A stretch of DNA of 64,000 nt, taken from NCBI GenBank assembly GCA_963710755.1, contig CAVQBK010000003.1, positions 32,001 to 96,000 on the forward strand, written 5' to 3'. Every line of letters starts with the position of its first letter. Positions within the stretch are counted from its first letter, which is position 1. Under the pieces are notes generated by a model. That model did not search any database. It had not been told where the DNA came from and saw only the letters and a list, made by a program, of their open reading frames with translations. Shown one piece after another: positions 1 through 64,000 of the stretch. Source of the stretch: an uncultured bacterium (lineage in GTDB: Bacteria; Oederibacteriota; JAAXVQ01; JAUVAV01). Both the position numbers and the translations under genes were made by a program.

Positions 1-396
1 TTTGCCATTGCTGTCAAACACCTGAATTCTGTGATTCCAGGTGTCGGCCACATAGATATTGCCGTCCGGGCCGACATCAATGCCGCCCGGCGTTTTGAAC
101 TGGCCTTCACCGTCACCTTCTTTACCCCAGGCTTTGACAAACTTACCCTGGCTATTGAATTTTTGAATGCAGTTGTTGCCGCCGTCCACCACATAAACAA
201 ACCCCTTGGCATCCACGGCCGCATTGCGGGGTGCATTTAAAACCCCTTTGACTTGGGCATTCTGGACGGAACCCTTGGCCTGCGCGCCGGCGGCACCACC
301 CAGTTTGCCGCTTTTCAGGCCAAAGAAAATAGCCATGCCCAAAATAACCACTGCAGCACCCAACACGATGGCTGCCACTTTTTCCTGTTGTCGCAT
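1..396 (-). CDS. Membrane-anchored NHL-repeat beta-propeller protein (3' end runs off the window; absent from ORF track)
   Basis: ATG at 396 with AGGAGG RBS. Translation MRQQEKVAAIVLGAAVVILGMAIFFG (TM anchor) then PRNAAVDAKGFVYVVDGGNNCIQKF and PGGIDVGPDGNIYVADTWNHRIQVF, which are NHL repeats. Confidence 0.85.
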   Translation of the reverse strand, partial: MRQQEKVAAIVLGAAVVILGMAIFFGLKSGKLGGAAGAQAKGSVQNAQVKGVLNAPRNAAVDAKGFVYVVDGGNNCIQKFNSQGKFVKAWGKEGDGEGQFKTPGGIDVGPDGNIYVADTWNHRIQVFDSNGK

Positions 397-493
397 GTCA
401 TCCTCCTTGATTGATGTCTTTATCTTTATCTTCTGACAGGGACGATTTTTTTGCCCCTACGCCGTTAATACGCTATTGCCGGCTCTGCCCGCA

Positions 494-2440
494 TTAATCC
501 GCCTGACTCCAGTACAGGTGCTCCACATCCTTGCGGATATAAACAATCATGTCATAGGAACCCAACCCGCTCCAGGGCTCGCGGTACATAATCAGCCGCC
601 AGATTTTTTTAATTTTGCCATCCAGGGTATCGGTGAAAAAGGCCCGGCTGTCCGGCGCCCACCACACCCTGAGCTTATAACGCTGGGCCACATAATCCTG
701 GGCCAGCAGCTGGGCCACCCGGTCATCATGGCCAGGTGCCGCCATCTCCACCCCGGAGATGATAATCGGATTCTTTTCAATGGTGCCTTCAGCCTGGGTG
801 GCTGTAAACTTGGGATAGCCCACATGCTTAAAATCGCGCAGATACCAGGCAAAGGGCCAGGAGCAGTAATCTTCCACCGTGATGTTCATGTCCAGGTTGC
901 CCTTGAGGCGCAGGGACATGTTTTTAAGCTGCTTGACCACTTGGGGCACATCGGTGGACGTCTGCACATACACCAGCAGTTCCGCGGGGTTGGCACCATC
1001 CCCGTAGAAATTAACCATGGCCGTGTTGTGTACCATTACCGTAAGCAGCAGAATGAAGACCGTCATTACCACCATCCGGTATTTAACCGCACGCTGCCAG
1101 AGCTCACCCAAAAAGGTGCCCGTGAGCAGCATCATAGGCAGCAGCGGATGTAAGATCAGCCAGGGCATGCGTTCGCCGGCAAAAGAATAATCGCAAAAAG
1201 CAGCCACTGTCCAGAGCATGAGAAAGGTTTTGAACAAGCCCATTTCACTGAAGGAAAAATAAGCCAGCAGGCCTGAACCCAATATCACCAGCAGCAACGT
1301 GAAGATCAGTCCAAAGGTCTCGTGGCCTTGCAGGGTAAACAGCCACCAGGCCGCCCCCAGAATCACATAGGCCAGAAGTCGCCAGGCCCGGTTCTGCCGG
1401 CCTTTGATGAAACTGTAATACACCAAGCCCGCGATGGCACCGAGAAACGCCAGGGTCTCATACAGCGGAATCAGGCCGGCGTAAAAATAAACCGGCTGGC
1501 TGCCCCGCTGCACCTCATGCTGGCCCAGCCAATAAGTGAGTGAAGCACTAAAGGCATCCATAAAGCCCTTGGGATAGGTAAACACCGTGGTATAGAGTAC
1601 CGCCACAATGCCGAAGAAAAAGGCCAGCCCCAGATAAAGAGGTTTGCGGTCCTGCCCCAGCTGCTGGAGCGCACCGGCCACCAACAGTTCCCCCTTTGGT
1701 TTGAGGGTGTATTCCCACAACCATCGGAAGAAAAGAAAGGTGAATATAATGACGCCCGTAATATAAGTATTTTCCTTGGTGGCAAAAGACAGTCCCAGGC
1801 CTATGGCACTTATATATAAAAATTTGTTTTGCTTGCTCTGCAGGTAGTTGATAAGCCCGTAAACCATGACCATGGTAAAGGCGGCGATGTAAATGTCATT
1901 GCGGATAAAGCGGCCAAAATAGGTGAAGGACGGCGATAGGGCAATCATCGCGCCTGTAAACAGCGCCCCGGTTTTGCCCAGCCAGGGCCGCAGCAAATAG
2001 ACCATCACCAGCACCAGCAGCCCCGACAAGGCGGGCATGATCCGGGCTGTATAATTGGAGGCTCCCAGCAAGTAATACATGAGAGCATTAAAATGAAACA
2101 GGAAAGGCCCGTGCATCATGGGATTGTATTTATAACCCATACCTTTAAACAGTTCCCATGAATAATAAGCGTGCAGACTTTCATCATGATGGAGTGGTTT
2201 GTCACCCAACTTCAGAAAGAGCAGTACGGCTGCCACCAGGAAAATAGCAAGCCAGAATAAATTTTCCCTGGTCCACCAGGAGGCGGCTACCAGCGGTGCG
2301 CTGACCTGATGCTGTGATGAGACCGGAGCCGGTGTAACCTGTATAGGATTGGATTTTTCCTGGTGGATTAATTTGGTGCCGCAGGAATCACAAAAACGGT
2401 TGGCTGCAGGGTTCTCCGCCCCGCATTTGGGACACTTCAC
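494..2440 (-). CDS. GT-C fold membrane glycosyltransferase, TIGR03663/Agl23-like, with N-terminal zinc ribbon
   Basis: LHHDESLHAYYSW...Y.YNPMMHGP motif, RFIRND, KEN, YVQTS, WPFAWYLR; many TM segments; N-terminal CPKCG-x8-CDSCG; GTG start with AGGAGG RBS. Confidence 0.8.
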   Translation of the reverse strand: MKCPKCGAENPAANRFCDSCGTKLIHQEKSNPIQVTPAPVSSQHQVSAPLVAASWWTRENLFWLAIFLVAAVLLFLKLGDKPLHHDESLHAYYSWELFKGMGYKYNPMMHGPFLFHFNALMYYLLGASNYTARIMPALSGLLVLVMVYLLRPWLGKTGALFTGAMIALSPSFTYFGRFIRNDIYIAAFTMVMVYGLINYLQSKQNKFLYISAIGLGLSFATKENTYITGVIIFTFLFFRWLWEYTLKPKGELLVAGALQQLGQDRKPLYLGLAFFFGIVAVLYTTVFTYPKGFMDAFSASLTYWLGQHEVQRGSQPVYFYAGLIPLYETLAFLGAIAGLVYYSFIKGRQNRAWRLLAYVILGAAWWLFTLQGHETFGLIFTLLLVILGSGLLAYFSFSEMGLFKTFLMLWTVAAFCDYSFAGERMPWLILHPLLPMMLLTGTFLGELWQRAVKYRMVVMTVFILLLTVMVHNTAMVNFYGDGANPAELLVYVQTSTDVPQVVKQLKNMSLRLKGNLDMNITVEDYCSWPFAWYLRDFKHVGYPKFTATQAEGTIEKNPIIISGVEMAAPGHDDRVAQLLAQDYVAQRYKLRVWWAPDSRAFFTDTLDGKIKKIWRLIMYREPWSGLGSYDMIVYIRKDVEHLYWSQAD

Positions 2441-2473
2441 GTATGGCCTCCTTGGAGATCAACACTATTTTGG

Positions 2474-2505
2474 ATGCAGGGGCTCAAAATTTTCAGCCCC
2501 TGCAT
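2474..2505. repeat. REP-like palindrome
   Basis: ATGCAGGGGCT-caaaattttc-AGCCCCTGCAT, perfect 11-bp inverted repeat resembling GTAGGGGC-type REPs. Confidence 0.6.
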
Positions 2506-2535
2506 TATTAAGCTAAGCCGGAATAAATATTTTGT

Positions 2536-2613
2536 CTCACGTCAAGCTGTGAAGCTCGCAAAATTTTAAATAAGAATTAATATTTTTTGCTTTGCTTGGC
2601 GGCTTGGCGTGAG
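2536..2613. repeat. MITE/REP-like inverted repeat (CTTGGCGGCTTGGCG family), copy 1
   Basis: CTCACGTCAAGCTGTGAAGC ... GCTTGGCGGCTTGGCGTGAG around an AT-rich core; same family as 49803-49903. Confidence 0.65.
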
Positions 2614-2662
2614 TTATTTTTTTGAAAAAAACGTGGATCCTGTTTACGCCGTTTCTAATCTT

Positions 2663-5074
2663 TTACCGCCGCTGATAAATTTTCACCCCGTCCTGGTCAT
2701 ACACCCGTTGCATGAACGCGCCAAATTTATCTAGCGCGGCCGTGCCGTATTTTTGTTTTTCCAGAGTGCCTACAAAAACATAAGTCACCTTATAACGTTT
2801 CAGTAAGCGTTGCGCTTGCGCCTGATCATGGGTGGAATAAATCGTCTCAATATCCGGAATGCGTTTGCCCGGTTCATCGTAATTGCCCCGCCATTGCAGC
2901 TCATGGCCCCCCCAACCCAGCACTGTCGGCAGGCCGGTAAAAGTGGAGACCCGGGCAAAATCAGTGTATTCACCGCCTGTGGCTTCTAAAACCACGGGAT
3001 TGCCTTGGGCATGCCGGCGCAGCCAGTTGATGGCTCGCCGGTCCGGGGCGTAACTCATCTGGAGGTAAGCCGATCCGTCCAATGTGGGAAGGTTGCCGAA
3101 ATAACTGGTTTTGATCATAGCGCCGGCATAGGAATAAACCGAAGCCGCCAGCACCAACAATACCAGAGGTACGGCCCAACCCAGTTTCACCTGTGACGGT
3201 TTTAAGCTATTGGTCAGAATCCAATAGAGACCGTAGGTCGCAGACATACCCAGTAAAAACCAGGTCATATAATAGAACTTGAACACTGTATTCATCCGGT
3301 CCAAGGGCGGATTAAAGGTATCATTGATGTGCAGAAATTCGCAACCGAAAAGCAGGAGAAAGGCCGTGACCAGCATACAATAGGTAAACACTGTTTCCGG
3401 AGCCTCAATCTTGGTAGCCAGCAGCAGACTCACCGCCAATACTGCCAGCAGGCTCAGGCCCATGACCCAAGGGATGGGGTTGGCACTGCCATGGCCATAG
3501 GTCAGGGCTTTAAGCCCCATCATGACCACCACCACGGTCAGTGCGGTGAGCACCACGGTCATGGCGGAGGCAGGTTTCTTTTGCTGCCAATAAGCCAGGG
3601 GATTAAGCAAAAATAAAAAAATGGCTCTGACCCCCTGAGGCACTTGTTCCCAGGGCCGGATGTACGCCGAGCCCGACGGAAGCGGTTCCAAAGGCTCTTC
3701 TGCCCGGTGGCCGCAGTTTCCACAAATTAATTTACCTTCGCGCAGTTTGGTACCGCAGGCCGAACAATAAGCAATGGTTCGCTTCGGTTTGAACGTTGTT
3801 CCAGGGACAGGCGGATGGAGAATGGCCCCAAACCAATGAGCATAACGCAGGCCGAGAAAACTCACGACCACATAGAGCATGGGCCCGAAAATCAACAGCA
3901 GCTCACTGATCTTAGTATTTTGAGTGGTTAAGGCCAGGCCCTTGGCTTGGCTGTGAAAATGCATATAAAAAGGAAGAAAAGGAACAATGGCCACCAGCAG
4001 GATAAGGCCCAGCGCCTGGGCCAGATCTTTCCAGGGCATGGTCTTCAGTGACTGGCGCTGGCGGTATTGCTGAAAAAAGAAGACCAGCATGGCCATAAAA
4101 AATAGGGAAGGCATATCCCAGCTGTTGATAAACCCCAAAGCCCCTATGACCAGTCCCCACAAGCCCAGGCTACTGACTTGGGCCAAAGTCTTGGGCGCCA
4201 CCTCGCGTTCTTCTGATTTAAGGTGGTTAAGGGCCAACCCCAGGGCAATCATAATATAAGGAACCGCCAACATGTGGGGATGCATGTCCCCCAGCAAATA
4301 GGAAAAGAAAGGAAACTCGTTGATGGTATCTGGAATCACCCGCGAAGGTGTCCACCAGTTAAAATTGGCCATACTCTTGTTGACCAGTACCTGCTTGAAA
4401 CCGTCCAGATTGCCTATTAAATATAGGAAGGCCCATCCGCCTGCAGCATAACGCAATTTTTTCGTCAGATTGTAAAGCAGACCAAAGGCCCCCAGACCGG
4501 ACAAGGCATAGAGCAGGGACAAGGATAAGTTAAATCCCACGGCCGGCGCGATGCCTGTCAATTTAACCATCAGGGCCATCAGTAAATAGCCAAAGTAATA
4601 ATAGCTGATATAAAAATGCTGACCCGCCAACCAGGGATCATAAGGCGGCATCGCGGGTGTGCGGGTCAAAGCATTTAAAAAAGCCAAGTCCATGAATTTT
4701 TCCGTACCCAAGATCTCGGGATTGTGCATTCTGAAGAAAATAAAGCCCAGGAATAAAAAAAGAAAGAACAGTTCGTAAACCAAAATCAAGCCAAGGTGGG
4801 TTTTAAACCAGGAGGTAATCAGTTCCTGATGCTGCCTCCAGATCCAATAGGACAGGCCTGCCAGCAACAACAGAGCCAGACTGATGGTGACATTGGAAAA
4901 AGCAATAAATCCCATGAGCCAGCTAAGCAACCCCGTCAACAGCAAGCCTAATGGTTTGGCAAATCCAAGGCCACGGTCCGGAAGATTCGGGAAAGCTTTT
5001 ATGGTGATAGGAATTGTAATGAATCCGATCATGGTGATCAAAAACCACCACATCGTGATTCCCACTAACTGCAT
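2663..5074 (-). CDS. DUF2298 / 'YYY' family GT-C-like membrane protein with internal zinc ribbon
   Basis: GTEKFMD..F.NA...MPPYDPWLAG...ISYYYFGY, SRVIPDTINEFPFFS.LLGD.HPH, NSWD, RMNTVFKFY, TGLPTVLGW.GHE.QWR; likely start at ATG 5074 after a G-rich RBS. Confidence 0.85.
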   Translation of the reverse strand: MQLVGITMWWFLITMIGFITIPITIKAFPNLPDRGLGFAKPLGLLLTGLLSWLMGFIAFSNVTISLALLLLAGLSYWIWRQHQELITSWFKTHLGLILVYELFFLFLFLGFIFFRMHNPEILGTEKFMDLAFLNALTRTPAMPPYDPWLAGQHFYISYYYFGYLLMALMVKLTGIAPAVGFNLSLSLLYALSGLGAFGLLYNLTKKLRYAAGGWAFLYLIGNLDGFKQVLVNKSMANFNWWTPSRVIPDTINEFPFFSYLLGDMHPHMLAVPYIMIALGLALNHLKSEEREVAPKTLAQVSSLGLWGLVIGALGFINSWDMPSLFFMAMLVFFFQQYRQRQSLKTMPWKDLAQALGLILLVAIVPFLPFYMHFHSQAKGLALTTQNTKISELLLIFGPMLYVVVSFLGLRYAHWFGAILHPPVPGTTFKPKRTIAYCSACGTKLREGKLICGNCGHRAEEPLEPLPSGSAYIRPWEQVPQGVRAIFLFLLNPLAYWQQKKPASAMTVVLTALTVVVVMMGLKALTYGHGSANPIPWVMGLSLLAVLAVSLLLATKIEAPETVFTYCMLVTAFLLLFGCEFLHINDTFNPPLDRMNTVFKFYYMTWFLLGMSATYGLYWILTNSLKPSQVKLGWAVPLVLLVLAASVYSYAGAMIKTSYFGNLPTLDGSAYLQMSYAPDRRAINWLRRHAQGNPVVLEATGGEYTDFARVSTFTGLPTVLGWGGHELQWRGNYDEPGKRIPDIETIYSTHDQAQAQRLLKRYKVTYVFVGTLEKQKYGTAALDKFGAFMQRVYDQDGVKIYQRR

Positions 5075-5323
5075 GTCGTTTCCCCCCTGCATGTCAGGAA
5101 CAACGCTTGTAAACTTTGCGACAGCGCCACTGCTGATATTTGCGCCTTAGGCCGCAGTCATTGCATTTTCTTTGGAAATTGACAAAGTAACTATTTTTGC
5201 ACAATAATTTCAGCAATTATAGGAGTCCTCTAATTGAATGTCAACATGATTCCCCCACTCGTGGTACTCCACCGTCCTATCCGGTCCATGACTGATGCGT
5301 TACCAGCCTGATTGCTTTTCCCT

Positions 5324-5351
5324 TTGATCCTTAGCCTGCTCAGCGTATAAT
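5324..5351 (+). promoter_or_regulatory. Putative sigma70 promoter
   Basis: TTGATC-N16-TATAAT upstream of the 5382 CDS. Confidence 0.45.
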
Positions 5352-5381
5352 GCTGGCAAAAAACATGAGGATGAACCGCCT

Positions 5382-7628
5382 TTGCTCATAAAATCCAAAG
5401 CTTCATATCATACGGCGTCTTTAAGACGGTCACGCTGGGACCTTTGGTTAATACCCGCTTATTTTTTTCTCTGTATCATCTCCTCCTGGCATCTGGTCAG
5501 TTCCGATTTAACCAACGGCCTGTCCACGGAAATGATCCTCAGTGCCCAAACCTTGGGCATCAGCCAGACACCGGGCATGGCCGTTTATCTGGCGGTCTCC
5601 AAATTACTGCACTACCTGCTCCCAGTTCAAAATCTGGTGCTCAATTATGGTTATCTTAGCCTGCTGTTCACGGTCGCGGCCGGGTTGTTGGTGTATTTAA
5701 CTGGCCGGCAATTGCATTATCCGCCTGTGGTGAGCTTTTCATCGGCCTTGATTTTCTTTTATTCACCGCTCATCTGGAAGACAGCGCTGTTGCCCCATCA
5801 TTTCCCGGCCGATGTGCTTATCCTTACAGTTACTGTGCTGCTGACCATCAGGTTTATCACCCTGACCCGCCGCGCCTGGTTAATGGGTAATCTCGTACTC
5901 TGGGCTGCAACCTGCGGGCTGACCGCCACCCAGGACATTGCCTTTTTGCCCTGGGGCCTGGCCTTGTTTGTTCTAGGATTGAGTGTGGGATTGCCGCGAC
6001 TACGCGCCTTAGGCCTCCATTATCTGACCGCCTTTCTCATTTTCACGGCCGCTGCCTTGCTGCCGGTGTTTTACCTGCCTCTGCGCCTCACGGCCGGCCA
6101 TGTTTTCTTCAACAGCGATTATGTTTATCAGTACGCCACCTTGGCTCGCCATTGGTCCTGGTCTCGGTTGTTGGCATGGCTCGTTTGGTACATGACCGGC
6201 GGACACCACCCGGTGTTTTGGTTCCAGACCTATGCGCCTTCCATGATGGCCTTGGGTGGACAGCTATGGACTTTTTTAAAGACCTACCCTTTTATGCCCT
6301 TGACCATCATGCTGCTGGGGCTGTTGTCCAATGTGAAAACCATTTTTGTCAAACAGCGCCATCCTGCTGCCAGAGGTATGGATCATCCCGGCCGGCTGCT
6401 AATTGCCCTGTTGCCCCTGATCGCCATAGGCGGATCAGTGATGCTGTTACCCAATCTTAAATTGCCTCTTACCTTGGGCCTCACCCTCGGCGGCACCTAT
6501 TGGAGTTTGCGTGGCTTGGAGTTCTGTTATTACCAACTTGGTCAAAGCGCCGTGGACTTGGCCAAGGGCAAACGCCTTAAACCCACGGCGTTTGCTCTGT
6601 TTGTGGTCTTGGTGGTGCCGGTGTTCAGTTTTCTCCATACCTATTTAGACCTCAAGCATCAGATTCGCCATGCGGCCAACCAGGACAGTAACCTCTATCA
6701 GGCCCAGCGGCTTTTGAGCCGGCTGCCGGCCCGGTCGGTGCTGGTCTTCCCGCACGCGGAAAGTAGTTTTCTTTTCCAGTATTGTCAGCGCCAACTAGGT
6801 CTTGCTCCGGAGATGATGATTGTCCCCTTTTCCTATCATTGGCCTGAAGTCCCCTACCAGGGACCGTCCTTGCTTAAAGGTTTTTACCGCCAGGGCAAAG
6901 GCAACCAGCAGCACCGGCTTCTATATATGGCTTATTGGACGCGCCAACTGAACCGTTATCTGGCCCAGGGACGGCCGGTGTATTTTTTAAGCCATGTCCA
7001 AAATCCTGATCCGGTATTCGATTATTTCCTTCAATCTTTTCATTTACAGGAAGCAGCCACGCCTTTACATATTTGGTACCGGTTTCTCACCTCCCGGTCC
7101 CTGAGCATCTACCAGGTCAGTTCTTTGCCTGTCCCCGCGCGGGTAAGCTACGCTCCGGTCGGGGCCAAGCCGCTGGGTACATTCAACGAGGCGGTGGCCA
7201 TCACCCAGGCTACGCTGATGCCCCTGGAAATTAACCGACCCGACAGGCCTTTGTTCCATTGCAGGTTGAGCTGGCTGATACAGCGGCCGATAGGAGAAGA
7301 ACAATTGTATGTGCAATTTCAGGTCCTCCCCTTACGGGGGGCGCCCAAGCTAAAAATGCTCGATGGGCAGTGGAAGAGATGGCGCACCATACGCCGTCTG
7401 GGCCCGGGGCGTTTGCTCAACCGCATCAATCCCCAGGGACACTTTGATCAAACCTATCAATTGGCCATCCCCACGCGCTTGCTGCCGGGGACTTATCAAC
7501 TTCAGGTCTCGGTGATTAATCCCAAGACCAAAGAACGGTTGTCAGCGGGTGAAGCAGGGACCAAGGCAACTTATTTTTTAACCTTGGACACCTTTGAGAT
7601 TACCGCCTCAGGGCTGGAACGGCCGTAA
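5382..7628 (+). CDS. Polytopic membrane protein, divergent DUF2723/TMEM260-like GT-C glycosyltransferase
   Basis: E.I.SAQTLGISQTPG.AVY resembles the DUF2723 LGIxHPPGYP motif; about 10 TM segments, then a soluble domain ending L.IP..L.PG.Y.L.V. Confidence 0.55.
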   Translation: MLIKSKASYHTASLRRSRWDLWLIPAYFFLCIISSWHLVSSDLTNGLSTEMILSAQTLGISQTPGMAVYLAVSKLLHYLLPVQNLVLNYGYLSLLFTVAAGLLVYLTGRQLHYPPVVSFSSALIFFYSPLIWKTALLPHHFPADVLILTVTVLLTIRFITLTRRAWLMGNLVLWAATCGLTATQDIAFLPWGLALFVLGLSVGLPRLRALGLHYLTAFLIFTAAALLPVFYLPLRLTAGHVFFNSDYVYQYATLARHWSWSRLLAWLVWYMTGGHHPVFWFQTYAPSMMALGGQLWTFLKTYPFMPLTIMLLGLLSNVKTIFVKQRHPAARGMDHPGRLLIALLPLIAIGGSVMLLPNLKLPLTLGLTLGGTYWSLRGLEFCYYQLGQSAVDLAKGKRLKPTAFALFVVLVVPVFSFLHTYLDLKHQIRHAANQDSNLYQAQRLLSRLPARSVLVFPHAESSFLFQYCQRQLGLAPEMMIVPFSYHWPEVPYQGPSLLKGFYRQGKGNQQHRLLYMAYWTRQLNRYLAQGRPVYFLSHVQNPDPVFDYFLQSFHLQEAATPLHIWYRFLTSRSLSIYQVSSLPVPARVSYAPVGAKPLGTFNEAVAITQATLMPLEINRPDRPLFHCRLSWLIQRPIGEEQLYVQFQVLPLRGAPKLKMLDGQWKRWRTIRRLGPGRLLNRINPQGHFDQTYQLAIPTRLLPGTYQLQVSVINPKTKERLSAGEAGTKATYFLTLDTFEITASGLERP

Positions 7629-8914
7629 AATTTTTTAATCGCCACGCCTTTGAAGTAATGCTGCAAGATGGCCACATAGTCAAACCCATGCTGCGCCATG
7701 CCGCGCGCACCCCACTGACATAGCCCTACGCCATGACCCAGGCCATGGCCCACGATTTTTAGCTGTCCGCTATGAACGGCAATGGTATAAAAATTGCCCA
7801 ACAATTTTCTTTTATGATACGCCTTATTGATCATACCCCGGAAGGCATTGCCGGAAATGATTTTCTCTCCGGCGGCCGTAACCAATTTGACTTTCAATAC
7901 ACGTCCGGATCGGTTCACAAAATAGACCTGCACGTCCTGGAGTTTTTCCGCCTTGCCCAGCTGATGGTCCTTTTTTAATAACCGTTCCATACGCGCCACC
8001 GTGGTTAAGAAGGTCCACTGGTAATAGGGCGAACTTGCGCAGTAGGGACGATGGTCGGGCTGCCAGCGATCTTCCACCCGCACCAGATGGGATTGCAAAG
8101 GACCGGCCCACACTTCATTGACGAACACCGTATTGCCGCCACAGGTACTATGATAAAAGGCATCGACAATTTTATTATTGATGGAGAGCACTTCACCCAT
8201 GGTCATCTTGGCGGCCGCCTCGGCGCGGGGGGATAACAATCTTCTTCCCCGGTATACCTGGCAGTGAGGACCGTCGCAAAAATTATAGCCAAAGCGTAAA
8301 TGCCGGCGGCGGTTGCGCAGCGCCCAGGTCCTGGCCACCACGGCCTGTGCTTTCAGCGACTCCAAAGTAAAATGATTGGGATCCATTTCAGCGGGCACCA
8401 CCCGGGCGATGTAGGCCTCCATCGGCAATTCATTGATGACCGCCAGGCGGTTGTATTTCACCGATATCTCCCAGGCTTTGGCATCGTAGTCACGGCGCAG
8501 GCCGGTGTGAGGAAGCGCGAGGGTAAATGTTTTGCGACTCTGATCGATGGTCTGCAAACGAAGTGCATGATAGGCCGTATTGCTGTTAGTCTGCCATTGA
8601 CCGGGCTTGAAGGCCAGGAACAATTGGTCCCCATTTTTTTTTATGTAAATACGTTTGGTTTTTTCCGGAAGGGCGATGGGGTTTTCTTGGCCATCGTTTA
8701 ACTGGACTTGATTTTCCGGGATCACGAACAGGACCTCTTTAAAATAACGGTCCTTCCATACCCTGACCTTGACATCCGGTCCTGTATCCAGGGAATGCTT
8801 TTTCCAAAGTTGACTTCCCGGCGGGGGTGCAGGGGCACAACCGGCTATCATGATCGTCAGGAGCACCACCACCAGGCCTGCGGCCTTGTCACTCCGGATC
8901 AGGTCTTTAACCAC
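7571..8914 (-). CDS. SpoIID/LytB family peptidoglycan lytic transglycosylase (probable lipoprotein)
   Basis: VINELPMEAY...VVPAEM, LKAQAVVARTWA, CDGPHCQVY, FYHSTCGG.T, GHG.GHGVGLCQWGA.GMA; IAGC lipobox. Confidence 0.9.
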   Translation of the reverse strand: MVKDLIRSDKAAGLVVVLLTIMIAGCAPAPPPGSQLWKKHSLDTGPDVKVRVWKDRYFKEVLFVIPENQVQLNDGQENPIALPEKTKRIYIKKNGDQLFLAFKPGQWQTNSNTAYHALRLQTIDQSRKTFTLALPHTGLRRDYDAKAWEISVKYNRLAVINELPMEAYIARVVPAEMDPNHFTLESLKAQAVVARTWALRNRRRHLRFGYNFCDGPHCQVYRGRRLLSPRAEAAAKMTMGEVLSINNKIVDAFYHSTCGGNTVFVNEVWAGPLQSHLVRVEDRWQPDHRPYCASSPYYQWTFLTTVARMERLLKKDHQLGKAEKLQDVQVYFVNRSGRVLKVKLVTAAGEKIISGNAFRGMINKAYHKRKLLGNFYTIAVHSGQLKIVGHGLGHGVGLCQWGARGMAQHGFDYVAILQHYFKGVAIKKFYGRSSPEAVISKVSKVKK

Positions 8915-9314
8915 GTTTTCTTTTAAGCGCCGGTTTCACTATTTTGGCGGATTTGGCCTTGGACTTATGATTCTTATTGAGAAGTACCGGTGTTTTTAAA
9001 AATCCGTTAATTTTAAAATCAGGGACTAAATTCAGAATGCTTTTTTCTTCGGGGGTCAGATCCTTGAGGATGGCGGAGAGCCGGATATTTCTGGCCACCC
9101 GCTGCAATTGATGGGCAATTTCATGTTCCTTCAAGTTGGGATTGACGGCTTTGATGCGCAAAGCGGTTTTGGAGGCCAGCATTACAGCCTGCCCAATACG
9201 TTCCACGGGATTTTGTTTAAGAATAACTTTCAAGCTTTCCGTGAAAGCACCGATATATTCCTCTATGCTTCTTGGGGTTTTTTCGTCTTCTAAAGTGGAT
9301 AAATAGCGTTTCAT
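8907..9314 (-). CDS. Hypothetical protein with basic C-terminus
   Basis: 135-aa ORF with AGGGGG RBS whose stop overlaps the spoIID start; no motif recognised. Confidence 0.6.
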   Translation of the reverse strand: MKRYLSTLEDEKTPRSIEEYIGAFTESLKVILKQNPVERIGQAVMLASKTALRIKAVNPNLKEHEIAHQLQRVARNIRLSAILKDLTPEEKSILNLVPDFKINGFLKTPVLLNKNHKSKAKSAKIVKPALKRKRG

Positions 9315-9471
9315 GAACTGCCCCCTTTGGATGTTTGGTGAAATTGACATGATCATAACATGATGCGTGCGCCACTTCATCTGAAAAATATCGGCACGTT
9401 CACTTTCAACCTATGGGGTAAGCATCATTTTTTTTATTTTTCCATTTAAGTAATCCGGTCTTTGGCACGAA

Positions 9472-9847
9472 GTCTCTGGTGTGCAACGGATTGGCGGGGG
9501 GACACAGACAGGGACGTCTGGTGCCGCTTTCACTACAACTGGGTTAAAGGCCTTCTCCGGCGAGCTGGTTTTAACCCGCCCAGTCTTAGGCTTTGGCCGG
9601 TGCTGTTCGGCCGCTCCCCTCTGCCGTTGCAACAAGTTCGTACTCTGGACTCCAGGACTTATAGGAACTGCCGCGTCAGGCCATGCCGCGCTTGCCGGCA
9701 GCACGCCCGGTGGTTACGAAGCCGGTGCGTTGGGATGGGAAGTCCTGAAACCTGTCGCTGTCCTTGGGACAGAACGACGGTCTCCCGCAGGTTGTGGTTA
9801 AAGGCCTATCGCCCCTCCTCCCCGGGCCATGGCCTGCTGCCGGAGAC
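9472..9847 (+). ncRNA. Candidate large structured ncRNA of unassigned class
   Basis: Closing stem GTCTCTGG/CCGGAGAC, several perfect 8-bp internal helices, no credible ORF, followed immediately by an intrinsic terminator. Confidence 0.6.
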
Positions 9848-9849
9848 AC

Positions 9850-9885
9850 AAACGCCTCTCTCTGTAAAGAGGGAGGCGTTTTTTT
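9850..9885 (+). terminator. Rho-independent terminator
   Basis: AAACGCCTCTCTCT-gtaa-AGAGGGAGGCGTTT hairpin ending in a T7 tract on the + strand. Confidence 0.85.
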
Positions 9886-10032
9886 ACGGTCACCACACCT
9901 CATTTATCATCAGCCTTGAGCTTATTTAGGTGCCCCCACCGATTGGATCCAACCGCAGTATGGAAATGGCTTGAAAATGTCAGGGGAATCTTTAATTGGA
10001 AAAGTTAAAAAAATTAAAATCCTTCCACCTTC

Positions 10033-11319
10033 CTATTCCCTCACCGGCAAGCGCAGGACAAAGACCGCCCCGTGAGGGTCTTGCCGGTCCAACTCTATCG
10101 AGCCATCCATCTCTTCCATGAGATGTTTGACCATGAACAACCCCAAGCCCGAGCCTTGCGGTCTGGTGGTGTAAAAGGGTTCGAATATTTTTTCCGCCGC
10201 GCCCTGGGCAATGCCGGGACCATTGTCGGCTACCATCATCTGCACCCACGGCTGCTTGGGTTCATGCTGGGCCGTAATGCTGACCTGGCCTTGGGCTTCC
10301 AGATGATCGTAAGCATTGAGCAGTAGGTTGATCAGCACCCTTTGCAATTGTTCCTCATCCATCCACACCGGAGGCAAGCCTTCCGGCAAGTTGTTGATGA
10401 TAGTCAGGCCTTTATGATCATATTTTTTAGAGACAAAGGTCAGCACGCGATTCAACGCCTGCTCCAAGGGAAAGGCAGTAATCGTTAATTGCACCGGCCG
10501 GGCAAAATTCATGAGCGCTTTGATGGTTTGATCCACACTGTGCACATTGCTCAGCATGGTTTCAAAATGCCGCCGATCCGGATGTTCTGGTGCCATGGCT
10601 TCAAAGCTTAATTGCAGGGATGTGCCGATGATGGTCAGCGGATTCCTGATCTCATGCGCCACGCTGGCTGCCAGCTTGCCCACCAAGGCCATCTTCTCTG
10701 CCCGCTTCAAATGATTCTGCGTATTCTGCAGTTTGGTCATCATCAATTCCAGATGCGCGTTTTGCTGCTGGAGCTGATAAATATAGTAGGCGCTTTCAAT
10801 GGCCTGGGCGGCAAAGGCCAGATAAAGACGAAACAACTCCTGGGCAACCGGGCTGTTTAAGAATGGTTGCTCCGCAGACAGGGTTAAATAGCCAATAATC
10901 TTTTCGCGAATACGAATCGGCAGGATAACATAGTTGTCAAAATCAGCGGCAGCCAGTTGATTTAGGAGGGGATGGCCGGAGGGAGATTGGAATTCATTTT
11001 TTATCTGATCATAACTGTCATTGATAACCGAGGCGCGCACCGGCTGTTGCAGATAACGGGTGATGACATCCTCCGGCATATGACGAACAGCGGTGATCTC
11101 CAGTTCCCCGGTTCGTTTGTTGACCATCAAAAGACCACCGGCTTGAGCTCGGCTCAGCGCGACTGCTTTTTCCACCAGAATATTGCTTAAGCGGCCAAAA
11201 TCTTCCTTGTGATCAATGGCATTGATGGTTGCAAAGGCATCATTGATTTCTTCCAGCGTCGGGGCCATTATAGGTGGCCCCACAGCCGGATGGGTCACAT
11301 CTTTGGTCAAGGCCATCAC
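10033..11319 (-). CDS. GAF-domain sensor histidine kinase
   Basis: H-box VAHEIRNPL, N-box NLLLNA, DNGPGI, FEPFYTT, GSGLGL; N-terminal GAF-like domain. Confidence 0.92.
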   Translation of the reverse strand: MMALTKDVTHPAVGPPIMAPTLEEINDAFATINAIDHKEDFGRLSNILVEKAVALSRAQAGGLLMVNKRTGELEITAVRHMPEDVITRYLQQPVRASVINDSYDQIKNEFQSPSGHPLLNQLAAADFDNYVILPIRIREKIIGYLTLSAEQPFLNSPVAQELFRLYLAFAAQAIESAYYIYQLQQQNAHLELMMTKLQNTQNHLKRAEKMALVGKLAASVAHEIRNPLTIIGTSLQLSFEAMAPEHPDRRHFETMLSNVHSVDQTIKALMNFARPVQLTITAFPLEQALNRVLTFVSKKYDHKGLTIINNLPEGLPPVWMDEEQLQRVLINLLLNAYDHLEAQGQVSITAQHEPKQPWVQMMVADNGPGIAQGAAEKIFEPFYTTRPQGSGLGLFMVKHLMEEMDGSIELDRQDPHGAVFVLRLPVRE

Positions 11320-11587
11320 CTGCTTGCTCCTGTGGGTTGATCGTATCGTTGACTGATTTTCCCGACCTCATGACGCTTGAAAAGCCGGACACTGCCGCCC
11401 GCAAAGATTTAAACTTGGGCGACTAGTGTTATTATCGAACGATTGATCCTGAGCTTGAGCATCTTGACTCATTACAGCCTGGCCGTAGAGATTAGACCCA
11501 GTCCCCAGCAAGACCTGTGCTGCCAGCCTCCAGCTTGGTCCTGCCCGAGAAACAGCTTTATCACGTAAACCCGGGAAGCTTACCGTC

Positions 11588-11914
11588 TCAATTATCCAGA
11601 GGCTTTTCAATCACATCCACTTGAAAATCCGGTAAAAAATGCAAAAAAGATTGATCATAGGCAAAATAAGCATACCCTGGCAAATGCGCCACTTCATTTA
11701 ATTTCAACAATTCTTTGAAGACCAACCCTGCCCGTCCGCCATCAGACGGGAAAAGATCTTCTTCACGGGCAATAGTAATAGCCGGTTTATTTAAAATGCC
11801 GCTTATCATTTCTTTCATAAATCTCCGGGTCAACGTTGACTTGCCTAGCTCAGCTTTGATCCTCTCGTTAAGCTCTTTTTTACTTTTTTTATCCAATATA
11901 AAAGGTTTGGTCAT
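11588..11914 (-). CDS. Hypothetical protein
   Basis: 108-aa ORF with GAGGTG RBS and an upstream sigma54 site. Confidence 0.6.
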   Translation of the reverse strand: MTKPFILDKKSKKELNERIKAELGKSTLTRRFMKEMISGILNKPAITIAREEDLFPSDGGRAGLVFKELLKLNEVAHLPGYAYFAYDQSFLHFLPDFQVDVIEKPLDN

Positions 11915-11962
11915 GATAATCACCTCGTTGCTTACTCATTAGGCATTACACCTTAATTAAAA

Positions 11963-11978
11963 AGCAATTCTTGTGCCA
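11963..11978 (-). promoter_or_regulatory. Sigma54 (-24/-12) promoter
   Basis: TGGCACAAGAATTGCT on the - strand (GG-N10-GC), about 50 bp before the 11914 start, with AT-rich upstream DNA. Confidence 0.7.
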
Positions 11979-12071
11979 TTTCATATCTGTTTTAATTCAA
12001 CGTTTTTGGTGTCACTACTGTTTCAACCATCATTAATTGTTTCAATATCGGAGACCATGCAACAATCCCGG

Positions 12072-12974
12072 CTACCGGCTCCAGCTGTAATGCGACGGTT
12101 GTTCCCTAAACTCCGCATACTCTTCATTGGCTTTCAGCGGACCCTGATAAGCCATCAGCCGCGCCACCCGCGCCCCTGTGTCCGGATGAGTACTGAGCCA
12201 GGTGGGTTGATGATGATAGGGGAATAAAAGCCGGGAAAAAATGGCTTTATTTCTGTAATCAATTTTTAAAAGCGCACTTGCTAACCCTTTGGGATCATGC
12301 GTAATCTCCACTCCCAAACGGTCGGCTTCAAATTCGCGCGTCCGCGAGAGTCCCAGTTCCACCAACGTACTCAACACTGGCGCAACCATTAACAACACCA
12401 GTACCACCCATGGCACATTCACCCATCCCAACAGAATGAGGGGAATATTGATGAACACCAATACCTGTCCAAACAAAGCCATGATCTTGGTAATTTGGCT
12501 GATGCGGCTGGCAAACGTTCGCAACCGAATATCCTTGTTTTTAATATGCCCGATTTCATGGGCCAATACCCCTTGCAACTCCCGTTCGTTCAAGAGACCC
12601 AATAATCCTTGGCTTGCAGCCAAAGCCAAGTCATCTTCCTGTCCCAGGGTAAAGGCTGTGTACTCCTGGGTAGGTAAAAGATACACTCTGGGCCGGGCCC
12701 TTACGCCCGCTTTTAACAGCAATTCATTGATCAGAACATACAGTCCCGGGGCCTGTACCGGATCCAGAGGCGTTGCCCGTTGCCAGCGCAAAATCCACTC
12801 CGACGGCAGGGCAGGACTCCAAACCACCAGCACCAAACCCAACCCGGTCATCCATAACAATCCCTGCCAACCTAACAAAGTATAGCCGATCACAGCGAAC
12901 AGGCCGGCCAAGCTTAATAAAAGAAAAAAAGTGTGAAGCAAATTCCTTGCTTTCACATTAAATCGTGCGCTCAT
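12072..12974 (-). CDS. htpX: M48 family zinc metalloprotease HtpX
   Basis: ELQGVLAHEIGHIKNKD (HExxH), SRTREFEAD, STHP.T..R; 4 TM segments. Confidence 0.88.
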   Translation of the reverse strand: MSARFNVKARNLLHTFFLLLSLAGLFAVIGYTLLGWQGLLWMTGLGLVLVVWSPALPSEWILRWQRATPLDPVQAPGLYVLINELLLKAGVRARPRVYLLPTQEYTAFTLGQEDDLALAASQGLLGLLNERELQGVLAHEIGHIKNKDIRLRTFASRISQITKIMALFGQVLVFINIPLILLGWVNVPWVVLVLLMVAPVLSTLVELGLSRTREFEADRLGVEITHDPKGLASALLKIDYRNKAIFSRLLFPYHHQPTWLSTHPDTGARVARLMAYQGPLKANEEYAEFREQPSHYSWSR

Positions 12975-13184
12975 TTTTGCTACCTGCTTTCCGAAGCAAC
13001 AAAAATCTTCTTGCCTCATTTCTTTGGACCGCTGGGGGTGGGTTAATGTTCTAAAGGGTTGCTATTGGCTACTTTGACACCATAAAGGGCATTATCCAAA
13101 CTTTTGGGTTGGTTAATCTTTTTTTTACATATTGATCGGCCCTAGCTGCCGATACTTATTTATCTCATAAGGCAGGTGGCGGAC

Positions 13185-14135
13185 ATGAAACAACTAATAC
13201 CCCTTATCACGGTGGCCTTATTGCTGCAGGGACTGGCTGTTCAAGGCGCGGAAAAAACGCTCACTCAGCTCAAGCTGGAAGCACAAAGCAATTCCCTTAG
13301 TGCTACTGTGTTTTATGAACTGGGCAAAGCCTACGCCCAAGAGCAACATATGGGCGACGCGCTGCGGGCCTTGGACCGGGCAGTGGAATTAAACCCGTCC
13401 TATGCAAAAGCCTGGTATACCCGCGGCGTGGTACTAAAAACGCAGAAGCGACCTGATGAAGCGATCGAGAGCTTTCAACAGGCGCTTAAACACAAGCCGC
13501 GCTATGCCAAGGCTCATTACGGGTTGGGCATGATGTATTATGAGCAGAAAAATTTCAGTGAGGCAGCAGGCGCTTTCAGACAGGCCGTCAAGTATAGGAA
13601 GAAATTTTCCGAGGGGTATTATTACCTGGGACTGGCGCGCTTTTTTGCAGGCCAATATGCTCTGGCCATCACTGCCTACCAGGCAGCTCTGCAGGCGGGC
13701 AAAAAAGACTTTAATCTGTACTACAACTTGGGCATTGCTTATCAGAAAAAGGGCGATGCCAAAAACGCTATTGCCCAATACTTGAAAGCCGTAAAGCTTA
13801 AAGCCGACGATCCGGCGCCCTGGAACCAGCTGGGCATGGCCTACTGTGTAACCGGCGCTTACCGTTCGGCCCAATCACCTTTTGAGAAAGCCCTGGCCTT
13901 GGATGACGGACAGGCAGAAGCGCTCTATGGGCTGGGGCTGGTCTTTCTTAAAACCAACCGCCTTGATCAGGCCAAAGCTCAAGTGGAGCTGCTAAAACAC
14001 CGCGATCCCGGCCTGGCCAAAGAGCTGCAGAAAAAGATAGAGCCTCCGTCCAAGACCGCTCCCGTGCCGGTCAAAAAAAGCAAGCGCAGCCACAAGCCGA
14101 CTAAAAAACACAGATCACCGACGTCTAAAAAATAA
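13185..14135 (+). CDS. Secreted tetratricopeptide-repeat protein
   Basis: Signal peptide, about 7 TPR units (AKAWYTRG, AKAHYGLG, YYNLG), Lys-rich tail. Confidence 0.9.
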   Translation: MKQLIPLITVALLLQGLAVQGAEKTLTQLKLEAQSNSLSATVFYELGKAYAQEQHMGDALRALDRAVELNPSYAKAWYTRGVVLKTQKRPDEAIESFQQALKHKPRYAKAHYGLGMMYYEQKNFSEAAGAFRQAVKYRKKFSEGYYYLGLARFFAGQYALAITAYQAALQAGKKDFNLYYNLGIAYQKKGDAKNAIAQYLKAVKLKADDPAPWNQLGMAYCVTGAYRSAQSPFEKALALDDGQAEALYGLGLVFLKTNRLDQAKAQVELLKHRDPGLAKELQKKIEPPSKTAPVPVKKSKRSHKPTKKHRSPTSKK

Positions 14136-14148
14136 ACAGGAGACGGGG

Positions 14149-14955
14149 TTACATTTTATCCAATTTTTTCAAGTCATCGTCTTTGCCCACGATCACCAAG
14201 GTATCGTCTTTACCCACCTCATGGTCCGGTGTAATCATCACGTCGTAATAAGACGATTCATGGCCAACGCCGTCGCTGTCGATTTCCAGTTTACGATGTT
14301 TAATGGCAATAACATTGACATTGAATTTTTTCCTGAACTCAGTCTCACGCAGAGTCTTGCCGACCACATCTTCCGGAGCCGGTACTTCCACCACTGATAT
14401 ACCCTCTGACAGCTGAAAGTAATTAAGCACCCGCGCTGCCGTTAATTCTCCCACCAGGTCAATGGCAGCCTCCCGTTCCGGAAACACCACCCGGGTGGCA
14501 CCCACTTTATCGAGCACTTTGGCGTGGAGCACATTGGTGGCCTTGGCAATGACTTCGGACACACCCAATTCTTTGAGGATCATGACCGCCATCACCGAGG
14601 CTTCAATACTTTCACCAATGGAAACAATGGCCGTGTCCACGTCGGCAATGCCGGCCGCGCGCAAGGCTTTCTCGTCAGTCACATCGGCGGTCATGCTCTG
14701 GGTCACCAGATCCGACATTTCTTCCACCCGTTCGGCATCGCTGTCAATAGCCAACACCTCGGTCTTGGCACGGATAAGCGCCTCCGCCACATGTTGCCCA
14801 AAATTACCCAGTCCCAGCACGGCAAAGGATTTTCTTTTTTTCGTCTCCATGCGGGTAGACAAAGGCCGCACGCTTTTTAACCATTCGTCAAATTTAAACC
14901 AATCCAGGTCTTCCTTGGATTTTTTAACCACCTTTTTCCTTTTAGGTGTGCTCAT
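14149..14955 (-). CDS. ktrA: Ktr/Trk K+ uptake regulatory RCK subunit
   Basis: FAVLGLGNFG, VIAKA, VVFPER, TrkA_C domain; ATGA-coupled to ktrB. Confidence 0.9.
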   Translation of the reverse strand: MSTPKRKKVVKKSKEDLDWFKFDEWLKSVRPLSTRMETKKRKSFAVLGLGNFGQHVAEALIRAKTEVLAIDSDAERVEEMSDLVTQSMTADVTDEKALRAAGIADVDTAIVSIGESIEASVMAVMILKELGVSEVIAKATNVLHAKVLDKVGATRVVFPEREAAIDLVGELTAARVLNYFQLSEGISVVEVPAPEDVVGKTLRETEFRKKFNVNVIAIKHRKLEIDSDGVGHESSYYDVMITPDHEVGKDDTLVIVGKDDDLKKLDKM

Positions 14956-16322
14956 CCTATACTCACTCTCCCCTCGGGGTATTTCAGTTGCGGATGCTGG
15001 GCCTGATAGGCCGCAGCCAGACCCAGCGTCAGCGGTCCCAATCGGCCGATAAACATGGCCAGAATGACAACCAGTTTTCCGGCCATGGAAAAGTTGGCCG
15101 ACAAGCTCTCGGCCGCTCCGTCCCCCACGGAAAGACCCACCGTGCCCAGGGCCGAGGCCACTTCAAACATGACCTTGATGACATGCTCGTGTTCAATAAT
15201 CACCAGCAGCAACGTCAGCAGGCCCAGAATAAACCCCATGGCCACCATAATCATCAGCGCCTTGAAAATAATGTTAATGGGAACAGTACGGTGAAAGGCC
15301 ACCACATCGTTCTTGCCGCGCAGCGTGCTCCAGACCGCAAATAACACCAATGAGAATGTGGTGGTCTTAACCCCTCCGCCGGTGCCGCCGGACGAGGCGC
15401 CGATGAACATCAGGGGAATAACCAAAAACAGGCTTTCATTAGGCAGACGGCTCATCTCGTCGATGTTAAAGCCTGCGGTCCGGCTAATGGAGGATATAAA
15501 AAAACTGTGCCAGATATCCAACCTGGCCGTAAGCATCAACCCCAGGGTGCCCGCTACCAAGAGTCCGGCTGTGGTGGCAAAAACAATTTTACTGTGTACG
15601 GAAAACTTGGTGCGTTTTTTGGTGATCACATCCCAAACTTCATTGAGTACAAAAAAACCAAGCCCTCCAATCAGGGCCAGCAGCAGGATGGTAAGCGGCA
15701 CCAGTGGTTTGTCCTGTTGACTTACCAGATTGTCGGAGAACACGCTAAAGCCGGCATTGTTAAAGGCTGAAATGGAATGGAAAAACCCGATGCCCAGGGC
15801 CTTGATCATTCCCTGAGTACGCACGTAAGGAGCGCTGATAATCAACGCTCCCACCAATTCCATGCCCAGGCTCATGGTCAATACGCGACGGATGAATTTG
15901 CGCATGCCTTCAGTGGTTTCCAGATTCATGGCCTGTTTGATGGTCTGGCGGTCATGAATGCTGATTTTTCTGCCCATGAGAATCACGGCCGCTGAAGCCA
16001 GCATCATGTACCCTAATCCACCAATTTTAATCAGCACCAGAATGATGCCTTGTCCCAGGGGCGTAAAGGCCGTGGCCGTGTCGCGGACCACCAAGCCGGT
16101 CACACAGATGGCCGAGGTGGAAGTAAAGAGCGCATCGATCACATGCAAGGGGTGGCCAGCAGGCGTGGCCCAAGGCAACATCAGCAACCCCGAACCCAGA
16201 AGGATTAAAAAAACAAAAAATAATACCAGCCGCTGAAAAGGATTGTACCCCTGGCTTTTGCCACCAGTGGCTTCCCTGCGGGCTGTAAACATGTCTTTAA
16301 TGAATTCTTCGGTTGATTTCAT
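14952..16322 (-). CDS. ktrB: Ktr/TrkH K+ uptake membrane subunit
   Basis: TSTSAICVTGL, SAFNNAGF, RTAGF, MFIGASSGGTGGGVKTTT, SALGTVGLS, MFIGRLGPLT. Confidence 0.93.
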   Translation of the reverse strand: MKSTEEFIKDMFTARREATGGKSQGYNPFQRLVLFFVFLILLGSGLLMLPWATPAGHPLHVIDALFTSTSAICVTGLVVRDTATAFTPLGQGIILVLIKIGGLGYMMLASAAVILMGRKISIHDRQTIKQAMNLETTEGMRKFIRRVLTMSLGMELVGALIISAPYVRTQGMIKALGIGFFHSISAFNNAGFSVFSDNLVSQQDKPLVPLTILLLALIGGLGFFVLNEVWDVITKKRTKFSVHSKIVFATTAGLLVAGTLGLMLTARLDIWHSFFISSISRTAGFNIDEMSRLPNESLFLVIPLMFIGASSGGTGGGVKTTTFSLVLFAVWSTLRGKNDVVAFHRTVPINIIFKALMIMVAMGFILGLLTLLLVIIEHEHVIKVMFEVASALGTVGLSVGDGAAESLSANFSMAGKLVVILAMFIGRLGPLTLGLAAAYQAQHPQLKYPEGRVSIG

Positions 16323-16759
16323 GAGTTAGGTTCCAGAACGCGCTGCATGATCCTGCTGCTTTTAAAGCCCACGGCCAGCCGGTAACTCAGGCAATACCCG
16401 GCCGGATGCAGGCCATTGCCCCATTGGTCAAGTGCCAGATGATGGGCCAAGCCAAAAGCCAGGCCGATCAACCAAGCCGGCCCTATACCCCGCCAAGCCA
16501 GCAGAAGTAAAACCGGTACTGCCTCCCAGCCGTGAAAAGGAACCCAAATGTGTTTTTCATTGAAATGACGGTAAAAGCCCAGGAAATCCTGCAGCCGCAA
16601 GGAGCGCTGGCCGGCGATCACATAATCCACCAGATGGTCCAGATCCATAAAAAAACCTGCCAGAGCCGAGGCCAGCCCGGCCTGCCATGAATGTAAAAGT
16701 TGCCATAGAAGAAGCCCGCCTCCCACTGAGGCCAGGGCATGTACTTTAGGACTCATCAT
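16319..16759 (-). CDS. Small membrane protein, metal-dependent hydrolase-like (YdjM-like)
   Basis: H near the N-terminus, DLDH, FH.WE, HH.ALD; TM helices; coupled to ktrB. Confidence 0.6.
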   Translation of the reverse strand: MMSPKVHALASVGGGLLLWQLLHSWQAGLASALAGFFMDLDHLVDYVIAGQRSLRLQDFLGFYRHFNEKHIWVPFHGWEAVPVLLLLAWRGIGPAWLIGLAFGLAHHLALDQWGNGLHPAGYCLSYRLAVGFKSSRIMQRVLEPNS

Positions 16760-16769
16760 AACCTTCCTG

Positions 16770-18308
16770 TTATTTAAATAATTCGTCTGATTCCGGGATA
16801 TGATCTGCTTTTAGGCGCATTGGCTCCCAAGGATAGAAGGACAAGATAACGGCAATGGCTCCTGTCGCCACCAGCCATGTCACTCCGATTGACACCAACG
16901 ACGCTACCGGATAACCTTCGTATGGCTTTGCCAATTCGGTCATCACCGACCGTATCAGCATGACCACCAAAATCGCGGGCGTCAGATATTTAATCAAATA
17001 ATCCCAGCCCTTTTTTAATTTCACGCCTGTACTGACATTGATGTGCCGTCTTAATACAGCCGCCTTGAGCACATAGCCCACCACCAGGCTTTCCAAAAGC
17101 CCGGCTACCACCAGGCCATATTGGTTTAAAAAATGATCCACAATATCCAACCAATACAGGCCCGCCCCTGAGGTGAAAACCAGCGAACCCCCGGCACCCA
17201 ACAAGCAAAGCACGGTGACCAGCATCTTTCTGGACCATTTGAATTTGTCCATCAGCGCGCTGGTCATGGCTTCAATAATAGAAACCCCGGAGGATAATCC
17301 GGCGATCATCAAAGACGAAAAAAACAAAATTCCAAAGAGTTCCCTTAAATAGGGTAATTTGGAGATAGCTTCTGGAAACACCACAAACGCCAGAATTGGT
17401 CCTGATTTGACCACCTCGCTGATGGGTAAGCCTTTACTCTGGCTCAAATAGCCTAAAACCGCAAACACTGCAAACCCGACCACAAAGGAGTATAAACAAT
17501 TGGCCAGACTGGTAAGCCAGGCATTCTGGACCAGATCGCTTTTCTTGGGAAGGTAGCTGGCATAGGCGATCATGATACCGAACCCAATGGAGAGGGTAAA
17601 GAAGATCTGACCATAAGCCGCCATCCACACCTTAAGGTCGAGCAATTTGCTCCAATCAGGCTTTAAATAGTAGGCAATGCCTTCGCGTGCACCAGGCAGA
17701 GTGAGCCCCCACCCCACCATAATCAAGGTGGTGATGACCAGCACAGGCATGAAAATTTTACAGGCCCGTTCAATCCCGCGATGGACTTCACGGTAATTGA
17801 TCACCCAGGTGATCCCCCACATCAGCAGGGTAGCCGCTAAAATGAGCGGTCTAAGACCGCCCAACTGACCAGGCCCCTTGGTCAGACCCAAATAATCATG
17901 CAGGAAAAACTGCTGTGCATCAGCACCCCAGGCCAGATTAAAGGAAAAAACCACAAAATTAGCGCACCAGCCTATCACCACCTGGTAATAGAACATAATG
18001 CCGAACATCACAAAAACCGGCATCCACCAGCCCAGCACTTCCAAAGGCCGCTTGATTTTAGCGAAAGCCAACGGGCTGGACGCTTGCTGCTTGTGGCCCA
18101 AGCCGTATTCCAGTATGAGCAAAGGAATACCTGCGGTTAACAACGCAGTAAAATAGGGCACCAAAAAGGCACCGCCCCCGTTGGTATAGGCTATATAGGA
18201 AAAGCGCCAAATATTACCCAATCCAATAGCTGACCCAATGGCTGCCAACAAGAATCCCCAATTTGAAGAAAAAGCCCCTCGTTCTTGGCCTGCTGCAGTA
18301 GTCTCCAT
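16770..18308 (-). CDS. Sodium-dependent transporter, NSS/SNF (LeuT) family
   Basis: GSAIGLGNIWRF.Y..Y.NGGGAFLVPY, GQIFFTLS.GFG.M.AYASY, GP.LAFVVFP. Confidence 0.95.
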   Translation of the reverse strand: METTAAGQERGAFSSNWGFLLAAIGSAIGLGNIWRFSYIAYTNGGGAFLVPYFTALLTAGIPLLILEYGLGHKQQASSPLAFAKIKRPLEVLGWWMPVFVMFGIMFYYQVVIGWCANFVVFSFNLAWGADAQQFFLHDYLGLTKGPGQLGGLRPLILAATLLMWGITWVINYREVHRGIERACKIFMPVLVITTLIMVGWGLTLPGAREGIAYYLKPDWSKLLDLKVWMAAYGQIFFTLSIGFGIMIAYASYLPKKSDLVQNAWLTSLANCLYSFVVGFAVFAVLGYLSQSKGLPISEVVKSGPILAFVVFPEAISKLPYLRELFGILFFSSLMIAGLSSGVSIIEAMTSALMDKFKWSRKMLVTVLCLLGAGGSLVFTSGAGLYWLDIVDHFLNQYGLVVAGLLESLVVGYVLKAAVLRRHINVSTGVKLKKGWDYLIKYLTPAILVVMLIRSVMTELAKPYEGYPVASLVSIGVTWLVATGAIAVILSFYPWEPMRLKADHIPESDELFK

Positions 18309-18329
18309 AGGCCCCCCTATAAAATAGCA

Positions 18330-18360
18330 ACACAGGTTGTGAAGGGTTCACAACCTGTGT
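18330..18360. repeat. Perfect 14-bp inverted repeat in the NSS transporter 5' UTR
   Basis: ACACAGGTTGTGAA-ggg-TTCACAACCTGTGT. Confidence 0.8.
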
Positions 18361-18369
18361 CAGGAAAAA

Positions 18370-18398
18370 ATGATAGCTGTTCACCTCAGGCCTGTCAA
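18370..18398 (-). promoter_or_regulatory. Sigma70 promoter of the NSS-ktr operon
   Basis: TTGACA-N17-TATCAT on the - strand. Confidence 0.7.
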
Positions 18399-18510
18399 TA
18401 TAGAAATAGGTGCTGCCGCACCTTGCTGCAAGCTCATGGCAGGCGGTCTACCGGCCGATACTTAGCGAAGACCAACTATTGATCTTTGCCCGGTATCAGG
18501 GAGGAACATC

Positions 18511-19062
18511 ATGCCCAATTTAAAAGGTACGGATATTGTCAGCGTTAAAACCCTGCTTACCCAGGCAGGTGAGCCTGTACTGCAAGCGTTTCTCAAATCG
18601 CTGTCAGCAGAAGCCAAAACCCAGTTCCCCAAAATCATGGCTGTTTCCTGGGTACCGGTAACAATGGCCAGTGAGATTTTTGAAAAAGCAGCTCATATCC
18701 TTTATCCACACCAGTCTAATGCAGTGGAACCCCTGGCTCGGGCCTGTGCTGACGATCATTTTAAGGGAATTTATAAATTTCTGGTGCCTCTCTTCGCCTC
18801 TCCCATGGGGGTGATCAAGCGGTCTTCCAAGCTGTGGCGTACCTTTTATGATGAAGGTGAGGGATCGATCGAAGAGGAAAACCTGACTGAGCGCAAAGCC
18901 GTCTTCGTGGTTAAAGGCAATCCGGGATTAACCAGTGCTAATTTAGAGTTTATCGGCGGCTGGTCGGCCCGGGCTCTGGAAATAGCAGGCGCCAAAAAAG
19001 TCAATTACACCATCGAAGCCCAGGATCCCTCCTGCTGGAAATGGCGTTTTGCCTGGTTTTAA
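18511..19062 (+). CDS. Hypothetical protein, DUF2378/TIGR02265- or V4R-like
   Basis: GGAGG RBS; KG at the N-terminus, SWVP, LWRTFYD.G, GW...ALE.AGAK, C.W.F.W ending. Confidence 0.6.
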   Translation: MPNLKGTDIVSVKTLLTQAGEPVLQAFLKSLSAEAKTQFPKIMAVSWVPVTMASEIFEKAAHILYPHQSNAVEPLARACADDHFKGIYKFLVPLFASPMGVIKRSSKLWRTFYDEGEGSIEEENLTERKAVFVVKGNPGLTSANLEFIGGWSARALEIAGAKKVNYTIEAQDPSCWKWRFAWF

Positions 19063-19081
19063 GAAGCACCTAATTTAACCT

Positions 19082-19495
19082 CTACTCCCCCATGACTTTG
19101 ATCACCAGCCGTTTGGGACGCTGGCCGTCAAACTCCGCATAAAATACGGTTTGCCACGGCCCCAGATCGAGGTCACCATTGGTAATCGGCAGGATCACCT
19201 GATGATGAACCAGCAGATTTTTCAAATGGGCATCGCCATTGGTTTCACCCGTGTCATGATGGCGATAACCTTTTTTAAAAGGCGCCAACTGTTCCAGCCA
19301 TTCCATGATGTCCTGGTGCAATCCCGGCTCATTGTCATTGACAATCACCCCGGCGGTGATGTGCATGGCCGACACCAGCACCATGCCCTCTTGTATCTGT
19401 GATGCCCTGACGGCTTCTGCCACATCAGGTGTAATATTGATCAGTTCCTTGAGCTTCTTGGTGTTAAAGGTTTTATAAACCGTATGACTTTTCAT
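19082..19495 (-). CDS. yjbQ: YjbQ / UPF0047 family protein
   Basis: HITA..VND.E.GL..D, N.DAHLK, LGPWQ..FYAEFDG.R. Confidence 0.92.
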
Positions 19496-19628
19496 AGGCC
19501 CTCCTTAAATGTTCCCGGCGCTGGTTATTATGGTTAGTGCGGTTGCCGGCCTGTCGACGCAACCGGTAAAATCGCAGGTCAGGATTGTTGGACATTCCGG
19601 CAGGCGCAATGCCCGGGACGGATTCCAC

Positions 19629-21851
19629 TTAGTTTAGCACATCCTTAAAATCAATGTCTTCTGTTCCTAGAATAATCAGGGTATCAGGAAAATCCTTTAT
19701 GCAGCTCATAAAATTAATATAGTAATCAGCGTAATCCTCCACGGCTTCTTCCGCCTGGGGCGGCCGCAGGCCCATAAAAATAAGGTCCGCCTCTTGGGAG
19801 TGGTTTTTGATGCGGCTGGTAATATGCTCCTGGCCGATGGGATCGACTATCACTTCACTGGTGGCCTTGATGCGCGACGTTTTAAAATATCCGTCCATAT
19901 AGTCCTGAATGGGCGCCAGGGCCTCTTCTGATTCAACCAACGTTTTGATGATCAGTTCCGAGTTTGCCCATTCCCGGCTGTTCTGCAGCATATGCCCCAG
20001 GGTCAACATGAATTCCGCATTATGCTGCTGACCGCGCCACCAGCAAATGATACGCTTGTGTTCATGGGAAAAAGGCAGGCTTTCATCACCCTCGTGAAAG
20101 ATCAGGATATTGCGCCTGGCCAGATGAATCTGGCGGATCAACTCTGCAAAGGGTACCAGATTTTCCGTCCGTTGAATTTCGCCGAATAAAAAGGTGTTGG
20201 GTGCCAAGGGCCCCATGCCATAGGTTTTGATTAATTCGCGGGCACCGGTCATGAATTGATCGGCAAAATTGACCTCCACCAAGGCCTGCACCTTACGGTC
20301 TTTTAAAAAGGCATAAATAGAATCTTCCATGCTTTCAATTTTGTCCTTGGCCATCTCCGCCTTTTGCACAATGGCGGCCACCGTAAAAAAACCCTTGCCC
20401 TGAGTCAGGGCATTCCCCAATTGAATCAGGTGCCAGCGCTGGCTGGGGGCACCGCTGAGCACAAACAGATTGGGACGCCAGGACTTGGCATTGGGCCGGT
20501 GTTTGGCCAGGTGATAAATGGAAAAACGGGCCAGGGTCATAAGTAGGCCATGGCGCATGTCCGCCCAGCCAGTGCCCAATTGCCAGCGGGAAATCCAGAA
20601 ATACAGGCCTATTACAATAATGACCGCCACCATGGTGGCACCGGCATTGATCATCAGCATGGCCGCCAGGCATAAGCCCGCCCCTAAAATAGAAATCCAC
20701 CAGGGTGGTTTCAAAGACGGACGCCACGAGGGATTGCCCATGATGCCTTCCACCCCGGCAATAAGATTAAGCGCACCATAGGCTGCCAGGAAAAACATGG
20801 ATAATACAGGGGCTATGGAATTAAGATCGCCGAAATAAATGGCGGCCAGAGCAATGGCAAAGGACAACAAAATGGCCAGACGCGGCTCAGCCGAAGGTCC
20901 AAAACTTTTGCCCAGCACCCGCGGCACCACCCGGTCCTGGGCCAAGGCCTGCAGCGTTCTGGGGGCGGCCAGAATGGAACTCAGCGCTGACGACAGGGTG
21001 GCTCCCCAAATGCCAAGCAGAATCAATTCCCGCACCAGGGCCACCCGGTAAATGATCATGGGGTCCTGCTGCAGAATTTGCCTGGGCACGATGAAATTCA
21101 GAAAAAAGGCAATGGCCAAATAGATGACGTAACCGGTCGCCACAGAGGCCAAGGTGCCCAGGGGCAGGGCTCGGGCCGGATTCTTCAAGTCTCCTGACAT
21201 GGACAGGCCCGATAAAATACCGGTCACAGCTGGAAAGAAAACCGCGAAAACCTTCCAAAACCCGACCGTGGCCAGTACCCGCGCTGGTTGCGGCTCAAAA
21301 GGCATGGGCTTGAGTGTTCCTAAAAACAAGGACCCCAAGGAACCTAAAATCAAGATAAAGATCAGCAATTGGGTTTTAAGCACAATGGTGGTGGAGAGAT
21401 AGGCCAGCACCACCATGATCACCAAGGTGGTCATGGCCAGCTGCATCAGTGAAATTCCCGGGAAAAAGCGGCCAATGGATTCGGAAAACCCGGCCAGATA
21501 AAAGGCAATGCCCACCACCTGCGCCAAAAACAAAGGCAACCCCACCGCAGCGCCGGCTTCCACGCCAAAAGAACGGGAAACCATATAATAAGCACCCCCG
21601 GTCTTGACCCGCATATTGGTGGCAATGGCGGAAATGGACAATCCGGTGATAAAGGTGATGATCGAGGCCAAAGTAATTATCAGGAGTGTATGCGCCAGCC
21701 CGGCCTGGCCAACCACCCAGCCCATGCGCAGGTACATAATCACGCCCAGGATGGTCAGGGTGCTGGGCAGATAAACGCCAAAAAAAGTGCCGTATTTTTT
21801 AGCCGGGCTTTTACCGGTCCCTTGACCTGCAGCTTCGATTTTATCGGTCAT
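19629..21851 (-). CDS. Prokaryotic cation-chloride cotransporter (SLC12-like APC permease)
   Basis: GVY.PS.LTILGVIMYLR.GWVVG.AG, SAIATN.RV..GGAYYM.SRS.G, FFPAVTGI..G.SMSGDLK.P, WRP, plus a cytoplasmic C-terminal domain. Confidence 0.9.
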   Translation of the reverse strand: MTDKIEAAGQGTGKSPAKKYGTFFGVYLPSTLTILGVIMYLRMGWVVGQAGLAHTLLIITLASIITFITGLSISAIATNMRVKTGGAYYMVSRSFGVEAGAAVGLPLFLAQVVGIAFYLAGFSESIGRFFPGISLMQLAMTTLVIMVVLAYLSTTIVLKTQLLIFILILGSLGSLFLGTLKPMPFEPQPARVLATVGFWKVFAVFFPAVTGILSGLSMSGDLKNPARALPLGTLASVATGYVIYLAIAFFLNFIVPRQILQQDPMIIYRVALVRELILLGIWGATLSSALSSILAAPRTLQALAQDRVVPRVLGKSFGPSAEPRLAILLSFAIALAAIYFGDLNSIAPVLSMFFLAAYGALNLIAGVEGIMGNPSWRPSLKPPWWISILGAGLCLAAMLMINAGATMVAVIIVIGLYFWISRWQLGTGWADMRHGLLMTLARFSIYHLAKHRPNAKSWRPNLFVLSGAPSQRWHLIQLGNALTQGKGFFTVAAIVQKAEMAKDKIESMEDSIYAFLKDRKVQALVEVNFADQFMTGARELIKTYGMGPLAPNTFLFGEIQRTENLVPFAELIRQIHLARRNILIFHEGDESLPFSHEHKRIICWWRGQQHNAEFMLTLGHMLQNSREWANSELIIKTLVESEEALAPIQDYMDGYFKTSRIKATSEVIVDPIGQEHITSRIKNHSQEADLIFMGLRPPQAEEAVEDYADYYINFMSCIKDFPDTLIILGTEDIDFKDVLN

Positions 21852-21957
21852 TGTGCATGCCCCTTGGCCGGCGTTTGATAACCATAGTTACGGCAGGAAG
21901 GATAAATCAGCTTACCATCCCAAGTCATGCGCCTTGACGATCAAGCCGGACTGGAGC

Positions 21958-22950
21958 TTAAGCAATCAACCCAACCTTGCGGTGCACCTTGGCTAACATT
22001 TTTTCCGCTTCCACCTGCGCGGCTTGGGCGCCCTGGCGGACGACCTGTTGCAGGTAAGCTTTATCGTGAATAAGTTTTTGGTAGGTTTCCTGGATGGGAG
22101 TTAAAAAGGCAATCACCGCCTCGGCGCATTTTTGTTTAAAGGCGCCATAGCCCTGGCCTCGAAAATCCTGCTCAATGGACTCCAGGGGCTGATGGGTGAC
22201 CATGCTGTAGATAGTCATGAGGTTGGAAATGCCCGCTTTTTGTGCTTCGTCATAACGGACCTCAGTCTCCAGATCAGTGACAGCTTTTTTAAACTTCTTC
22301 TCAATGACCTTGGGATCGTCGAGCAAGGCAATATAACCCTGGGGATTGGGATCGGATTTGGACATCTTGGCCCCCGGATCCTGGAGACTCATGATACGGG
22401 CGCCGACAGGCGGAATGTAGGGTTCAGGCACCACAAAGGTCTCGCCATGATAGTGGTTGAAACGCTCGGCTAAGTTGCGGGCCAATTCCAAATGCTGTTT
22501 TTGATCGGCCCCCACGGGCACCAGATTGGTGCTGTAAAGCAGAATGTCCGCGGCCATTAGCACCGGGTAATCAAAAAGCCCTACATTGATATTCTTTTCG
22601 TGCTTAGCCGACTTGTCCTTGAACTGGGTCATGCGGCTGAGCTCACCCATATAGGTGTAACAATTGAGAATCCAACTGAGCTGGGCATGGGCCGGCACAT
22701 GGGATTGCACAAAAAGCGTACATTTGGCCGGGTCCAGACCGCAGGCAATGTATTGGGCGATAAAGGAAAAGCACCTCTCCTGGAGGGCTTGGGGCTCCTG
22801 TTTTACGGTGATGGCATGCAGGTCCACCAAGGTAAAGTAGCATTGGTACTGGTCCATCAACTCAATCCAATTTTTTATGGCCCCGATATAATTGCCGATC
22901 ATCAAGTTTCCCGAAGGCTGAATACCGCTGAACAAGACTTTTTGTTCCAT
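21958..22950 (-). CDS. trpS: Tryptophan--tRNA ligase
   Basis: SGIQPSG.L.IGNY.GA, YPVLMAADILLY, VPVG.DQKQH, KMSKS. Confidence 0.97.
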   Translation of the reverse strand: MEQKVLFSGIQPSGNLMIGNYIGAIKNWIELMDQYQCYFTLVDLHAITVKQEPQALQERCFSFIAQYIACGLDPAKCTLFVQSHVPAHAQLSWILNCYTYMGELSRMTQFKDKSAKHEKNINVGLFDYPVLMAADILLYSTNLVPVGADQKQHLELARNLAERFNHYHGETFVVPEPYIPPVGARIMSLQDPGAKMSKSDPNPQGYIALLDDPKVIEKKFKKAVTDLETEVRYDEAQKAGISNLMTIYSMVTHQPLESIEQDFRGQGYGAFKQKCAEAVIAFLTPIQETYQKLIHDKAYLQQVVRQGAQAAQVEAEKMLAKVHRKVGLIA

Positions 22951-23046
22951 AGAACCTCGCATGTATCAAGACACTGGTGCCGTGGCGTAGAAAACGTTGG
23001 CCATTATACATTAAACCGCACAATTATCAAGAATGGATAAGGCCAT

Positions 23047-23087
23047 AAAAAAGCCCCGGACCCGGTTATCCAGGCCGAGGCTTTTTT
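23047..23087 (-). terminator. Rho-independent terminator (possibly bidirectional)
   Basis: AAAAAAGCCCCGG...CCGAGGCTTTTTT just after the 1967-aa gene. Confidence 0.75.
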
Positions 23088-23098
23088 ATGGCTGTCTT

Positions 23099-26000
23099 TT
23101 ACTTGATAATGGCAATCTTCTTGATCTTGTTAATCATGATGTCACCATGATCATTTTCAACGACGATTCGCGCCAAATAAATACCTGGCGCCACCTGCCG
23201 GGCATCCCACCGTGCTTCTCCGGTTTGACCGGAACCTCCGCTTTGATCCTTTTCAATCCTGGCTACCAGGTCACCGGTGATTTTGTAAACATAGATCTGG
23301 ACCCGGCCGGTTTCGTTCATTTCAAAGAGGAATTTGACCGTGTCCCTGGCAGGATTGGGATAAACCAGCACCTTGTCGCCTTTCCAAAGCTTGGAGTAAT
23401 CCATGGTGGGCGTGACCGTTGCTGTGGGCGTGGCATCATTTACGGGGGTAACAGTGGGAACAACACCGGCCAATTGGCCTGACAACTTGCCTGGGATAGT
23501 GCTGTTAGCCGACATGCGTGCCGCCGCTGCCTGAACCACCCCGGTGCCCAGGCTAATATTATCAATATAAAAGGTGCCGCTGCCCGCCAAACCCGCCTGC
23601 GGGAAGAACATGATCTGATTGACTTTGGTCTTGTCGCAAGCGCCCCAATTAAGGGTGGAATAGTCGATCACCTTGGTCTCCCATAAACTCGCTTCCGTGC
23701 TGGTGAAATCCAATTCACCGGAGGGTTGATTATTGATGTCGATGAATTTCATTCTAAAGGTCACCTGGCCTTTAATGTTCATGGCCAGTTTGGTGTCGAC
23801 CGAAAAGTCATGCAGATTGCCGCTGGCCATTAAATTACCGGCCGTGATGTTGGCCCAAATTTCAGATTCAGGCTTGTTATAGGTCACCATCAGGCAATTG
23901 CCGTCACTGTTGGGCACGGTACCGGTGGTGGTAAAGGCAAAGATATTGCTGCCGCTGCCGCTCCACTGGGCATCTCTGCGGCCAGGTTCATCGCCGGGCT
24001 GCCCGTCATTTTCAAAATCATCAATCAAGTTGGCTGCAACCTGGTAATCCCCCAGCCTGAGATCATCGAGATAAAAGCTTCCTGATCCGCGCCGTCCTGG
24101 TTGCGGAATCAGCACCAGACTTCGGATTTGGGAAGCGTTGCAACTGAGCCAATTGACAGCACTGTAGTCAAAAGTGATCACACGCCAAGTGTCGGGATTT
24201 TGGACACTGATGGTCTGAATATCTCCGGACTGTTGATCATTGAAATCCTTGAACTTGAGCAACAGATCCACCGTCCCCAGGACGCGCATGCTGATTTTAG
24301 TGGTGGTGGAAAAATTAGTCTGGTCTCCCCGTTCAAGATACATTTTATTTTCCAAACTGGACCAATCATCATTGGGTTTGTTGTAGTCCACCTTCAACAA
24401 GCTGGTATTGTTGCCCTTGACATTCTCCACCAAGGCGGCTGTGATCGGTCCGTTAGCTTGCTGCCATTCACTGTCGTTTTCATTCATGGCATTGTCCAGG
24501 CTGTGGTCATTGTCAAAGTTGTCGATCACAGGATCGGTGTTGACACCAGGCGTAGGGGTGGCTGTGAGCAGGTTAAGATCACCGATACTGGCAATCACAC
24601 CATCCAAGGCTCCGCCACCGTAAATTTTCTGAAAGGCCTGGGAGGAAACAGGGTAATCGGACGACGCCGTATTGCCGCCCAGAATTAAGTCACCCCGCTG
24701 ATTGAAGCTAATACCCAGATGCTGATGGCTGCCGCTTTCATCGGCCGAACCTCCAATGCGCTTGCCCCAGCGTATCTGTCCCTCTCTGGTGAGGTTGAGT
24801 ACAAACAAATCACTGTCATTGACGGAGTGCCCGGCCTCCGGGAAGTTGGCAGATTTCGTGGTGCCGTAAATCCATAGGTCATGATCATTGCCAAGAGCAA
24901 TCGCCTTACATTGATCCTCACCATCACCGCCCAGAAAACGGGTATAGGCAATAGTATAGGTAGCATTGTCAGCACCAGGAACGATCTTGACCAGAATGCC
25001 GTCTTTGACCCCGGCAAAGCTGGCTTGACCAGGAGTGTTAATCATGGGGAAATCGGGTTCATAAGTGTACCCTGTTGCGTATATCGTGCCGTCGTCATCA
25101 ATGGCCAAGCCGGTGAAGGCCGTATCGAGGTGATCGTTTTCAGGACCGAGGTAGGTACTGAATTCAAAATGAGAACCGTCTGCGCTGAGCACCGCGAAGG
25201 TGGCATCTCCGCCCCCACTGTTGGGATAGGGCACATTATTAACATCGTCCCAATAGTTGCCCGCCATGGGGAAGTTGGTCGATTGGGTCCCATTGGCCAG
25301 GTAAACCTTGCCTTGTTTGACGGCCAGAAAGGCAACTGGTTCCCACCAGTTGCCGCCTACATAGGTGGAATAAACCGGTCTGTTGGCGCCAATATCGAAT
25401 TTGGTTACGAACCCGTCACCATAGCCTCCAAACTGAGTTTGAGCCGCACCAGCGGTGACAGGAAAACTACCGTGGGTGAATCCACCTATATAAACCACAT
25501 CAGGTTCTTCCATATCCAAGCAGAAACCATAATCCCAATTGGGGCCTCCGAGAAAGGTGCTGTACAGCAACCGGCTGCCAGTGGGGTCCAACTTGGCCAG
25601 ATAAGCGTCCCGCGGGGAGTAGGCGCCATGGATGGTGGTATTGTAGGCGCCTGCTGTCACAGGAAAATCAGGTGACCAGGTAGCACCGGTCAAGTAAATA
25701 TTGCCCTGGTGGTCGAGCTTGATGCCCATAATGCTATCCTGGCTGCTGCCCCCCAAATAAGTACAGTATTGCAGGTCCAGCGTTTGACCATTGTCACGGA
25801 AGATGGCCAAAAATCCGTCCACGCGGTTGGGCTCCGTGCCGTTATTGTGCTTGTCCAGGGCATTGCTGGTAATGGGTAAGTCGGTAGAAGTGGTTTCACC
25901 CACCACGTAGAGTTTGTCTCCTTGCATCAGCATATCATTGATCGTATCCTTGCCCGACCCGCCGAAGAAGGTATTATACTTGAGGCCACCAGGGGTGCAG

Positions 26001-29000
26001 GAAGGCGTCGCGGTCGGCGTAGGGGTGGCTGTCCTGGTCATGGTCGGCGTAGGTGACGGGGTGGGCGTCGCTGCATTGGTCTTATCCATTTCAATATCAT
26101 CAAGTTGCAGTGTGCCCTGTCCCGTTTGTCCGGGCTTGATGAAAAAGAGAATGTCCTTGATCTCCCTGGGGTTGCACTCGCCCCAGTCGATATGTTGAAG
26201 ATCCCAGGTTACGGTTTGCCAAGAATCAGGGGCATTGATGGTGAGGATGCCCGAGTCCGGTGATTCTTTGCCATAACGATCCCGGAATTTAAGCAGCACT
26301 GTGGTTTGTCCATGCGCCCGAAAGCGAAACTGATCATAACCCATCACATAGCTAAGATTGGCAGGGTTGGTCAAATCACCGAGCACCACGTAATCCCACT
26401 CGCTGCCAGCGCCCTTGTTAAAGTCGATTCTCAAGAGGGGGCTGGTGTTGCCGGCGATATAGTTTTCCGTGGTCATGGCATAGGTTTGCGGGCTGGGGCT
26501 CCACCATTGGCCGTCACGCTGATCAGGGGTATCATTTAAACGGGCATCTTGATCAAAATTATCGATCAAGCTTTTATTGAAGCCCATTTGTTGTTTGGCT
26601 TCTGTGATGGGAGCGTAGGCATTGGTACTGGCCCAAATGAAACCAGTCCGGTAATTTTCAATGCCCATCACCATGGACCCAAGGTCGATCCCAATTACAT
26701 CGGGACCCACCCAACCCTGCCCGCTCCTGGCTTGGGCATCCAGGCTTTGAGGGGCGTCCAGATTATACCCATCGGCAAAACCAAAGCGCCCCCACAGAAA
26801 GTGCTTATATTGAAAATACATCTTGCGCAAGGTGGCAATGGACTGCTCGGGATAAAAAGGTATAGCCGCGGCCACGATGCTGGGATTGACCGTGCCATCG
26901 TTGCTGCCGGCCTGAGGTTTGTACTCACGGTAGCTAAAGGTTGACCCGGGCGCACCGGGCACAGGGCCATCCCCAGAGGTCAGCCCCCAGCCGCCCTGGG
27001 CATAGGTTGGGTGGCTGCTGTTGGCCTGGCAAAAAAGCCGGTTGGCTGCTGCCGCCTGCTGGCTGTTGAGAAAATAATCATTTTTGGCATCACTGCTTTG
27101 GCGCAGGTCGATGAAACTTTGAGGATAGATCTGGCGAAAGAGCGGCGGTGCATCCTGCTTGTCCGTCATATAAACCTGATTAAACTCCTGGCGCCAGACC
27201 TGCGCTTGATGCCACCAGGCTGCCGGTGAAACCGGATGGGAAGCACCGGTGCCCATCAAATAAATCAGGGCGCCTTCATTATATCCGTCCCAGGTCCATG
27301 GTTCAAATCCGCTTTCAGGGTTCCAGTGCATGGCCACCATGCCCTGCGCTTGCTGGTTGGTAAACCAGGGCCAGTTGACCCGGTCTAAAATAGTCGCGCT
27401 ATCCTGCTGTATGGACGCGGAAGTGAACGCCTGCCTCACCGTAGCTACGCCGGCCAACAGGATGGCCGAATCAATGGAAGACAATTCCGAGTCTGCGGAC
27501 CGCTGTCCGGTTTGGATGTCCAAAAAGTGAAAGAAAAATCCCTCCTTGTGGACCAGACCTGTTTCCTGGCCGGTGGTAAAAGGCGCCGCCTGTGCAAGGG
27601 TGCGTAAGATGGTGGTGACCTGTTCCTCCGCCGCGCTTGGCGGGATCCAGCCCCGTGACATACCGGCCGCCAGGGCGCCCAAGCCAAATCCCACAGCCGC
27701 CGTGCTGGCGTTGCTCCAGTAACCGTCAAACTGGTTGTGAAGCCGGTCGCTGACCAGCCCATTGGCCGGGTTAACACCGCTGCGTTCATTATCCTGAGGT
27801 ATAAAATAAGACAGGCTTTTTCGTTCCACAAAATCCAGGAAGGCCTCGTTGCTGACATTAAGCGCGTCCACCTCAATCGCATTGATCATGGCCGCACCCA
27901 CACTGACATGAGGGAAACTGATGTCCAGGGTCTCATGGTTGACTTGAAGGCCGGTTTGCACCTCATAAGGTGTCTGGAAACCGGCAGCCTGGAACACATC
28001 CAGATGCGAGGCTACCGGTTGCCCGTTGACCGCTACGTCAAACACGCGCTGTCCAGACTGATGGTAGGTATTCTCCTGGAAATAAAGTCTGACCTGGTAA
28101 GCTCCATTGGGCAGGTTAAAACGATAATGCATTTGTTCATGGCCCTCGCGCCAGGTGACCATTCGGTTATGATCCGGCTCGGTGCTTTCCACGGTTTTAA
28201 CCGTGCCGTTCTCATAGCCCCACCGGTTTTGGGAGGCAAAAGCCTCATCCGTCATCCAGAGCTTGCCTGTACTATCCACACTTTTGGTGCCGCCGCAATT
28301 GAGCCGGAACGCTTCCCCGCCGGTGGGATCAGCCGTGGTGTAGGCATCCATGGCGTCGGTCAAACTTGGCCCAGCAGTCACCTCAATCGCATTAATTTTG
28401 GGATTTTCAACGATGCTGCCGGTGGCAATAACAATGGTATTGCTGTAAGTGCCCTCGCCGGTCACCGTGACCTTGAAGGGTTTCACCACCGCCCGCAAGG
28501 CCCGGCCGCCGGTTTCTGCCATAATGTCAAAATGGGTCAAAACCTGATTGCCGTTGATGCTGACATTAAAAATGCGCCGGCCGATGCCCGTGCCACTTGA
28601 ATCTTGTACTCCAAAATACATTTCCGAAAAGAGCAGCTTGACATAATAAGTGCCCGGCCCGGGTACATCAACACGGTAAGCCGGCGCCTGGGTCCCGTTG
28701 CCCCAGCGTTCCTGCTGGTATAAAGGCCAGTCGAGAGTGTTTTCCAATTCATAACTGTCAAATTGGGCGGGATGATCCCCGGACAAGTACCCCCACTTAT
28801 ACTGGTTCTGGCTTTGAGCATAAGCCTGATCCGCCTGCCACACATAGCCGTGTGAATCCGTATAGGACTGGTCATGACCGCAGCGCACCCTTTGACTGAA
28901 TGACTCGGCTTGGACCGGTCCCAGCGTGGCGGCCAGCAGAAAAACCACTGGCCATAAATATCTAAAAAACGAAGCTAAAGCATGGCATGCAATTTTTAAC

Positions 29001-29002
29001 AT
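23099..29002 (-). CDS. Secreted multidomain glycoside hydrolase: 2x malectin, GH144-like catalytic domain, 3x CBM-like repeats, SBBP propeller, T9SS-type C-terminal domain
   Basis: Signal peptide; malectin motifs (LYQQERWG, F.E.Y..G.R.F.V.ING); GH144-like ELSSIDSAILLAG, W.GYNE, WGLTS.DGP, G..GF.D.YN, GID.G..IENYRTG; Thr-Pro linkers; SBBP repeats (TYLGGS..D, G.T.S.DFP.T); VYPNP...PGIY...KKIAIIK. Confidence 0.85.
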   Translation of the reverse strand: MLKIACHALASFFRYLWPVVFLLAATLGPVQAESFSQRVRCGHDQSYTDSHGYVWQADQAYAQSQNQYKWGYLSGDHPAQFDSYELENTLDWPLYQQERWGNGTQAPAYRVDVPGPGTYYVKLLFSEMYFGVQDSSGTGIGRRIFNVSINGNQVLTHFDIMAETGGRALRAVVKPFKVTVTGEGTYSNTIVIATGSIVENPKINAIEVTAGPSLTDAMDAYTTADPTGGEAFRLNCGGTKSVDSTGKLWMTDEAFASQNRWGYENGTVKTVESTEPDHNRMVTWREGHEQMHYRFNLPNGAYQVRLYFQENTYHQSGQRVFDVAVNGQPVASHLDVFQAAGFQTPYEVQTGLQVNHETLDISFPHVSVGAAMINAIEVDALNVSNEAFLDFVERKSLSYFIPQDNERSGVNPANGLVSDRLHNQFDGYWSNASTAAVGFGLGALAAGMSRGWIPPSAAEEQVTTILRTLAQAAPFTTGQETGLVHKEGFFFHFLDIQTGQRSADSELSSIDSAILLAGVATVRQAFTSASIQQDSATILDRVNWPWFTNQQAQGMVAMHWNPESGFEPWTWDGYNEGALIYLMGTGASHPVSPAAWWHQAQVWRQEFNQVYMTDKQDAPPLFRQIYPQSFIDLRQSSDAKNDYFLNSQQAAAANRLFCQANSSHPTYAQGGWGLTSGDGPVPGAPGSTFSYREYKPQAGSNDGTVNPSIVAAAIPFYPEQSIATLRKMYFQYKHFLWGRFGFADGYNLDAPQSLDAQARSGQGWVGPDVIGIDLGSMVMGIENYRTGFIWASTNAYAPITEAKQQMGFNKSLIDNFDQDARLNDTPDQRDGQWWSPSPQTYAMTTENYIAGNTSPLLRIDFNKGAGSEWDYVVLGDLTNPANLSYVMGYDQFRFRAHGQTTVLLKFRDRYGKESPDSGILTINAPDSWQTVTWDLQHIDWGECNPREIKDILFFIKPGQTGQGTLQLDDIEMDKTNAATPTPSPTPTMTRTATPTPTATPSCTPGGLKYNTFFGGSGKDTINDMLMQGDKLYVVGETTSTDLPITSNALDKHNNGTEPNRVDGFLAIFRDNGQTLDLQYCTYLGGSSQDSIMGIKLDHQGNIYLTGATWSPDFPVTAGAYNTTIHGAYSPRDAYLAKLDPTGSRLLYSTFLGGPNWDYGFCLDMEEPDVVYIGGFTHGSFPVTAGAAQTQFGGYGDGFVTKFDIGANRPVYSTYVGGNWWEPVAFLAVKQGKVYLANGTQSTNFPMAGNYWDDVNNVPYPNSGGGDATFAVLSADGSHFEFSTYLGPENDHLDTAFTGLAIDDDGTIYATGYTYEPDFPMINTPGQASFAGVKDGILVKIVPGADNATYTIAYTRFLGGDGEDQCKAIALGNDHDLWIYGTTKSANFPEAGHSVNDSDLFVLNLTREGQIRWGKRIGGSADESGSHQHLGISFNQRGDLILGGNTASSDYPVSSQAFQKIYGGGALDGVIASIGDLNLLTATPTPGVNTDPVIDNFDNDHSLDNAMNENDSEWQQANGPITAALVENVKGNNTSLLKVDYNKPNDDWSSLENKMYLERGDQTNFSTTTKISMRVLGTVDLLLKFKDFNDQQSGDIQTISVQNPDTWRVITFDYSAVNWLSCNASQIRSLVLIPQPGRRGSGSFYLDDLRLGDYQVAANLIDDFENDGQPGDEPGRRDAQWSGSGSNIFAFTTTGTVPNSDGNCLMVTYNKPESEIWANITAGNLMASGNLHDFSVDTKLAMNIKGQVTFRMKFIDINNQPSGELDFTSTEASLWETKVIDYSTLNWGACDKTKVNQIMFFPQAGLAGSGTFYIDNISLGTGVVQAAAARMSANSTIPGKLSGQLAGVVPTVTPVNDATPTATVTPTMDYSKLWKGDKVLVYPNPARDTVKFLFEMNETGRVQIYVYKITGDLVARIEKDQSGGSGQTGEARWDARQVAPGIYLARIVVENDHGDIMINKIKKIAIIK

Positions 29003-29091
29003 TGTCTTCCCTCCTGATTAAACGTGATTAAAGGTGTTCGGTTCACCGCAAGGCCGGTGTAAAAAGGTAACTGTCCCTTTGCAAATGACTG

Positions 29092-30042
29092 CTAGAAATT
29101 TAAAGATAAGGCCATTTGGTGGGTTAAGCCCAATTCCCCAAAGCTGACCAGGGCGTAATCAATCTGAATAAGTCCATAGGCCAAACCGGCGCCCACGGTA
29201 AGCCCGGTTGTGTCATCGAGCCCGCCTTTATCGGACAATTTATAGCCGGCCCGCAGGGCGAGGAGATGGTTGTACCAATACTCGGTTCCCATTTTTACGG
29301 CCACTGGTCGCACCTCGCCCAGAGGTACATCGAGGTCCACATCCACCAACCATTGGTCTTTTTCTGTTATTTTCACAGGCAGGGTATAAGCCGCGGCCAC
29401 CACCGCTTTTAAGGGCAGGTTAAAGTCCGCGATGGGCGTGCCCACATTTTTAATGACCACGGCCGCAGTCAATCCCATCAGGCCAGGTTGCATAAGTACG
29501 CCCACATCCCCTGCCAAGGTGGAATAGGTGACCGTATCAATGGTTTGTTGGAAATATTTCACCGTAAGACCGGCGGAAAGAAAAGACAGGACACCATGGC
29601 TAAAAGAGCCTGCCACCAGCAGGTCAAAAGGCGAAAATGATCCTAATGCTTCCGGCTGGCCATTGCTGTCTATCCCCAATTTGTCTATACTGCCATAGTT
29701 CAAATAAGCGGCTGACAATCCCACGGCTTGCTGCTTACCGGTTTTATATACTGCCCCGGCATACTCAATGGCTGTTTGTTCCAGATAAAAGGCATGCAAC
29801 ATTCCTGCTTGGCTTTGTGAACAAAAGGCCAGGCCAGCGGGATTATATAAGGTAGCATGATAATCATTGGCCACGGCTGTAAAGGCTTCGGCCATGCCTG
29901 CGGGCCTGGCCCCCAGGCCAACAGCTAATAAAGGTCCGGCCACTTTTCCTGCTGCATAATCCTGCTGCTCTGCAGCCAGCCACTGTGGTATGGCCAGCAT
30001 TAGTACGACCGCCGCCAATGCTGTTAATTGTTCTTTTTTCAT
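29092..30042 (-). CDS. PorV/PorQ-family (UPF0164) outer-membrane beta-barrel
   Basis: GARPAGMAEAFTAVAND...YNPAGL, G.EYWY...LALRAGY, DYA...FG.LG.TH..L...F terminus. Confidence 0.85.
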   Translation of the reverse strand: MKKEQLTALAAVVLMLAIPQWLAAEQQDYAAGKVAGPLLAVGLGARPAGMAEAFTAVANDYHATLYNPAGLAFCSQSQAGMLHAFYLEQTAIEYAGAVYKTGKQQAVGLSAAYLNYGSIDKLGIDSNGQPEALGSFSPFDLLVAGSFSHGVLSFLSAGLTVKYFQQTIDTVTYSTLAGDVGVLMQPGLMGLTAAVVIKNVGTPIADFNLPLKAVVAAAYTLPVKITEKDQWLVDVDLDVPLGEVRPVAVKMGTEYWYNHLLALRAGYKLSDKGGLDDTTGLTVGAGLAYGLIQIDYALVSFGELGLTHQMALSLNF

Positions 30043-30171
30043 GTCCTCCCCCTTAGTCTTGATGACGCTACTTTCTATAAGAGGGTTTGGGGCAGAATCT
30101 TTTTACATTTTTTTTAAATTTATTTTTTAACAGCCTTATCCCTTTTCCCTTCGGTCGGCTCTTTTGTCAGC

Positions 30172-30200
30172 TTGACCGCCCCCCGCTGGCCATGGATAAT
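30172..30200 (+). promoter_or_regulatory. Putative sigma70 promoter
   Basis: TTGACC-N17-GATAAT with an extended TG. Confidence 0.45.
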
Positions 30201-30250
30201 GATCCACCTTCAATCATTGGGGATTGGCATTGATTAGTAAAGGAACACCC

Positions 30251-31486
30251 ATGACCGTCATCTATGATCTTATCATCGTTGGCGCCGGAGCCAGTGGACT
30301 CTATGCCGGCGTACACGCCCAGCATCTGGGATTAAACACCCTGTTACTGGAAAAGATGGAGGAGCCCGGCAAGAAATTGCTTCTTGCCGGAAGCGGTCAA
30401 TGTAACCTCACCAACGATCGCCCTATCCGGGAATTTTTAACCTGCTATGGAGACCATAGCCGCTTTTTAAAGCCCGCCTTGCTGAGCCATACCAATAGTG
30501 AGACTATGGCTTTTTTTGAATCGCTGGGCCTTAAGCTGGTGACCATGCCTGCTACGGGTAAGGTTTTTCCTACATCCAGAAAAGCGCGCGATCTCAGAGA
30601 CGCCTTGGTCCAGTACTTGCCCGCGGACAGCCTCCATTGTCGCGAGAAAGTCATCCGTTTGGCCACTCACCAGGAAGGCATGGAGGTTATTACTGACCAA
30701 GGTCATTATCTTGCCCGCTCCGTGCTTTTGGCTACCGGCGGCCAAAGCTTTCCGCAAACCGGATCCACTGGTGACGGTTACGGCTTGGCTCAACGTCTGG
30801 GTCATCACCTTGTGCAGCCCCGGCCGGGACTGTCGCCTATAGTCATACGTCCATTTTTATTTTCCCAGTTGGCCGGCACTTCTTTTGAAGCTATCAGTGT
30901 CAGCCTCTATCACGAAGGTCGAAAAATCAAAACCTTAACCGGACCCATGCTCTTTACCCACACCGGGCTGTCCGGTCCTGTTATTCTCCATCTCAGCCGC
31001 TGGGCCAGCCCTGGTGATGAGGTGGTACTTCATTTCCTGGCACCTCATCATCGCCAAGCCCTGCGTGACCACTGGCTTCATGACCTGGAGCACGCACCGC
31101 AAAAAAAAATCCGTGCCTTGATGAAAGCAGTGCCTGTGTCCAAAGCCTTGCGAGAAAGTCTCATGGATCATCTGCTGTCCAGACCGTTATCGTCTTTGGC
31201 GGAATTGGGCCGCAAAGGGGTCAATATCTTGGTGGACCATCTAGGTGGGTTCAGACTCTCTATCGCTGAAATAGGCGGGTTTAACATTGCCATGGTTACG
31301 GCAGGAGGCGTAACGCTTGATGAAGTTGATTCTAAGACCATGTGTTCGAAAATTTGTCCTGCCCTGTTTTTTTCAGGGGAAGTTTTGGATATTGACGGCG
31401 ACACTGGTGGTTATGATCTTCAGGCTTGCTGGTCAACCGCCTATTTGGCCATTCAGTCTATTGTCCAGACTATAGATCCAAAATAA
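30251..31486 (+). CDS. HI0933/YhiN family flavoprotein
   Basis: GAGASG, GKKLL.AG.G.CNLTN, LATGG.S.P.TGS.GDGY, LFTH.GLSGP, VTAGGV, GEVLDIDGDTGGY.LQ. Confidence 0.93.
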   Translation: MTVIYDLIIVGAGASGLYAGVHAQHLGLNTLLLEKMEEPGKKLLLAGSGQCNLTNDRPIREFLTCYGDHSRFLKPALLSHTNSETMAFFESLGLKLVTMPATGKVFPTSRKARDLRDALVQYLPADSLHCREKVIRLATHQEGMEVITDQGHYLARSVLLATGGQSFPQTGSTGDGYGLAQRLGHHLVQPRPGLSPIVIRPFLFSQLAGTSFEAISVSLYHEGRKIKTLTGPMLFTHTGLSGPVILHLSRWASPGDEVVLHFLAPHHRQALRDHWLHDLEHAPQKKIRALMKAVPVSKALRESLMDHLLSRPLSSLAELGRKGVNILVDHLGGFRLSIAEIGGFNIAMVTAGGVTLDEVDSKTMCSKICPALFFSGEVLDIDGDTGGYDLQACWSTAYLAIQSIVQTIDPK

Positions 31487-32287
31487 GCTTCTCTTTTTAC
31501 CACAATGCTATTTAGTAAAATAATTTAAAAACAAAAACTATATGAAATTTAATTTCTTTAATTTAAATATATTTATTAATATTTTTTTTTATTCCCTTTC
31601 AGCATAATCATTTAATTCATTTAAACCATTTTGGCCAACCTTTATCCGGTCTTTGATTGCTCTCGACGGAATTCTGCTTGTACTCTTGGCAACCGGCCTG
31701 AACATGACGGTTTTGGCATTCTTGAATGGCCTGCTTGCAATGCTATGCTTTGAACTATAAAAAATCATCGCCATTGCTGGTAAGCAGACACACCGCAAGG
31801 GCTTAAAATCAGGTTAATTTAATAACATGGCGATTATCCTTATATTTAAATTACTTTCGAATGGTGACACACTAAGTATTAAAATGTAGCCCACCATGTT
31901 ACTGTTCGTTTCCTAAAAAAGTAGTTTAAAACTTTAATGTTTCCCCTTATGGCATAAACTTAATTCAGTAATTCTTTTTTCATCAATTTTACAGCACTTG
32001 GTCACTACATTTTTTAAAAAATGGATTTAAAGGTTGTCTCTAAAATGGAGAGATCTCATTTTTGATATCGCCTCAGACGCGGCTAGATAGAATTTGGACA
32101 CTGTCAGCAGCCTTGGGAAAGACCTTTATAGCCATAGGTATAAAAAAGCCAAGTGCCTTCCAGAACACTTGGTAGCCGAATCTTGGTCCATTTAAATGGA
32201 ACCCTATGGCCGTCAATTAACACTATTGGTTAACACAACCCTTTGGCATCACTGAGAAAGAGAACTTCACCCTCACGGAGTGCTGTC

Positions 32288-32839
32288 ATGATTTCATCTG
32301 ATCGGCTTGGCGTTGTAGTCGTGCTCTTAACTCTGCTGCTGGGCAACCAGGTTTATGCAATAAATGCTTCCTGTCCGGCTGTGGCCAATGGATTTGCTTC
32401 CACCAATGATCTTACCATCGAACCCGGCCATGGCCTGCCATCTTCAGCACAACCCTTTGAGCACAGCCAATTCCACGGCTGTCATTTCCAAGCAGAAGTT
32501 CATTACCGTCTGGATAAAAACAGCGGCCAAGCAGTGCCCATCCAAGTGATTATCAACAAACATAGCGGACCCAAGCACCTGCGCCATCAAATCGTGTTTG
32601 TTTTCGCCACCACCACTGATGATCGTCCTCCCTTCAGCCATGGTCTGAACGCCGACGGTTGGTTTAATGGTCAAAAGGCCAGATTGACCGTCCAGTTTAA
32701 TCGCGACGGCACCTTGCGCCGATTAATTCAACACAACTGGAACACTTCCTCCGGCCAGCGTTATATTATTTTCAATTGCTTTGAAGTTCAGTTACCCGAT
32801 CAAACGGTATACCACAGCCAGATCGTCCGTCTTCCCTAA
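32288..32839 (+). CDS. Hypothetical secreted protein
   Basis: GGAG RBS, signal-peptide-like N-terminus, 3 Cys; no known motif. Confidence 0.55.
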   Translation: MISSDRLGVVVVLLTLLLGNQVYAINASCPAVANGFASTNDLTIEPGHGLPSSAQPFEHSQFHGCHFQAEVHYRLDKNSGQAVPIQVIINKHSGPKHLRHQIVFVFATTTDDRPPFSHGLNADGWFNGQKARLTVQFNRDGTLRRLIQHNWNTSSGQRYIIFNCFEVQLPDQTVYHSQIVRLP

Positions 32840-32942
32840 CAGCACCGCTAGCCGCTTCCGCGCCTATTCTTTCCTGCCGGCTTGTTTTCCCTTTCCGGCT
32901 ATGATAGTCTAGCCTCATCATTGGCACAGAAAGGATTATCAC

Positions 32943-34721
32943 ATGACCACAACAGGCGCTGAAGCCATACGCTGGGACTTATCGGAACTCTATACTGATC
33001 CGGAAGACCCTAAACTGCAGGCTATATTAACTTCAGCTGAAACTCAAAGTCAAACCTTCGAAGCAACTTATAAAGGCAAGGTTAAAGAGCTGACCGCAGA
33101 GCAACTGCGCCAAGCTTTTTCCGAATTAGAAGCTCTGTTGACCGGGCTGTATAAAGCCGAGCAATTCGCCTCACTGCTCTTTGCCGTGGATACAGGCAAT
33201 GACAAGTTAAAAGCCTTTGAAGCCAAAGTGAATGAACGGTTGGCCAAGATCGGCAACCAGCTGGTGTTCTTTGACCTTGAATTGGGCCAGCTGTCGCAGG
33301 AGCAAGCTCAAACCTATGCTGATAATCCCCGGCTGTCAGAGTTGGCCTATTATCTGAAACGCAAGGTGGAAACGGCGCGCTACGATCTCTCCGAAAAAGA
33401 AGAGCGCCTCAACAACCTCAAAGATCTCACCGGCAGCCAGGCTTTTTACACCCTTTACGAACAGCTGGTTTCTTCCTTCCGTTTTGACTTTGAAGTGGAC
33501 GGTGAAAAAAAGGTGCTCAATGGTGACGAACTGCGGGCCCTGCGCCAGCATGCGGATCCCAGGGTGCGCCGCGAGGCCATGCACCTGTTTCTGTCGCGCT
33601 ATGCCGAGCACCAGCTGGTCATTGGCAATTGTTTTAATGCCATCGTGAAAAGTTACGCCCTAGAAGGGGAATTGCGCGGCTACGCCACGCCCATCAGCCG
33701 CCGCAATGTGGGCAACGACCTCAGTGATGAGTCAGTCCGTGTCTTGCATGAGGCCACGGTCAGCTCCTACCCCCTGGTACAGCGCTACTATGAGCTCAAG
33801 AAGAAGCTCATGGCCATGCCGGACATGACCTTGGCTGATATTTACGCACCTCTGCCTCAGGCCGATAAACGCTACACCTGGGAGGAAGCCAAAGCGTTGG
33901 TGCTGACTGCTTTCCATGGGTTTGACGAGGATTTCCACAGCAAAGCCCTGCGCATGTTTGAACGCCGCCGTATTGACGCACCCGTAGAACCGTCCAAACG
34001 GGGCGGGGCTTTTTGTTCCTCGTCCGTACCCGGCCTTGATCCTTATGTGCTGCTCAATTTCACGGGCCGTCTGCGGGACGTGGCCACGCTGGCTCATGAA
34101 CTGGGGCACGCCATTCACGCCATGGTCAGCCAGGGTCAAAATCTTTTCAACTATCACGCCATTTTGCCTTTGGCGGAGACCGCCTCTATTTTCTCTGAAA
34201 TGGTGCTTACTGATTACCTGCTCAAAACCGAACAGGACCCCAAAGTACGCTTGTCCCTGCTCACCAATAAATTGGAGGATATTTTTGCCTCCTCCCACCG
34301 GCAGAACATGTTCTCCCAATTTGAGTTGCAAGCCCATGGCGCCATTGGCCGCGAATTAATGAGCCCCGAAGGGCTATGCGACCTTTACGCCGCGGAACTG
34401 CAGCGTATGTTCGGCAACAGTGTGATCATGCCCGACGAATACCGCTGGGAATGGTCGGCCATTCCCCATCTGTTTGCTTATCCTTTTTACGTCTATGCTT
34501 ATAATTTCGCCAATCTGCTGGTCTTGGCCTTGTATCAGCAGTACCGCGAACAGGGTGCGGCTTTTGTACCCCGTTTCCGGCAATTGCTGGAACTGGGCTC
34601 TTCCACTAATCCGGCCAGTATCACGGCGGTGGTGGGCGCGGACATTCATCAGCGCGCGTTCTGGGAGAAAAGCCTCAAGGTGATTGAAGGGTATATTGAG
34701 GAACTGGAGAAATTAATCTAG
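32943..34721 (+). CDS. pepF: M3B oligoendopeptidase F
   Basis: WDLS.LY, KRGGAFC, TLAHELGHAIH, LAETASIFSE, W..IPH...FYVYAY. Confidence 0.92.
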   Translation: MTTTGAEAIRWDLSELYTDPEDPKLQAILTSAETQSQTFEATYKGKVKELTAEQLRQAFSELEALLTGLYKAEQFASLLFAVDTGNDKLKAFEAKVNERLAKIGNQLVFFDLELGQLSQEQAQTYADNPRLSELAYYLKRKVETARYDLSEKEERLNNLKDLTGSQAFYTLYEQLVSSFRFDFEVDGEKKVLNGDELRALRQHADPRVRREAMHLFLSRYAEHQLVIGNCFNAIVKSYALEGELRGYATPISRRNVGNDLSDESVRVLHEATVSSYPLVQRYYELKKKLMAMPDMTLADIYAPLPQADKRYTWEEAKALVLTAFHGFDEDFHSKALRMFERRRIDAPVEPSKRGGAFCSSSVPGLDPYVLLNFTGRLRDVATLAHELGHAIHAMVSQGQNLFNYHAILPLAETASIFSEMVLTDYLLKTEQDPKVRLSLLTNKLEDIFASSHRQNMFSQFELQAHGAIGRELMSPEGLCDLYAAELQRMFGNSVIMPDEYRWEWSAIPHLFAYPFYVYAYNFANLLVLALYQQYREQGAAFVPRFRQLLELGSSTNPASITAVVGADIHQRAFWEKSLKVIEGYIEELEKLI

Positions 34722-34732
34722 GTTAAACGGGG

Positions 34733-34930
34733 CTTGGTCAGCACCTAGGACGCGCGGATGCCATTGTCGTAAATATCGTCCCAATGGGAGGCGTGTTTTA
34801 CCTCGGCCTTGGTGCCTGCCAAAAAGGTTTCCTGTCCTTGCTTGGCCACTGTGGCCGCATACAAGGCAGTAAGGTATCAACGTCATCGCTTATCTGGGCA
34901 CTTTGGTCATGAGTTGCAGAGCCCGCCAGG
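34733..34930 (-). pseudogene. Degraded, internally deleted copy of the 3' part of the 39132-39965 methyltransferase
   Basis: 34733-34805 matches 39137-39210 and 34809-34930 matches 39448-39570 (identical TTGGTGCCTGCCAAAAA and CTTGGCCACTGTGGCCGCATA); TAC-to-TAG stop and indels. Confidence 0.8.
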
Positions 34931-35187
34931 AGAATACATGGCTGGCACTTATTCCCATAGTCGTCATTCCGGCATGCTCTTAGCCGGAATCCATTTAAAC
35001 TTTTAACTAGCTGCTAAATTCCTGATTGAGTACGGGATGACAAACAAATGGTGATCGACGATAGTGCACAATTTAGCAAGTTGTGGTCGTGGAAAACCAC
35101 CTTACAAACGCTTGCATCATAACAGCCTATCTCTTCCCCATAATTGCGACCGGCCAATAGCGTCGAAAGCCACCATGGCCTTCATCA

Positions 35188-38073
35188 CTATTTGATCAAC
35201 GCTATCTTCTTAATCACCCTTTCACTTTTACCATACTCGTCTTTGGCTTTCACCAAGAACAGATAAACCCCGTTGGCCAGATTGCCCATATAGACTTGTT
35301 TGTGATGAAACCCAGCTGTGGGACACTCGAGGTTAAAGGTCATGACCTTTTGATGCGAAGTGGTATAGACTTGGACTTCCAGCGTACAAGCTGCCTTGAC
35401 GTAAACTGTAAAGTTGGCATTGTTGCCTCTCACTGGATTGGGAGCGGTATAGACAAACTTTTTACTGATTAATTGACCGTCAAAACCTTCAAGATTGATC
35501 GGGGTAGGGGTAACGGTGGCTGTTGGGGTGGGGGTTGGTGTGGGTGCTACCTGATCCAAGGTTTGAATTTCGTAAATATTATTCTGGTCGTCCAGTAAAT
35601 AAACTTCATTTTGATAATCATTATCACCATCGCCAATAGCCTCGGAGATAATATTGGATTGGGTATCAGCTATTTTATCAGCGTGCCAGGAGCTGTTCTC
35701 ATACTTGATTTTATAAACAGCGCCTTCCTGACTACCTGCGGTCAAATCATCCTTGCCATTATTGTCGCTGTCGCTTAACTTCATCACCGACAATCTTTCC
35801 GGGGCTTCGGCTATGGTGGTTTCGGTCCAACTGGAGATGGTTTTAGTATATTCATAAACCTGGCCGTTCTCATTAGCAGCGTAAACATCCACCTGCCCAT
35901 CCCCGTCGAGATCACCGACTGCAACGCTGACCATGGCGCTGGTTTTTGAACCAATTGAATTTATATCCCATGTTAGGCCGTTGAATGTGTATTGATATAT
36001 ATTCCCATTCGCATTGGCTGTATAGACTTCAAATTGCTGGTTATCGTCCGCATCGCCCCAAGCGATCGCTTTAACTTCCTGGGCGCCGGACGGCGTCCCC
36101 ATCATTTCCTTTTGCCATGAAGAAGTTGCCGTCTCTTTTGTGAATTGATAAAGCTCGCCTGAGCTGGTGCCCGCATAAATCTTTACCCATCCGTCATTGT
36201 TGCCATCACCGGCTTCCAGACAAATAATATCATCTGTAGCAGCCCCCATATCGGTCTTGTCCCAAGCAGGGCTTTTGAGAGCATATAAGTGATTGTTGAC
36301 TGACCCAGCAAAGACTTCTTTGGCATGGTCATGATCTCCATCCACCACGAAGCTGGCAACATAGTTTTCTCCTGAGCTTCCATTAGGTAGGGTGCTGCTT
36401 TGCCAGCCGTTCACTAGATAGTCTATTTTAGTCAGATAAAGATTGCGGTTGGCCACAATCAATTCATTTTCACCGTCATTATCGGCATCACCCACACTAA
36501 TCGAGCCCAGGGTTCCGCTTAATGCCGACGCACCAAGTGATTTCACTGGATTAATAGCCGAACCCAAGGGGGGGATACTCTTTTTAAGCACCAGCATCGC
36601 CTGGGTCAACTGTTCTGTTTGACTGCCGGCCGACATCTGCACGTTATAATATCCTGGTGCAGCACTACCGGCATTAACATCGACTTCTGCCAAATGTTCC
36701 GTGGTTTTGGCCATATTCAAAATAGGCAGGTCCACCGTATTTGCAAAAACACGAACTGTGAAGGGCTCAATAAAACTCATCCCCGTTAATTTCAATTTAA
36801 TGGTCTGACCGGTTGCCACATAGTTTGGGTAACTCGCGGTCAAAATGAACTGGTCATTATAAATGAGCAGTCTATTATTCAGCCTCTCGGTCGTGAATAG
36901 TTTTGAATTATAAACAAAAATACCGCTGATGCCAGCCATGGTGTTGGCATCTGCTGTTCCTCCTTGGTTGGCTGCACTACTAATCATATCCGGTTGACCA
37001 ATTACAATATCAGCAGCTGGATTATTCGCTGTTGGCAATTGATTATAGATAAGCGCCCGATTATTGCCCCCATCTGCTATAAACAACTTATTATTGCCGA
37101 CAAAAAATCTCTCTGGGCTGGATAATGAATGGCTGGTACAACTTCCTGTACCCATTCCCTGATTTATCCCTCCATGATTCATATCTACTTGTCCAACCAC
37201 CAAGTCGGCAGAAGCACCGTTGCTGGTGGGGACAGAGTTGAATATAAGAATCCTGTTATTAGTAGGGTCTGATAAAAATAGTTTGCTATTATATATTCTC
37301 ACGTCGCCTGGAGCTTTTATTGCGGAAGCAGAACATCCGCTGTCACTAGTAGTCATATCGGCTTGCCCAATCACAAAATCTGCCGATGAATTATTGTTGG
37401 TAGGAATATTGTTAAATATCAGGACTCGATTATTCATTGCATCGGCAATCAACAGTTTTGTCCCATCACTCCACACAGCTTTTGGATAATATAAGGTATT
37501 GTCTGCGGGATTTAGTTGTCCTTGGTTGGGCTGATTACTGTACATATCGGGCTGGCCAATCACAACGTCAGCACTAGCACCATTTGTGCTTGGTATCGAA
37601 TTATAGATAAGGACGCGATTATTTCTGAAGTCAGCAATAATCAGCTTATTATTGCTGGCCCAAATACCCTGGGCATTATAAAGCGTTGTCGGCGTTGGCC
37701 CGCCGCCTTGATTTTCCAATTTAGCCGTAAAATTAATCTGGCCTACCACCACATCGGCCGCCTGATAATTGGCGGATGGAATACTATTGTAGATCAGAAC
37801 GCGGTTGTTACTATGATCGGCAACAAATAGTTTGTTGCCGGCTAGAAAAGGTGCATAGGGATAGTCATATTTTTGCGACGTTGTTCCTGCGGCAATGGTT
37901 TGCATATCCGGTTGGCCCACCACAATATCGGCGGACTGATTATCGATAAATGCAGTTAGGCTTCTACTGATGCCAAGAAAAACTATTACGGTTACGGCAA
38001 CCTTAATGATGCTCTGCCGCCAAGAAAAGTGGCTTGAAATTATTTTAGCGTCTCCTGAGTTTAATCCCTGCAT
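35188..38073 (-). CDS. Secreted NHL-like + FG-GAP repeat protein with T9SS-type C-terminal domain
   Basis: About 6 repeats of ADxxNNRVLIYNSIP...ADxVxGQ; GDADNDG.NE-type FG-GAP repeats; Pro-Thr linker; APNP...NGVYLF...KKIALIK. Confidence 0.85.
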   Translation of the reverse strand: MQGLNSGDAKIISSHFSWRQSIIKVAVTVIVFLGISRSLTAFIDNQSADIVVGQPDMQTIAAGTTSQKYDYPYAPFLAGNKLFVADHSNNRVLIYNSIPSANYQAADVVVGQINFTAKLENQGGGPTPTTLYNAQGIWASNNKLIIADFRNNRVLIYNSIPSTNGASADVVIGQPDMYSNQPNQGQLNPADNTLYYPKAVWSDGTKLLIADAMNNRVLIFNNIPTNNNSSADFVIGQADMTTSDSGCSASAIKAPGDVRIYNSKLFLSDPTNNRILIFNSVPTSNGASADLVVGQVDMNHGGINQGMGTGSCTSHSLSSPERFFVGNNKLFIADGGNNRALIYNQLPTANNPAADIVIGQPDMISSAANQGGTADANTMAGISGIFVYNSKLFTTERLNNRLLIYNDQFILTASYPNYVATGQTIKLKLTGMSFIEPFTVRVFANTVDLPILNMAKTTEHLAEVDVNAGSAAPGYYNVQMSAGSQTEQLTQAMLVLKKSIPPLGSAINPVKSLGASALSGTLGSISVGDADNDGENELIVANRNLYLTKIDYLVNGWQSSTLPNGSSGENYVASFVVDGDHDHAKEVFAGSVNNHLYALKSPAWDKTDMGAATDDIICLEAGDGNNDGWVKIYAGTSSGELYQFTKETATSSWQKEMMGTPSGAQEVKAIAWGDADDNQQFEVYTANANGNIYQYTFNGLTWDINSIGSKTSAMVSVAVGDLDGDGQVDVYAANENGQVYEYTKTISSWTETTIAEAPERLSVMKLSDSDNNGKDDLTAGSQEGAVYKIKYENSSWHADKIADTQSNIISEAIGDGDNDYQNEVYLLDDQNNIYEIQTLDQVAPTPTPTPTATVTPTPINLEGFDGQLISKKFVYTAPNPVRGNNANFTVYVKAACTLEVQVYTTSHQKVMTFNLECPTAGFHHKQVYMGNLANGVYLFLVKAKDEYGKSERVIKKIALIK

Positions 38074-38090
38074 AAATATGCCCCCCAAAA

Positions 38091-38897
38091 CTATTTTTTC
38101 TCTCCAAAAAAAGTACGTTTTAATTTTTCTTTCACCTTCTGCATAAAAGGTCTTCTTAATTTGACCATGTAACTGTCTTTAACATCCAGCAACACACAAG
38201 GTTGGTTTACTGTTGCTACGGCGGCTTCCTGGTCGGAGCATAGTGCGAGCATCAAAGTGGGTTGTAAGGCTTCTTGGGTAAGTGACAACCTGTTCTTTTC
38301 ACCCGAAACGACCCTGCATTCTTTTATAGGTACAACCCCGTCTTTTCGGAAGATATAAGACATAAAATAGCTTTTCTGTCCAAACAAGGACAAGTAATTA
38401 AAATAACCTTTAATAAAATCAACAAATTCATTTTCGGTAAATTCCCTTTTATGGAAAGGATTTCCGCCGTAATTATTCCGGTCAGGTGTTGATACTATAA
38501 AAACGCCTTCTGGCTTTAATAGTCGTTTAACTTCATTTAAAAAAACAACTTGTTGCTGCTCACCAATATGTTCCAAGGTTTCAAAGGAGACAATCAGATC
38601 AAAGCTATTATTCTCTGCGAGTGGAATTTGGGTGGCTGAACCAGCCAAATAGCGAATATTGGGCTTTTTATATCGCGATTTTGCCTCGTTAATAGTCTCT
38701 TCGTCCAAATCAACGCCAATAACTTCCCTGGCAGCATCGGCCATAATGTTGCTGCCATAACCTTCGCCGCAGGCAATATCAAGTACTTTTTTATCTTTTG
38801 CCATATCAAGAATCCAATAATAGCGGTGCCAATGTTCATAATCCACATAGCGTTCTGAAGGTAAATAGCGTTCTTCCGTAATCTTGATTTTTTTCAT
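38091..38897 (-). CDS. Class I SAM methyltransferase (type seen in glycan loci)
   Basis: ERY.P...EHWHRY, VLDIACGEGYG, FD.IVSFET.EH, VSTPD, NPFH..E. Confidence 0.88.
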   Translation of the reverse strand: MKKIKITEERYLPSERYVDYEHWHRYYWILDMAKDKKVLDIACGEGYGSNIMADAAREVIGVDLDEETINEAKSRYKKPNIRYLAGSATQIPLAENNSFDLIVSFETLEHIGEQQQVVFLNEVKRLLKPEGVFIVSTPDRNNYGGNPFHKREFTENEFVDFIKGYFNYLSLFGQKSYFMSYIFRKDGVVPIKECRVVSGEKNRLSLTQEALQPTLMLALCSDQEAAVATVNQPCVLLDVKDSYMVKLRRPFMQKVKEKLKRTFFGEKK

Positions 38898-39131
38898 ATA
38901 ACCTCCCTAAAATCCCTTGGGCCAGCGCATTTTTTCTATCAGCCACTTGAAGCCAAACCAACTATCCCAATTTCAACTAAAATCGATAAATTTTAACTCA
39001 CAATATTTGCTTATGCAAAATATCTTTACTCTTTTGTGTTGGAGGAACAAAAGCGTGGATGGCACCTAATTCGAAGTAATTATATAAGAGGGCCATCTCT
39101 ACTTTAAATGTGAATGTCTTGGGCACAGAAC

Positions 39132-39965
39132 CTAAGCCTTGCTCAGCACGTAGGCCACGCGGATGCCATTGCCATAGACATCAGCCCAATGGGACGTGCG
39201 CTTCACGCTGACTTCGCCAAAAGCCTGCCAGGTGGGCACCTGAGGCCGGCAGTAGGCCTTCCACGAGAGCCGGTGGCTGCGCAGATTTAATATCCTGAAA
39301 AACTGTTCCAAAGCCGGTATTGTAGGCAACGCCAGCTGGCTTAAATCCTCGCCCTTGGCATTTTGCGTGGCCGGAGGCAAATGATAATCTTTTTTCTGCG
39401 ACCGGGTAAGAGGATAGTAAACCAGAGGCAGTTGAAAGCTGGCCGGGTTGGTGCCTGCCAAAAACGCTTCCCTATCCTTGGCCACTGTGGCCGCATAGTA
39501 CACGGTAAAGGTATCGAGGATAATGGCCTTTCTGGCCACCTTGGCCATGAGCTGCAAAGCCCGCAAGGGATCAGGCAGGTAGTAAAAGAGACCCAGGCAC
39601 AGCACGGTATCCACGCTGTCCGGCGCCATGATCTCCAAAGCTGCCAGCGCCTCCTGAACTTCAAAAGCATAGGCAGATGACGGCACCTGGTAATGGTCGA
39701 ACAAACGATTGGCTTGTTCAATCAGACCGGCCTCGCTGTCCAACCCCAGCACCCGCTGGGCGCCATGATGCCAGGCCGCATAGGCAAAGGTGCCAAAGTG
39801 GCAGCCCAGATCGAGGACAACCTGCCCGCGTATCCACGGCGCTTGGGCAATGATCAACTGTTCCACCCGGCTGTTGAGCGCTTCATAATGATAGGGCACG
39901 GCCCACCGTTTTTGCCGTTGGTCTTCCTGGACAAACAAGGAATTCTTTGTAAAGGTTTCGATCAT
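39132..39965 (-). CDS. Class I SAM-dependent transferase, CmoB-like core
   Basis: VLDLGCHFG..A...GA..VLGLD, DTVLCLGLFYY..DP...L, ILDT; ATGA-coupled to the CmoA-like gene. Confidence 0.7.
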   Translation of the reverse strand: MIETFTKNSLFVQEDQRQKRWAVPYHYEALNSRVEQLIIAQAPWIRGQVVLDLGCHFGTFAYAAWHHGAQRVLGLDSEAGLIEQANRLFDHYQVPSSAYAFEVQEALAALEIMAPDSVDTVLCLGLFYYLPDPLRALQLMAKVARKAIILDTFTVYYAATVAKDREAFLAGTNPASFQLPLVYYPLTRSQKKDYHLPPATQNAKGEDLSQLALPTIPALEQFFRILNLRSHRLSWKAYCRPQVPTWQAFGEVSVKRTSHWADVYGNGIRVAYVLSKA

Positions 39966-40678
39966 TTGAAAACCACCCAGGTCGTAAAATTCATGAATTT
40001 AAAGACCGGATGCCAGGCCCTAAACCGGGCCTTAGAAAAAAGTGCTTCCATCTGGGTCACAGTAAAGGGAATCAGGATCGATTTGAGAGCTAGTTCTTTT
40101 TGTTCGATTTCCAGAGTGCTGTAGCCTTGCCGCGCTTTGAAACGGTAATAATGATCGGTCATGAGCGCATTGAGCCGGGAATCGTCACTGCCGGTCTTCT
40201 CCGACACAATCAATATCCCCTTGGGCACCAAGGCTGCGGCCATGCGCTCCAGCAGGCCGGGCCGTTGGTCCGGGTCTACAAATTGCAGGACATAGGCTGC
40301 GTTGATCACCGAAGCTTCGCTCAAAGGCGTGTCTTCAACGCCCTGCGCCAGCCAGTGTACAGACTTCAGATGACGGCATTTTTGTTGGGCCAGTCGGATC
40401 ATGTGGGGCGACTTGTCCACTGCCACCAGCTCGTACGGTTGCTGCAGGGCCTGGTCCATAGCCAGGACCGTGGTGCCGGTGGAGCAGCCCAAGTCATAAA
40501 TGCGCGTGTTGTCCTGGTAATAGCATGCCGTTGCTGCCGCCACAAAAGCCTGCAATTCGTGATAAAAGGGAATGGACCGGCTCGCCATGTCGTCAAAAAC
40601 CTCGGCCGTGGCCTGATCAAAAGTAAAGGGCGGCACAACACTTAATTTTTTACGATACAGCTCATCTGAAGGTGCCAT
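39962..40678 (-). CDS. CmoA-like (carboxy-SAM synthase family) protein with substituted active site
   Basis: FTFD...AEVFDDM..RSIPFY, YDLGCSTG, LQF, SEK, FK..QGYS.LEI.QK, FKFMNF. Confidence 0.8.
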   Translation of the reverse strand: MAPSDELYRKKLSVVPPFTFDQATAEVFDDMASRSIPFYHELQAFVAAATACYYQDNTRIYDLGCSTGTTVLAMDQALQQPYELVAVDKSPHMIRLAQQKCRHLKSVHWLAQGVEDTPLSEASVINAAYVLQFVDPDQRPGLLERMAAALVPKGILIVSEKTGSDDSRLNALMTDHYYRFKARQGYSTLEIEQKELALKSILIPFTVTQMEALFSKARFRAWHPVFKFMNFTTWVVFK

Positions 40679-40820
40679 AATTAAAATATCCTTTTATTTT
40701 TCGGAGCCTTGCTTCCGATAATGAGTTAGCCTGGTGTGGCCAATTTTTATTCGTTCCCCCGGCGTTTTCTGTTATAGTAATGTCCATGTAATTATTTCTT
40801 AAAAAGGCAGCTATTAAGCG

Positions 40821-41711
40821 ATGACCCCAACTTTAACCTTGGCCCTATACGCAGCAGCATTGTTATCCGGCGGGCTGACTTTCTATTATTTTTTCCAGAC
40901 CTATCGCGATTCCGGGCGCAGGCTGTGCTACCATTATCTGTTCTTTTTAATCGGGCTGAGTGCCTTGCTGGTGACCACTACGGTAGCCCATTACACCCAA
41001 CACGCCTTTCCAGGCCTGGTGCTGGGACGGCTAACGCAGTCAACCGTGATTCTAAGTTGCTCTATGCTGGTCTGGGCTTTGCCCAATTTAGTCCTCTCTC
41101 TGTATTATCACCCGGCTGCCAGTCAGTGGCATTACGTATTTTCCAATGCCGCGGTTGTCACCTCGCTGATGACGGTACTGCTTTGGTTCTGGCCGGTTCA
41201 GGCCATGGCCACCTTTCCTGTATTTATGGCTTATTTGGCTTTGGGCCTGGCCGCACTTTTTTCCGCAGCCGTACTTTATCAAAACCGTGACGCTGTAATT
41301 AAAGCTTCCTCCACTTTTTTAAAGCTGGCCATGGTGGTCTTTTTTGTGCTGGTCAGCCTGGTCATTTACGCCGAAGCCACCGCTGCTTGGCCAGCCTGGC
41401 CGGGCCTTACCTATAGTTTTCCCATGATTTTTCTACTCTGGAATGGGCTCTCCCTGCTGTTTAAATTCAACGCCCCCGGTGATTCGCTGGCCACCAAGTC
41501 GGCCATCCAAGCTTTTAAACGCGTTCACCAGCTTTCCGACCACGAAGAAGCCATCATTGAAAATATTTTGGCGGGAAAAATGAATGCAGAAATCGCCCGG
41601 GAAATGAATCTGCCCAAAGACATGCTGAACAATCAAATTAACAAGATCTTCCAAAAAGTCAAGATCCAAAACCGCCTCGACTTGCTGAAAAAGATCCACG
41701 AACTTCACTAG
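40821..41711 (+). CDS. Membrane-bound LuxR-family HTH regulator
   Basis: About 7 TM helices then LS..E..II..IL.G..N.EIA.......I..IF.K..I.NR. Confidence 0.8.
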   Translation: MTPTLTLALYAAALLSGGLTFYYFFQTYRDSGRRLCYHYLFFLIGLSALLVTTTVAHYTQHAFPGLVLGRLTQSTVILSCSMLVWALPNLVLSLYYHPAASQWHYVFSNAAVVTSLMTVLLWFWPVQAMATFPVFMAYLALGLAALFSAAVLYQNRDAVIKASSTFLKLAMVVFFVLVSLVIYAEATAAWPAWPGLTYSFPMIFLLWNGLSLLFKFNAPGDSLATKSAIQAFKRVHQLSDHEEAIIENILAGKMNAEIAREMNLPKDMLNNQINKIFQKVKIQNRLDLLKKIHELH

Positions 41712-43456
41712 GCCCCTCTGGTTTTGTAATACCCTTCCCACAACCCCTGAATAAATTTGGCCACATTCTGTCCCAGCGTACGTATCCTATAACCACCCTC
41801 TTGCACCACCAAGGTGGCATAATGCAGCCGGCCCAGCCTATGCCCATGGCGATGAAAATCATGGCCAATGAAAGGCCAAGAACCGGTAGGATCGCCTTTG
41901 GCCGTATCCGCTCCGAAAGCAATGACCAGAAATTTCGGATTAAAGCGGGTTATTTTATGAATAGCCTGCTGCAGGGTGTCTTGATACATCTCAGTGGTAA
42001 TGGTTTCCGGTAAGGGATAATTCCAGTTGTACCCCAGTCCCGGACCATAACCTTTCTCGTCCTTGAAGCCTGTGAAGTAAGGGAAGGCCACATTGGGATG
42101 ACCATGAATAGAGATGGTCAGCACATCGGCCCGGTCGTAAAAAATATCCTGCTGGCCATTACCGTGGTGATAGTCAATGTCCACAACGGCCACCTTGCCG
42201 TACCGGCTCAGATAGGCCGCGGCCACAGCCGTGGTATTGAGATAACAAAATCCGCCGAACAGATTCTTCTCAGCATGATGCCCGGGCGGCCGCACCAAGG
42301 CATAGGCCAGGGCATTGCCCTGAACGAGCTCCTGGGCGGCGCTGAGCGCGCAATCCACTGCGCCCCGTGCCGCCAAAAAAGCATTGCGGTTGATCGGGGT
42401 AAAGGTATCCATGCAGTAATACCCCGCCCGAATGGCCAATTCATGAGGCGGCCGATGAGGATTGCGCACGGGAAACACATAGGGATAAATGGATTTCATT
42501 CCCGACAAGGACAGGCTGACCCGCTTGAGGTAGTGATAAAACCCGGCGGCGTGTACCGCCGTAATATATTTTTCCGGAAAGTGGCCGCTGCGCGCATATA
42601 CACATAATTGTTGTTTGCCCAACTCGCGCAAAATGGCATGAATGCGCACCGGCGCCTCCACATAACCGTTCTGTTTGATATGATGAATATCATGCTGGAC
42701 ATTATAAAACAATTTTATTTTCCGGTCCTCCGGAATGCCGGCGGCAAGCACAGGAACGCTTTCTTGAAGATAACGAAAAGGACGCAATTGCACGGGCTGG
42801 TCATTGATGGAGTGCACCACCTTATCCACGTAAGCCTGAGGGCAAAGATCGCCGTATTTGCGTTCCAAAATAGCCCGCACAATGGCACGGGTCTTACTTC
42901 GGGTGAGCGCCCGGTGCCAGCCCAGGTCATCAAACATTAAGTAAGGGGGACAATCGTCCTGAGCCGTCAGCGGGGTTTCATATAGCGTGTGGATGATGGG
43001 CCGGGCGCCATAACGTTCGTAAAAAGATAAGCGGGAGGCATTTTGCCTTAAGACCTTGGGATCTTGGCACAAGGCCGGGTCATCCGGCAGGCATTCGAAA
43101 AACAGACCCAGCACATCCAGGTAATGGCATTCATCGCGCACCCGTTCATACAACAATCCGCCGATGCCACTGCCGGTCTTGGCTTTGCTGGTGGCAATAA
43201 AATCAAGAAAACAAAAATTCAAATCAGGAGCGTAGTTGAGCAACACAAACCCCTGCACCACATGCTGCAAGGTTTCGGCCACAATCAAAAGGGTTCGGTA
43301 CTTATATTTAAGAGGGTTGTTTAACTCTTCGCGGATTTTTTCAATTTTCTCTTCCTTGATGGCAGGAAACTGGTCGTGTATGATCTGCTGGACCTGACGC
43401 AGCGCATCCTGATCGGGTTCGGTCTGGTCGCTGAGAATCTGGCGCAGGTTGATCAT
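41708..43456 (-). CDS. GNAT-domain + histone deacetylase-family (acetylpolyamine amidohydrolase-like) fusion
   Basis: N-terminal GNAT (LDFIA...GSGIGG.LY); C-terminal RPPGHHA, GGFCYLN, DIDYHHGNG, SIHG, GADT.KGDP, EGGY. Confidence 0.9.
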   Translation of the reverse strand: MINLRQILSDQTEPDQDALRQVQQIIHDQFPAIKEEKIEKIREELNNPLKYKYRTLLIVAETLQHVVQGFVLLNYAPDLNFCFLDFIATSKAKTGSGIGGLLYERVRDECHYLDVLGLFFECLPDDPALCQDPKVLRQNASRLSFYERYGARPIIHTLYETPLTAQDDCPPYLMFDDLGWHRALTRSKTRAIVRAILERKYGDLCPQAYVDKVVHSINDQPVQLRPFRYLQESVPVLAAGIPEDRKIKLFYNVQHDIHHIKQNGYVEAPVRIHAILRELGKQQLCVYARSGHFPEKYITAVHAAGFYHYLKRVSLSLSGMKSIYPYVFPVRNPHRPPHELAIRAGYYCMDTFTPINRNAFLAARGAVDCALSAAQELVQGNALAYALVRPPGHHAEKNLFGGFCYLNTTAVAAAYLSRYGKVAVVDIDYHHGNGQQDIFYDRADVLTISIHGHPNVAFPYFTGFKDEKGYGPGLGYNWNYPLPETITTEMYQDTLQQAIHKITRFNPKFLVIAFGADTAKGDPTGSWPFIGHDFHRHGHRLGRLHYATLVVQEGGYRIRTLGQNVAKFIQGLWEGYYKTRGA

Positions 43457-43971
43457 GGGGCGCTGATGCCGAATTTTTTCATGAACACCACCCGGTCATC
43501 CTGATCCGCATAGTAATCGGGAATCCTGGCCACTTCTGTGTAACCTTGACGCAAATAGAATTGGCGGGTGGGTTCGTACAAGGCGCGGCCCGCGGTCTCA
43601 ATAAAAATAATCTCGCCCTTGTCCGCTTTGATCATCTGCTCCATGCGGATTAACAGTTGCCGGCCAATAGTCTGATTCTGCCAGTCTTTAGCCACGGCCA
43701 GCCAATAAATGTCAAAGCGATGACTGGTTAGAGGAATCGGCCCAAAACAACCATACCCTATCAGACGGCCTTTATGCTCCGCCATGAGAAACTCATAACC
43801 GCTGGCTTGGCCCTGATGAAGACGCGCCTCCACCAGTTCCCTGGCAATCTCGATTTCATTACCGTAAAAAAAGCCGGTACTGCGCAGCAATTCTTCCACG
43901 GCCCCTTGATCTGCGGCGGTCACGTCTTGGCGCCAAGTCAGGTTTTTAAATTCAATTGGACTGAGGTCCAT
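43453..43971 (-). CDS. GNAT N-acetyltransferase
   Basis: GY.CFGPIP, D.YWLAV...QNQ.IGR.L, ET.G...YEPTR.FY...GY, DYYA..DD. Confidence 0.9.
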   Translation of the reverse strand: MDLSPIEFKNLTWRQDVTAADQGAVEELLRSTGFFYGNEIEIARELVEARLHQGQASGYEFLMAEHKGRLIGYGCFGPIPLTSHRFDIYWLAVAKDWQNQTIGRQLLIRMEQMIKADKGEIIFIETAGRALYEPTRQFYLRQGYTEVARIPDYYADQDDRVVFMKKFGISAP

Positions 43972-44962
43972 GCTGGAACGCCCCCTTTGGTTTCAGCGCC
44001 ACGTCCAGCAGGCGTTGGATAATTTGGGCGGAGGGATAGCCGGCCCGGTCGGCAGCGGCTATAAATCCGGAGTCAGATGCAATGCCCGGATTGGCATTGA
44101 TCTCCAATACCCACAGCCGCCCGTCCTGGTCTTCACGAAAATCCACACGGGCGTATCCATTAAGACCAAAAGTTTGCCAGCACTGCAGCGCTGTTTGCTT
44201 GAGCGATTGGGCCAGGGATTCCTCCTCCACGAATTGCCTTCTGGTTTGTTGGTAGGCCGCGCTGGTGTTCATCCATTTGGCTTGATAGGTCAGAATCTTG
44301 GGTTTGCCCTGCGGCCATTGATCAAAAACAATCTCCGCCGGTGGCAGCACCTCCACACCTTCCTGCTCCTGCTCCACCAAAGCCACATTAAATTCCCGGC
44401 CATTGATGAAAGTCTCGACTAAGAGCGGCTGCCGGTAAAATGCCAGCAGGCGGCGGATTTCCTGCCGCAATTTATCCGGCGCGGTAAAGTAAATATTGTC
44501 ATGAATACCAACGGATGCATCTTCCCAGGCCGGTTTGACGATCCAGGGTCCTGGAATTTCCAACTCTAACGGGCCACCCCGGTAGACTTCCCAGGCTGGC
44601 GTGGGAAGTCGGTGCTTTTCCATCAAAGCCTTGGCCAGCAGTTTATCCGTGGTGGTAAGCATGGCTGCATAATGACAGCCCGTGCAGGGTATGCCCAGCA
44701 CAGCCCACAGTCCTGCTGCCGCAGACTGGATGCGTGGATCATGGCCATGGCTTTCCAGCAAATTAAATACCACGTCCGGCTGGAAGCGTATCAGCCTGGC
44801 CAGGTCCTTGTCCATGCCTCTTTGCCCCAAAGACAGGGCGAAAAGCTGATGCTCATGATGATAGCTGGTCAGGGCTTTGACCACCACATCGGTTTCATCC
44901 AATACATCCATCACATCGGGTTGATTTTTTTCAGGTTGGTTGTAACATACCGCCACTTTCAT
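43952..44962 (-). CDS. Ddl-like ATP-grasp ligase B
   Basis: VFNL.ES, DK..AK, IVKP..EDASVGI, E.FI.GREFNV, GYARVDFR, EINANP; lacks the Ddl N-terminal GGxSxE motif. Confidence 0.88.
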   Translation of the reverse strand: MKVAVCYNQPEKNQPDVMDVLDETDVVVKALTSYHHEHQLFALSLGQRGMDKDLARLIRFQPDVVFNLLESHGHDPRIQSAAAGLWAVLGIPCTGCHYAAMLTTTDKLLAKALMEKHRLPTPAWEVYRGGPLELEIPGPWIVKPAWEDASVGIHDNIYFTAPDKLRQEIRRLLAFYRQPLLVETFINGREFNVALVEQEQEGVEVLPPAEIVFDQWPQGKPKILTYQAKWMNTSAAYQQTRRQFVEEESLAQSLKQTALQCWQTFGLNGYARVDFREDQDGRLWVLEINANPGIASDSGFIAAADRAGYPSAQIIQRLLDVALKPKGAFQHGPQSN

Positions 44963-44971
44963 AACCAACTC

Positions 44972-46000
44972 CTAGGCCACTTTCTTGTCTGTCGCCGGCA
45001 GAGGCGGCATGCGTTTCTGAGCCGAACGGACGATACCTTTGATGAGATCCAAATAAGACAGGCCCAGTTGGCCGCACATGATGGGCAGGTCGGAATCCAC
45101 TGGATTCAAACCCGGCAGAGGATTGATCTCCATAAAATGCAGCTGCCCATGCCGGTCTTCCCGCAGATCCACCCGCGCCACATCCCGGCATTGCAGGACC
45201 TGATAAGCCGCCATGGCTATGGCGCCGGCTTGCTCAATCGCGGCCGGATCGCGGACCAATTCATAGCGCACAAAATCACGGTAATATTTCTTGTTATGGT
45301 AGGAATAAAAATCATCTGTGGCTTCAGGATTTAATTTAATTTCCAGTACGCCCAGCACCCGGGCGGCTGGCCCCGTGCCGATGATGCCCACTGTCAATTC
45401 CCGTCCGGGCAGATATTCCTCCACCAATACCGGCTGACAACAGTGAGCGAGCACTAAGCTCACGGTCTGCTGCAACTGCTGGTAGTCGCGGACCATGGCA
45501 TTGGACAAAATACCCTTGCCCGTGCCTTCATAAGCCGGTTTAACAAACAAGGGATAGGTCAGTGCCTCCTGGTCCATGACGCTATGCAATTGCTCCATGT
45601 TGGTAACCGTTGCAAACTTGGCCGTGGCTACACCCGCACTGGCCACCAAACGCTTGGTAATGGCTTTGTCCAGGCTTACACTCAGGGTCAAGGGATCGCT
45701 AAAGGTGTACGGGATTTGAAAGGCTTCCAGGATGGCAGGCACCTGCGACTCCCGGTTGCGCCCCTGCAGGCCTTCGGCAATATTAAACACCAAGTCCCAA
45801 CGTTGGTTGCAGGCCAGTTGTTTGACCAGGGCATTGACATTGCCGATCATCACCGGCGTGTGCCCCATCTGGGCAACAGCATCGGCGATGGCGCTAATGG
45901 TGTCCTCGGAATCAAACTCCGCGGCCTGTTCCTCGCTCAGACCAGCGGCCAAATAAACTTTTTTCAAATCATAGGTTAGTCCGATTTTCATTTTGGTCAC
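44972..46000 (-). CDS. Ddl-like ATP-grasp ligase A
   Basis: VFNIAEG..GR.RESQVP.ILE, LDK..TK, FVKP..EGTGKGI, EEYLPGRE.TV, RVD.R, EINPLPGL. Confidence 0.88.
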   Translation of the reverse strand: MTKMKIGLTYDLKKVYLAAGLSEEQAAEFDSEDTISAIADAVAQMGHTPVMIGNVNALVKQLACNQRWDLVFNIAEGLQGRNRESQVPAILEAFQIPYTFSDPLTLSVSLDKAITKRLVASAGVATAKFATVTNMEQLHSVMDQEALTYPLFVKPAYEGTGKGILSNAMVRDYQQLQQTVSLVLAHCCQPVLVEEYLPGRELTVGIIGTGPAARVLGVLEIKLNPEATDDFYSYHNKKYYRDFVRYELVRDPAAIEQAGAIAMAAYQVLQCRDVARVDLREDRHGQLHFMEINPLPGLNPVDSDLPIMCGQLGLSYLDLIKGIVRSAQKRMPPLPATDKKVA

Positions 46001-46027
46001 CTTTACTCAAAACATACCGGTCGGCCC

Positions 46028-47323
46028 TTAGGCCGTCTGGCTGCGTGCTCGCCGCCGTTGCCAGCGCTCGCTCTGCAGGGGAGCCACGATGCGCGTGCCA
46101 GGGACGGCATTGGGTTTTAGAAGCTGTGGCCGTTTGCCCGCGTATCGCCGGCCGCGGTCAGAGCTCTCCTGCGGGTTTTCACAAATCACGATCATACCTT
46201 CATAATTGCGCAACATCACTTCCTGAGGACTGGCACTGAGCAGGTAGAAAGGTTGCAAGGGAATCTTGCCGCCGCCGCCGGGTGCATCCACCACGAAGGT
46301 GGGTATGCACATACCCCCGGTATGACCACGCATGGCCTCGATGATCTCCAGGCCTTTTAAGATATTGGTCCGAAAATGATCCACCCCGGACACGGGATCG
46401 CATTGGAACAGATAATAGGGCCGCACCATGATCCGTTGCAGGGCATGATTGAGTTCCAGCATGGTTTCCACCGAATCATTGATGCCTTTGAGCAGCACGG
46501 TCTGATTGGAAACAGGAATGCCGCCCAATTGCAGTTTGTTACATGCTTCCTGAGCCTCCGGGGTAATTTCCTGCTTGTGATTAAACTGGGTATTGATCCA
46601 CATGGGCCGGTGTCTTTTTAACACCTCCACCAGTTCATCCGTAATGCGCATAGGCAATACCACCGGAACCCGGGTGCCGATGCGGATCACTTCCAGATGC
46701 GGTATTTTTCTCAAGTCCGACAAAAAACCGTTGAGCAGATCCAGATTCATAATCAACGGATCGCCGCCGGAAATAATGATCTCGCGCACCTTCCTGGTAT
46801 TCTTGACATACTCCACCATTTTTTGCAGATCCAGACGTGAGCAGGCGTACTCCCCATTTTTCCAGATGCGCTTTCTGGTGCAATGACGGCAATACATGCT
46901 ACAGGTGTTGGTGACAATGGCCAGCACCCGGTCAGGATAACGATGCACCAGATTGGGCACAGGCATGTCTTTTTCTTCCTCCAAGGGATCATCATGACCT
47001 GCAAGGCCGGAATCGATCTCCTTGAGATCGGGCAGGCATTGCTTGCGAACGGGATCATCAGGATCATCCCAGTTAATCAAGGAGAAGTAATAGGGTGTGA
47101 TCGCAAACGGATAAAGGGCATTCAATTTTTTATACTTCGATACCTGATTGGGACTTAAGGGCAGTACTTCCGCCAGCTTGTCTAGGGAGCGCAGCCGATT
47201 GGCCATTTGCCAGCGCCAGTCCTGCCATTGCTCCAAACTTGTTTGCGGCCACAGTTGCGCCATGACCTTTTCATTCAGTTGTTCCGTGCTGTAACTCGGC
47301 GGCTCGTTGTCTTCTTGTTTCAT
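46028..47323 (-). CDS. kamA: Lysine 2,3-aminomutase-type radical SAM/PLP enzyme
   Basis: W.DW.WQ..N, HRYPDR, CSMYCRHCTR, SGGDP, NQ.VLL.GIND, YYLFQCD, FVVDAPGGGGKIP (PLP lysine). Confidence 0.92.
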   Translation of the reverse strand: MKQEDNEPPSYSTEQLNEKVMAQLWPQTSLEQWQDWRWQMANRLRSLDKLAEVLPLSPNQVSKYKKLNALYPFAITPYYFSLINWDDPDDPVRKQCLPDLKEIDSGLAGHDDPLEEEKDMPVPNLVHRYPDRVLAIVTNTCSMYCRHCTRKRIWKNGEYACSRLDLQKMVEYVKNTRKVREIIISGGDPLIMNLDLLNGFLSDLRKIPHLEVIRIGTRVPVVLPMRITDELVEVLKRHRPMWINTQFNHKQEITPEAQEACNKLQLGGIPVSNQTVLLKGINDSVETMLELNHALQRIMVRPYYLFQCDPVSGVDHFRTNILKGLEIIEAMRGHTGGMCIPTFVVDAPGGGGKIPLQPFYLLSASPQEVMLRNYEGMIVICENPQESSDRGRRYAGKRPQLLKPNAVPGTRIVAPLQSERWQRRRARSQTA

Positions 47324-47358
47324 TCACTTTCACCTCAAGTCCGGCCTGAGCAGGGCCG

Positions 47359-47406
47359 TTAGATAGTAGTTGGAGGCGTATTGGTCGTGGTTATAGTTGG
47401 GATCAT
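47359..47406 (-). CDS. Putative 15-aa leader peptide MIPTITTTNTPPTTI
   Basis: ATG...TAA ending 35 bp before kamA; 7 Thr, 3 Ile, 3 Pro; followed by a CGGCC/GGCCG hairpin next to the kamA RBS. Its own RBS is weak. Confidence 0.5.
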   Translation of the reverse strand: MIPTITTTNTPPTTI

Positions 47407-47725
47407 AGCGTTTCCATGAAAAACAATACAAATTTAATTTTTATGATTTAATATTTTTTTTATTTGACAAAGCGCTTGCCACGGCTCACATGTATTTAAG
47501 GCTTTTAATTTAGTCTTTTTATGCCTATTTTGGTAAAATTCATAAAAACAGCCTTATTTGCACGTGTTTTTAAAAGGAAAAAAGTAAACTTTGTTTTTAT
47601 CCTGTATTTATGGGGGAAAATGATGGTTTTTCGGCTGAGGCTGAGGACGACGATTTTTTTTAGATCTTTTTTGTGCCAACTAACGGTGGTGTTATAATGG
47701 GGAAACATTTATTCCCGGAGGACCC

Positions 47726-48139
47726 ATGGACCAGGATGCTTACCTAGCTCATTTATTGGATACGATTGACGGTCTTTACACCGGTTTGCGTTCCAAAAAG
47801 ACATCCTTAAGTGTTGAGGCTTATAAAGCCTTGCTCAATGATTATTATCTGAAACATTTCGGCTTTGACCGCCGTACCGGTAAGATGACCACACAGGATT
47901 ATATTACCAAGACCTATTGTCAGCAGAATCCTTTTCCGCTGGATAAATGCCTGCTGCTGGCCTGCTTTCTGTTGGAAGACGTAACCTTGAGCCAGGAAGA
48001 TGTGGCTGAGCAAAAGCGACTGTTAAAAAAAGTGCAGTTTATTGACAGCATGATCACCCGTCATCATCCGAACTTGGTATATGAGCCCTTTAAAAAAGAA
48101 TTGTCCCTTTGGACGGCCAAGGTGCAGGAACAGGAATAA
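47726..48139 (+). CDS. Hypothetical protein
   Basis: GGAGG RBS, upstream TGTTATAAT extended -10; 137 aa. Confidence 0.65.
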   Translation: MDQDAYLAHLLDTIDGLYTGLRSKKTSLSVEAYKALLNDYYLKHFGFDRRTGKMTTQDYITKTYCQQNPFPLDKCLLLACFLLEDVTLSQEDVAEQKRLLKKVQFIDSMITRHHPNLVYEPFKKELSLWTAKVQEQE

Positions 48140-48179
48140 ACTACCCTGCTCTTCAGAGACCGTGTCCTAGCCATTTTTT

Positions 48180-48290
48180 GTCGTCATCCCGGCGTCGACG
48201 AAAGTCGAAGATCCAGCGCAAGCTGGACCGGAATCGGAGGGCCTTGATTTTAAGGTCTTTTCTGGACCCCGGCTTTCGCCGGGGCGACGG
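48180..48290. repeat. REP-like palindromic element (GTCATCCCGGC...CCCGGCTTTCGCCGGG type)
   Basis: CGTCATCCCGGCG...TCGAC-gaaa-GTCGA...CTGGACCCCGGC-tttc-GCCGGGGCGACG; nested hairpins. Confidence 0.75.
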
Positions 48291-48434
48291 CTATAGGGCG
48301 CCCTCAGATTAGCTTGTCCCCATATCATAGGATATTTTTAAAACCGAATAGTTCCCTAGCGCCAAAATAAATATTCAGTCTTAATTTAAAGGACTTTGAC
48401 CAACCTAATTGGAGAAGATCTATTAAAGCATCTA

Positions 48435-49733
48435 TTAAAACACCGATTTAAGCAGCACGTTAATCAGATCCTCATCGCGGTAATGGATGGTCAAACCGGC
48501 TTTGTAATAAGGATGACGGAGGATGTCTTCCGCGCCGGCGCTGAGTTCGATCAGATCCATAAGCACCACCCCCACGCGCGCATCGAGCTGCAGGGGATTG
48601 AGATCCACCCGATAGGCATCGAGAAGCACTTTAAAGTTGTCATCCATCATGCGCAGATCCAGGCCGGCCACAAAATAATCATCCTTGATCAGCCCGCCGC
48701 GGATATAAAGCGGGGTCTGGAGAATACGCCAGGCCAGCTGGGCTTCCAGTGTGGTCTGGTCGGTTTCCTCTCCGTAGAGACCGGTCACCTTTTGAATACC
48801 CAACATGTAATAACGCTGATCGCTGGGCCAGATATGCATCTGGGCAAATCCACCGGCAATATTACTTTCATATTTATTTAGTCCAAAACTCAGATCAAAG
48901 CGGATACGGTCGATTTTTTCCTGGTATTCACCGACCCGTTTGACCACCCGCGACGCCGTGGTCACGGTCTCGTCAATTTTCTCCTTGGTCTCAGGAGAAA
49001 TCAGGGTCTGTTCTGCGTTTTTCAGATCGGCCACCACCACCCGGATATCTTTAACGGAAGCCACCAGTTCGTCATAAAGTTCGGGATCCTTCATCAGCTT
49101 CTGAGCCGTACCTTCATTGTCATTCAGCGTACGGGCAAAAGTATGCAGCTGGCTTAGAACCTCACGCAATTCATGGTAAAGACCGGGGTCCTTGGTCAGT
49201 TGCCCCAGGCTGCCTTGGCCGTTGGCAATATCACTGCTGATCTCGTCCAGATTGCGCAGCAGGCTTTTGGCGGAGACCATCATGCTGTCCAGATCACCGG
49301 CCAGTTCCTTGGCCGGCACGCCCTCAAGCACCGCGCCATTGGCCACCATGGGGGCATTGCTGCTGCCCGGGGTAATATCCACGAACATGTCTCCCAAGAG
49401 CCCCATGCCCTTAATTTGAGCCTGAGCATCATTTTTAATATAGGCTTGAATTCTTTTTTCCACTTCCATAACCACCCGGATAGTGGCTGGATTGCTGCCT
49501 TTGACAAAATCCACCTTTTTAACCGAGCCCACTTCCATGCCTGAAAACCACACCGGTGAAGAGGCCCGCAGACCGGCCACATTAGGGTAATAAGCAGTCA
49601 GTTCGATTTTTTTGGAGAAGGGATTGACGCCCTTGGTGGGGAAAATCATGGCCAGCAAAGCAATACCGAGGGCCAGAGTAAATAATGTTCCCACTCTTAA
49701 TTTCATAGCTGCGTGATTGCGACTGCTCCTCAT
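48435..49733 (-). CDS. mlaD: MlaD/MCE protein with long helical region and C-terminal beta-rich domain
   Basis: TM anchor, GL...SPV.FSG..VG.V, GLLGD.FV.I.PG, G.GSLG.L..D..LY repeats, alternating beta strands at the C-terminus. Confidence 0.88.
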   Translation of the reverse strand: MRSSRNHAAMKLRVGTLFTLALGIALLAMIFPTKGVNPFSKKIELTAYYPNVAGLRASSPVWFSGMEVGSVKKVDFVKGSNPATIRVVMEVEKRIQAYIKNDAQAQIKGMGLLGDMFVDITPGSSNAPMVANGAVLEGVPAKELAGDLDSMMVSAKSLLRNLDEISSDIANGQGSLGQLTKDPGLYHELREVLSQLHTFARTLNDNEGTAQKLMKDPELYDELVASVKDIRVVVADLKNAEQTLISPETKEKIDETVTTASRVVKRVGEYQEKIDRIRFDLSFGLNKYESNIAGGFAQMHIWPSDQRYYMLGIQKVTGLYGEETDQTTLEAQLAWRILQTPLYIRGGLIKDDYFVAGLDLRMMDDNFKVLLDAYRVDLNPLQLDARVGVVLMDLIELSAGAEDILRHPYYKAGLTIHYRDEDLINVLLKSVF

Positions 49734-49802
49734 GTCACCATCCTTAAGGTATATTCGCCAGGCACTGATTTCTAACCGGCAGAGTCGGAATAAAAGGTTG
49801 GT

Positions 49803-49903
49803 CTCGCGCCAAGCCGCCAAGAAAATTAAAACAAAGCCTTATTTAAGCTTTTAATCGCAAAAAGATTTTATCTTTTCTTTGCGCCTTGGCGGCTTGGCGA
49901 GAG
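49803..49903. repeat. MITE/REP-like inverted repeat (CTTGGCGGCTTGGCG family), copy 2
   Basis: CTCGCGCCAAGCCGCCAAG ... CTTGGCGGCTTGGCGAGAG around an AT-rich core, inside the mlaF-mlaD gap. Confidence 0.75.
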
Positions 49904-49961
49904 TATTTCTTTCAAACCGTGCCAGGCACTGTTTCCAAGGCCGCTAAGTTGAGGCGCCTCT

Positions 49962-50684
49962 TTATTGAAAATAGCGATCGATCATCGTGCTATGTTGTCG
50001 CATAAAGGCTTTTTTTGTGCCGCTCCAGGCCACTTGCCCCTGGCGAATTACTAAAAAATGGTCAGCCACTTTTTCGGCATCATCCAGATTGTGGGTGACA
50101 ATAATACTGGCCACATGATGGTCCTCTTTTAATTTCTCGATCAATTCCAAAATGCTGCCGCGCGACACCGGATCAAGACCCGTGGTTGGTTCGTCATATA
50201 AAATAAGTTCCGGCTTGTAAATCAGAGCCCGCGCAATCGCCACCCGGCGGCGCATACCTCCCGAGAGTTCATCGGGCATCATGTCAATCGTATGGCGCAG
50301 TCCCACGGTGGCGAGCATATCCAGAACCTGATCTTCAATGTCAGCGTGGGTCTTTTTGTTGTGCTCCATGAAATAATAGCCTACGTTTTCACCGACCGTC
50401 ATGGAATCAAAAAGCGCACCGTCCTGGAAGACCATGCCAAAGCGCTTGCGGATATCCACCAATTCGTCATAGGGCACACGGCTGATATCACGGCCGTGGA
50501 TGAGCACCCGCCCCTGGTCCGGTAAGGCCAGGCCGAGGATGATCCTAAGAATCGTGCTCTTACCTGAACCGGAGGCGCCCAGAATGGCCAGGGTGGTCTG
50601 CCCCTGCACGGTCAGGGATACCTGTTGCAGGATTTGTTTGCCGCCAATACTATAGTCAATGTGATCCAGTTCCAGCATGATCAA
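49962..50684 (-). CDS. mlaF: MlaF ABC ATPase
   Basis: GASGSGKST, FQDGALFDS.TV.ENV, LSGGMRRRV, YDEPTTGLDP, VTH. Confidence 0.93.
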   Translation of the reverse strand: MIMLELDHIDYSIGGKQILQQVSLTVQGQTTLAILGASGSGKSTILRIILGLALPDQGRVLIHGRDISRVPYDELVDIRKRFGMVFQDGALFDSMTVGENVGYYFMEHNKKTHADIEDQVLDMLATVGLRHTIDMMPDELSGGMRRRVAIARALIYKPELILYDEPTTGLDPVSRGSILELIEKLKEDHHVASIIVTHNLDDAEKVADHFLVIRQGQVAWSGTKKAFMRQHSTMIDRYFQ

Positions 50685-51442
50685 ACCCCAAACATTTTGA
50701 GCACTACAAAACCAATAAAATAATTGGCCAAAAAAATCACCACTGAACTGGTCACCACGGCGCTGGCCGCGGCTTCACCCACGCCGCGTACGCCTTTGGA
50801 AGCGCGCAGGCCCATGTAAGTGGCAATACTGGCAATGATCAGGCCGAAGATAAAGGGTTTGATCATCCCGCCCGAAAGATGGCGCATGATAAAGGCTTTG
50901 CGGGCTTCGAACCAAAACATGCCCGGCGACACATGGGATACCAGGAATCCACCCAGCATGGCGATCAGATTGGTGACCATGGTGCACGCCGGCGCCATAA
51001 AAAATAAAGCCACCAGCCTGGGCGTCACCAGTTTTTGCATGGGATCCTGTCCCAGGCCTTCAATGGAATCAATCTGCTGGGTGACTTGCATAGAGCCCAG
51101 TTCTGAAGCAATGCGTGCCCCCAGCCGGCCGGCCAGCATAAGGCCGGTTATGACCGGTCCCAGTTCACGCACTGTGGCCACGGCCAACATGCGGCCGATA
51201 TAGACCTTGGCTCCATAGACCGACATCTCCGCTTCCAACAACAAGGTGATGGCCATGCCGATAAACAATCCCGTGGCCACCAGAATGCCGATGGACTGCA
51301 CGCCCAGTGCATCCATTTGTTCTATGACGTCCCGGGCATGGGGCGGCCTTTTTACCAACGACAGCAGGGCCTGGCCGACAAAAATAAAATAATCGCCCAC
51401 AGCATTGATGGTCTTTTTTATTTTTTCAATCAACTCCTGCAC
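50681..51442 (-). CDS. mlaE: MlaE ABC permease
   Basis: RELGPV..G.MLAGR.GA.IASELGSM.VT.QID, LV.PR; GTG start after AGGAGG. Confidence 0.93.
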   Translation of the reverse strand: MQELIEKIKKTINAVGDYFIFVGQALLSLVKRPPHARDVIEQMDALGVQSIGILVATGLFIGMAITLLLEAEMSVYGAKVYIGRMLAVATVRELGPVITGLMLAGRLGARIASELGSMQVTQQIDSIEGLGQDPMQKLVTPRLVALFFMAPACTMVTNLIAMLGGFLVSHVSPGMFWFEARKAFIMRHLSGGMIKPFIFGLIIASIATYMGLRASKGVRGVGEAAASAVVTSSVVIFLANYFIGFVVLKMFGV

Positions 51443-51729
51443 CGGGCCTCCTTGCACCTCATCACTCAGGGACCAAACAAGTCCGTGAGTGATGGGTTGC
51501 AAAGCACTTGAACATAATTAAAATAAAACATAGTCAAATGCGGTCTATTTTTGATTTTCGATCTTTATTTTTTGCTTTTCATTTTTCGGTTTTCAAAACC
51601 TGCTTCACCACAGACATTTTAAGATCATGAGTCAAGGCTTACCTTTTCACGGAATGACCCCGACCACGAGAACTGGGGTGGGGTGGTATGGGCCTGCCTG
51701 AGGATATGAGATCATCTCTGAATCACGAC

Positions 51730-52251
51730 TCAGGGATGCTTGGCTTTCCACTCCTTAAAACGGCGGTATTCATCCTCAAAGTTGGGCGTAAACAGGTCCT
51801 GCCCCAGGCTGGCTTCAATCTCCGAACTGGTCCAAAAACGGCCCTCTTCGATTTCCCGAGGTTCCGGTTCCACCGTTGCGTCCCAGATTGTGGAAAAGGT
51901 GTTGACCAGTTCTGTTTCCTGAGGACTGAACATCATATATTGATAAAGATGGGTCAACTGAACATGAATGATATGCAGTTCTTCTTTCAATTCCCGTTGG
52001 GCACCGTTCAGAATGGTCTCCCCCGGGCAGAGATGGCCTCCCACCGAGGTGTCCCATTTGCCGGGCTGAATGTCTTTGTGCTTGGCCCGCTTCTGGAGAT
52101 AGAGGCGACCGGTCCGGTCCCAAACCAGTACATGCACCACCCGGTGGATGAGGCCCTTTTGGCTGTGACATTCCTGCCTGGTGGCCAGCCGCAGCACCTC
52201 GCCCTGTTCATTAACCACTTCCAATAACTCTTCGTGTTCGCTCTCGCTCAT
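51730..52251 (-). CDS. NUDIX hydrolase (IPP-isomerase-like)
   Basis: HR.VHV, LQKR...K...PG.WD.SVGGH..PGE......RELKEEL. Confidence 0.9.
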   Translation of the reverse strand: MSESEHEELLEVVNEQGEVLRLATRQECHSQKGLIHRVVHVLVWDRTGRLYLQKRAKHKDIQPGKWDTSVGGHLCPGETILNGAQRELKEELHIIHVQLTHLYQYMMFSPQETELVNTFSTIWDATVEPEPREIEEGRFWTSSEIEASLGQDLFTPNFEDEYRRFKEWKAKHP

Positions 52252-52283
52252 AGCGCCCTAGTTTACCAAAAAATTAAAAAAGG

Positions 52284-53320
52284 AACAGCTTTTTTCAACA
52301 GGCCTTGTCTAGGCGCCATGGTGCCAGCCACATTTTCCTTTTCTTTGCTCCTCTCCCCAACTTATTTTGGGGAGAGGCAGGGTGAGGGGTACTGCAGTGA
52401 TCCTTTTAGTTTTTTTCTTTTGGTACCCTCACCTTACTCCTCTCCCTCTCCGAGGGAGAGGAATCATTTTATTCACCCCAATGGGAACCTTTTTATTTTT
52501 CAGTCAAGGGGACCTATTGACTTTGCTTAAACAGCTTTTTTCAACAGGTCTTGCCTAGGTGCCATGGTGCCAGCCACATTTTCCTTTTCTTTGCTCCTCT
52601 CCCCAACTTATTTTGGGGAGAGGCAGGGTGAGGGGTACTGCAGTGATCCTTTTAGTTTTTTTCTTTTGGTACCCTCACCTTACTCCTCTCCCTCTCCGAG
52701 GGAGAGGAATCATTTTATTCACCCCAATGGGAACCTTTTTATTTTTCAGTCAAGGGGACCTATTGACTTTGCTTAAACAGCTTTTTTCAACAGGTCTTGC
52801 CTAGGTGCCATGGCGCCAGCCACATTTTCCTTTTCTTTGCTCCTCTCCCCAACTTATTTTGGGGAGAGGCAGGGTGAGGGGTACTGCAGTGATCCTTTTA
52901 GTTTTTTTCTTTTGGTACCCTCACCTTACTCCTCTCCCTCTCCGAGGGAGAGGAATCATTTTATTCACCCCAATGGGAACCTTTTTATTTTTCAGTCAAG
53001 GGGACCTATTGACTTTGCTTAAACAGCTTTTTTCAACAGGTCTTGCCTAGGTGCCATGGCGCCAGCCACATTTTCCTTTTCTTTGCTCCTCTCCCCAACT
53101 TATTTTGGGGAGAGGCAGGGTGAGGGGTACTGCAGTGATCCTTTTAGTTTTTTTCTTTTGGTACCCTCACCTTACTCCTCTCCCTCTCCGAGGGAGAGGA
53201 ATCATTTTATTCACCCCAATGGGAACCTTTTTATTTTTCAGTCAAGGGGACCTATTGACTTTGCTTAAACAGCTTTTTTCAACAGGTCTTGTCTAGGCGC
53301 CATGGTGCCAGCCACATTTT
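52284..53320. repeat. Tandem array of a 246-bp palindrome-rich unit, about 4.2 copies
   Basis: Units start at 52284, 52530, 52776, 53022 and 53268 (AACAGCTTTTTTCAACAGG); near-identical; contain CCTCTCCC/GGGAGAGG REP-type hairpins. Confidence 0.97.
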
Positions 53321-53439
53321 ATTACAAGCCCTGTTTTCTAACAGCTGTAGTGACAAAACCTTGGGCTTAACGTAAAATACGTCAAATTGGTGCCAGCCTC
53401 CAATTCTCTGTGAAGATAATTAAAATAAAGGAGTTTCTT

Positions 53440-54147
53440 ATGCCCCGTGCCATTATCATCGGTGCCACCTCAGGCATTGGTCAGGCTTTGGCCCACCAGT
53501 TGGCAGCTAAAGGCTTTGACCTGGGACTTACCGGCCGCAGGCTGGACCGGCTGCAAGACTTACAACAACGCCTGAACGCCAAGATTCAAGAGATGGATGT
53601 AAGCCGGCCCGACCGGGCGCGCACCCAATTAACGGCCTTGATTGATGCCCTGGGCGGATTGGACCTGCTGATCATCAATGCCGGGGTTTCCCACCGCCAG
53701 GGTAATTGGGAACAGGAACAGGAAATGATTGCGGTTAATGTACTCGGTTTTACGGCCATGGCGCAGGCTGGGTTGACTTATTTCTTAGCCCAAGGCCAGG
53801 GCCACTTGGTGGGTATTTCTTCCATTTCCGCCTTGCGGGGCCGGGCCAACAACATTGCCTACTCGGCCACCAAAGCCTATGTGTCCAACTATTTGCAAGG
53901 CTGCCGCCAAAAAGCAGCGCATTTAAGAAAAGCGGTGGTTGTCACGGATCTCATCCCCGGCTATGTGGAAACCCGCCTGATTAAAGGCCATAAGGGTACC
54001 TTTTGGGTGGCATCAGTGGACAAGGCTGCCCGCCAAATGGTAGGGGCCATGCTAAGAAGAAAAAAACGTGCCTATATTACCCGCCGCTGGCGCCTAATCG
54101 CCTGGTTTTTAACCTTCATCCCCGACTGGCTCCATCAAAAACTTTGA
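53440..54147 (+). CDS. Short-chain dehydrogenase/reductase
   Basis: IIGATSGIG, INAG, ISS, YSATK, PGYVET; AAGGAG RBS. Confidence 0.93.
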   Translation: MPRAIIIGATSGIGQALAHQLAAKGFDLGLTGRRLDRLQDLQQRLNAKIQEMDVSRPDRARTQLTALIDALGGLDLLIINAGVSHRQGNWEQEQEMIAVNVLGFTAMAQAGLTYFLAQGQGHLVGISSISALRGRANNIAYSATKAYVSNYLQGCRQKAAHLRKAVVVTDLIPGYVETRLIKGHKGTFWVASVDKAARQMVGAMLRRKKRAYITRRWRLIAWFLTFIPDWLHQKL

Positions 54148-54243
54148 TCCTTGATAAAAACCCAGACGTTCTTGTTGCAAGGTAAACCATTGCCCCTTTT
54201 TATCCGACACTTAGGATAAGTCTATCCACGTATTGAGGTTAAA

Positions 54244-57087
54244 ATGGAGCCTTCCCTGTCGTCCCCCGCTACCGAGCATCACACCGGACCCCACGATGTT
54301 TTTGTGGTGGAAATCGGCGCAGATCAATGTATCACGTTGGTTAATCCCGAATTTTGCCGGCTGACGGGCATGCCCGAGCATGAGCTGGTCGGTTTGAACT
54401 GGTTTGAAACGTTTGTGCCTTTCGAATGGCGCCAAAATGAACAATTGAAATTCATACAGTTGGTTAGCGGCAAACGTTGCAATGTTCAGTATGAAGAAAA
54501 CGAAATCCTGCTCCCCAGTGGCAAACGGTTGGCCATGGGCTGGCATCATAAGGTGGTAAAAAACGAGCATGACAGTATTGTAGGACTGCTCAGCTCGGGC
54601 GAAGACCTCAACCGTAAATACCACGTGGAACTATCCCTGCAGGAAGAGCGGCAAAAAGCCCAGATTTATCTGGATATCGTTGATGTGTTGGTTATGGTGA
54701 CGGATGCAGCCCAACAAATCCTGCAAATCAACCGCAAGGGTTGTGCCCTTTTGGAGAGCATGGAAAAGGCCATTGTTGGTGCCAACCTTGACCAGTTTTT
54801 ACCGCAGCCGGTCTTGGAGCAGCTGCGCGCGGGTTTTCAAAATGCTTCCGCCCAGGAAAACAAAACCAGCCTGAGTTTGGAAAGCGAGCTGTTTACGGCC
54901 TCCGGCAACAGCCGCATCATCGCCTGGCATCATCAATTTTTAAAAAACAGTCGCGGTGAGGTGACGGCCACCTTGAGCTCCGGCATTGACATAAGCCAGC
55001 AACGGCGAGCGGAGAAGTTGTTGCGCATCCAGCGTGACCTGGCCTTGCTGCTAACGTCAGCATTCCCGCAGGACACCTTCTTTGAAAAGTTCATTAAAAA
55101 ATTATTTGAAATTCCCGGCATCCATCAGGTAGGTTTGTACGACTATAATCCCCAGCACCAAAAACTGGTTCTCCAAACTTTTCAGCCCGCCCTATGGGCG
55201 CCCACCTCCGTGCCGTTCAACGATGCTATACACAAAGACTATTTGGTTCAACTGGAGAAAGGTACTCCTGTCTTTCTTAATGAAAAAAACACCGCCTTCC
55301 CGTCCAGTCTGACGGTCTTTCGCAGCGTGACCATTATCCCCCTCAATCATGGCGGTCGTTTTCTAGGGGCTATCAATCTGGCCTCTTCCCACTATGATAA
55401 GTTGGAAGAGGATATCCTAAATGTGCTCTATACTCTGTGCGCCCAACTGAGTACCATCATGGTGCAGCTCGAGGACCGCCAGGTTTATCGCACCACTGAA
55501 GCCCTGAACCATAACATTCTGGAGAATGTAGGCATGGGCATGATTTTACTGGATACCCAATTTAAGGTCATGGCCGTGAACAGCCAGATCCGGCGATGGT
55601 TCACCGATGTAACCGTTCACCGTGACCTGCGTGGCCACCAACTTATTGCCCAAACCGATCACCTGCATGCCCAATGCCCGGTCCAGCAAAGTCTGGATGA
55701 TGGCCAGCGCCATGAGGCCATCATTCCCTTTGGCTCGGACTGTCAGCATCAACGCTTTTTCCGCATGATCACCTCGCCTGTGTTGGGTGAGGATAACCGC
55801 GTTATTATGGGTATTATTGTATTAATCGAGGATGTGACCCAAAAAATCAAGACAGAAGAAGCTGTGCATAACATGCATTTGCGCACCGCCCAGATTTTGG
55901 CCTCCATCCCCTCCATTCTCATTGGTCTCAATGCCCACGACCGTATCTTCGAATGGAATACGGCTGCTGAAAAAGCATTTGGCCTGACTCAGGCACAAAC
56001 CATGTATCAACCGTTTTCAGCCCTGCCTTTAACCTGGAGTTTGCCGCCGGAAGTTAAACGTTTTCGTGCAACGTTGACCGGGCAACAGGAGCTGCATTGT
56101 CCGCGGGTGCCTTATCAGCGCGCCGACGGCAAAGAAGGCATTCTTGATCTGCGCATTTCTCGTATGGCCGGCACCGAAAACCAGGCCGATGAATTTCTGA
56201 TCGTGGGGTTGGATATTACCAAGAACCGGCTGTTGGAAGCCCAATTGTTGCAAGCTCAAAAACTGGAGTCCATTGGCCAACTCTCCGCCGGCATTGCCCA
56301 CGAGATCAATACACCCATTCAATATGTAGGCGATAACATCCGCTTTCTCGATGAAACCTTTTTGGAGTTCCAAAACCTGATCAATGAATTTCTGAATTGT
56401 TATAGCGCCTTTGAAAAAAATCAGCTGGAAGGAACTATGCTCGAGCGGCTTAATACCTTTATCCGCGAGATTGATTTGGATTTTCTCATGGAGGAAATTC
56501 CCTCGGCGGTAAAACAAGCTCTGGAAGGCGTAGAACGGGTGGCCACCATCGTACGGGCCTTAAAAGGTTTTGCCCACCCTGACCGGCCCGGAGAAATAAA
56601 AACCATTGATATCAACCAAGCCATTCAAAATACCATTACGGTAGCACGCAACGAATGGAAATATGTGGCTGAGATGGAAACCCAATTAGCCCAGGATCTG
56701 CCCCTAGTGGCCTGTTATCCCGGTGAATTCAATCAGGTGATTCTAAATTTGATTGTTAATGCAGCCCATGCCATCGGGGAAAAACTCAGCGACAACTCCG
56801 AACAAAAAGGTAAAATCACCATTATCACCAGCAGTACCGCTGAAGAAGCATGCATTGTGGTTTCCGACACCGGCACCGGCATTCCCAAAACCATTCAGGA
56901 TAAAATATTTGATCCTTTTTTCACCACCAAAGAAGTAGGCAAAGGCACAGGTCAGGGTCTGGCCTTGGCCCGCACGGTCATTACGGAGAAACATCATGGC
57001 CGCCTGGGGTTTAAAAGCGTTCCCGGCGAGGGGACGACCTTCACCATCTATTTGCCGATCAACGGTCAGGAGAATCCTAATGACTAA
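54244..57087 (+). CDS. Multi-PAS/GAF sensor histidine kinase
   Basis: About 4 PAS domains and a GAF; QKLESIGQL.AGIAHEINTP.QY, NLIVNA, DTGTGI, FFTTK.VGKGTGQGL. Confidence 0.93.
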   Translation: MEPSLSSPATEHHTGPHDVFVVEIGADQCITLVNPEFCRLTGMPEHELVGLNWFETFVPFEWRQNEQLKFIQLVSGKRCNVQYEENEILLPSGKRLAMGWHHKVVKNEHDSIVGLLSSGEDLNRKYHVELSLQEERQKAQIYLDIVDVLVMVTDAAQQILQINRKGCALLESMEKAIVGANLDQFLPQPVLEQLRAGFQNASAQENKTSLSLESELFTASGNSRIIAWHHQFLKNSRGEVTATLSSGIDISQQRRAEKLLRIQRDLALLLTSAFPQDTFFEKFIKKLFEIPGIHQVGLYDYNPQHQKLVLQTFQPALWAPTSVPFNDAIHKDYLVQLEKGTPVFLNEKNTAFPSSLTVFRSVTIIPLNHGGRFLGAINLASSHYDKLEEDILNVLYTLCAQLSTIMVQLEDRQVYRTTEALNHNILENVGMGMILLDTQFKVMAVNSQIRRWFTDVTVHRDLRGHQLIAQTDHLHAQCPVQQSLDDGQRHEAIIPFGSDCQHQRFFRMITSPVLGEDNRVIMGIIVLIEDVTQKIKTEEAVHNMHLRTAQILASIPSILIGLNAHDRIFEWNTAAEKAFGLTQAQTMYQPFSALPLTWSLPPEVKRFRATLTGQQELHCPRVPYQRADGKEGILDLRISRMAGTENQADEFLIVGLDITKNRLLEAQLLQAQKLESIGQLSAGIAHEINTPIQYVGDNIRFLDETFLEFQNLINEFLNCYSAFEKNQLEGTMLERLNTFIREIDLDFLMEEIPSAVKQALEGVERVATIVRALKGFAHPDRPGEIKTIDINQAIQNTITVARNEWKYVAEMETQLAQDLPLVACYPGEFNQVILNLIVNAAHAIGEKLSDNSEQKGKITIITSSTAEEACIVVSDTGTGIPKTIQDKIFDPFFTTKEVGKGTGQGLALARTVITEKHHGRLGFKSVPGEGTTFTIYLPINGQENPND

Positions 57088-58285
57088 AAAATACATTCTG
57101 TTTGTGGACGATGAGCCCAATGTATTGCAAGGCTTACGCCGCATGCTCCGGCCTATGCGTGAGATTTGGGATATCGATACAGCTGAGAGCGGCCAGCAGG
57201 CTCTGGCCAAATTGCAGGAGAACCGTTTTGATATCATTGTCACAGATATGCGCATGCCCGGCATGGACGGCAGCCAGCTCCTGCAACAAGTGATGGACCG
57301 CTATCCCCATATGGTGCGCATTGTCCTGTCCGGTCAATCAGATCAGCAAAGTGTGATGCGGGCTCTGGGCCCGGCCCATCAATATCTGGCCAAACCCTGT
57401 GATACGGACACTTTAAAAGCCACGGTGCAGCGCGCCTGCACCTTGCAGCAACTTCTGGCCAACGAAGCGCTGCGGCAAATTGTCTCTCAAATCAAATCCC
57501 TGCCCAGCCTGCCTTCGCTGTATACGGAGATCATGAAGGAACTACGTACTGAAGATCCCAGTATTGAAAAAATCGGCCGCATCATTAATCGCGACGCCGC
57601 CATGTCCGCCAAAATCCTGCAGATCGTGAATTCAGCTTTTTTCGGCTTTTACAATAATATCCAGGATCCCACGCGCGCTGTCACCGTATTGGGATTGGAT
57701 AAAGTACGCTCGTTGGTACTCACTATCCATATTTTTGCTGAATTTAATCAGGCCCATCTCAAAACCTTCAACCTGGGCGAATTATGGCATCATAATCTGC
57801 TGGTGGGGGAATGTAGCAAAAAGTTGGCGCAAAGCGTATCCTCCGACAAGGCGCTGCTCGATGAATGCTATATGGCCGGGTTGTTACATGACACAGGTAA
57901 GTTGATCTTAATGAATCATCAACCCGAGCTCTATGCCCAGGTCGTGGCTCAGGCCAAGGAACGCCAGGCACCACTGGAGGTGGTGGAGCAGGACCTATTA
58001 GGCGCCACTCATGCCGAGGTGGGGGCCTATTTGCTGGGGTTGTGGGGCCTGCCGCCCTCCATTATCGAGGCCATTGCTTTTCATCATCATCCGCGCAGTT
58101 GTGAAAATCAAAGTGTCATACCCCTTAGTTTCGTGCATACCGCTGATGCCTTGGTCTTGAAAAATCACAGTGGGCCATTGTTGGGAGCTTCTGCCTTGGA
58201 TACTGACTATATTCAGCATATCGGCCTGGAACCTCAGCTCAACCGCTGGCAGGCCCAATGCGAAGAGTTGACGAGAAAGGACTAA
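57080..58285 (+). CDS. Response regulator with REC + HDOD domains
   Basis: FVDDE, TDMRMP.MDG, KP; LPSLP, KILQIVNSAFFG, GLLHD.GK, HAEVGAYLL.LWGLP. Confidence 0.92.
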   Translation: MTKKYILFVDDEPNVLQGLRRMLRPMREIWDIDTAESGQQALAKLQENRFDIIVTDMRMPGMDGSQLLQQVMDRYPHMVRIVLSGQSDQQSVMRALGPAHQYLAKPCDTDTLKATVQRACTLQQLLANEALRQIVSQIKSLPSLPSLYTEIMKELRTEDPSIEKIGRIINRDAAMSAKILQIVNSAFFGFYNNIQDPTRAVTVLGLDKVRSLVLTIHIFAEFNQAHLKTFNLGELWHHNLLVGECSKKLAQSVSSDKALLDECYMAGLLHDTGKLILMNHQPELYAQVVAQAKERQAPLEVVEQDLLGATHAEVGAYLLGLWGLPPSIIEAIAFHHHPRSCENQSVIPLSFVHTADALVLKNHSGPLLGASALDTDYIQHIGLEPQLNRWQAQCEELTRKD

Positions 58286-58289
58286 GGTC

Positions 58290-59444
58290 ATGGCTGATCG
58301 GGTTTTATTCGTGGATGACGAAGAGAATATCCTGCACGGTTACAAGCGCACCTTAAGACGGGAGTTTACTGTTGATATCGCCACCAGCGGCGCCCAGGCT
58401 CTGGCCATGATCGATGCTGCCCCGGCTTACCCGGTCATTGTGTCCGATATGCGCATGCCCCAAATGGACGGCGTGCAGTTTTTAAGCGAAGTAAGCCGGC
58501 GCTACCCGGACACAGTGCGCATCATGCTTACCGGCCAGGCCGACATGCAGGATGCCATTGCCGCCGTCAATGAAGGCCATATCTTTCGCTTTTTAACCAA
58601 GCCCTGCGATTCTGTTACCCTGACCAAAGCCTTGACCGCCGGCCAGAACCAATATCGGCTGATCACCGCGGAACGGGAGTTGCTGGAAAAAACCTTGAAC
58701 GGCAGTATTAAAGTGCTGATGACCATTTTGTCGTTGGTCAATCCTGAAGCCTTCAGCCGCGCCGACCGTATCCGCCAAATTGTGGCCGGCCTGGTCACAA
58801 CCCTGAATCTTCCTCAAGGCTGGCAATTCGAGACTGCAGCCTTGTTGTCTCAAATCGGCTTGGTCACGTTGCCCACTGATATCATGACCAAATATATCAG
58901 CAACCAGTCCCTGACCAGCCAGGAAACTACCATGGTAGAATCCTGTCCTACGGTCAGCCACGATCTGCTGGCCGATATTCCCCGCTTGGATAAAATTGCC
59001 AAGATGATCGCCTGGCAGCAGGAGAACTATGCCAACCTGCACGACACCGCCACCTTGGGCCAGCCCCTGTCCGATAAGGATCAGATTAAAATCGGAGCTC
59101 AATTATTAAAAATTGGCTTGGCCTATGACAATATGCGCCACCGCGAACAATGTGCCCATTCCCATACCCTTAACACCCTTAAAGATCAACCCGAGGTATA
59201 TCATCCTCAACTTGTTCAGGCCCTGGCCGGTCTGCAGGCGCAAGAGGCACAGACCGTATCACAGGAGGTCAGTATTTTTAATCTGGATACGCGCATGATT
59301 TTGGATCAGGACATGATCACACATAAAAATGTGTTTTTAGCGGCCAAAGGCACTGATGTAACCTCAACCTTGATCACCTTTTTGAAAAACTATGTTGTCC
59401 GTAATGAGGTGGATGAAATGGTCAAAGTGAAATTGCCGGCTTGA
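58290..59444 (+). CDS. Response regulator with REC + degenerate HD(-GYP)-like domain
   Basis: FVDDE, SDMRMP.MDG, FLTKP; AALLSQIG in place of LLHDIG; IPRL..IA. Confidence 0.85.
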   Translation: MADRVLFVDDEENILHGYKRTLRREFTVDIATSGAQALAMIDAAPAYPVIVSDMRMPQMDGVQFLSEVSRRYPDTVRIMLTGQADMQDAIAAVNEGHIFRFLTKPCDSVTLTKALTAGQNQYRLITAERELLEKTLNGSIKVLMTILSLVNPEAFSRADRIRQIVAGLVTTLNLPQGWQFETAALLSQIGLVTLPTDIMTKYISNQSLTSQETTMVESCPTVSHDLLADIPRLDKIAKMIAWQQENYANLHDTATLGQPLSDKDQIKIGAQLLKIGLAYDNMRHREQCAHSHTLNTLKDQPEVYHPQLVQALAGLQAQEAQTVSQEVSIFNLDTRMILDQDMITHKNVFLAAKGTDVTSTLITFLKNYVVRNEVDEMVKVKLPA

Positions 59445-59518
59445 AGCAACCATGCTGTCCTTGGGAATAAGGCGGGATGGCTGAGGCCCACAGCCTGGCG
59501 TAATTTCCAGTTTGAGAC

Positions 59519-59551
59519 AAAAAAATACCCTTCCCCAAGGGGAAGGGTATT
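59519..59551 (-). terminator. Rho-independent terminator after the tRNA
   Basis: AATACCCTTCCCC/GGGGAAGGGTATT hairpin with a T-tract on the - strand. Confidence 0.85.
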
Positions 59552-59555
59552 AAAC

Positions 59556-59630
<75 letters not shown>

Positions 59631-59663
59631 TCGTATATTAATGAAGTTTGTCCGAGGGGTAGG

Positions 59664-59692
59664 ACTTTAGCATATCTGCCCAGGAATGTCCA
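59664..59692 (-). promoter_or_regulatory. Putative tRNA promoter
   Basis: TGGACA-N17-TAAAGT with an extended TG. Confidence 0.5.
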
Positions 59693-59753
59693 GGGGGGCG
59701 GCTAAAAATTTTTAAATTTCCCGCATTTCAGTGCGGGTATTGGTGCGAACCCA

Positions 59754-61091
59754 TTACGCCGATCCCCATAGCGACCGCCAGCGGCGGCGAGTCGGTCTGC
59801 GCCATTTCCGAGGTTGGGCAAAAAGTTCCGGGTAGTGTTGTTTTAATAGCCTGAGAGATGGCAGCAAAGCTCCTGGCAAGGACAGCTTTGATCCGTTTTC
59901 CAGGGTAAACTTCAAACTCCCTTGGCCGGCGTATAACCGCGATAACAGCGGCAGGTATTCTTCCACCATGACCTTTTGCCGCGCTAGGGATACCTGTCCA
60001 AGTTGGGTTGTCAACTGCTGGAGCAGGTGCCGCCCTAAAACCAGCCTCAAAGGCATTGGCAGCAATCGGAACCCAGGATTAACTGTCGCGGTCAGGGCAG
60101 TGACCAGCAAGAGAGATGGCCAAGGCTTGATCTCAGCTTGTTGGTGGGCCCAAAAAAGCACCCTTAAAACCATAGCGATCATCATTCCTTGTTGACCTGA
60201 CCCCTTGGCTGGATTGGTGCTCACAAGGCCCGGCCACCACATGGGCACGGTCAGGATCCATAGACTTTGATCCTGGCTGCGCTGCAAGCCAATCCCCCAG
60301 CCTTGGCGGATACGAATGCGCCCGGCCAGGTCCAGGGCATGGTCCCCGTCCGTGCGGCCAAAAAGCAAAGGAAATTGCTTGGCCATCCTGCCGATCACAT
60401 GCCCTTCCAGATAGTCCTGACCGATACGGCCCGGGCCCAACAACTCGCGCAGGCCGGGCAGTTGCTCCGGGGTTTTCAGCGCCTCGGCATGAATGCGCAA
60501 GGCCAGATGGAGCAAGTTGTGCGATTGCAGGCCTGCCAGACCCAGGGCCGTGGCCAGCACAGGCGTCAGGGTAAAAGCCCCTGCCGCCAAAGTCAACGTG
60601 AGATTGAAAAGGCTCAGGCCCATGGCCCAAAGCGCATTCTTCTTTTCCCCGGGGGAAAGCGCTTGCCAGCTCAAACGGCCGCCTTTAAACAAATGAGCCG
60701 GCGCGAAGAGCAGCCAATAAACCGCGTTGCTGGTCAGCAAGGTGGCGGCCACCTGCGGAGCTGTCATCCACCCGGCCAGACCCGCCGCCAAGGTAAACGC
60801 CTGCGCGGCCAGCAGGGGCAGGCCTTCGAGCCACCAGGCGTTCTCCTGGTAGCGCTTACTGGTCCAGCTCCAATGGATAGCGGTCCAAGTTTTCAACCAC
60901 GGCATCATACCACCAGTGAGCTGATTTTCCTGTTCCTGTTGCACCCCTGCTTTTTTAAGCAACATGGAAAACCAAGAGTTCTTTAAAACCTCAGAGTCTA
61001 TATTCTTCAAGTTTTGATAGCGTTCTTCCGCGAAGTATTCTTCGGTCCAGTTCTGCGAATTCCTTATCGCGCGAGCTCTACATCTTGCCAA
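59754..61091 (-). CDS. C-terminal membrane segment of the frameshifted large protein (or a separate membrane protein)
   Basis: Several TM helices and an Arg-rich end; no good RBS or start; overlaps the end of the upstream ORF. Confidence 0.5.
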   Translation of the reverse strand: MARCRARAIRNSQNWTEEYFAEERYQNLKNIDSEVLKNSWFSMLLKKAGVQQEQENQLTGGMMPWLKTWTAIHWSWTSKRYQENAWWLEGLPLLAAQAFTLAAGLAGWMTAPQVAATLLTSNAVYWLLFAPAHLFKGGRLSWQALSPGEKKNALWAMGLSLFNLTLTLAAGAFTLTPVLATALGLAGLQSHNLLHLALRIHAEALKTPEQLPGLRELLGPGRIGQDYLEGHVIGRMAKQFPLLFGRTDGDHALDLAGRIRIRQGWGIGLQRSQDQSLWILTVPMWWPGLVSTNPAKGSGQQGMMIAMVLRVLFWAHQQAEIKPWPSLLLVTALTATVNPGFRLLPMPLRLVLGRHLLQQLTTQLGQVSLARQKVMVEEYLPLLSRLYAGQGSLKFTLENGSKLSLPGALLPSLRLLKQHYPELFAQPRKWRRPTRRRWRSLWGSA

Positions 61092-62260
61092 AATAATCTA
61101 ACCTTATCCGGCGTTTTGCTGGCCCAGCGGTTAAGCGTTTGCTGTAATACTATTCCAATTTCTCCAACAGAGTAAGCCTTAAAATACTTCGGAAAAGCAT
61201 TACGCGCCCAAAGCCATTCTTGCATTAAGTTGGCCAAGCTGGCAGGATCAAGCTTAGGTAAAATGTGTTCCATCAACATCTTTTGGGGCAAGAGCGAGGC
61301 CCAACGGCTGGGCATAAAATTGATAGTGCTGCAAAACGCCAACAGGGGATCAAGGTGTAATCCCGCCAAATCGACGGTCACATTTTTTAATATCTTTACC
61401 AAAATCTCAGGATCTTTTTGGGTCAATGTTTCTAAAATGGGGGGCTGCTGCTTCGAAATGTTGCCCATCATATCAAAGCCGATAAGGCGCAAATGCGCTT
61501 GTCCCGGAAAAGCGATGAATTTATAAAAGGCTTTATCATCACTGTGGTAAAGTAATTCCAATAATTGAATGATTTTGGGGTTTTCCAAGGGCCCCACATA
61601 CTGCGTCACCCACTGGTTGACCTTTTCTATTTCACTTTGATCAATGACTTTTTCCTTGGTGAAATCAAGGGTGGGTAATTGATAACGAAAAAGCCATAAG
61701 TTGACCAGGGCCATAATCAGATCATGATTATCCCGGGTGATCAATTCAGGGTGCTGATTTCTTAAAAATTCCAAGGGTTCTTCGATTTCCTGGCTGATCT
61801 TCATCGGTTCTTCAGGATTGTCGATCCATTGGTTGATATGGCTTTCCAGGTCTTTCCTTTCTCTTTCCACTCGTTTTTTATAACTGTCCAACCAAGACAC
61901 GACTTTCCGGTAAAGCTTTATTTTTTCTTCCTCACCATCGACAGAGCCGGGGCTTTCGCAGTACTTTTCCACAATAGATGTTTGGGCTTGGTCCGTCACA
62001 TCATCGGCAAAGACCCGCCCCGAATTGCCATCAACCGTCACCAGGTAACCAACCTTGGTTTTGACATTTTGTTTTTCAAATTTAATATATTCATCACCCG
62101 CTTTAAAATTGAAGGATGACGATTTCCCCAGGCCCAAGACACAGGGACGCAGTTCATGGGATTCACGCAACAAGGCTGAGGCATGGGAAAACTCAGCTCC
62201 TGATTTTTCCAGCACGGCCACACAATAAGGATTGTTAATCAACTCATCATGAATCTTTTT
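61064..62260 (-). CDS. Middle segment: second half of the PEP-utiliser phospho-His swivel domain plus a helical region
   Basis: G..FSHASALLRES..RPCVLG and VTVDGNSG.V; continues the 62247 ORF across a frameshift at A5. Confidence 0.65.
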   Translation of the reverse strand, partial: KKIHDELINNPYCVAVLEKSGAEFSHASALLRESHELRPCVLGLGKSSSFNFKAGDEYIKFEKQNVKTKVGYLVTVDGNSGRVFADDVTDQAQTSIVEKYCESPGSVDGEEEKIKLYRKVVSWLDSYKKRVERERKDLESHINQWIDNPEEPMKISQEIEEPLEFLRNQHPELITRDNHDLIMALVNLWLFRYQLPTLDFTKEKVIDQSEIEKVNQWVTQYVGPLENPKIIQLLELLYHSDDKAFYKFIAFPGQAHLRLIGFDMMGNISKQQPPILETLTQKDPEILVKILKNVTVDLAGLHLDPLLAFCSTINFMPSRWASLLPQKMLMEHILPKLDPASLANLMQEWLWARNAFPKYFKAYSVGEIGIVLQQTLNRWASKTPDKVRLFWQDVELAR

Positions 62261-64000
62261 CCGACCGCTCCACCACCAGTACAAATGGTTCTCTACGATC
62301 GGCATAGTCCATGGCCTGACGCTTGGTGAACACCACACGGCCGGCTTTGATACCCACGGCCGCACCCTGACCCACAGCCGCCAAGGCATGGTCAATTTCA
62401 TCAGGCAAGCGCGGTGCTCTTAAGGACCGTTCCATCCAGATCAAGGTACTTATATCAATGTTTTCAAAAAGGTCTTCCATATTGATAAGCTTGTGATTTA
62501 ACATATGGCGTATCACTTTGATCTTAGCTTCCGGATAAAGTTTCTTACCTGCACTTCTGACCTGTAAAATATAGAGCTTGCCGTCTTCCACGGTGAACTC
62601 AACATCAACCACGTTCTTTAATTGGGTTTCAAAAAATTTAACCCAATGCTGCAATTCGTTATAGACAGCTTCACCAATTTCTTCTTTTAATTGATTAATA
62701 CCATCAGGCGTGACCAAACCGCCCACAATGGCCTGGCCACTGCGGGCTCTTTTCCAGTTGCCGGTCATGCGATTGTCACCGGTTTTAAAATCACGGGAAT
62801 AAACCACACCGGCCCCGGAGTTGTCGTTCTTGCCGCCAAAAACCATTTTCTGGACGGTCACACCCGTACCGGTATTGGGTACATTGAAGCGCTCGCGGTA
62901 GTCTATGACTTCCTTGTCATTCCAAGAATTCATGACCCGCTCGGTAGCGACAGCAAGTTGTTGGTGAACATCTTGGGGAAATTCAAAGCCATGGAGCTTG
63001 ATTTGTTCTTTAAACTCCTCAATCAGCCGTTGCGAATCTGCTTTTTTAAAATAATTGCCCTGCATCTCTTCTGCCATTAGGCCGCGCAATGCTTCAAATT
63101 CCTTGGGATCAATGCCAAAAACCTTGGTGGCAAAGCCTTCGATGGCTGTGGAATAGACGTACCAGGCATAATTCTCATTGTCCCATTGTTTGGCTAGGCC
63201 GTTTACGGTTTCATCGTTTAAACCGAGAAAAAAGACGGTTTCCATCATGCCCGGCATGGAAGTGTCCGCGCCGGAGCGTACGGATACCAAGAGGGGATTA
63301 TCCTTGTCTCCAAACGTTTGGCCTGTATCTTGGTTCAACTGACGTATGCCCCGTTTCAAGGCGGCTTTGTGGGCGAGCAGCAACTTGCCTCTATTGGCAA
63401 TCACCTCCAGGGAAGCTTTGGCGCGCATGACAAAGCCCGGCGGTACCGGTGCCCCCCATAGGCACATGTTGATCAATCCCCGTCCTTTACCGCCGGCGTC
63501 TTTCAAAAAGGCTTCATTAATTTTTGTTTTCATACTCTGATGAAAATTAACTATAAGCGGTATTTTTTTGGAAAGACGGACATGGATAGTCCCTAGTGCG
63601 CCTATGAGCCAAGGCAAAAATTTAAATAAAAACACCAGACCCAGTGCGGCTTCAAAAACCGCTTGCTTTCCATCTGGCGCTTTGCCAGCCAAAACCTTTC
63701 GGCCATCGGTCAGACTAAGAGGAATAAAATTAATCACCGCCAGCAGGGCATTCACCGTCATAGTGAGATGTAACCATAATAAAACCACACCCAGCGGTTG
63801 AAAACTAAGGATGCTTATAAAGGCCGCGGCCGCCAGGCCCGCATTGGCAGCCGGACCGGCCAAAGCCACCAGGCGTACATGATTAATATTCTTTAATTTT
63901 TTCTCATTGATGGGCATGGGTTTAAGCATGGCTAAAATAGGCCACCCGAAAAGATAATGCATGGCTGCCAATGCCAAAGGCAACACGATGGTGCCCGGCA
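62247..64000 (-). CDS. 5'-truncated mosaic protein: M50-like membrane segment + PPDK nucleotide-binding domain
   Basis: Frame open at the window edge; VALAGP..N and NFIP...DG (M50-like); GGKG, PVPPGF, PLLVSVRSGA..SMPGMM.T, VQ.MVFG, DVEFTVE.GKLYILQ.R. Confidence 0.75.
   Translation of the reverse strand, partial: PGTIVLPLALAAMHYLFGWPILAMLKPMPINEKKLKNINHVRLVALAGPAANAGLAAAAFISILSFQPLGVVLLWLHLTMTVNALLAVINFIPLSLTDGRKVLAGKAPDGKQAVFEAALGLVFLFKFLPWLIGALGTIHVRLSKKIPLIVNFHQSMKTKINEAFLKDAGGKGRGLINMCLWGAPVPPGFVMRAKASLEVIANRGKLLLAHKAALKRGIRQLNQDTGQTFGDKDNPLLVSVRSGADTSMPGMMETVFFLGLNDETVNGLAKQWDNENYAWYVYSTAIEGFATKVFGIDPKEFEALRGLMAEEMQGNYFKKADSQRLIEEFKEQIKLHGFEFPQDVHQQLAVATERVMNSWNDKEVIDYRERFNVPNTGTGVTVQKMVFGGKNDNSGAGVVYSRDFKTGDNRMTGNWKRARSGQAIVGGLVTPDGINQLKEEIGEAVYNELQHWVKFFETQLKNVVDVEFTVEDGKLYILQVRSAGKKLYPEAKIKVIRHMLNHKLINMEDLFENIDISTLIWMERSLRAPRLPDEIDHALAAVGQGAAVGIKAGRVVFTKRQAMDYADRREPFVLVVERSEKDS

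Follow-up and report, generated by a model that had tools for sequence, protein, structure and literature searches.

Positions ~9460–9885 (+ strand) of the analysed window, a 64,000-nt stretch of a contig from an uncultured bacterium, are best read, as judged from sequence comparison, as an independent gene for a structured noncoding RNA of ~425 nt with several domains and its own Rho-independent terminator, which may serve as a trans-acting riboregulator; the riboregulator mechanism taken alone, which leans on analogy with known small RNAs, is put forward tentatively. As stated in the original prediction, the element forms a GC-rich island (60–62% GC in 9500–9899, against 40–52% in the flanks) between two minus-strand genes:

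8907–9314, − strand: 135-aa ORF, read from an ATG behind a GGGGG ribosome-binding site (8907–9380 in the ORF list)
10033–11319, − strand: GAF-HisKA-HATPase sensor kinase

The surrounding 20 kb have the usual content of a chromosome (genes for glycosyltransferase-like membrane proteins, an M48 peptidase, TrkAH, and transporters), and no transposase, phage, or other mobile-element genes were seen there. The element occurs once in its own genome, without paralogues, and is located at a synteny break, with a conserved small-protein/SpoIID–LytB operon on one side and the sensor kinase gene on the other. The copy in a second species (genome G001) likewise adjoins a small-protein gene and a SpoIID/LytB-like gene. 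Members of the family carry the database name candidate division FCPU426, an uncultured soil phylum.

The collection of homologues proposed along with the original prediction yielded a single homologue, in G001, the only further member species of the genus that was searched, and hence two sequences in all. The two copies are 73% identical over the whole length, and the conserved unit has abrupt edges, starting at 9428 and stopping at 9886. Identity to the second species is distributed as follows:

9400–9427 and 9887–9960: outer flanks, 39% and 36%
9428–9477: 82%
9478–9521: 87%
9522–9639: internal insert block, 36%
9640–9750: 79%
9751–9848: 77%
9849–9886: 74%

Two conserved blocks (9428–9521 and 9640–9886) are thus 74–87% identical between the species. 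Since the two neighbouring protein genes show 77% identity in DNA and 57–58% at third codon positions, both blocks are held at approximately the level of first and second codon positions. In this alignment, the conservation pattern is far in excess of chance, and the unit is shown to be discrete and under purifying selection at the nucleotide level. Its constraint is looser than that of the housekeeping RNAs, because these two species share 96% identity in RNase P RNA (289 nt available) and 100% in tmRNA. Contigs from three DNA runs provided no new variation, two being identical or nearly identical to the window (0 other letters; one with a 1-nt gap) and the third giving only a 37-nt partial match, <90% alike.

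The same alignment bears on coding potential. Several indels have lengths that are not multiples of three, every reading frame being broken, and the translations of five local ORFs match G001 only in frame-switching pieces and about equally on both strands. The longest indel-free conserved blocks in the 3′ half are shorter than 60 nt, and a Pfam search of the local ORFs in the element gave no match. Codon-level conservation of the short ORFs was not seen, and the two copies show that the element, as far as they represent it, cannot encode a conserved protein. A protein-coding gene or small ORF, including a type I toxin mRNA, was accordingly rejected, with no frame being kept between the species.

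The predicted parts of the element and its folded structure are as follows:

9428–9459, + strand: AT-rich conserved upstream block (T-tract, then CATTTAAGTAATCC), presumed promoter region
9460–9479, + strand: conserved putative 5′ leader, from the alignment with the second species
9480–9634, + strand: domain 1, with the same P0–P1–P2–P3 layout in separate MFE folds of both species
9480–9482/9632–9634, + strand: P0 of domain 1, stacked with P1 and P2
9483–9489/9624–9630, + strand: P1, with 6 common pairs kept in both species
9496–9501/9614–9619, + strand: P2, G-rich/C-rich in both species
9505–9509/9516–9520, + strand: P3, invariant hairpin with loop AGGGAC, enclosed by P0–P2
9522–9613, + strand: variable insert in domain 1, 28 nt shorter in the second species and not alignable except for the tip motif
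9552–9565, + strand: conserved island TTCTCCGGC(G/A)AGC, which caps the variable arm in both folds
9645–9652, + strand: invariant linker CTGGACTC, from the alignment with the second species
9653–9747, + strand: domain 2, a three-way junction with purine-rich junction strands, every pair canonical in both species
9653–9660/9740–9747, + strand: Ha, whose eighth pair is U–A here and C–G in G001, a double compensatory change (after realigning one column)
9668–9673/9696–9701, + strand: Hb of domain 2, with inner stem 9678–9681/9690–9693
9704–9711/9721–9729, + strand: Hc, with an invariant 9-nt loop GGTTACGAA at 9712–9720
9754–9778, + strand: hairpin 3 (GTCG-CTGTC/GACAG-CGAC), 9 pairs invariant in both species
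9780–9847, + strand: domain 4, with closing helix 9780–9785/9842–9847, a 9-bp helix 9789–9797/9827–9835, and a small hairpin 9803–9805/9811–9813
9814–9826, + strand: C-rich tract CCTCCTCCCCGGG (second species keeps CCTCCCCGG), anti-Shine-Dalgarno-like and predicted single-stranded
9850–9885, + strand: intrinsic terminator from a terminator scan, with an 11-bp stem (9853–9863/9868–9878), loop GTAA, and T7 at 9879–9885

Independent MFE folds of the two species give the same domain layout, with a modest + strand folding z-score of −2.6 in both (1 of 100 shuffles as stable). The arm-tip island is complementary to 9839–9846 (8 bp here and 6 bp in the second species), from which we infer a putative long-range pairing. 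The one-sided changes in domain 2 number two (G–U/A–U and U–G/C–G). The loop of hairpin 3 is TTG plus a C–G pair here and TTCG in the second species. In domain 4, 20 pairs are canonical in both species, and three one-sided changes (A–U/G–U and two U–G/C–G) keep the pairing on the + strand only. The C-rich tract has a predicted unpaired probability of mostly 0.6–0.9 here and 0.4–0.9 in the second species, and CUCC motifs are enriched in both copies (8 versus 3.5 expected here, 9 versus 3.2 in the second species).

A 54-pair model was built over 9645–9847 (the 3′ half). Each of its 54 pairs is canonical in either species; 49 do not vary, 5 differ on one side, and none is broken. Differing columns amount to 5 of the 108 paired versus 38 of the 103 unpaired positions, a contrast that is inflated because the helices were picked on these same two sequences, and a shuffle control of the pair model is uninformative with two rows. 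Double compensatory changes are found at three pairs, one in a body helix (pair 8 of Ha) and two in the terminator (pairs 8 and 9), n = 2 giving covariation no statistical power. Within this comparison, the modelled helices of the element are shown to be maintained in both species.

All five helices proposed in the original prediction are present in the sequence, and three of them are kept in the second species. The inverted repeats 9482–9489/9624–9631, 9541–9548/9570–9577, and 9653–9660/9740–9747 are each complementary at 8 of 8 positions, and the hairpin at 9754–9778 is present with invariant pairs in both species. The remaining two are not kept: the hairpin 9541–9548/9570–9577 falls in the non-conserved insert, and the proposed closing helix 9472–9479/9840–9847, composed here of 7 Watson–Crick pairs and 1 G–U pair, differs at 4 of the 8 bases of its 5′ arm in the second species and competes with the local helix 9780–9785/9842–9847, which is kept in both. 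The 12-mer GGTTAAAGGCCT does occur twice, at 9542 and 9796 (0 of 100 shuffles gave two matches), its first copy not being conserved. We set this repeat aside, together with four long-range inverted repeats (one of them was checked in the second species and was not kept), as chance or species-specific.

The plus-strand intrinsic terminator was confirmed as an 11-bp stem followed by T7 and is kept in the second species, where the stem carries two double compensatory changes (C–G to U–A and U–A to C–G) and one one-sided change; the two sequences show the predicted stem to co-vary. In either species, it is on the + strand that the T-run follows the hairpin, the corresponding − strand sequences being GTTTGTGT and GTTTGGGT. 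All six one-sided changes (five in the body and one in the terminator) are switches between G–U and Watson–Crick pairs on the + strand, and the same six would be A–C mismatches on the − strand; by simple arithmetic, 6 of 6 would fit one strand at random with a chance of 1 in 64. The substitutions between the two copies are thus shown to fit the modelled pairing on the + strand only. Folding energies do not decide between the strands, as the predicted z-scores are −4.9 and −3.9 for the − strand (own and second species, respectively) versus −2.6 for the + strand. A promoter scan detected no sigma-70 promoter on the + strand upstream of the element; in this genome, a canonical one (TTGACA, 17–18 nt, CATAAT) precedes the gene for 6S RNA. 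We infer that transcription starts from the AT-rich block at 9428–9459 via an unrecognised promoter. Overall, the proposal of a noncoding, structured, plus-strand RNA ending in a terminator is supported by the two-species comparison.

The search of Rfam 15 (4227 families, presumably including OLE, GOLLD, HEARO, ROOL, and raiA) at gathering thresholds found only a tRNA at 59559–59630 in the whole window. At E ≤ 10, the region 9300–10050 gave five sub-threshold matches, all including the terminator, and the second-species copy gave six; the body alone (9470–9850) gave none. The best match was anti-hemB (RF02837; 22 bits, E 0.011; second species, 19.6 bits, E 0.031; threshold, 49.5), a resemblance driven by the C-tract plus the terminator. 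These searches show that the element, so far as its sequence can be placed, falls outside the Rfam families; since its body without the terminator has no match at E ≤ 10, it is a candidate for a new RNA family. The novelty that the original prediction claimed is therefore not removed by Rfam. What stands of its "new large ncRNA class" is a candidate new family; a class is not established by two sequences from one genus.

Among known RNAs, the element shares with anti-hemB and the C-rich sRNAs a stand-alone gene and an exposed C/U-rich tract placed shortly before a strong intrinsic terminator, and differs from them in being 3–5 times longer, with ~300 nt of extra conserved multi-branched structure; it scores far below the anti-hemB threshold. 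The C-rich sRNAs RsaE/RoxS of Firmicutes act by masking Shine-Dalgarno sequences. With the large orphan noncoding RNAs (OLE, GOLLD, HEARO, ROOL, and raiA), it has in common a GC-rich intergenic island in AT-poorer surroundings and a multi-domain organization over several hundred nucleotides with conserved loops and junctions. In contrast to these, it is smaller than most, is found in two species rather than in many lineages, and is without a model match or a characteristic neighbouring gene.

The distribution of the element is narrow. A BLAST-type DNA search of 61 relatives matched two, namely its own genome and G001. A DNA search of the family matched 3 of 11 genomes at E ≤ 0.01, and the third match (G009) was rejected as a homologue, being only 33 nt and lying within a long open frame. 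Each of the 11 family genomes has the small-protein and SpoIID/LytB operon, whether or not it carries the RNA, and an nhmmer search of the syntenic upstream regions at 10 loci returned the own locus only. In the remaining nine genomes of the family, the element was not found at the syntenic position, where the upstream sequence covered ~970–1100 nt in eight and only 221 nt in one (G002); in family genomes without the element, the next gene is usually 90–380 nt away, and the space in G008 is occupied by a small protein gene. A covariance model (R1) built on 9645–9847 found only the two known copies (E 1e-62 and 1e-67) when run on 101 relatives with stricter filters and on the order's 15 genomes. 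The next-best match (E 0.0056, in G007) was discarded, as it lies antisense inside the diaminopimelate epimerase gene (dapF). Exact-pattern scans returned only the G001 contig from a species-level genome collection and nothing from viral contigs with two patterns, and a single match in a metagenome contig was dismissed as chance, in a coding region. On these searches, the element has so far been seen in only two species of one genus, and this known distribution is a lower bound because exact patterns miss copies with one mismatch. Its absence from the syntenic site in other family genomes, together with its faster evolution, fits a dispensable, recently gained gene.

We favour a trans-acting riboregulator because a conserved, predicted-unpaired C-rich tract before the terminator is the layout of C-rich sRNAs. 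In the proposed mechanism, the exposed tract at 9814–9826 (CCUCCUCCCCGGG; G001 keeps CCUCCCCGG) would pair with the G-rich ribosome-binding sites of target mRNAs, and, adjoining the terminator, would act like the C-rich sRNAs of Gram-positive bacteria. The ~300 nt conserved in the 425-nt RNA are far more than a seed-pairing sRNA needs, and this extra conserved structure therefore suggests a bound protein or a regulated conformation. The conserved 5′ domains, which carry the invariant loops AGGGAC and GGUUACGAA, the purine-rich junctions, and the arm-tip motif UUCUCCGGC, may bind a protein or control how accessible the C-rich tract is. Also, the arm tip (9552–9561) and the strand 9780–9785 would compete for 9839–9847, forming a possible conformational switch. 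An antisense target search yielded longest matches of 16 nt, some partly palindromic, with nothing above chance, and 8 of the 32 genomic CCGGGGAGG sites precede an ORF, as for any Shine-Dalgarno-like word.

A more speculative reading, to which we give a low probability, takes the element as the founding member of a new class of multi-domain RNAs of ~400 nt with a tertiary fold and a protein or ligand partner, or even with catalysis. It would then have arisen in a deeply branching uncultured lineage devoid of SRP, and its narrow range would reflect sparse sampling of the genus rather than dispensability. If transcribed, the element would be among the first candidate noncoding RNAs for this uncultured soil phylum, whose literature, among the matches listed and in the part of the source available (PMC10434106), consists of marker surveys and a few partial genomes only. 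Its size and its intricate fold are uncommon among lineage-specific regulatory RNAs, which makes it a sensible subject for structure probing and a search for partners, although its value is limited for now to that of a candidate gene represented by two sequences.

Several other explanations have to be weighed against the riboregulator. The RNA might instead bind protein through its invariant loops and junctions, serving as a scaffold, as part of an RNP, or as a sponge that sequesters its partner, for example as a CsrA/RsmA-type sponge with GGA motifs. The conservation of ~300 nt including unpaired loops, junctions, and the arm tip is more typical of RNP or tertiary-structure RNAs, and the GGA count is raised in both copies (11 versus 6.8 ± 2.0 expected, reached by 27 of 1000 shuffles; second species, 14 versus 8.7 ± 2.1, reached by 15 of 1000), with several motifs kept where adjacent bases change. 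The CsrB/RsmZ sponges share with the element multiple GGA motifs, a terminal terminator, and a CsrA encoded in the genome, and CsrB is similar to it in length. The GGA excess is small, however (~1.6-fold), roughly every second motif is part of a modelled stem, only some being in loops or junctions, and the Rfam Csr/Rsm models gave no match to the element at E ≤ 10. Moreover, CsrA is paired with FliW, its gene lying directly after fliW in a flagellin–FliW–CsrA–flagellin arrangement; in the FliW–CsrA arrangement of Bacillus subtilis, the antagonist is a protein and not an RNA sponge. There is no linked partner gene, the divergent 135-aa basic-tailed protein being encoded in all family genomes regardless of the RNA, and the RNP RNAs of these two genomes evolve more slowly than the element. 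We regard a protein-binding RNA, the main rival, as possible but unlikely. A function of the minus strand, as the 5′ leader of the small-protein/SpoIID–LytB operon or as the 3′ UTR or terminator region of the kinase gene, would agree with the orientation of both flanking genes and with the better folding of that strand relative to shuffles, and the hairpin at 9850–9881 could weakly terminate the kinase transcript. It is made improbable by the helix substitutions described above, by the U-tract on the + strand in both species (the − strand has GUUUGUGU and GUUUGGGU), and by the occurrence of the operon without the element in other genera. In addition, no terminator/antiterminator-like or ribosome-binding-site-sequestering helix is found near the small gene, which lies >110 nt beyond the conserved block. 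Likewise improbable is an element without a function of its own, either a pseudogene in decay or what is left of a horizontally acquired or mobile element, GC-rich and foldable by chance. The restriction to one genus, the location exactly at the synteny break with other genera, and an evolution faster than that of the core RNAs would suit such a remnant. Neutral sequence, on the other hand, is essentially unalignable (36–39% in the flanks and insert), yet the two conserved blocks stand at 74–87%; substitutions are scarce at paired positions and leave every pair intact, the terminator co-varies, and there are neither genomic paralogues, nor exact matches in viral contigs (two patterns), nor transposase or phage genes nearby.

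The original prediction had also allowed for a very divergent housekeeping RNA (SRP RNA, 6S RNA, RNase P RNA, or tmRNA), for which the size of ~400 nt, within the range of RNase P RNA and tmRNA, could be adduced, as could the finding of no SRP RNA in the genome with either bacterial model or upstream of dnaX. This explanation is effectively refuted. A search of the genome located RNase P RNA (C4:86987–87381, 324.5 bits) with a second copy (C3:6382–6721, 194.5 bits), tmRNA (C2:14814–15168, 203 bits), and, on another contig, 6S RNA (C13:486976–487155, 79.5 bits); SRP RNA was not found. None of these RNAs shows sequence similarity to the element, and the models of RNase P RNA (RF00010 and RF00011), tmRNA (RF00023), 6S RNA (RF00013), and SRP RNA (RF00169 and RF01854) gave no match to it at E ≤ 10. 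The element resembles 6S RNA as an abundant-type regulatory RNA with paired ends, and a faint likeness of the ends had been noted earlier; it differs in being twice as long as the ~180-nt rod of 6S RNA with its central bubble, in being branched, and in having no conserved end-to-end helix. It is also much less conserved than the real housekeeping RNAs. The element is not a disguised SRP RNA, because the proteins Ffh and FtsY are missing from the genome along with SRP RNA; furthermore, the element is confined to one genus, whereas the lack of SRP extends across the entire order and further. Altogether, the element is shown not to be one of the housekeeping RNAs.

The genome in which the SRP pathway was looked for has a completeness of 98% and consists of 13 contigs free of N. 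The two bacterial SRP RNA models had no match genome-wide, and a scan of the genome for the SRP domain IV motif (helix 8, with a GNRA-type loop and a symmetric loop) revealed nothing convincing. Pfam searches gave 0 hits for both the Ffh M domain (PF02978) and the SRP54-type GTPase (PF00448), and tblastn with the Ffh of a relative gave nothing below E = 1. In two relatives, ffh directly follows rpe; here, rpe is followed by ~270 nt and then by a convergent gene. Among the matches listed, no paper describes natural SRP loss in free-living bacteria. The entire clade of the phylum to which this genome belongs thus seems to be without SRP RNA, Ffh, and FtsY, a side finding that may matter more than the RNA element itself.

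An entire clade of the phylum seems to have no SRP pathway, and the genome carrying the window (G000, the uncultured Oederibacteriota bacterium) belongs to it. G000 gave no match to SRP RNA anywhere, and neither the Ffh M domain nor any SRP54-type GTPase (Ffh, FtsY or FlhF) was detected in it; a tblastn search of the genome with the Ffh of a relative as the query likewise returned no match. A survey of 60 genomes of the phylum, each at least 90% complete, detected the Ffh M domain in 39 of the 40 genomes belonging to twelve families but in none of the 20, G000 included, that belong to the other seven (f1, f2, f4, f5, f11, f14, and f16). In a sample of 61 genomes, SRP RNA matches and strong Ffh/FtsY-type PF00448 matches were both absent from these seven families and from an eighth (f8), with one FlhF-like PF00448 match retained in f5 and f8. 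Two of the genomes without any match are 100% complete and assembled in 7–8 contigs. No report of a comparable SRP loss appeared among the papers listed in a literature search on the subject.

The gene order at the expected position of ffh was also compared. In two relatives, rpe is followed by ffh, whereas in G000 it is followed by an empty spacer of 270 nt, without ffh, at the following site outside the window:

G000:C1:161150-161430 (locus L073, 4147-4413), expected ffh site

As a separate observation, G000 has the following flagellar cluster, despite having neither FlhF nor another SRP-type GTPase in the genome:

G000:C3:469600-472700 (locus L067), flagellin–FliW–CsrA–flagellin cluster

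Two RNase P RNA genes were located in G000:

G000:C4:86987-87381, main RNase P RNA gene (324.5 bits, 56% GC)
G000:C3:6382-6721 (locus L004), type A RNase P RNA gene, second copy (194.5 bits, 46% GC)

The second gene lies 25.6 kb before the window start, and its identity to the main gene is limited to a 32-nt core. Of 15 genomes compared within the order, G000 alone has two separate full-length loci, the two matches in another genome (G013) being adjoining fragments on a single small contig. Beside this second gene of G000, a gene of the DAHP-synthase family is broken into three consecutive ORFs. The segment with the second copy could be decaying or foreign DNA, or could reflect an assembly problem.

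The tmRNA of G000 (C2:14814-15168) is 100% identical over 355 nt to that of G001, another species of the same genus (C12:1013-1367), whereas between the same two genomes the RNase P RNA is 96% identical and the proteins neighboring the candidate RNA only 76–82%. Either the constraint on this RNA is unusually strong, or the gene was transferred recently, or one of the two assemblies contains a mis-binned contig.

Neither of the following two genes of the window has a Pfam or NCBIfam match:

8907-9314, minus strand, 135-aa protein with a lysine/arginine-rich tail
5382-7628, plus strand, 748-aa ORF, convergent with the SpoIID/LytB-like gene

The 135-aa protein, whose gene is transcribed divergently from the RNA, is kept in all 11 family genomes (57–82% identity across the aligned part), in each of which the SpoIID/LytB-domain gene (7571-8914 in the window) is found immediately downstream of its gene, and it is also present in genera without the RNA. 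The 748-aa ORF and the SpoIID/LytB-like gene overlap at their 3′ ends.

Follow-up and report, generated by a model that had tools for sequence, protein, structure and literature searches.

On the minus strand of the window, the 64,000-nucleotide stretch of DNA analyzed here, positions 41708-47323 hold five co-oriented genes, and the ORF listing gives exactly the limits proposed in an earlier reading made without database searches (the sequence-only reading). From 5' to 3' these are kamA (46028..47323, 431 aa), the first gene of the operon, encoding a radical-SAM/PLP lysine 2,3-aminomutase paralog; grasp1 (44972..46000, 342 aa), encoding Ddl-like ATP-grasp ligase 1; grasp2 (43952..44968, 338 aa), encoding Ddl-like ATP-grasp ligase 2, an old paralog of the first; the gene for a small GNAT acetyltransferase (43453..43971, 172 aa); and that for a GNAT-APAH-type deacetylase fusion protein (whole ORF, 41708..43456, 582 aa). 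The genes are separated by 27 nt and 3 nt and then overlap by 20 nt and 4 nt, bearing out the earlier description of overlapping or closely spaced genes, and the ORF listing together with Pfam and NCBIfam searches showed the gene calls to be correct. The A+T-rich intergenic region upstream of kamA (47324..47725, minus strand), read directly from the sequence, gave no match in an Rfam search and none to the sigma-54 consensus; it contains one sigma-70-like site (47470-47443, 9/12), and shuffled controls score equally well.

The cassette KamA matches LAM_C and Radical_SAM in Pfam/NCBIfam and passes the cut-off of the KamA subfamily model TIGR00238 (340.1 bits, cut-off 199.2), while scoring below those of the AblA equivalog TIGR03820 (500.9 bits, cut-off 525.4) and the EpmB model (247.7 bits, cut-off 369.3). 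Clostridium LAM 2A5H aligns to it with an E-value of 4.2e-127, and the CxxxCxxC motif is kept as CSMYCRHC. The motifs HRYPDR, QCD and VVDAPGGGGK highlighted by the sequence-only reading are all present and align with the same motifs of 2A5H, whose residues D293 (QCD), D330 and K337 (VVDAPGGGGK) are identical in the cassette protein. We take D293 and D330 to hold the epsilon-amine of lysine and K337 to be the PLP lysine. The conservation of these three residues supports the earlier assignment, and the cassette KamA is accordingly predicted to be lysine-type. A quick tree places it beside the AblA clade and not with EpmB, E. coli EpmB lying far from the cassette KamAs; the possibility that it is the EpmB of EpmA/EpmB EF-P beta-lysylation was rejected on its score and on this distance.

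The cassette is also distinct from the AblA/AblB route, as the sequence-only reading had proposed. Another contig of the same genome carries a canonical pair, ablB (215 bits, cut-off 205.1) beside ablA (767.2 bits, cut-off 525.4), and the cassette KamA is 48% identical to this AblA. The small GNAT reaches 21.7 bits against AblB TIGR03827, far below the cut-off of 205.1; for the fusion protein, NCBIfam gave no match to that model. Identity of the cassette with the AblA/AblB route was rejected because the true pair lies elsewhere and the cassette KamA and GNATs fall below the AblA and AblB cut-offs. Among 31 related genomes, AblB occurs in four (two with and two without the cassette) and the cassette ligases in eight, so that AblB and the cassette appear to be distributed independently.

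The two ligases are 26% identical to each other, match Dala_Dala_lig_C in Pfam (E 1.5e-32 for grasp1 and 2.7e-27 for grasp2) and retrieve only Ddl/Van structures in a structure search; their Pfam side matches to the protein-modifying ATP-grasp families RimK and TTL are weak. Homologs are labeled 'D-alanine--D-alanine ligase' in source databases. Against the best Ddl model (NF002378, cut-off 243) the ligases score 170.4 bits (grasp1) and 125.9 bits (grasp2), and both are likewise below the cut-off in all other Ddl/Van NCBIfam models. A cassette ligase acting as the housekeeping Ddl was rejected, since the genome encodes a much better, separate Ddl (184.8 bits vs 114.6 and 97.0 for the cassette ligases). 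The sequence-only reading had described both ligases as lacking the Ddl N-terminal motif. Pfam indeed found Dala_Dala_lig_N in neither, but full-length Ddl models align from residue 17 of grasp1 and from residue 28 or 53 of grasp2, indicating that the N-terminal domain is present in a diverged form.

In E. coli DdlB numbering, positions K97, K144, E180, E187, K215, R255, D257, E270 and N272, presumably the ATP/Mg and catalytic residues, are kept in 55/55 grasp1 orthologs, and the same nine in 50-51/51 grasp2 orthologs. The positions that we assume to contact D-Ala (E15, Y216, S281 and L282) are altered. In grasp1, position 15 is A (44/55), 216 is variable, S281 is kept and 282 is D (49/55); in grasp2, 15 is D, A or S, 216 is W (51/51), 281 is A (37/51) and 282 is G (50/51). 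H63 is replaced by E in both ligases. With their catalytic residues intact both enzymes look active, but they do not look like D-Ala ligases. They share with Ddl/VanA-type ligases a fold family and all ATP/Mg and catalytic positions, and differ from them in scoring far below the cut-offs, in the replaced D-Ala-contacting positions and in occurring as a fixed pair of paralogs.

The small GNAT matches Acetyltransf_7 (E 4.9e-12) and Acetyltransf_1 (E 5.2e-11) in Pfam, and its top NCBIfam match is rimI (50.9 bits, below the cut-off of 86.4). The second GNAT forms residues 1-245 of the fusion protein (42722..43456) and was recognized by AlphaFold2 and Foldseek, the Pfam GNAT match of this part being weak (E 0.0099, 16.7 bits, below the cut-off of 27). 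Its AlphaFold2 model (pLDDT 91.6, pTM 0.89) has GCN5 1m1d (E 6.6e-9) and, with weaker E-values, RimI 2cnm and PaiA 1tiq as Foldseek neighbors, at probability 1.00. Residues G97, G99, Y103, E121, R142 and E147 are invariant in alignments of 20, 62 and 38 relatives; Y159 is fully conserved in the first two alignments and nearly so in the third. The consensus around G97 and G99 is a G-x-G-I-G-G turn, which we take to be 'motif A', the glycine-rich turn that binds acetyl-CoA. The model indicates that the N-terminal domain folds as a GNAT. The Foldseek neighbors GCN5 and RimI are protein acetyltransferases, and a protein target would suit them no less than a small molecule.

The remainder of the fusion protein is an APAH-type zinc deacetylase domain (residues 266-582, 41708..42661), identified by Pfam Hist_deacetyl (PF00850 on residues 266-571, E 8.8e-67, 226 bits, cut-off 27.9) and by its structural relatives. 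The closest solved relatives by sequence are the acetylpolyamine amidohydrolases 6phr (E 7.2e-63), 9gkz and 3q9b, the closest by fold is likewise an acetylpolyamine amidohydrolase (6phz, E 6.1e-26), and identities among the top-ranked structural matches are 31-36%. Residues H393, H394, D426, D428, H430, D517 and Y556 (HH, DxDxH, Asp, Tyr) are invariant in 62 relatives and align to 6phr, so that the domain retains its tandem His pair, the Asp/His/Asp set of zinc ligands and a catalytic Tyr. The zinc and catalytic motifs thus align throughout with those of APAH (6phr, 3q9b, 9gkz) and polyamine-type class II deacetylases, from which the protein differs in its N-terminal GNAT domain of ~245 residues and in a family-specific invariant loop, YPYVFP(I/V)RN...GYYC.DTFTP, where model confidence is low. 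These similarities argue for a small-molecule (APAH) type deacetylase, as the sequence-only reading had recognized, and the modeled GNAT domain joined to it bears out the earlier view of a writer and an eraser in one protein. Without regulation, such opposing activities in one polypeptide would run as a futile cycle; the analysis identified neither a regulator nor an allosteric site. The available text of a bacterial deacylase survey, searched for related terms, does not mention a GNAT-deacetylase architecture (PMC11532494).

The five-gene arrangement is not due to chance, the same genes recurring together across many phyla. Relatives of the fusion protein occur in at least 599 species genomes; the gene is adjoined by both ligases in 46/80 loci and all five genes are together in 40/80, while grasp1 directly precedes grasp2 in 55/55 loci. 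The neighborhood survey suggested in the sequence-only reading therefore finds the gene order conserved. Where the fusion stands alone, a grasp1 ortholog is found elsewhere in the genome (10/10 checked), surrounded by a full kamA-grasp1-grasp2-gnat set in 5/5 cases inspected. Natural fusions join the same parts: nine longer homologs of the small GNAT comprise six grasp2-GNAT fusions and three GNAT-deacetylase-GNAT proteins with the GNAT at the deacetylase C-terminus, and the best 120 longer grasp1 homologs include ten grasp1-grasp2 fusions, one of them also carrying a GNAT. This pattern points to a functional link among the cassette genes. Across 56 loci, the cassette is accompanied neither by a gene for a transporter, a precursor or a target nor by any other recurrent gene family; the most frequent neighbor family, a generic sensor kinase, is found at 11/56. 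The cassette is self-contained.

Three related genomes (G012, G013 and G014, 84-99% complete) encode KamA, the ligase pair and the small GNAT; a query with the fusion protein, which covers the deacetylase part, matched nothing in them. Conversely, in G007 and G009 (both 100% complete) the fusion accompanies kamA and the two ligase genes, and a search for the small GNAT gave no ortholog at E<=1e-8. None of the relatives lacks a GNAT altogether. Acetylation is thus predicted to belong to the core, and the deacetylase, which has no counterpart in the first three genomes, appears optional and not a fixed part of a cycle. This narrows the acetylation cycle put forward by the sequence-only reading. 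The deacetylase occurs almost as widely as the core, and could be a true biosynthetic step whose place other enzymes take in the genomes without it.

We consider it somewhat more likely than not that the cassette enzymes work in the cytoplasm to make a small, N-acetylated amide or peptide containing beta-lysine, whose acetylation or turnover the fusion protein governs. KamA would convert L-lysine to beta-lysine, a step that the aminomutase sequence supports well. The amide bonds and the acetylation of the later steps are inferred. The paralogous ligases, catalytically intact and probably working as a pair, would form two amide bonds at the expense of ATP, beta-lysine serving as acyl donor, as amine acceptor, or in both roles. 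A GNAT would acetylate a free amine of the product, probably directly after the second ligase has acted, and the fusion protein would set the acetylation state, its APAH-type domain deacetylating the product for turnover or release of a cationic form and its own GNAT re-acetylating it or substituting for the small GNAT. The product would most likely serve as a stress or compatible solute or as a nitrogen-rich reserve, resembling in logic both N-epsilon-acetyl-beta-lysine and the acetylated dipeptide NAGGN.

A literature search found no description of the cassette or its product, in line with the earlier statement that no product had been described, and two known systems offer partial parallels. 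AblA and AblB produce N-epsilon-acetyl-beta-lysine in methanogens and some bacteria, according to the available part of PMC3543383 (citing Pflueger et al. 2003). The cassette resembles this route in combining a lysine 2,3-aminomutase with a GNAT-type enzyme that acetylates an amine derived from beta-lysine, an activity predicted for the cassette, and differs in adding two ATP-grasp ligases and a deacetylase and in that neither of its GNATs is AblB-like. In NAGGN synthesis, Ngg and AsnO combine N-acetylation and peptide-bond formation in one system to give a small acetylated peptide solute, as outlined in the accessible text of PMC8070244. The grasp2-GNAT fusions of other lineages recall the bifunctional Ngg. 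The ligase part of Ngg is presumably an ATP-grasp domain. The cassette differs in that its ligases are Ddl-like and are accompanied by an aminomutase and a deacetylase; no AsnO-type amidotransferase was found among the cassette genes or their recurrent neighbors (56 loci), and no cassette protein has an NCBIfam match to Ngg.

Much less likely, in our view, is a scheme in which the acetyl group serves for protection and the end product is a free, cationic peptide or oligomer of beta-lysine, similar to a polyamine or acting as an antimicrobial. The fused GNAT would acetylate a beta-lysine amine and so block cyclization on carboxyl activation, the ligases would couple, and the deacetylase would act last. 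Arginine biosynthesis follows such an acetylate-then-deacetylate logic. The first and last steps would here share one polypeptide, and this scheme would suit both a deacetylase of APAH type, a class acting on cationic small amines, and the acidic substrate positions of the ligases (E in place of H63 in both, D in place of L282 in grasp1). Bacteria do make cationic homo-polyamino acids, as noted in the part of PMC10522769 available. The scheme, however, leaves the small GNAT without a clear role, sits poorly with the three genomes in which the four other cassette genes are present without a fusion or deacetylase match, and finds no conserved export or immunity gene beside the cassette at the 56 loci.

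The reversible protein modification also raised by the sequence-only reading is improbable. The ligases would place on a protein either beta-lysine or a short beta-lysyl peptide, and the GNATs and deacetylase would toggle its acetylation; the nearness of the fused GNAT to GCN5 and also RimI by fold, the rimI match of the small GNAT, the existence of protein-modifying ATP-grasp enzymes (RimK, TTL) and the role of the KamA paralog EpmB in EF-P modification (E. coli annotation) would all agree with this. However, Ddl/Van proteins are the only structures that the ligases match, the deacetylase has small-molecule APAHs and not protein deacetylases as its nearest relatives, the cassette KamA falls below the EpmB cut-off, and no conserved candidate target gene lies beside the cassette (56 loci).

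A variant cell-wall precursor, the ligases making an alternative beta-lysine dipeptide or a cross-bridge of peptidoglycan, would fit their Ddl/Van structural relatives and the database names of their homologs but is highly improbable given the separate Ddl in the genome, the scores of both ligases below every Ddl cut-off, the changed D-Ala-contacting positions, the lack of conserved mur genes beside the cassette (56 loci), and the lack of an above-cut-off Ddl or MurC in 5/5 cassette-bearing Dehalococcoidia genomes of unestablished completeness, whose top Ddl-model matches are the cassette ligases themselves. Among the beta-lysyl conjugates suggested by the sequence-only reading, the cell-wall unit is the unlikely one.

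Record titles place cassette loci in saline, marine and freshwater samples as well as in landfill and soil, with no habitat signal. Three Dehalococcoidia loci have a conserved small upstream ORF in common, and its copy at locus L001, the one scanned, has MarR/wHTH domains. This recalls Pseudomonas aeruginosa, in which the MarR-type regulator PA3458 lies divergently beside the NAGGN operon, according to the accessible text of PMC8070244.

ORF calling on the window reproduced exactly the limits of the five co-oriented genes that a sequence-only reading had placed at 41708–47323, all on the minus strand: kamA (46028–47323, 431 aa), the Ddl-like ATP-grasp ligase genes grasp1 (44972–46000, 342 aa) and grasp2 (43952–44968, 338 aa), a small GNAT gene (43453–43971, 172 aa) and a GNAT–deacetylase fusion gene (41708–43456, 582 aa). 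From kamA to the fusion gene, the ORF listing gives spacings of 27 and 3 nt followed by overlaps of 20 and 4 nt. The families of all five proteins are backed by Pfam and NCBIfam. The KamA motifs quoted in the same reading were found and are alignable with 2A5H, the structure of a Clostridium lysine 2,3-aminomutase (E = 4.2e-127), with aspartate retained at D293 and D330 and lysine at K337, which we take to be the residues holding the lysine side-chain amine and PLP. Cassette KamA scores 500.9 bits with NCBIfam, under the AblA cut-off of 525.4, and is 48% identical to the canonical AblA of its own genome and 61–63% identical to cassette KamAs in related genera.

The genome containing the window (3.44 Mb in 13 contigs) has the canonical genes elsewhere, at C13:149101–151300 (fetched locus L097:1447–3646), where ablB (215 bits, cut-off 205.1) is directly followed by ablA (767.2 bits, cut-off 525.4); N-epsilon-acetyl-beta-lysine is probably among the source organism's products as well. 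A quick maximum-likelihood tree built from 54 KamA sequences, with incomplete rows and those outside 330–520 aa left out, places this AblA with two KamAs lacking neighboring ligases (support 99), and the ligase-linked KamAs fall into three further groups rather than one clade. A third KamA-family gene of 376 aa (C13:232939–234069, minus strand; L089:1318–2448), which is under all equivalog cut-offs and neighbors a gene for a PRK04164-family hypothetical protein, joins E. coli EpmB in the tree through long branches only, both lying far from the ligase-linked KamAs. Among 31 related genomes, AblB is above cut-off in four (G000, G001, G003, and G011) and the cassette ligases are present in eight (G000, G001, G006, G007, G009, and G012–G014), so that two genomes have both systems, six the cassette alone and two AblB alone. 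The grasp1 ortholog of G013 (C20:4036–5028) has an in-frame TAA, which may mark a broken copy or reflect an error of assembly. The window's genome also encodes a separate Ddl, whose C-domain scores 184.8 bits versus 114.6 and 97.0 for the operon ligases. The cassette is distinct from both the known beta-lysine pathway and the cell-wall ligase.

We aligned E. coli DdlB with 55 grasp1 and 51 grasp2 sequences. Because K97, K144, E180, E187, K215, R255, D257, E270, and N272 (DdlB numbering) are kept in 55 of 55 grasp1 and 50–51 of 51 grasp2 sequences, both ligases should be catalytically active. The positions contacting D-Ala in DdlB are changed, and differently in each ligase: E15 is A in grasp1 and D, A, or S in grasp2; H63 is E in both; Y216 is variable in grasp1 and W in grasp2; S281 is kept in grasp1 and A in grasp2; and L282 is D in grasp1 and G in grasp2. 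The added acidic side chains would suit amine-bearing substrates. With just 26% identity to one another, grasp1 and grasp2 are old paralogs.

The proposed union of an acetyl writer and an acetyl eraser in one polypeptide was borne out. Residues 1–245 of the fusion protein give a sub-threshold Pfam GNAT match (E = 0.0099) and a confident GNAT fold in structure prediction (pLDDT 91.6), with GCN5, RimI, and PaiA as Foldseek neighbors. The C-terminal domain is nearest, by both sequence and fold, to acetylpolyamine amidohydrolases (APAHs; 6phr, E = 7.2e-63; 9gkz; 3q9b), HDAC6 ranking after these, and its deacetylase catalytic motifs are all invariant in an alignment of 62 relatives. Complex prediction pairing the fusion protein and the small GNAT returned a score of 0.00, which counts neither for nor against binding. 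The most conserved stretch specific to this deacetylase family, YPYVFP(I/V)RN...GYYC.DTFTP (window 42409–42484, fusion residues 325–350), is invariant in the 62 relatives and has the lowest model confidence (pLDDT <50 at residues 327–334 and 340–351), as might be the case for a mobile loop that binds substrate.

A search with the fusion protein gave 7742 matches at E ≤ 0.001 among 8000 candidates scored; the 120 matches listed are 577–616 aa long and 54–100% identical, and cover at least 96% of the query. Scanning one genome per species gave at least 599 matching stretches, all confirmed, of which the best 80 were kept. The carriers comprise at least 599 species-level genomes from many phyla, including Chloroflexota, Thermodesulfobacteriota, Bacteroidota, Planctomycetota, Pseudomonadota, and Myxococcota, and cultured bacteria are among the homolog sources, with Desulfuromonas sp. 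AOP6 and [Eubacterium] cellulosolvens among the database names. The gene-neighborhood survey called for by the sequence-only reading found that the cassette genes recur together. Among the best 80 of the at least 599 loci, grasp1 and grasp2 adjoin the fusion gene in 46; 40 have all five genes and the remaining six end at contig edges. The ligase pair is absent from the other 34 loci, 13 of them with 5 kb or more on each side. A grasp1 ortholog (38–51% identity) was present elsewhere in all ten genomes tested from these 34, and lay inside a kamA/grasp1/grasp2/gnat set in all five cases fetched. Gene order varies, kamA-grasp1-grasp2-fusion-gnat being the most frequent (20 loci) and the window's kamA-grasp1-grasp2-gnat-fusion occurring in 12, and grasp2 directly follows grasp1 in 55 of 55 loci with the pair. 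Natural fusions also tie the parts together: all nine longer small-GNAT homologs are fusions (six grasp2-GNAT and three GNAT-deacetylase-GNAT), as are 10 of the 120 best longer grasp1 homologs (grasp1-grasp2, one also with a GNAT). Two GNAT reference sequences carrying in-frame stop codons (L038 and L110) were excluded from the alignment.

Genus g9 (G012, G013, and G014; 84–99% complete) has kamA-grasp1-grasp2-gnat and no match to the fusion query, deacetylase part included, at E ≤ 0.001. In genus g7 (G007 and G009; both 100% complete), kamA-grasp1-grasp2 is accompanied by a fusion gene in divergent orientation, with no small-GNAT ortholog at E ≤ 1e-8. From these patterns, what stays invariant in the genomes searched is the aminomutase together with both ligases and one or more GNATs, which points to acetylation as part of the product and to deacetylation as an extra step of control or turnover.

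No family among 422 flanking ORFs from 56 loci travels with the cassette beyond generic regulators. Sensor kinases are the widest (11 of 56 loci), followed by the family that includes the window's ABC-transporter ATPase ORF at 49962–50684 (8 of 56) and by sigma-54 activators (4 of 56); no transporter, amidotransferase, precursor or candidate target protein is conserved in these loci. An Rfam scan of window positions 41000–48500 gave no match at E ≤ 1. There is no sigma-54 consensus site upstream of the operon (36 matches window-wide vs. 50 expected), and matches in a sigma-70 promoter scan were no better than in shuffled controls.

On balance we lean towards a four-step mechanism in which KamA would make beta-lysine, the ligase pair would form two amide bonds involving beta-lysine, a GNAT would cap a free amine, and the fusion protein would remove the acetyl group and could restore it. 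Strong sequence evidence stands behind the first step only; the three later ones are suggested by protein families, conserved residues, gene fusions, and presence/absence patterns. The logic resembles that of the AblAB solute pathway, as far as the account in PMC3543383 goes, and that of the acetylated dipeptide osmolyte NAGGN, for which the portion of PMC8070244 covered describes a single protein doing both acetylation and coupling. A protecting-group route to a free cationic peptide would account for the fusion of the first and last steps in one protein but fits poorly with cassettes that have no deacetylase, and we regard it as unlikely. Modification of a protein is less probable still: the GCN5/RimI-like folds agree with it, but Ddl-like ligases and an APAH-like deacetylase are at odds with it and no target gene is conserved. 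A cell-wall role, despite the Ddl-like fold of the ligases, is highly improbable given the separate Ddl, the changed D-Ala site and the five of five cassette-bearing, possibly incomplete Dehalococcoidia genomes without Ddl or MurC above cut-off, in which the best Ddl-model matches are the cassette ligases themselves; to our knowledge this class is without peptidoglycan.

As the sequence-only reading had supposed, the arrangement has no described product that we could find: full-text literature searches gave no account of the gene set, a cluster that supplementary neighborhood listings could still mention. A search of the main text of a broad bacterial deacylase survey (PMC11532494) for the relevant terms turned up no GNAT-fused deacetylase. 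The enzyme families and the acetyl-beta-lysine and acetyl-peptide logic are known; the gene combination and the paired writer and eraser acting on a probable metabolite are new. We know of few cellular fates of beta-lysine, among them EF-P modification, lysine fermentation and some antibiotics, and the occurrence of a compact gene set in no fewer than 599 species-level genomes points to another beta-lysine metabolite, one not yet described. The writer and eraser share one protein, which most likely acts on a small molecule.

In Myxococcota there are fused di-ATP-grasp ligases of 683–709 aa, both halves of which resemble grasp1 (L132:8293–11553; L133:8039–11214; L134:7677–10849). We rejected these as fused cassette ligases, as no kamA, GNAT or fusion gene was present in four of four loci (19 kb fetched). 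A Peptidase_S58 (DmpA/BapA-family) gene directly follows the di-ligase in all three loci checked (E = 1e-111 to 1e-117). S58 enzymes cleave beta-peptides, and the two genes may form a pair of their own that makes and breaks down a beta-amino-acid peptide. A wider joint reading, which we put forward tentatively and consider doubtful as a whole, takes the cassette product as a novel class of small beta-lysine peptides, the fusion protein as a two-way acetyl switch on a metabolite, and the Myxococcota pair as related. If true, the peptide class would span hundreds of bacterial species; its acetylated form would be neutral or zwitterionic and solute-like and its free form polycationic and polyamine-like, with switching that follows cell state and links osmoadaptation with polyamine-type functions, and the Myxococcota di-ligase and beta-aminopeptidase-family hydrolase would be a second synthesis and breakdown pair for the same beta-peptide chemistry.

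The window was found in three DNA sequencing runs of one soil study, with no RNA run listed. Convergent with the operon is a LuxR/GerE-type regulator gene (40821–41711, plus strand, 296 aa) whose 3′ end overlaps that of the fusion gene by 4 nt and which is not conserved with the operon. Just past it, also not conserved with the cassette, three SAM-dependent methyltransferase genes in a row (38091–40678) are followed by a gene for a 966-aa NHL/FG-GAP repeat protein (35188–38088), all on the minus strand. Genes of an Mla-like set for lipid transport (MlaD, ABC ATPase, and MlaE; 48435–51502, minus) precede the operon on its own strand. In three Dehalococcoidia loci a small wHTH/MarR-domain ORF (domains scanned in L001) lies upstream of the cassette. 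An ORF of ~200 aa sits between the small GNAT and fusion genes in three loci of this class (L003:8380–8982, L021:4111–4722, and L014:3110–3712); the two scanned, those of L003 and L021, encode MarC-family proteins (E = 9.4e-38 and 3.8e-41), the sole membrane proteins seen within any cassette copy.
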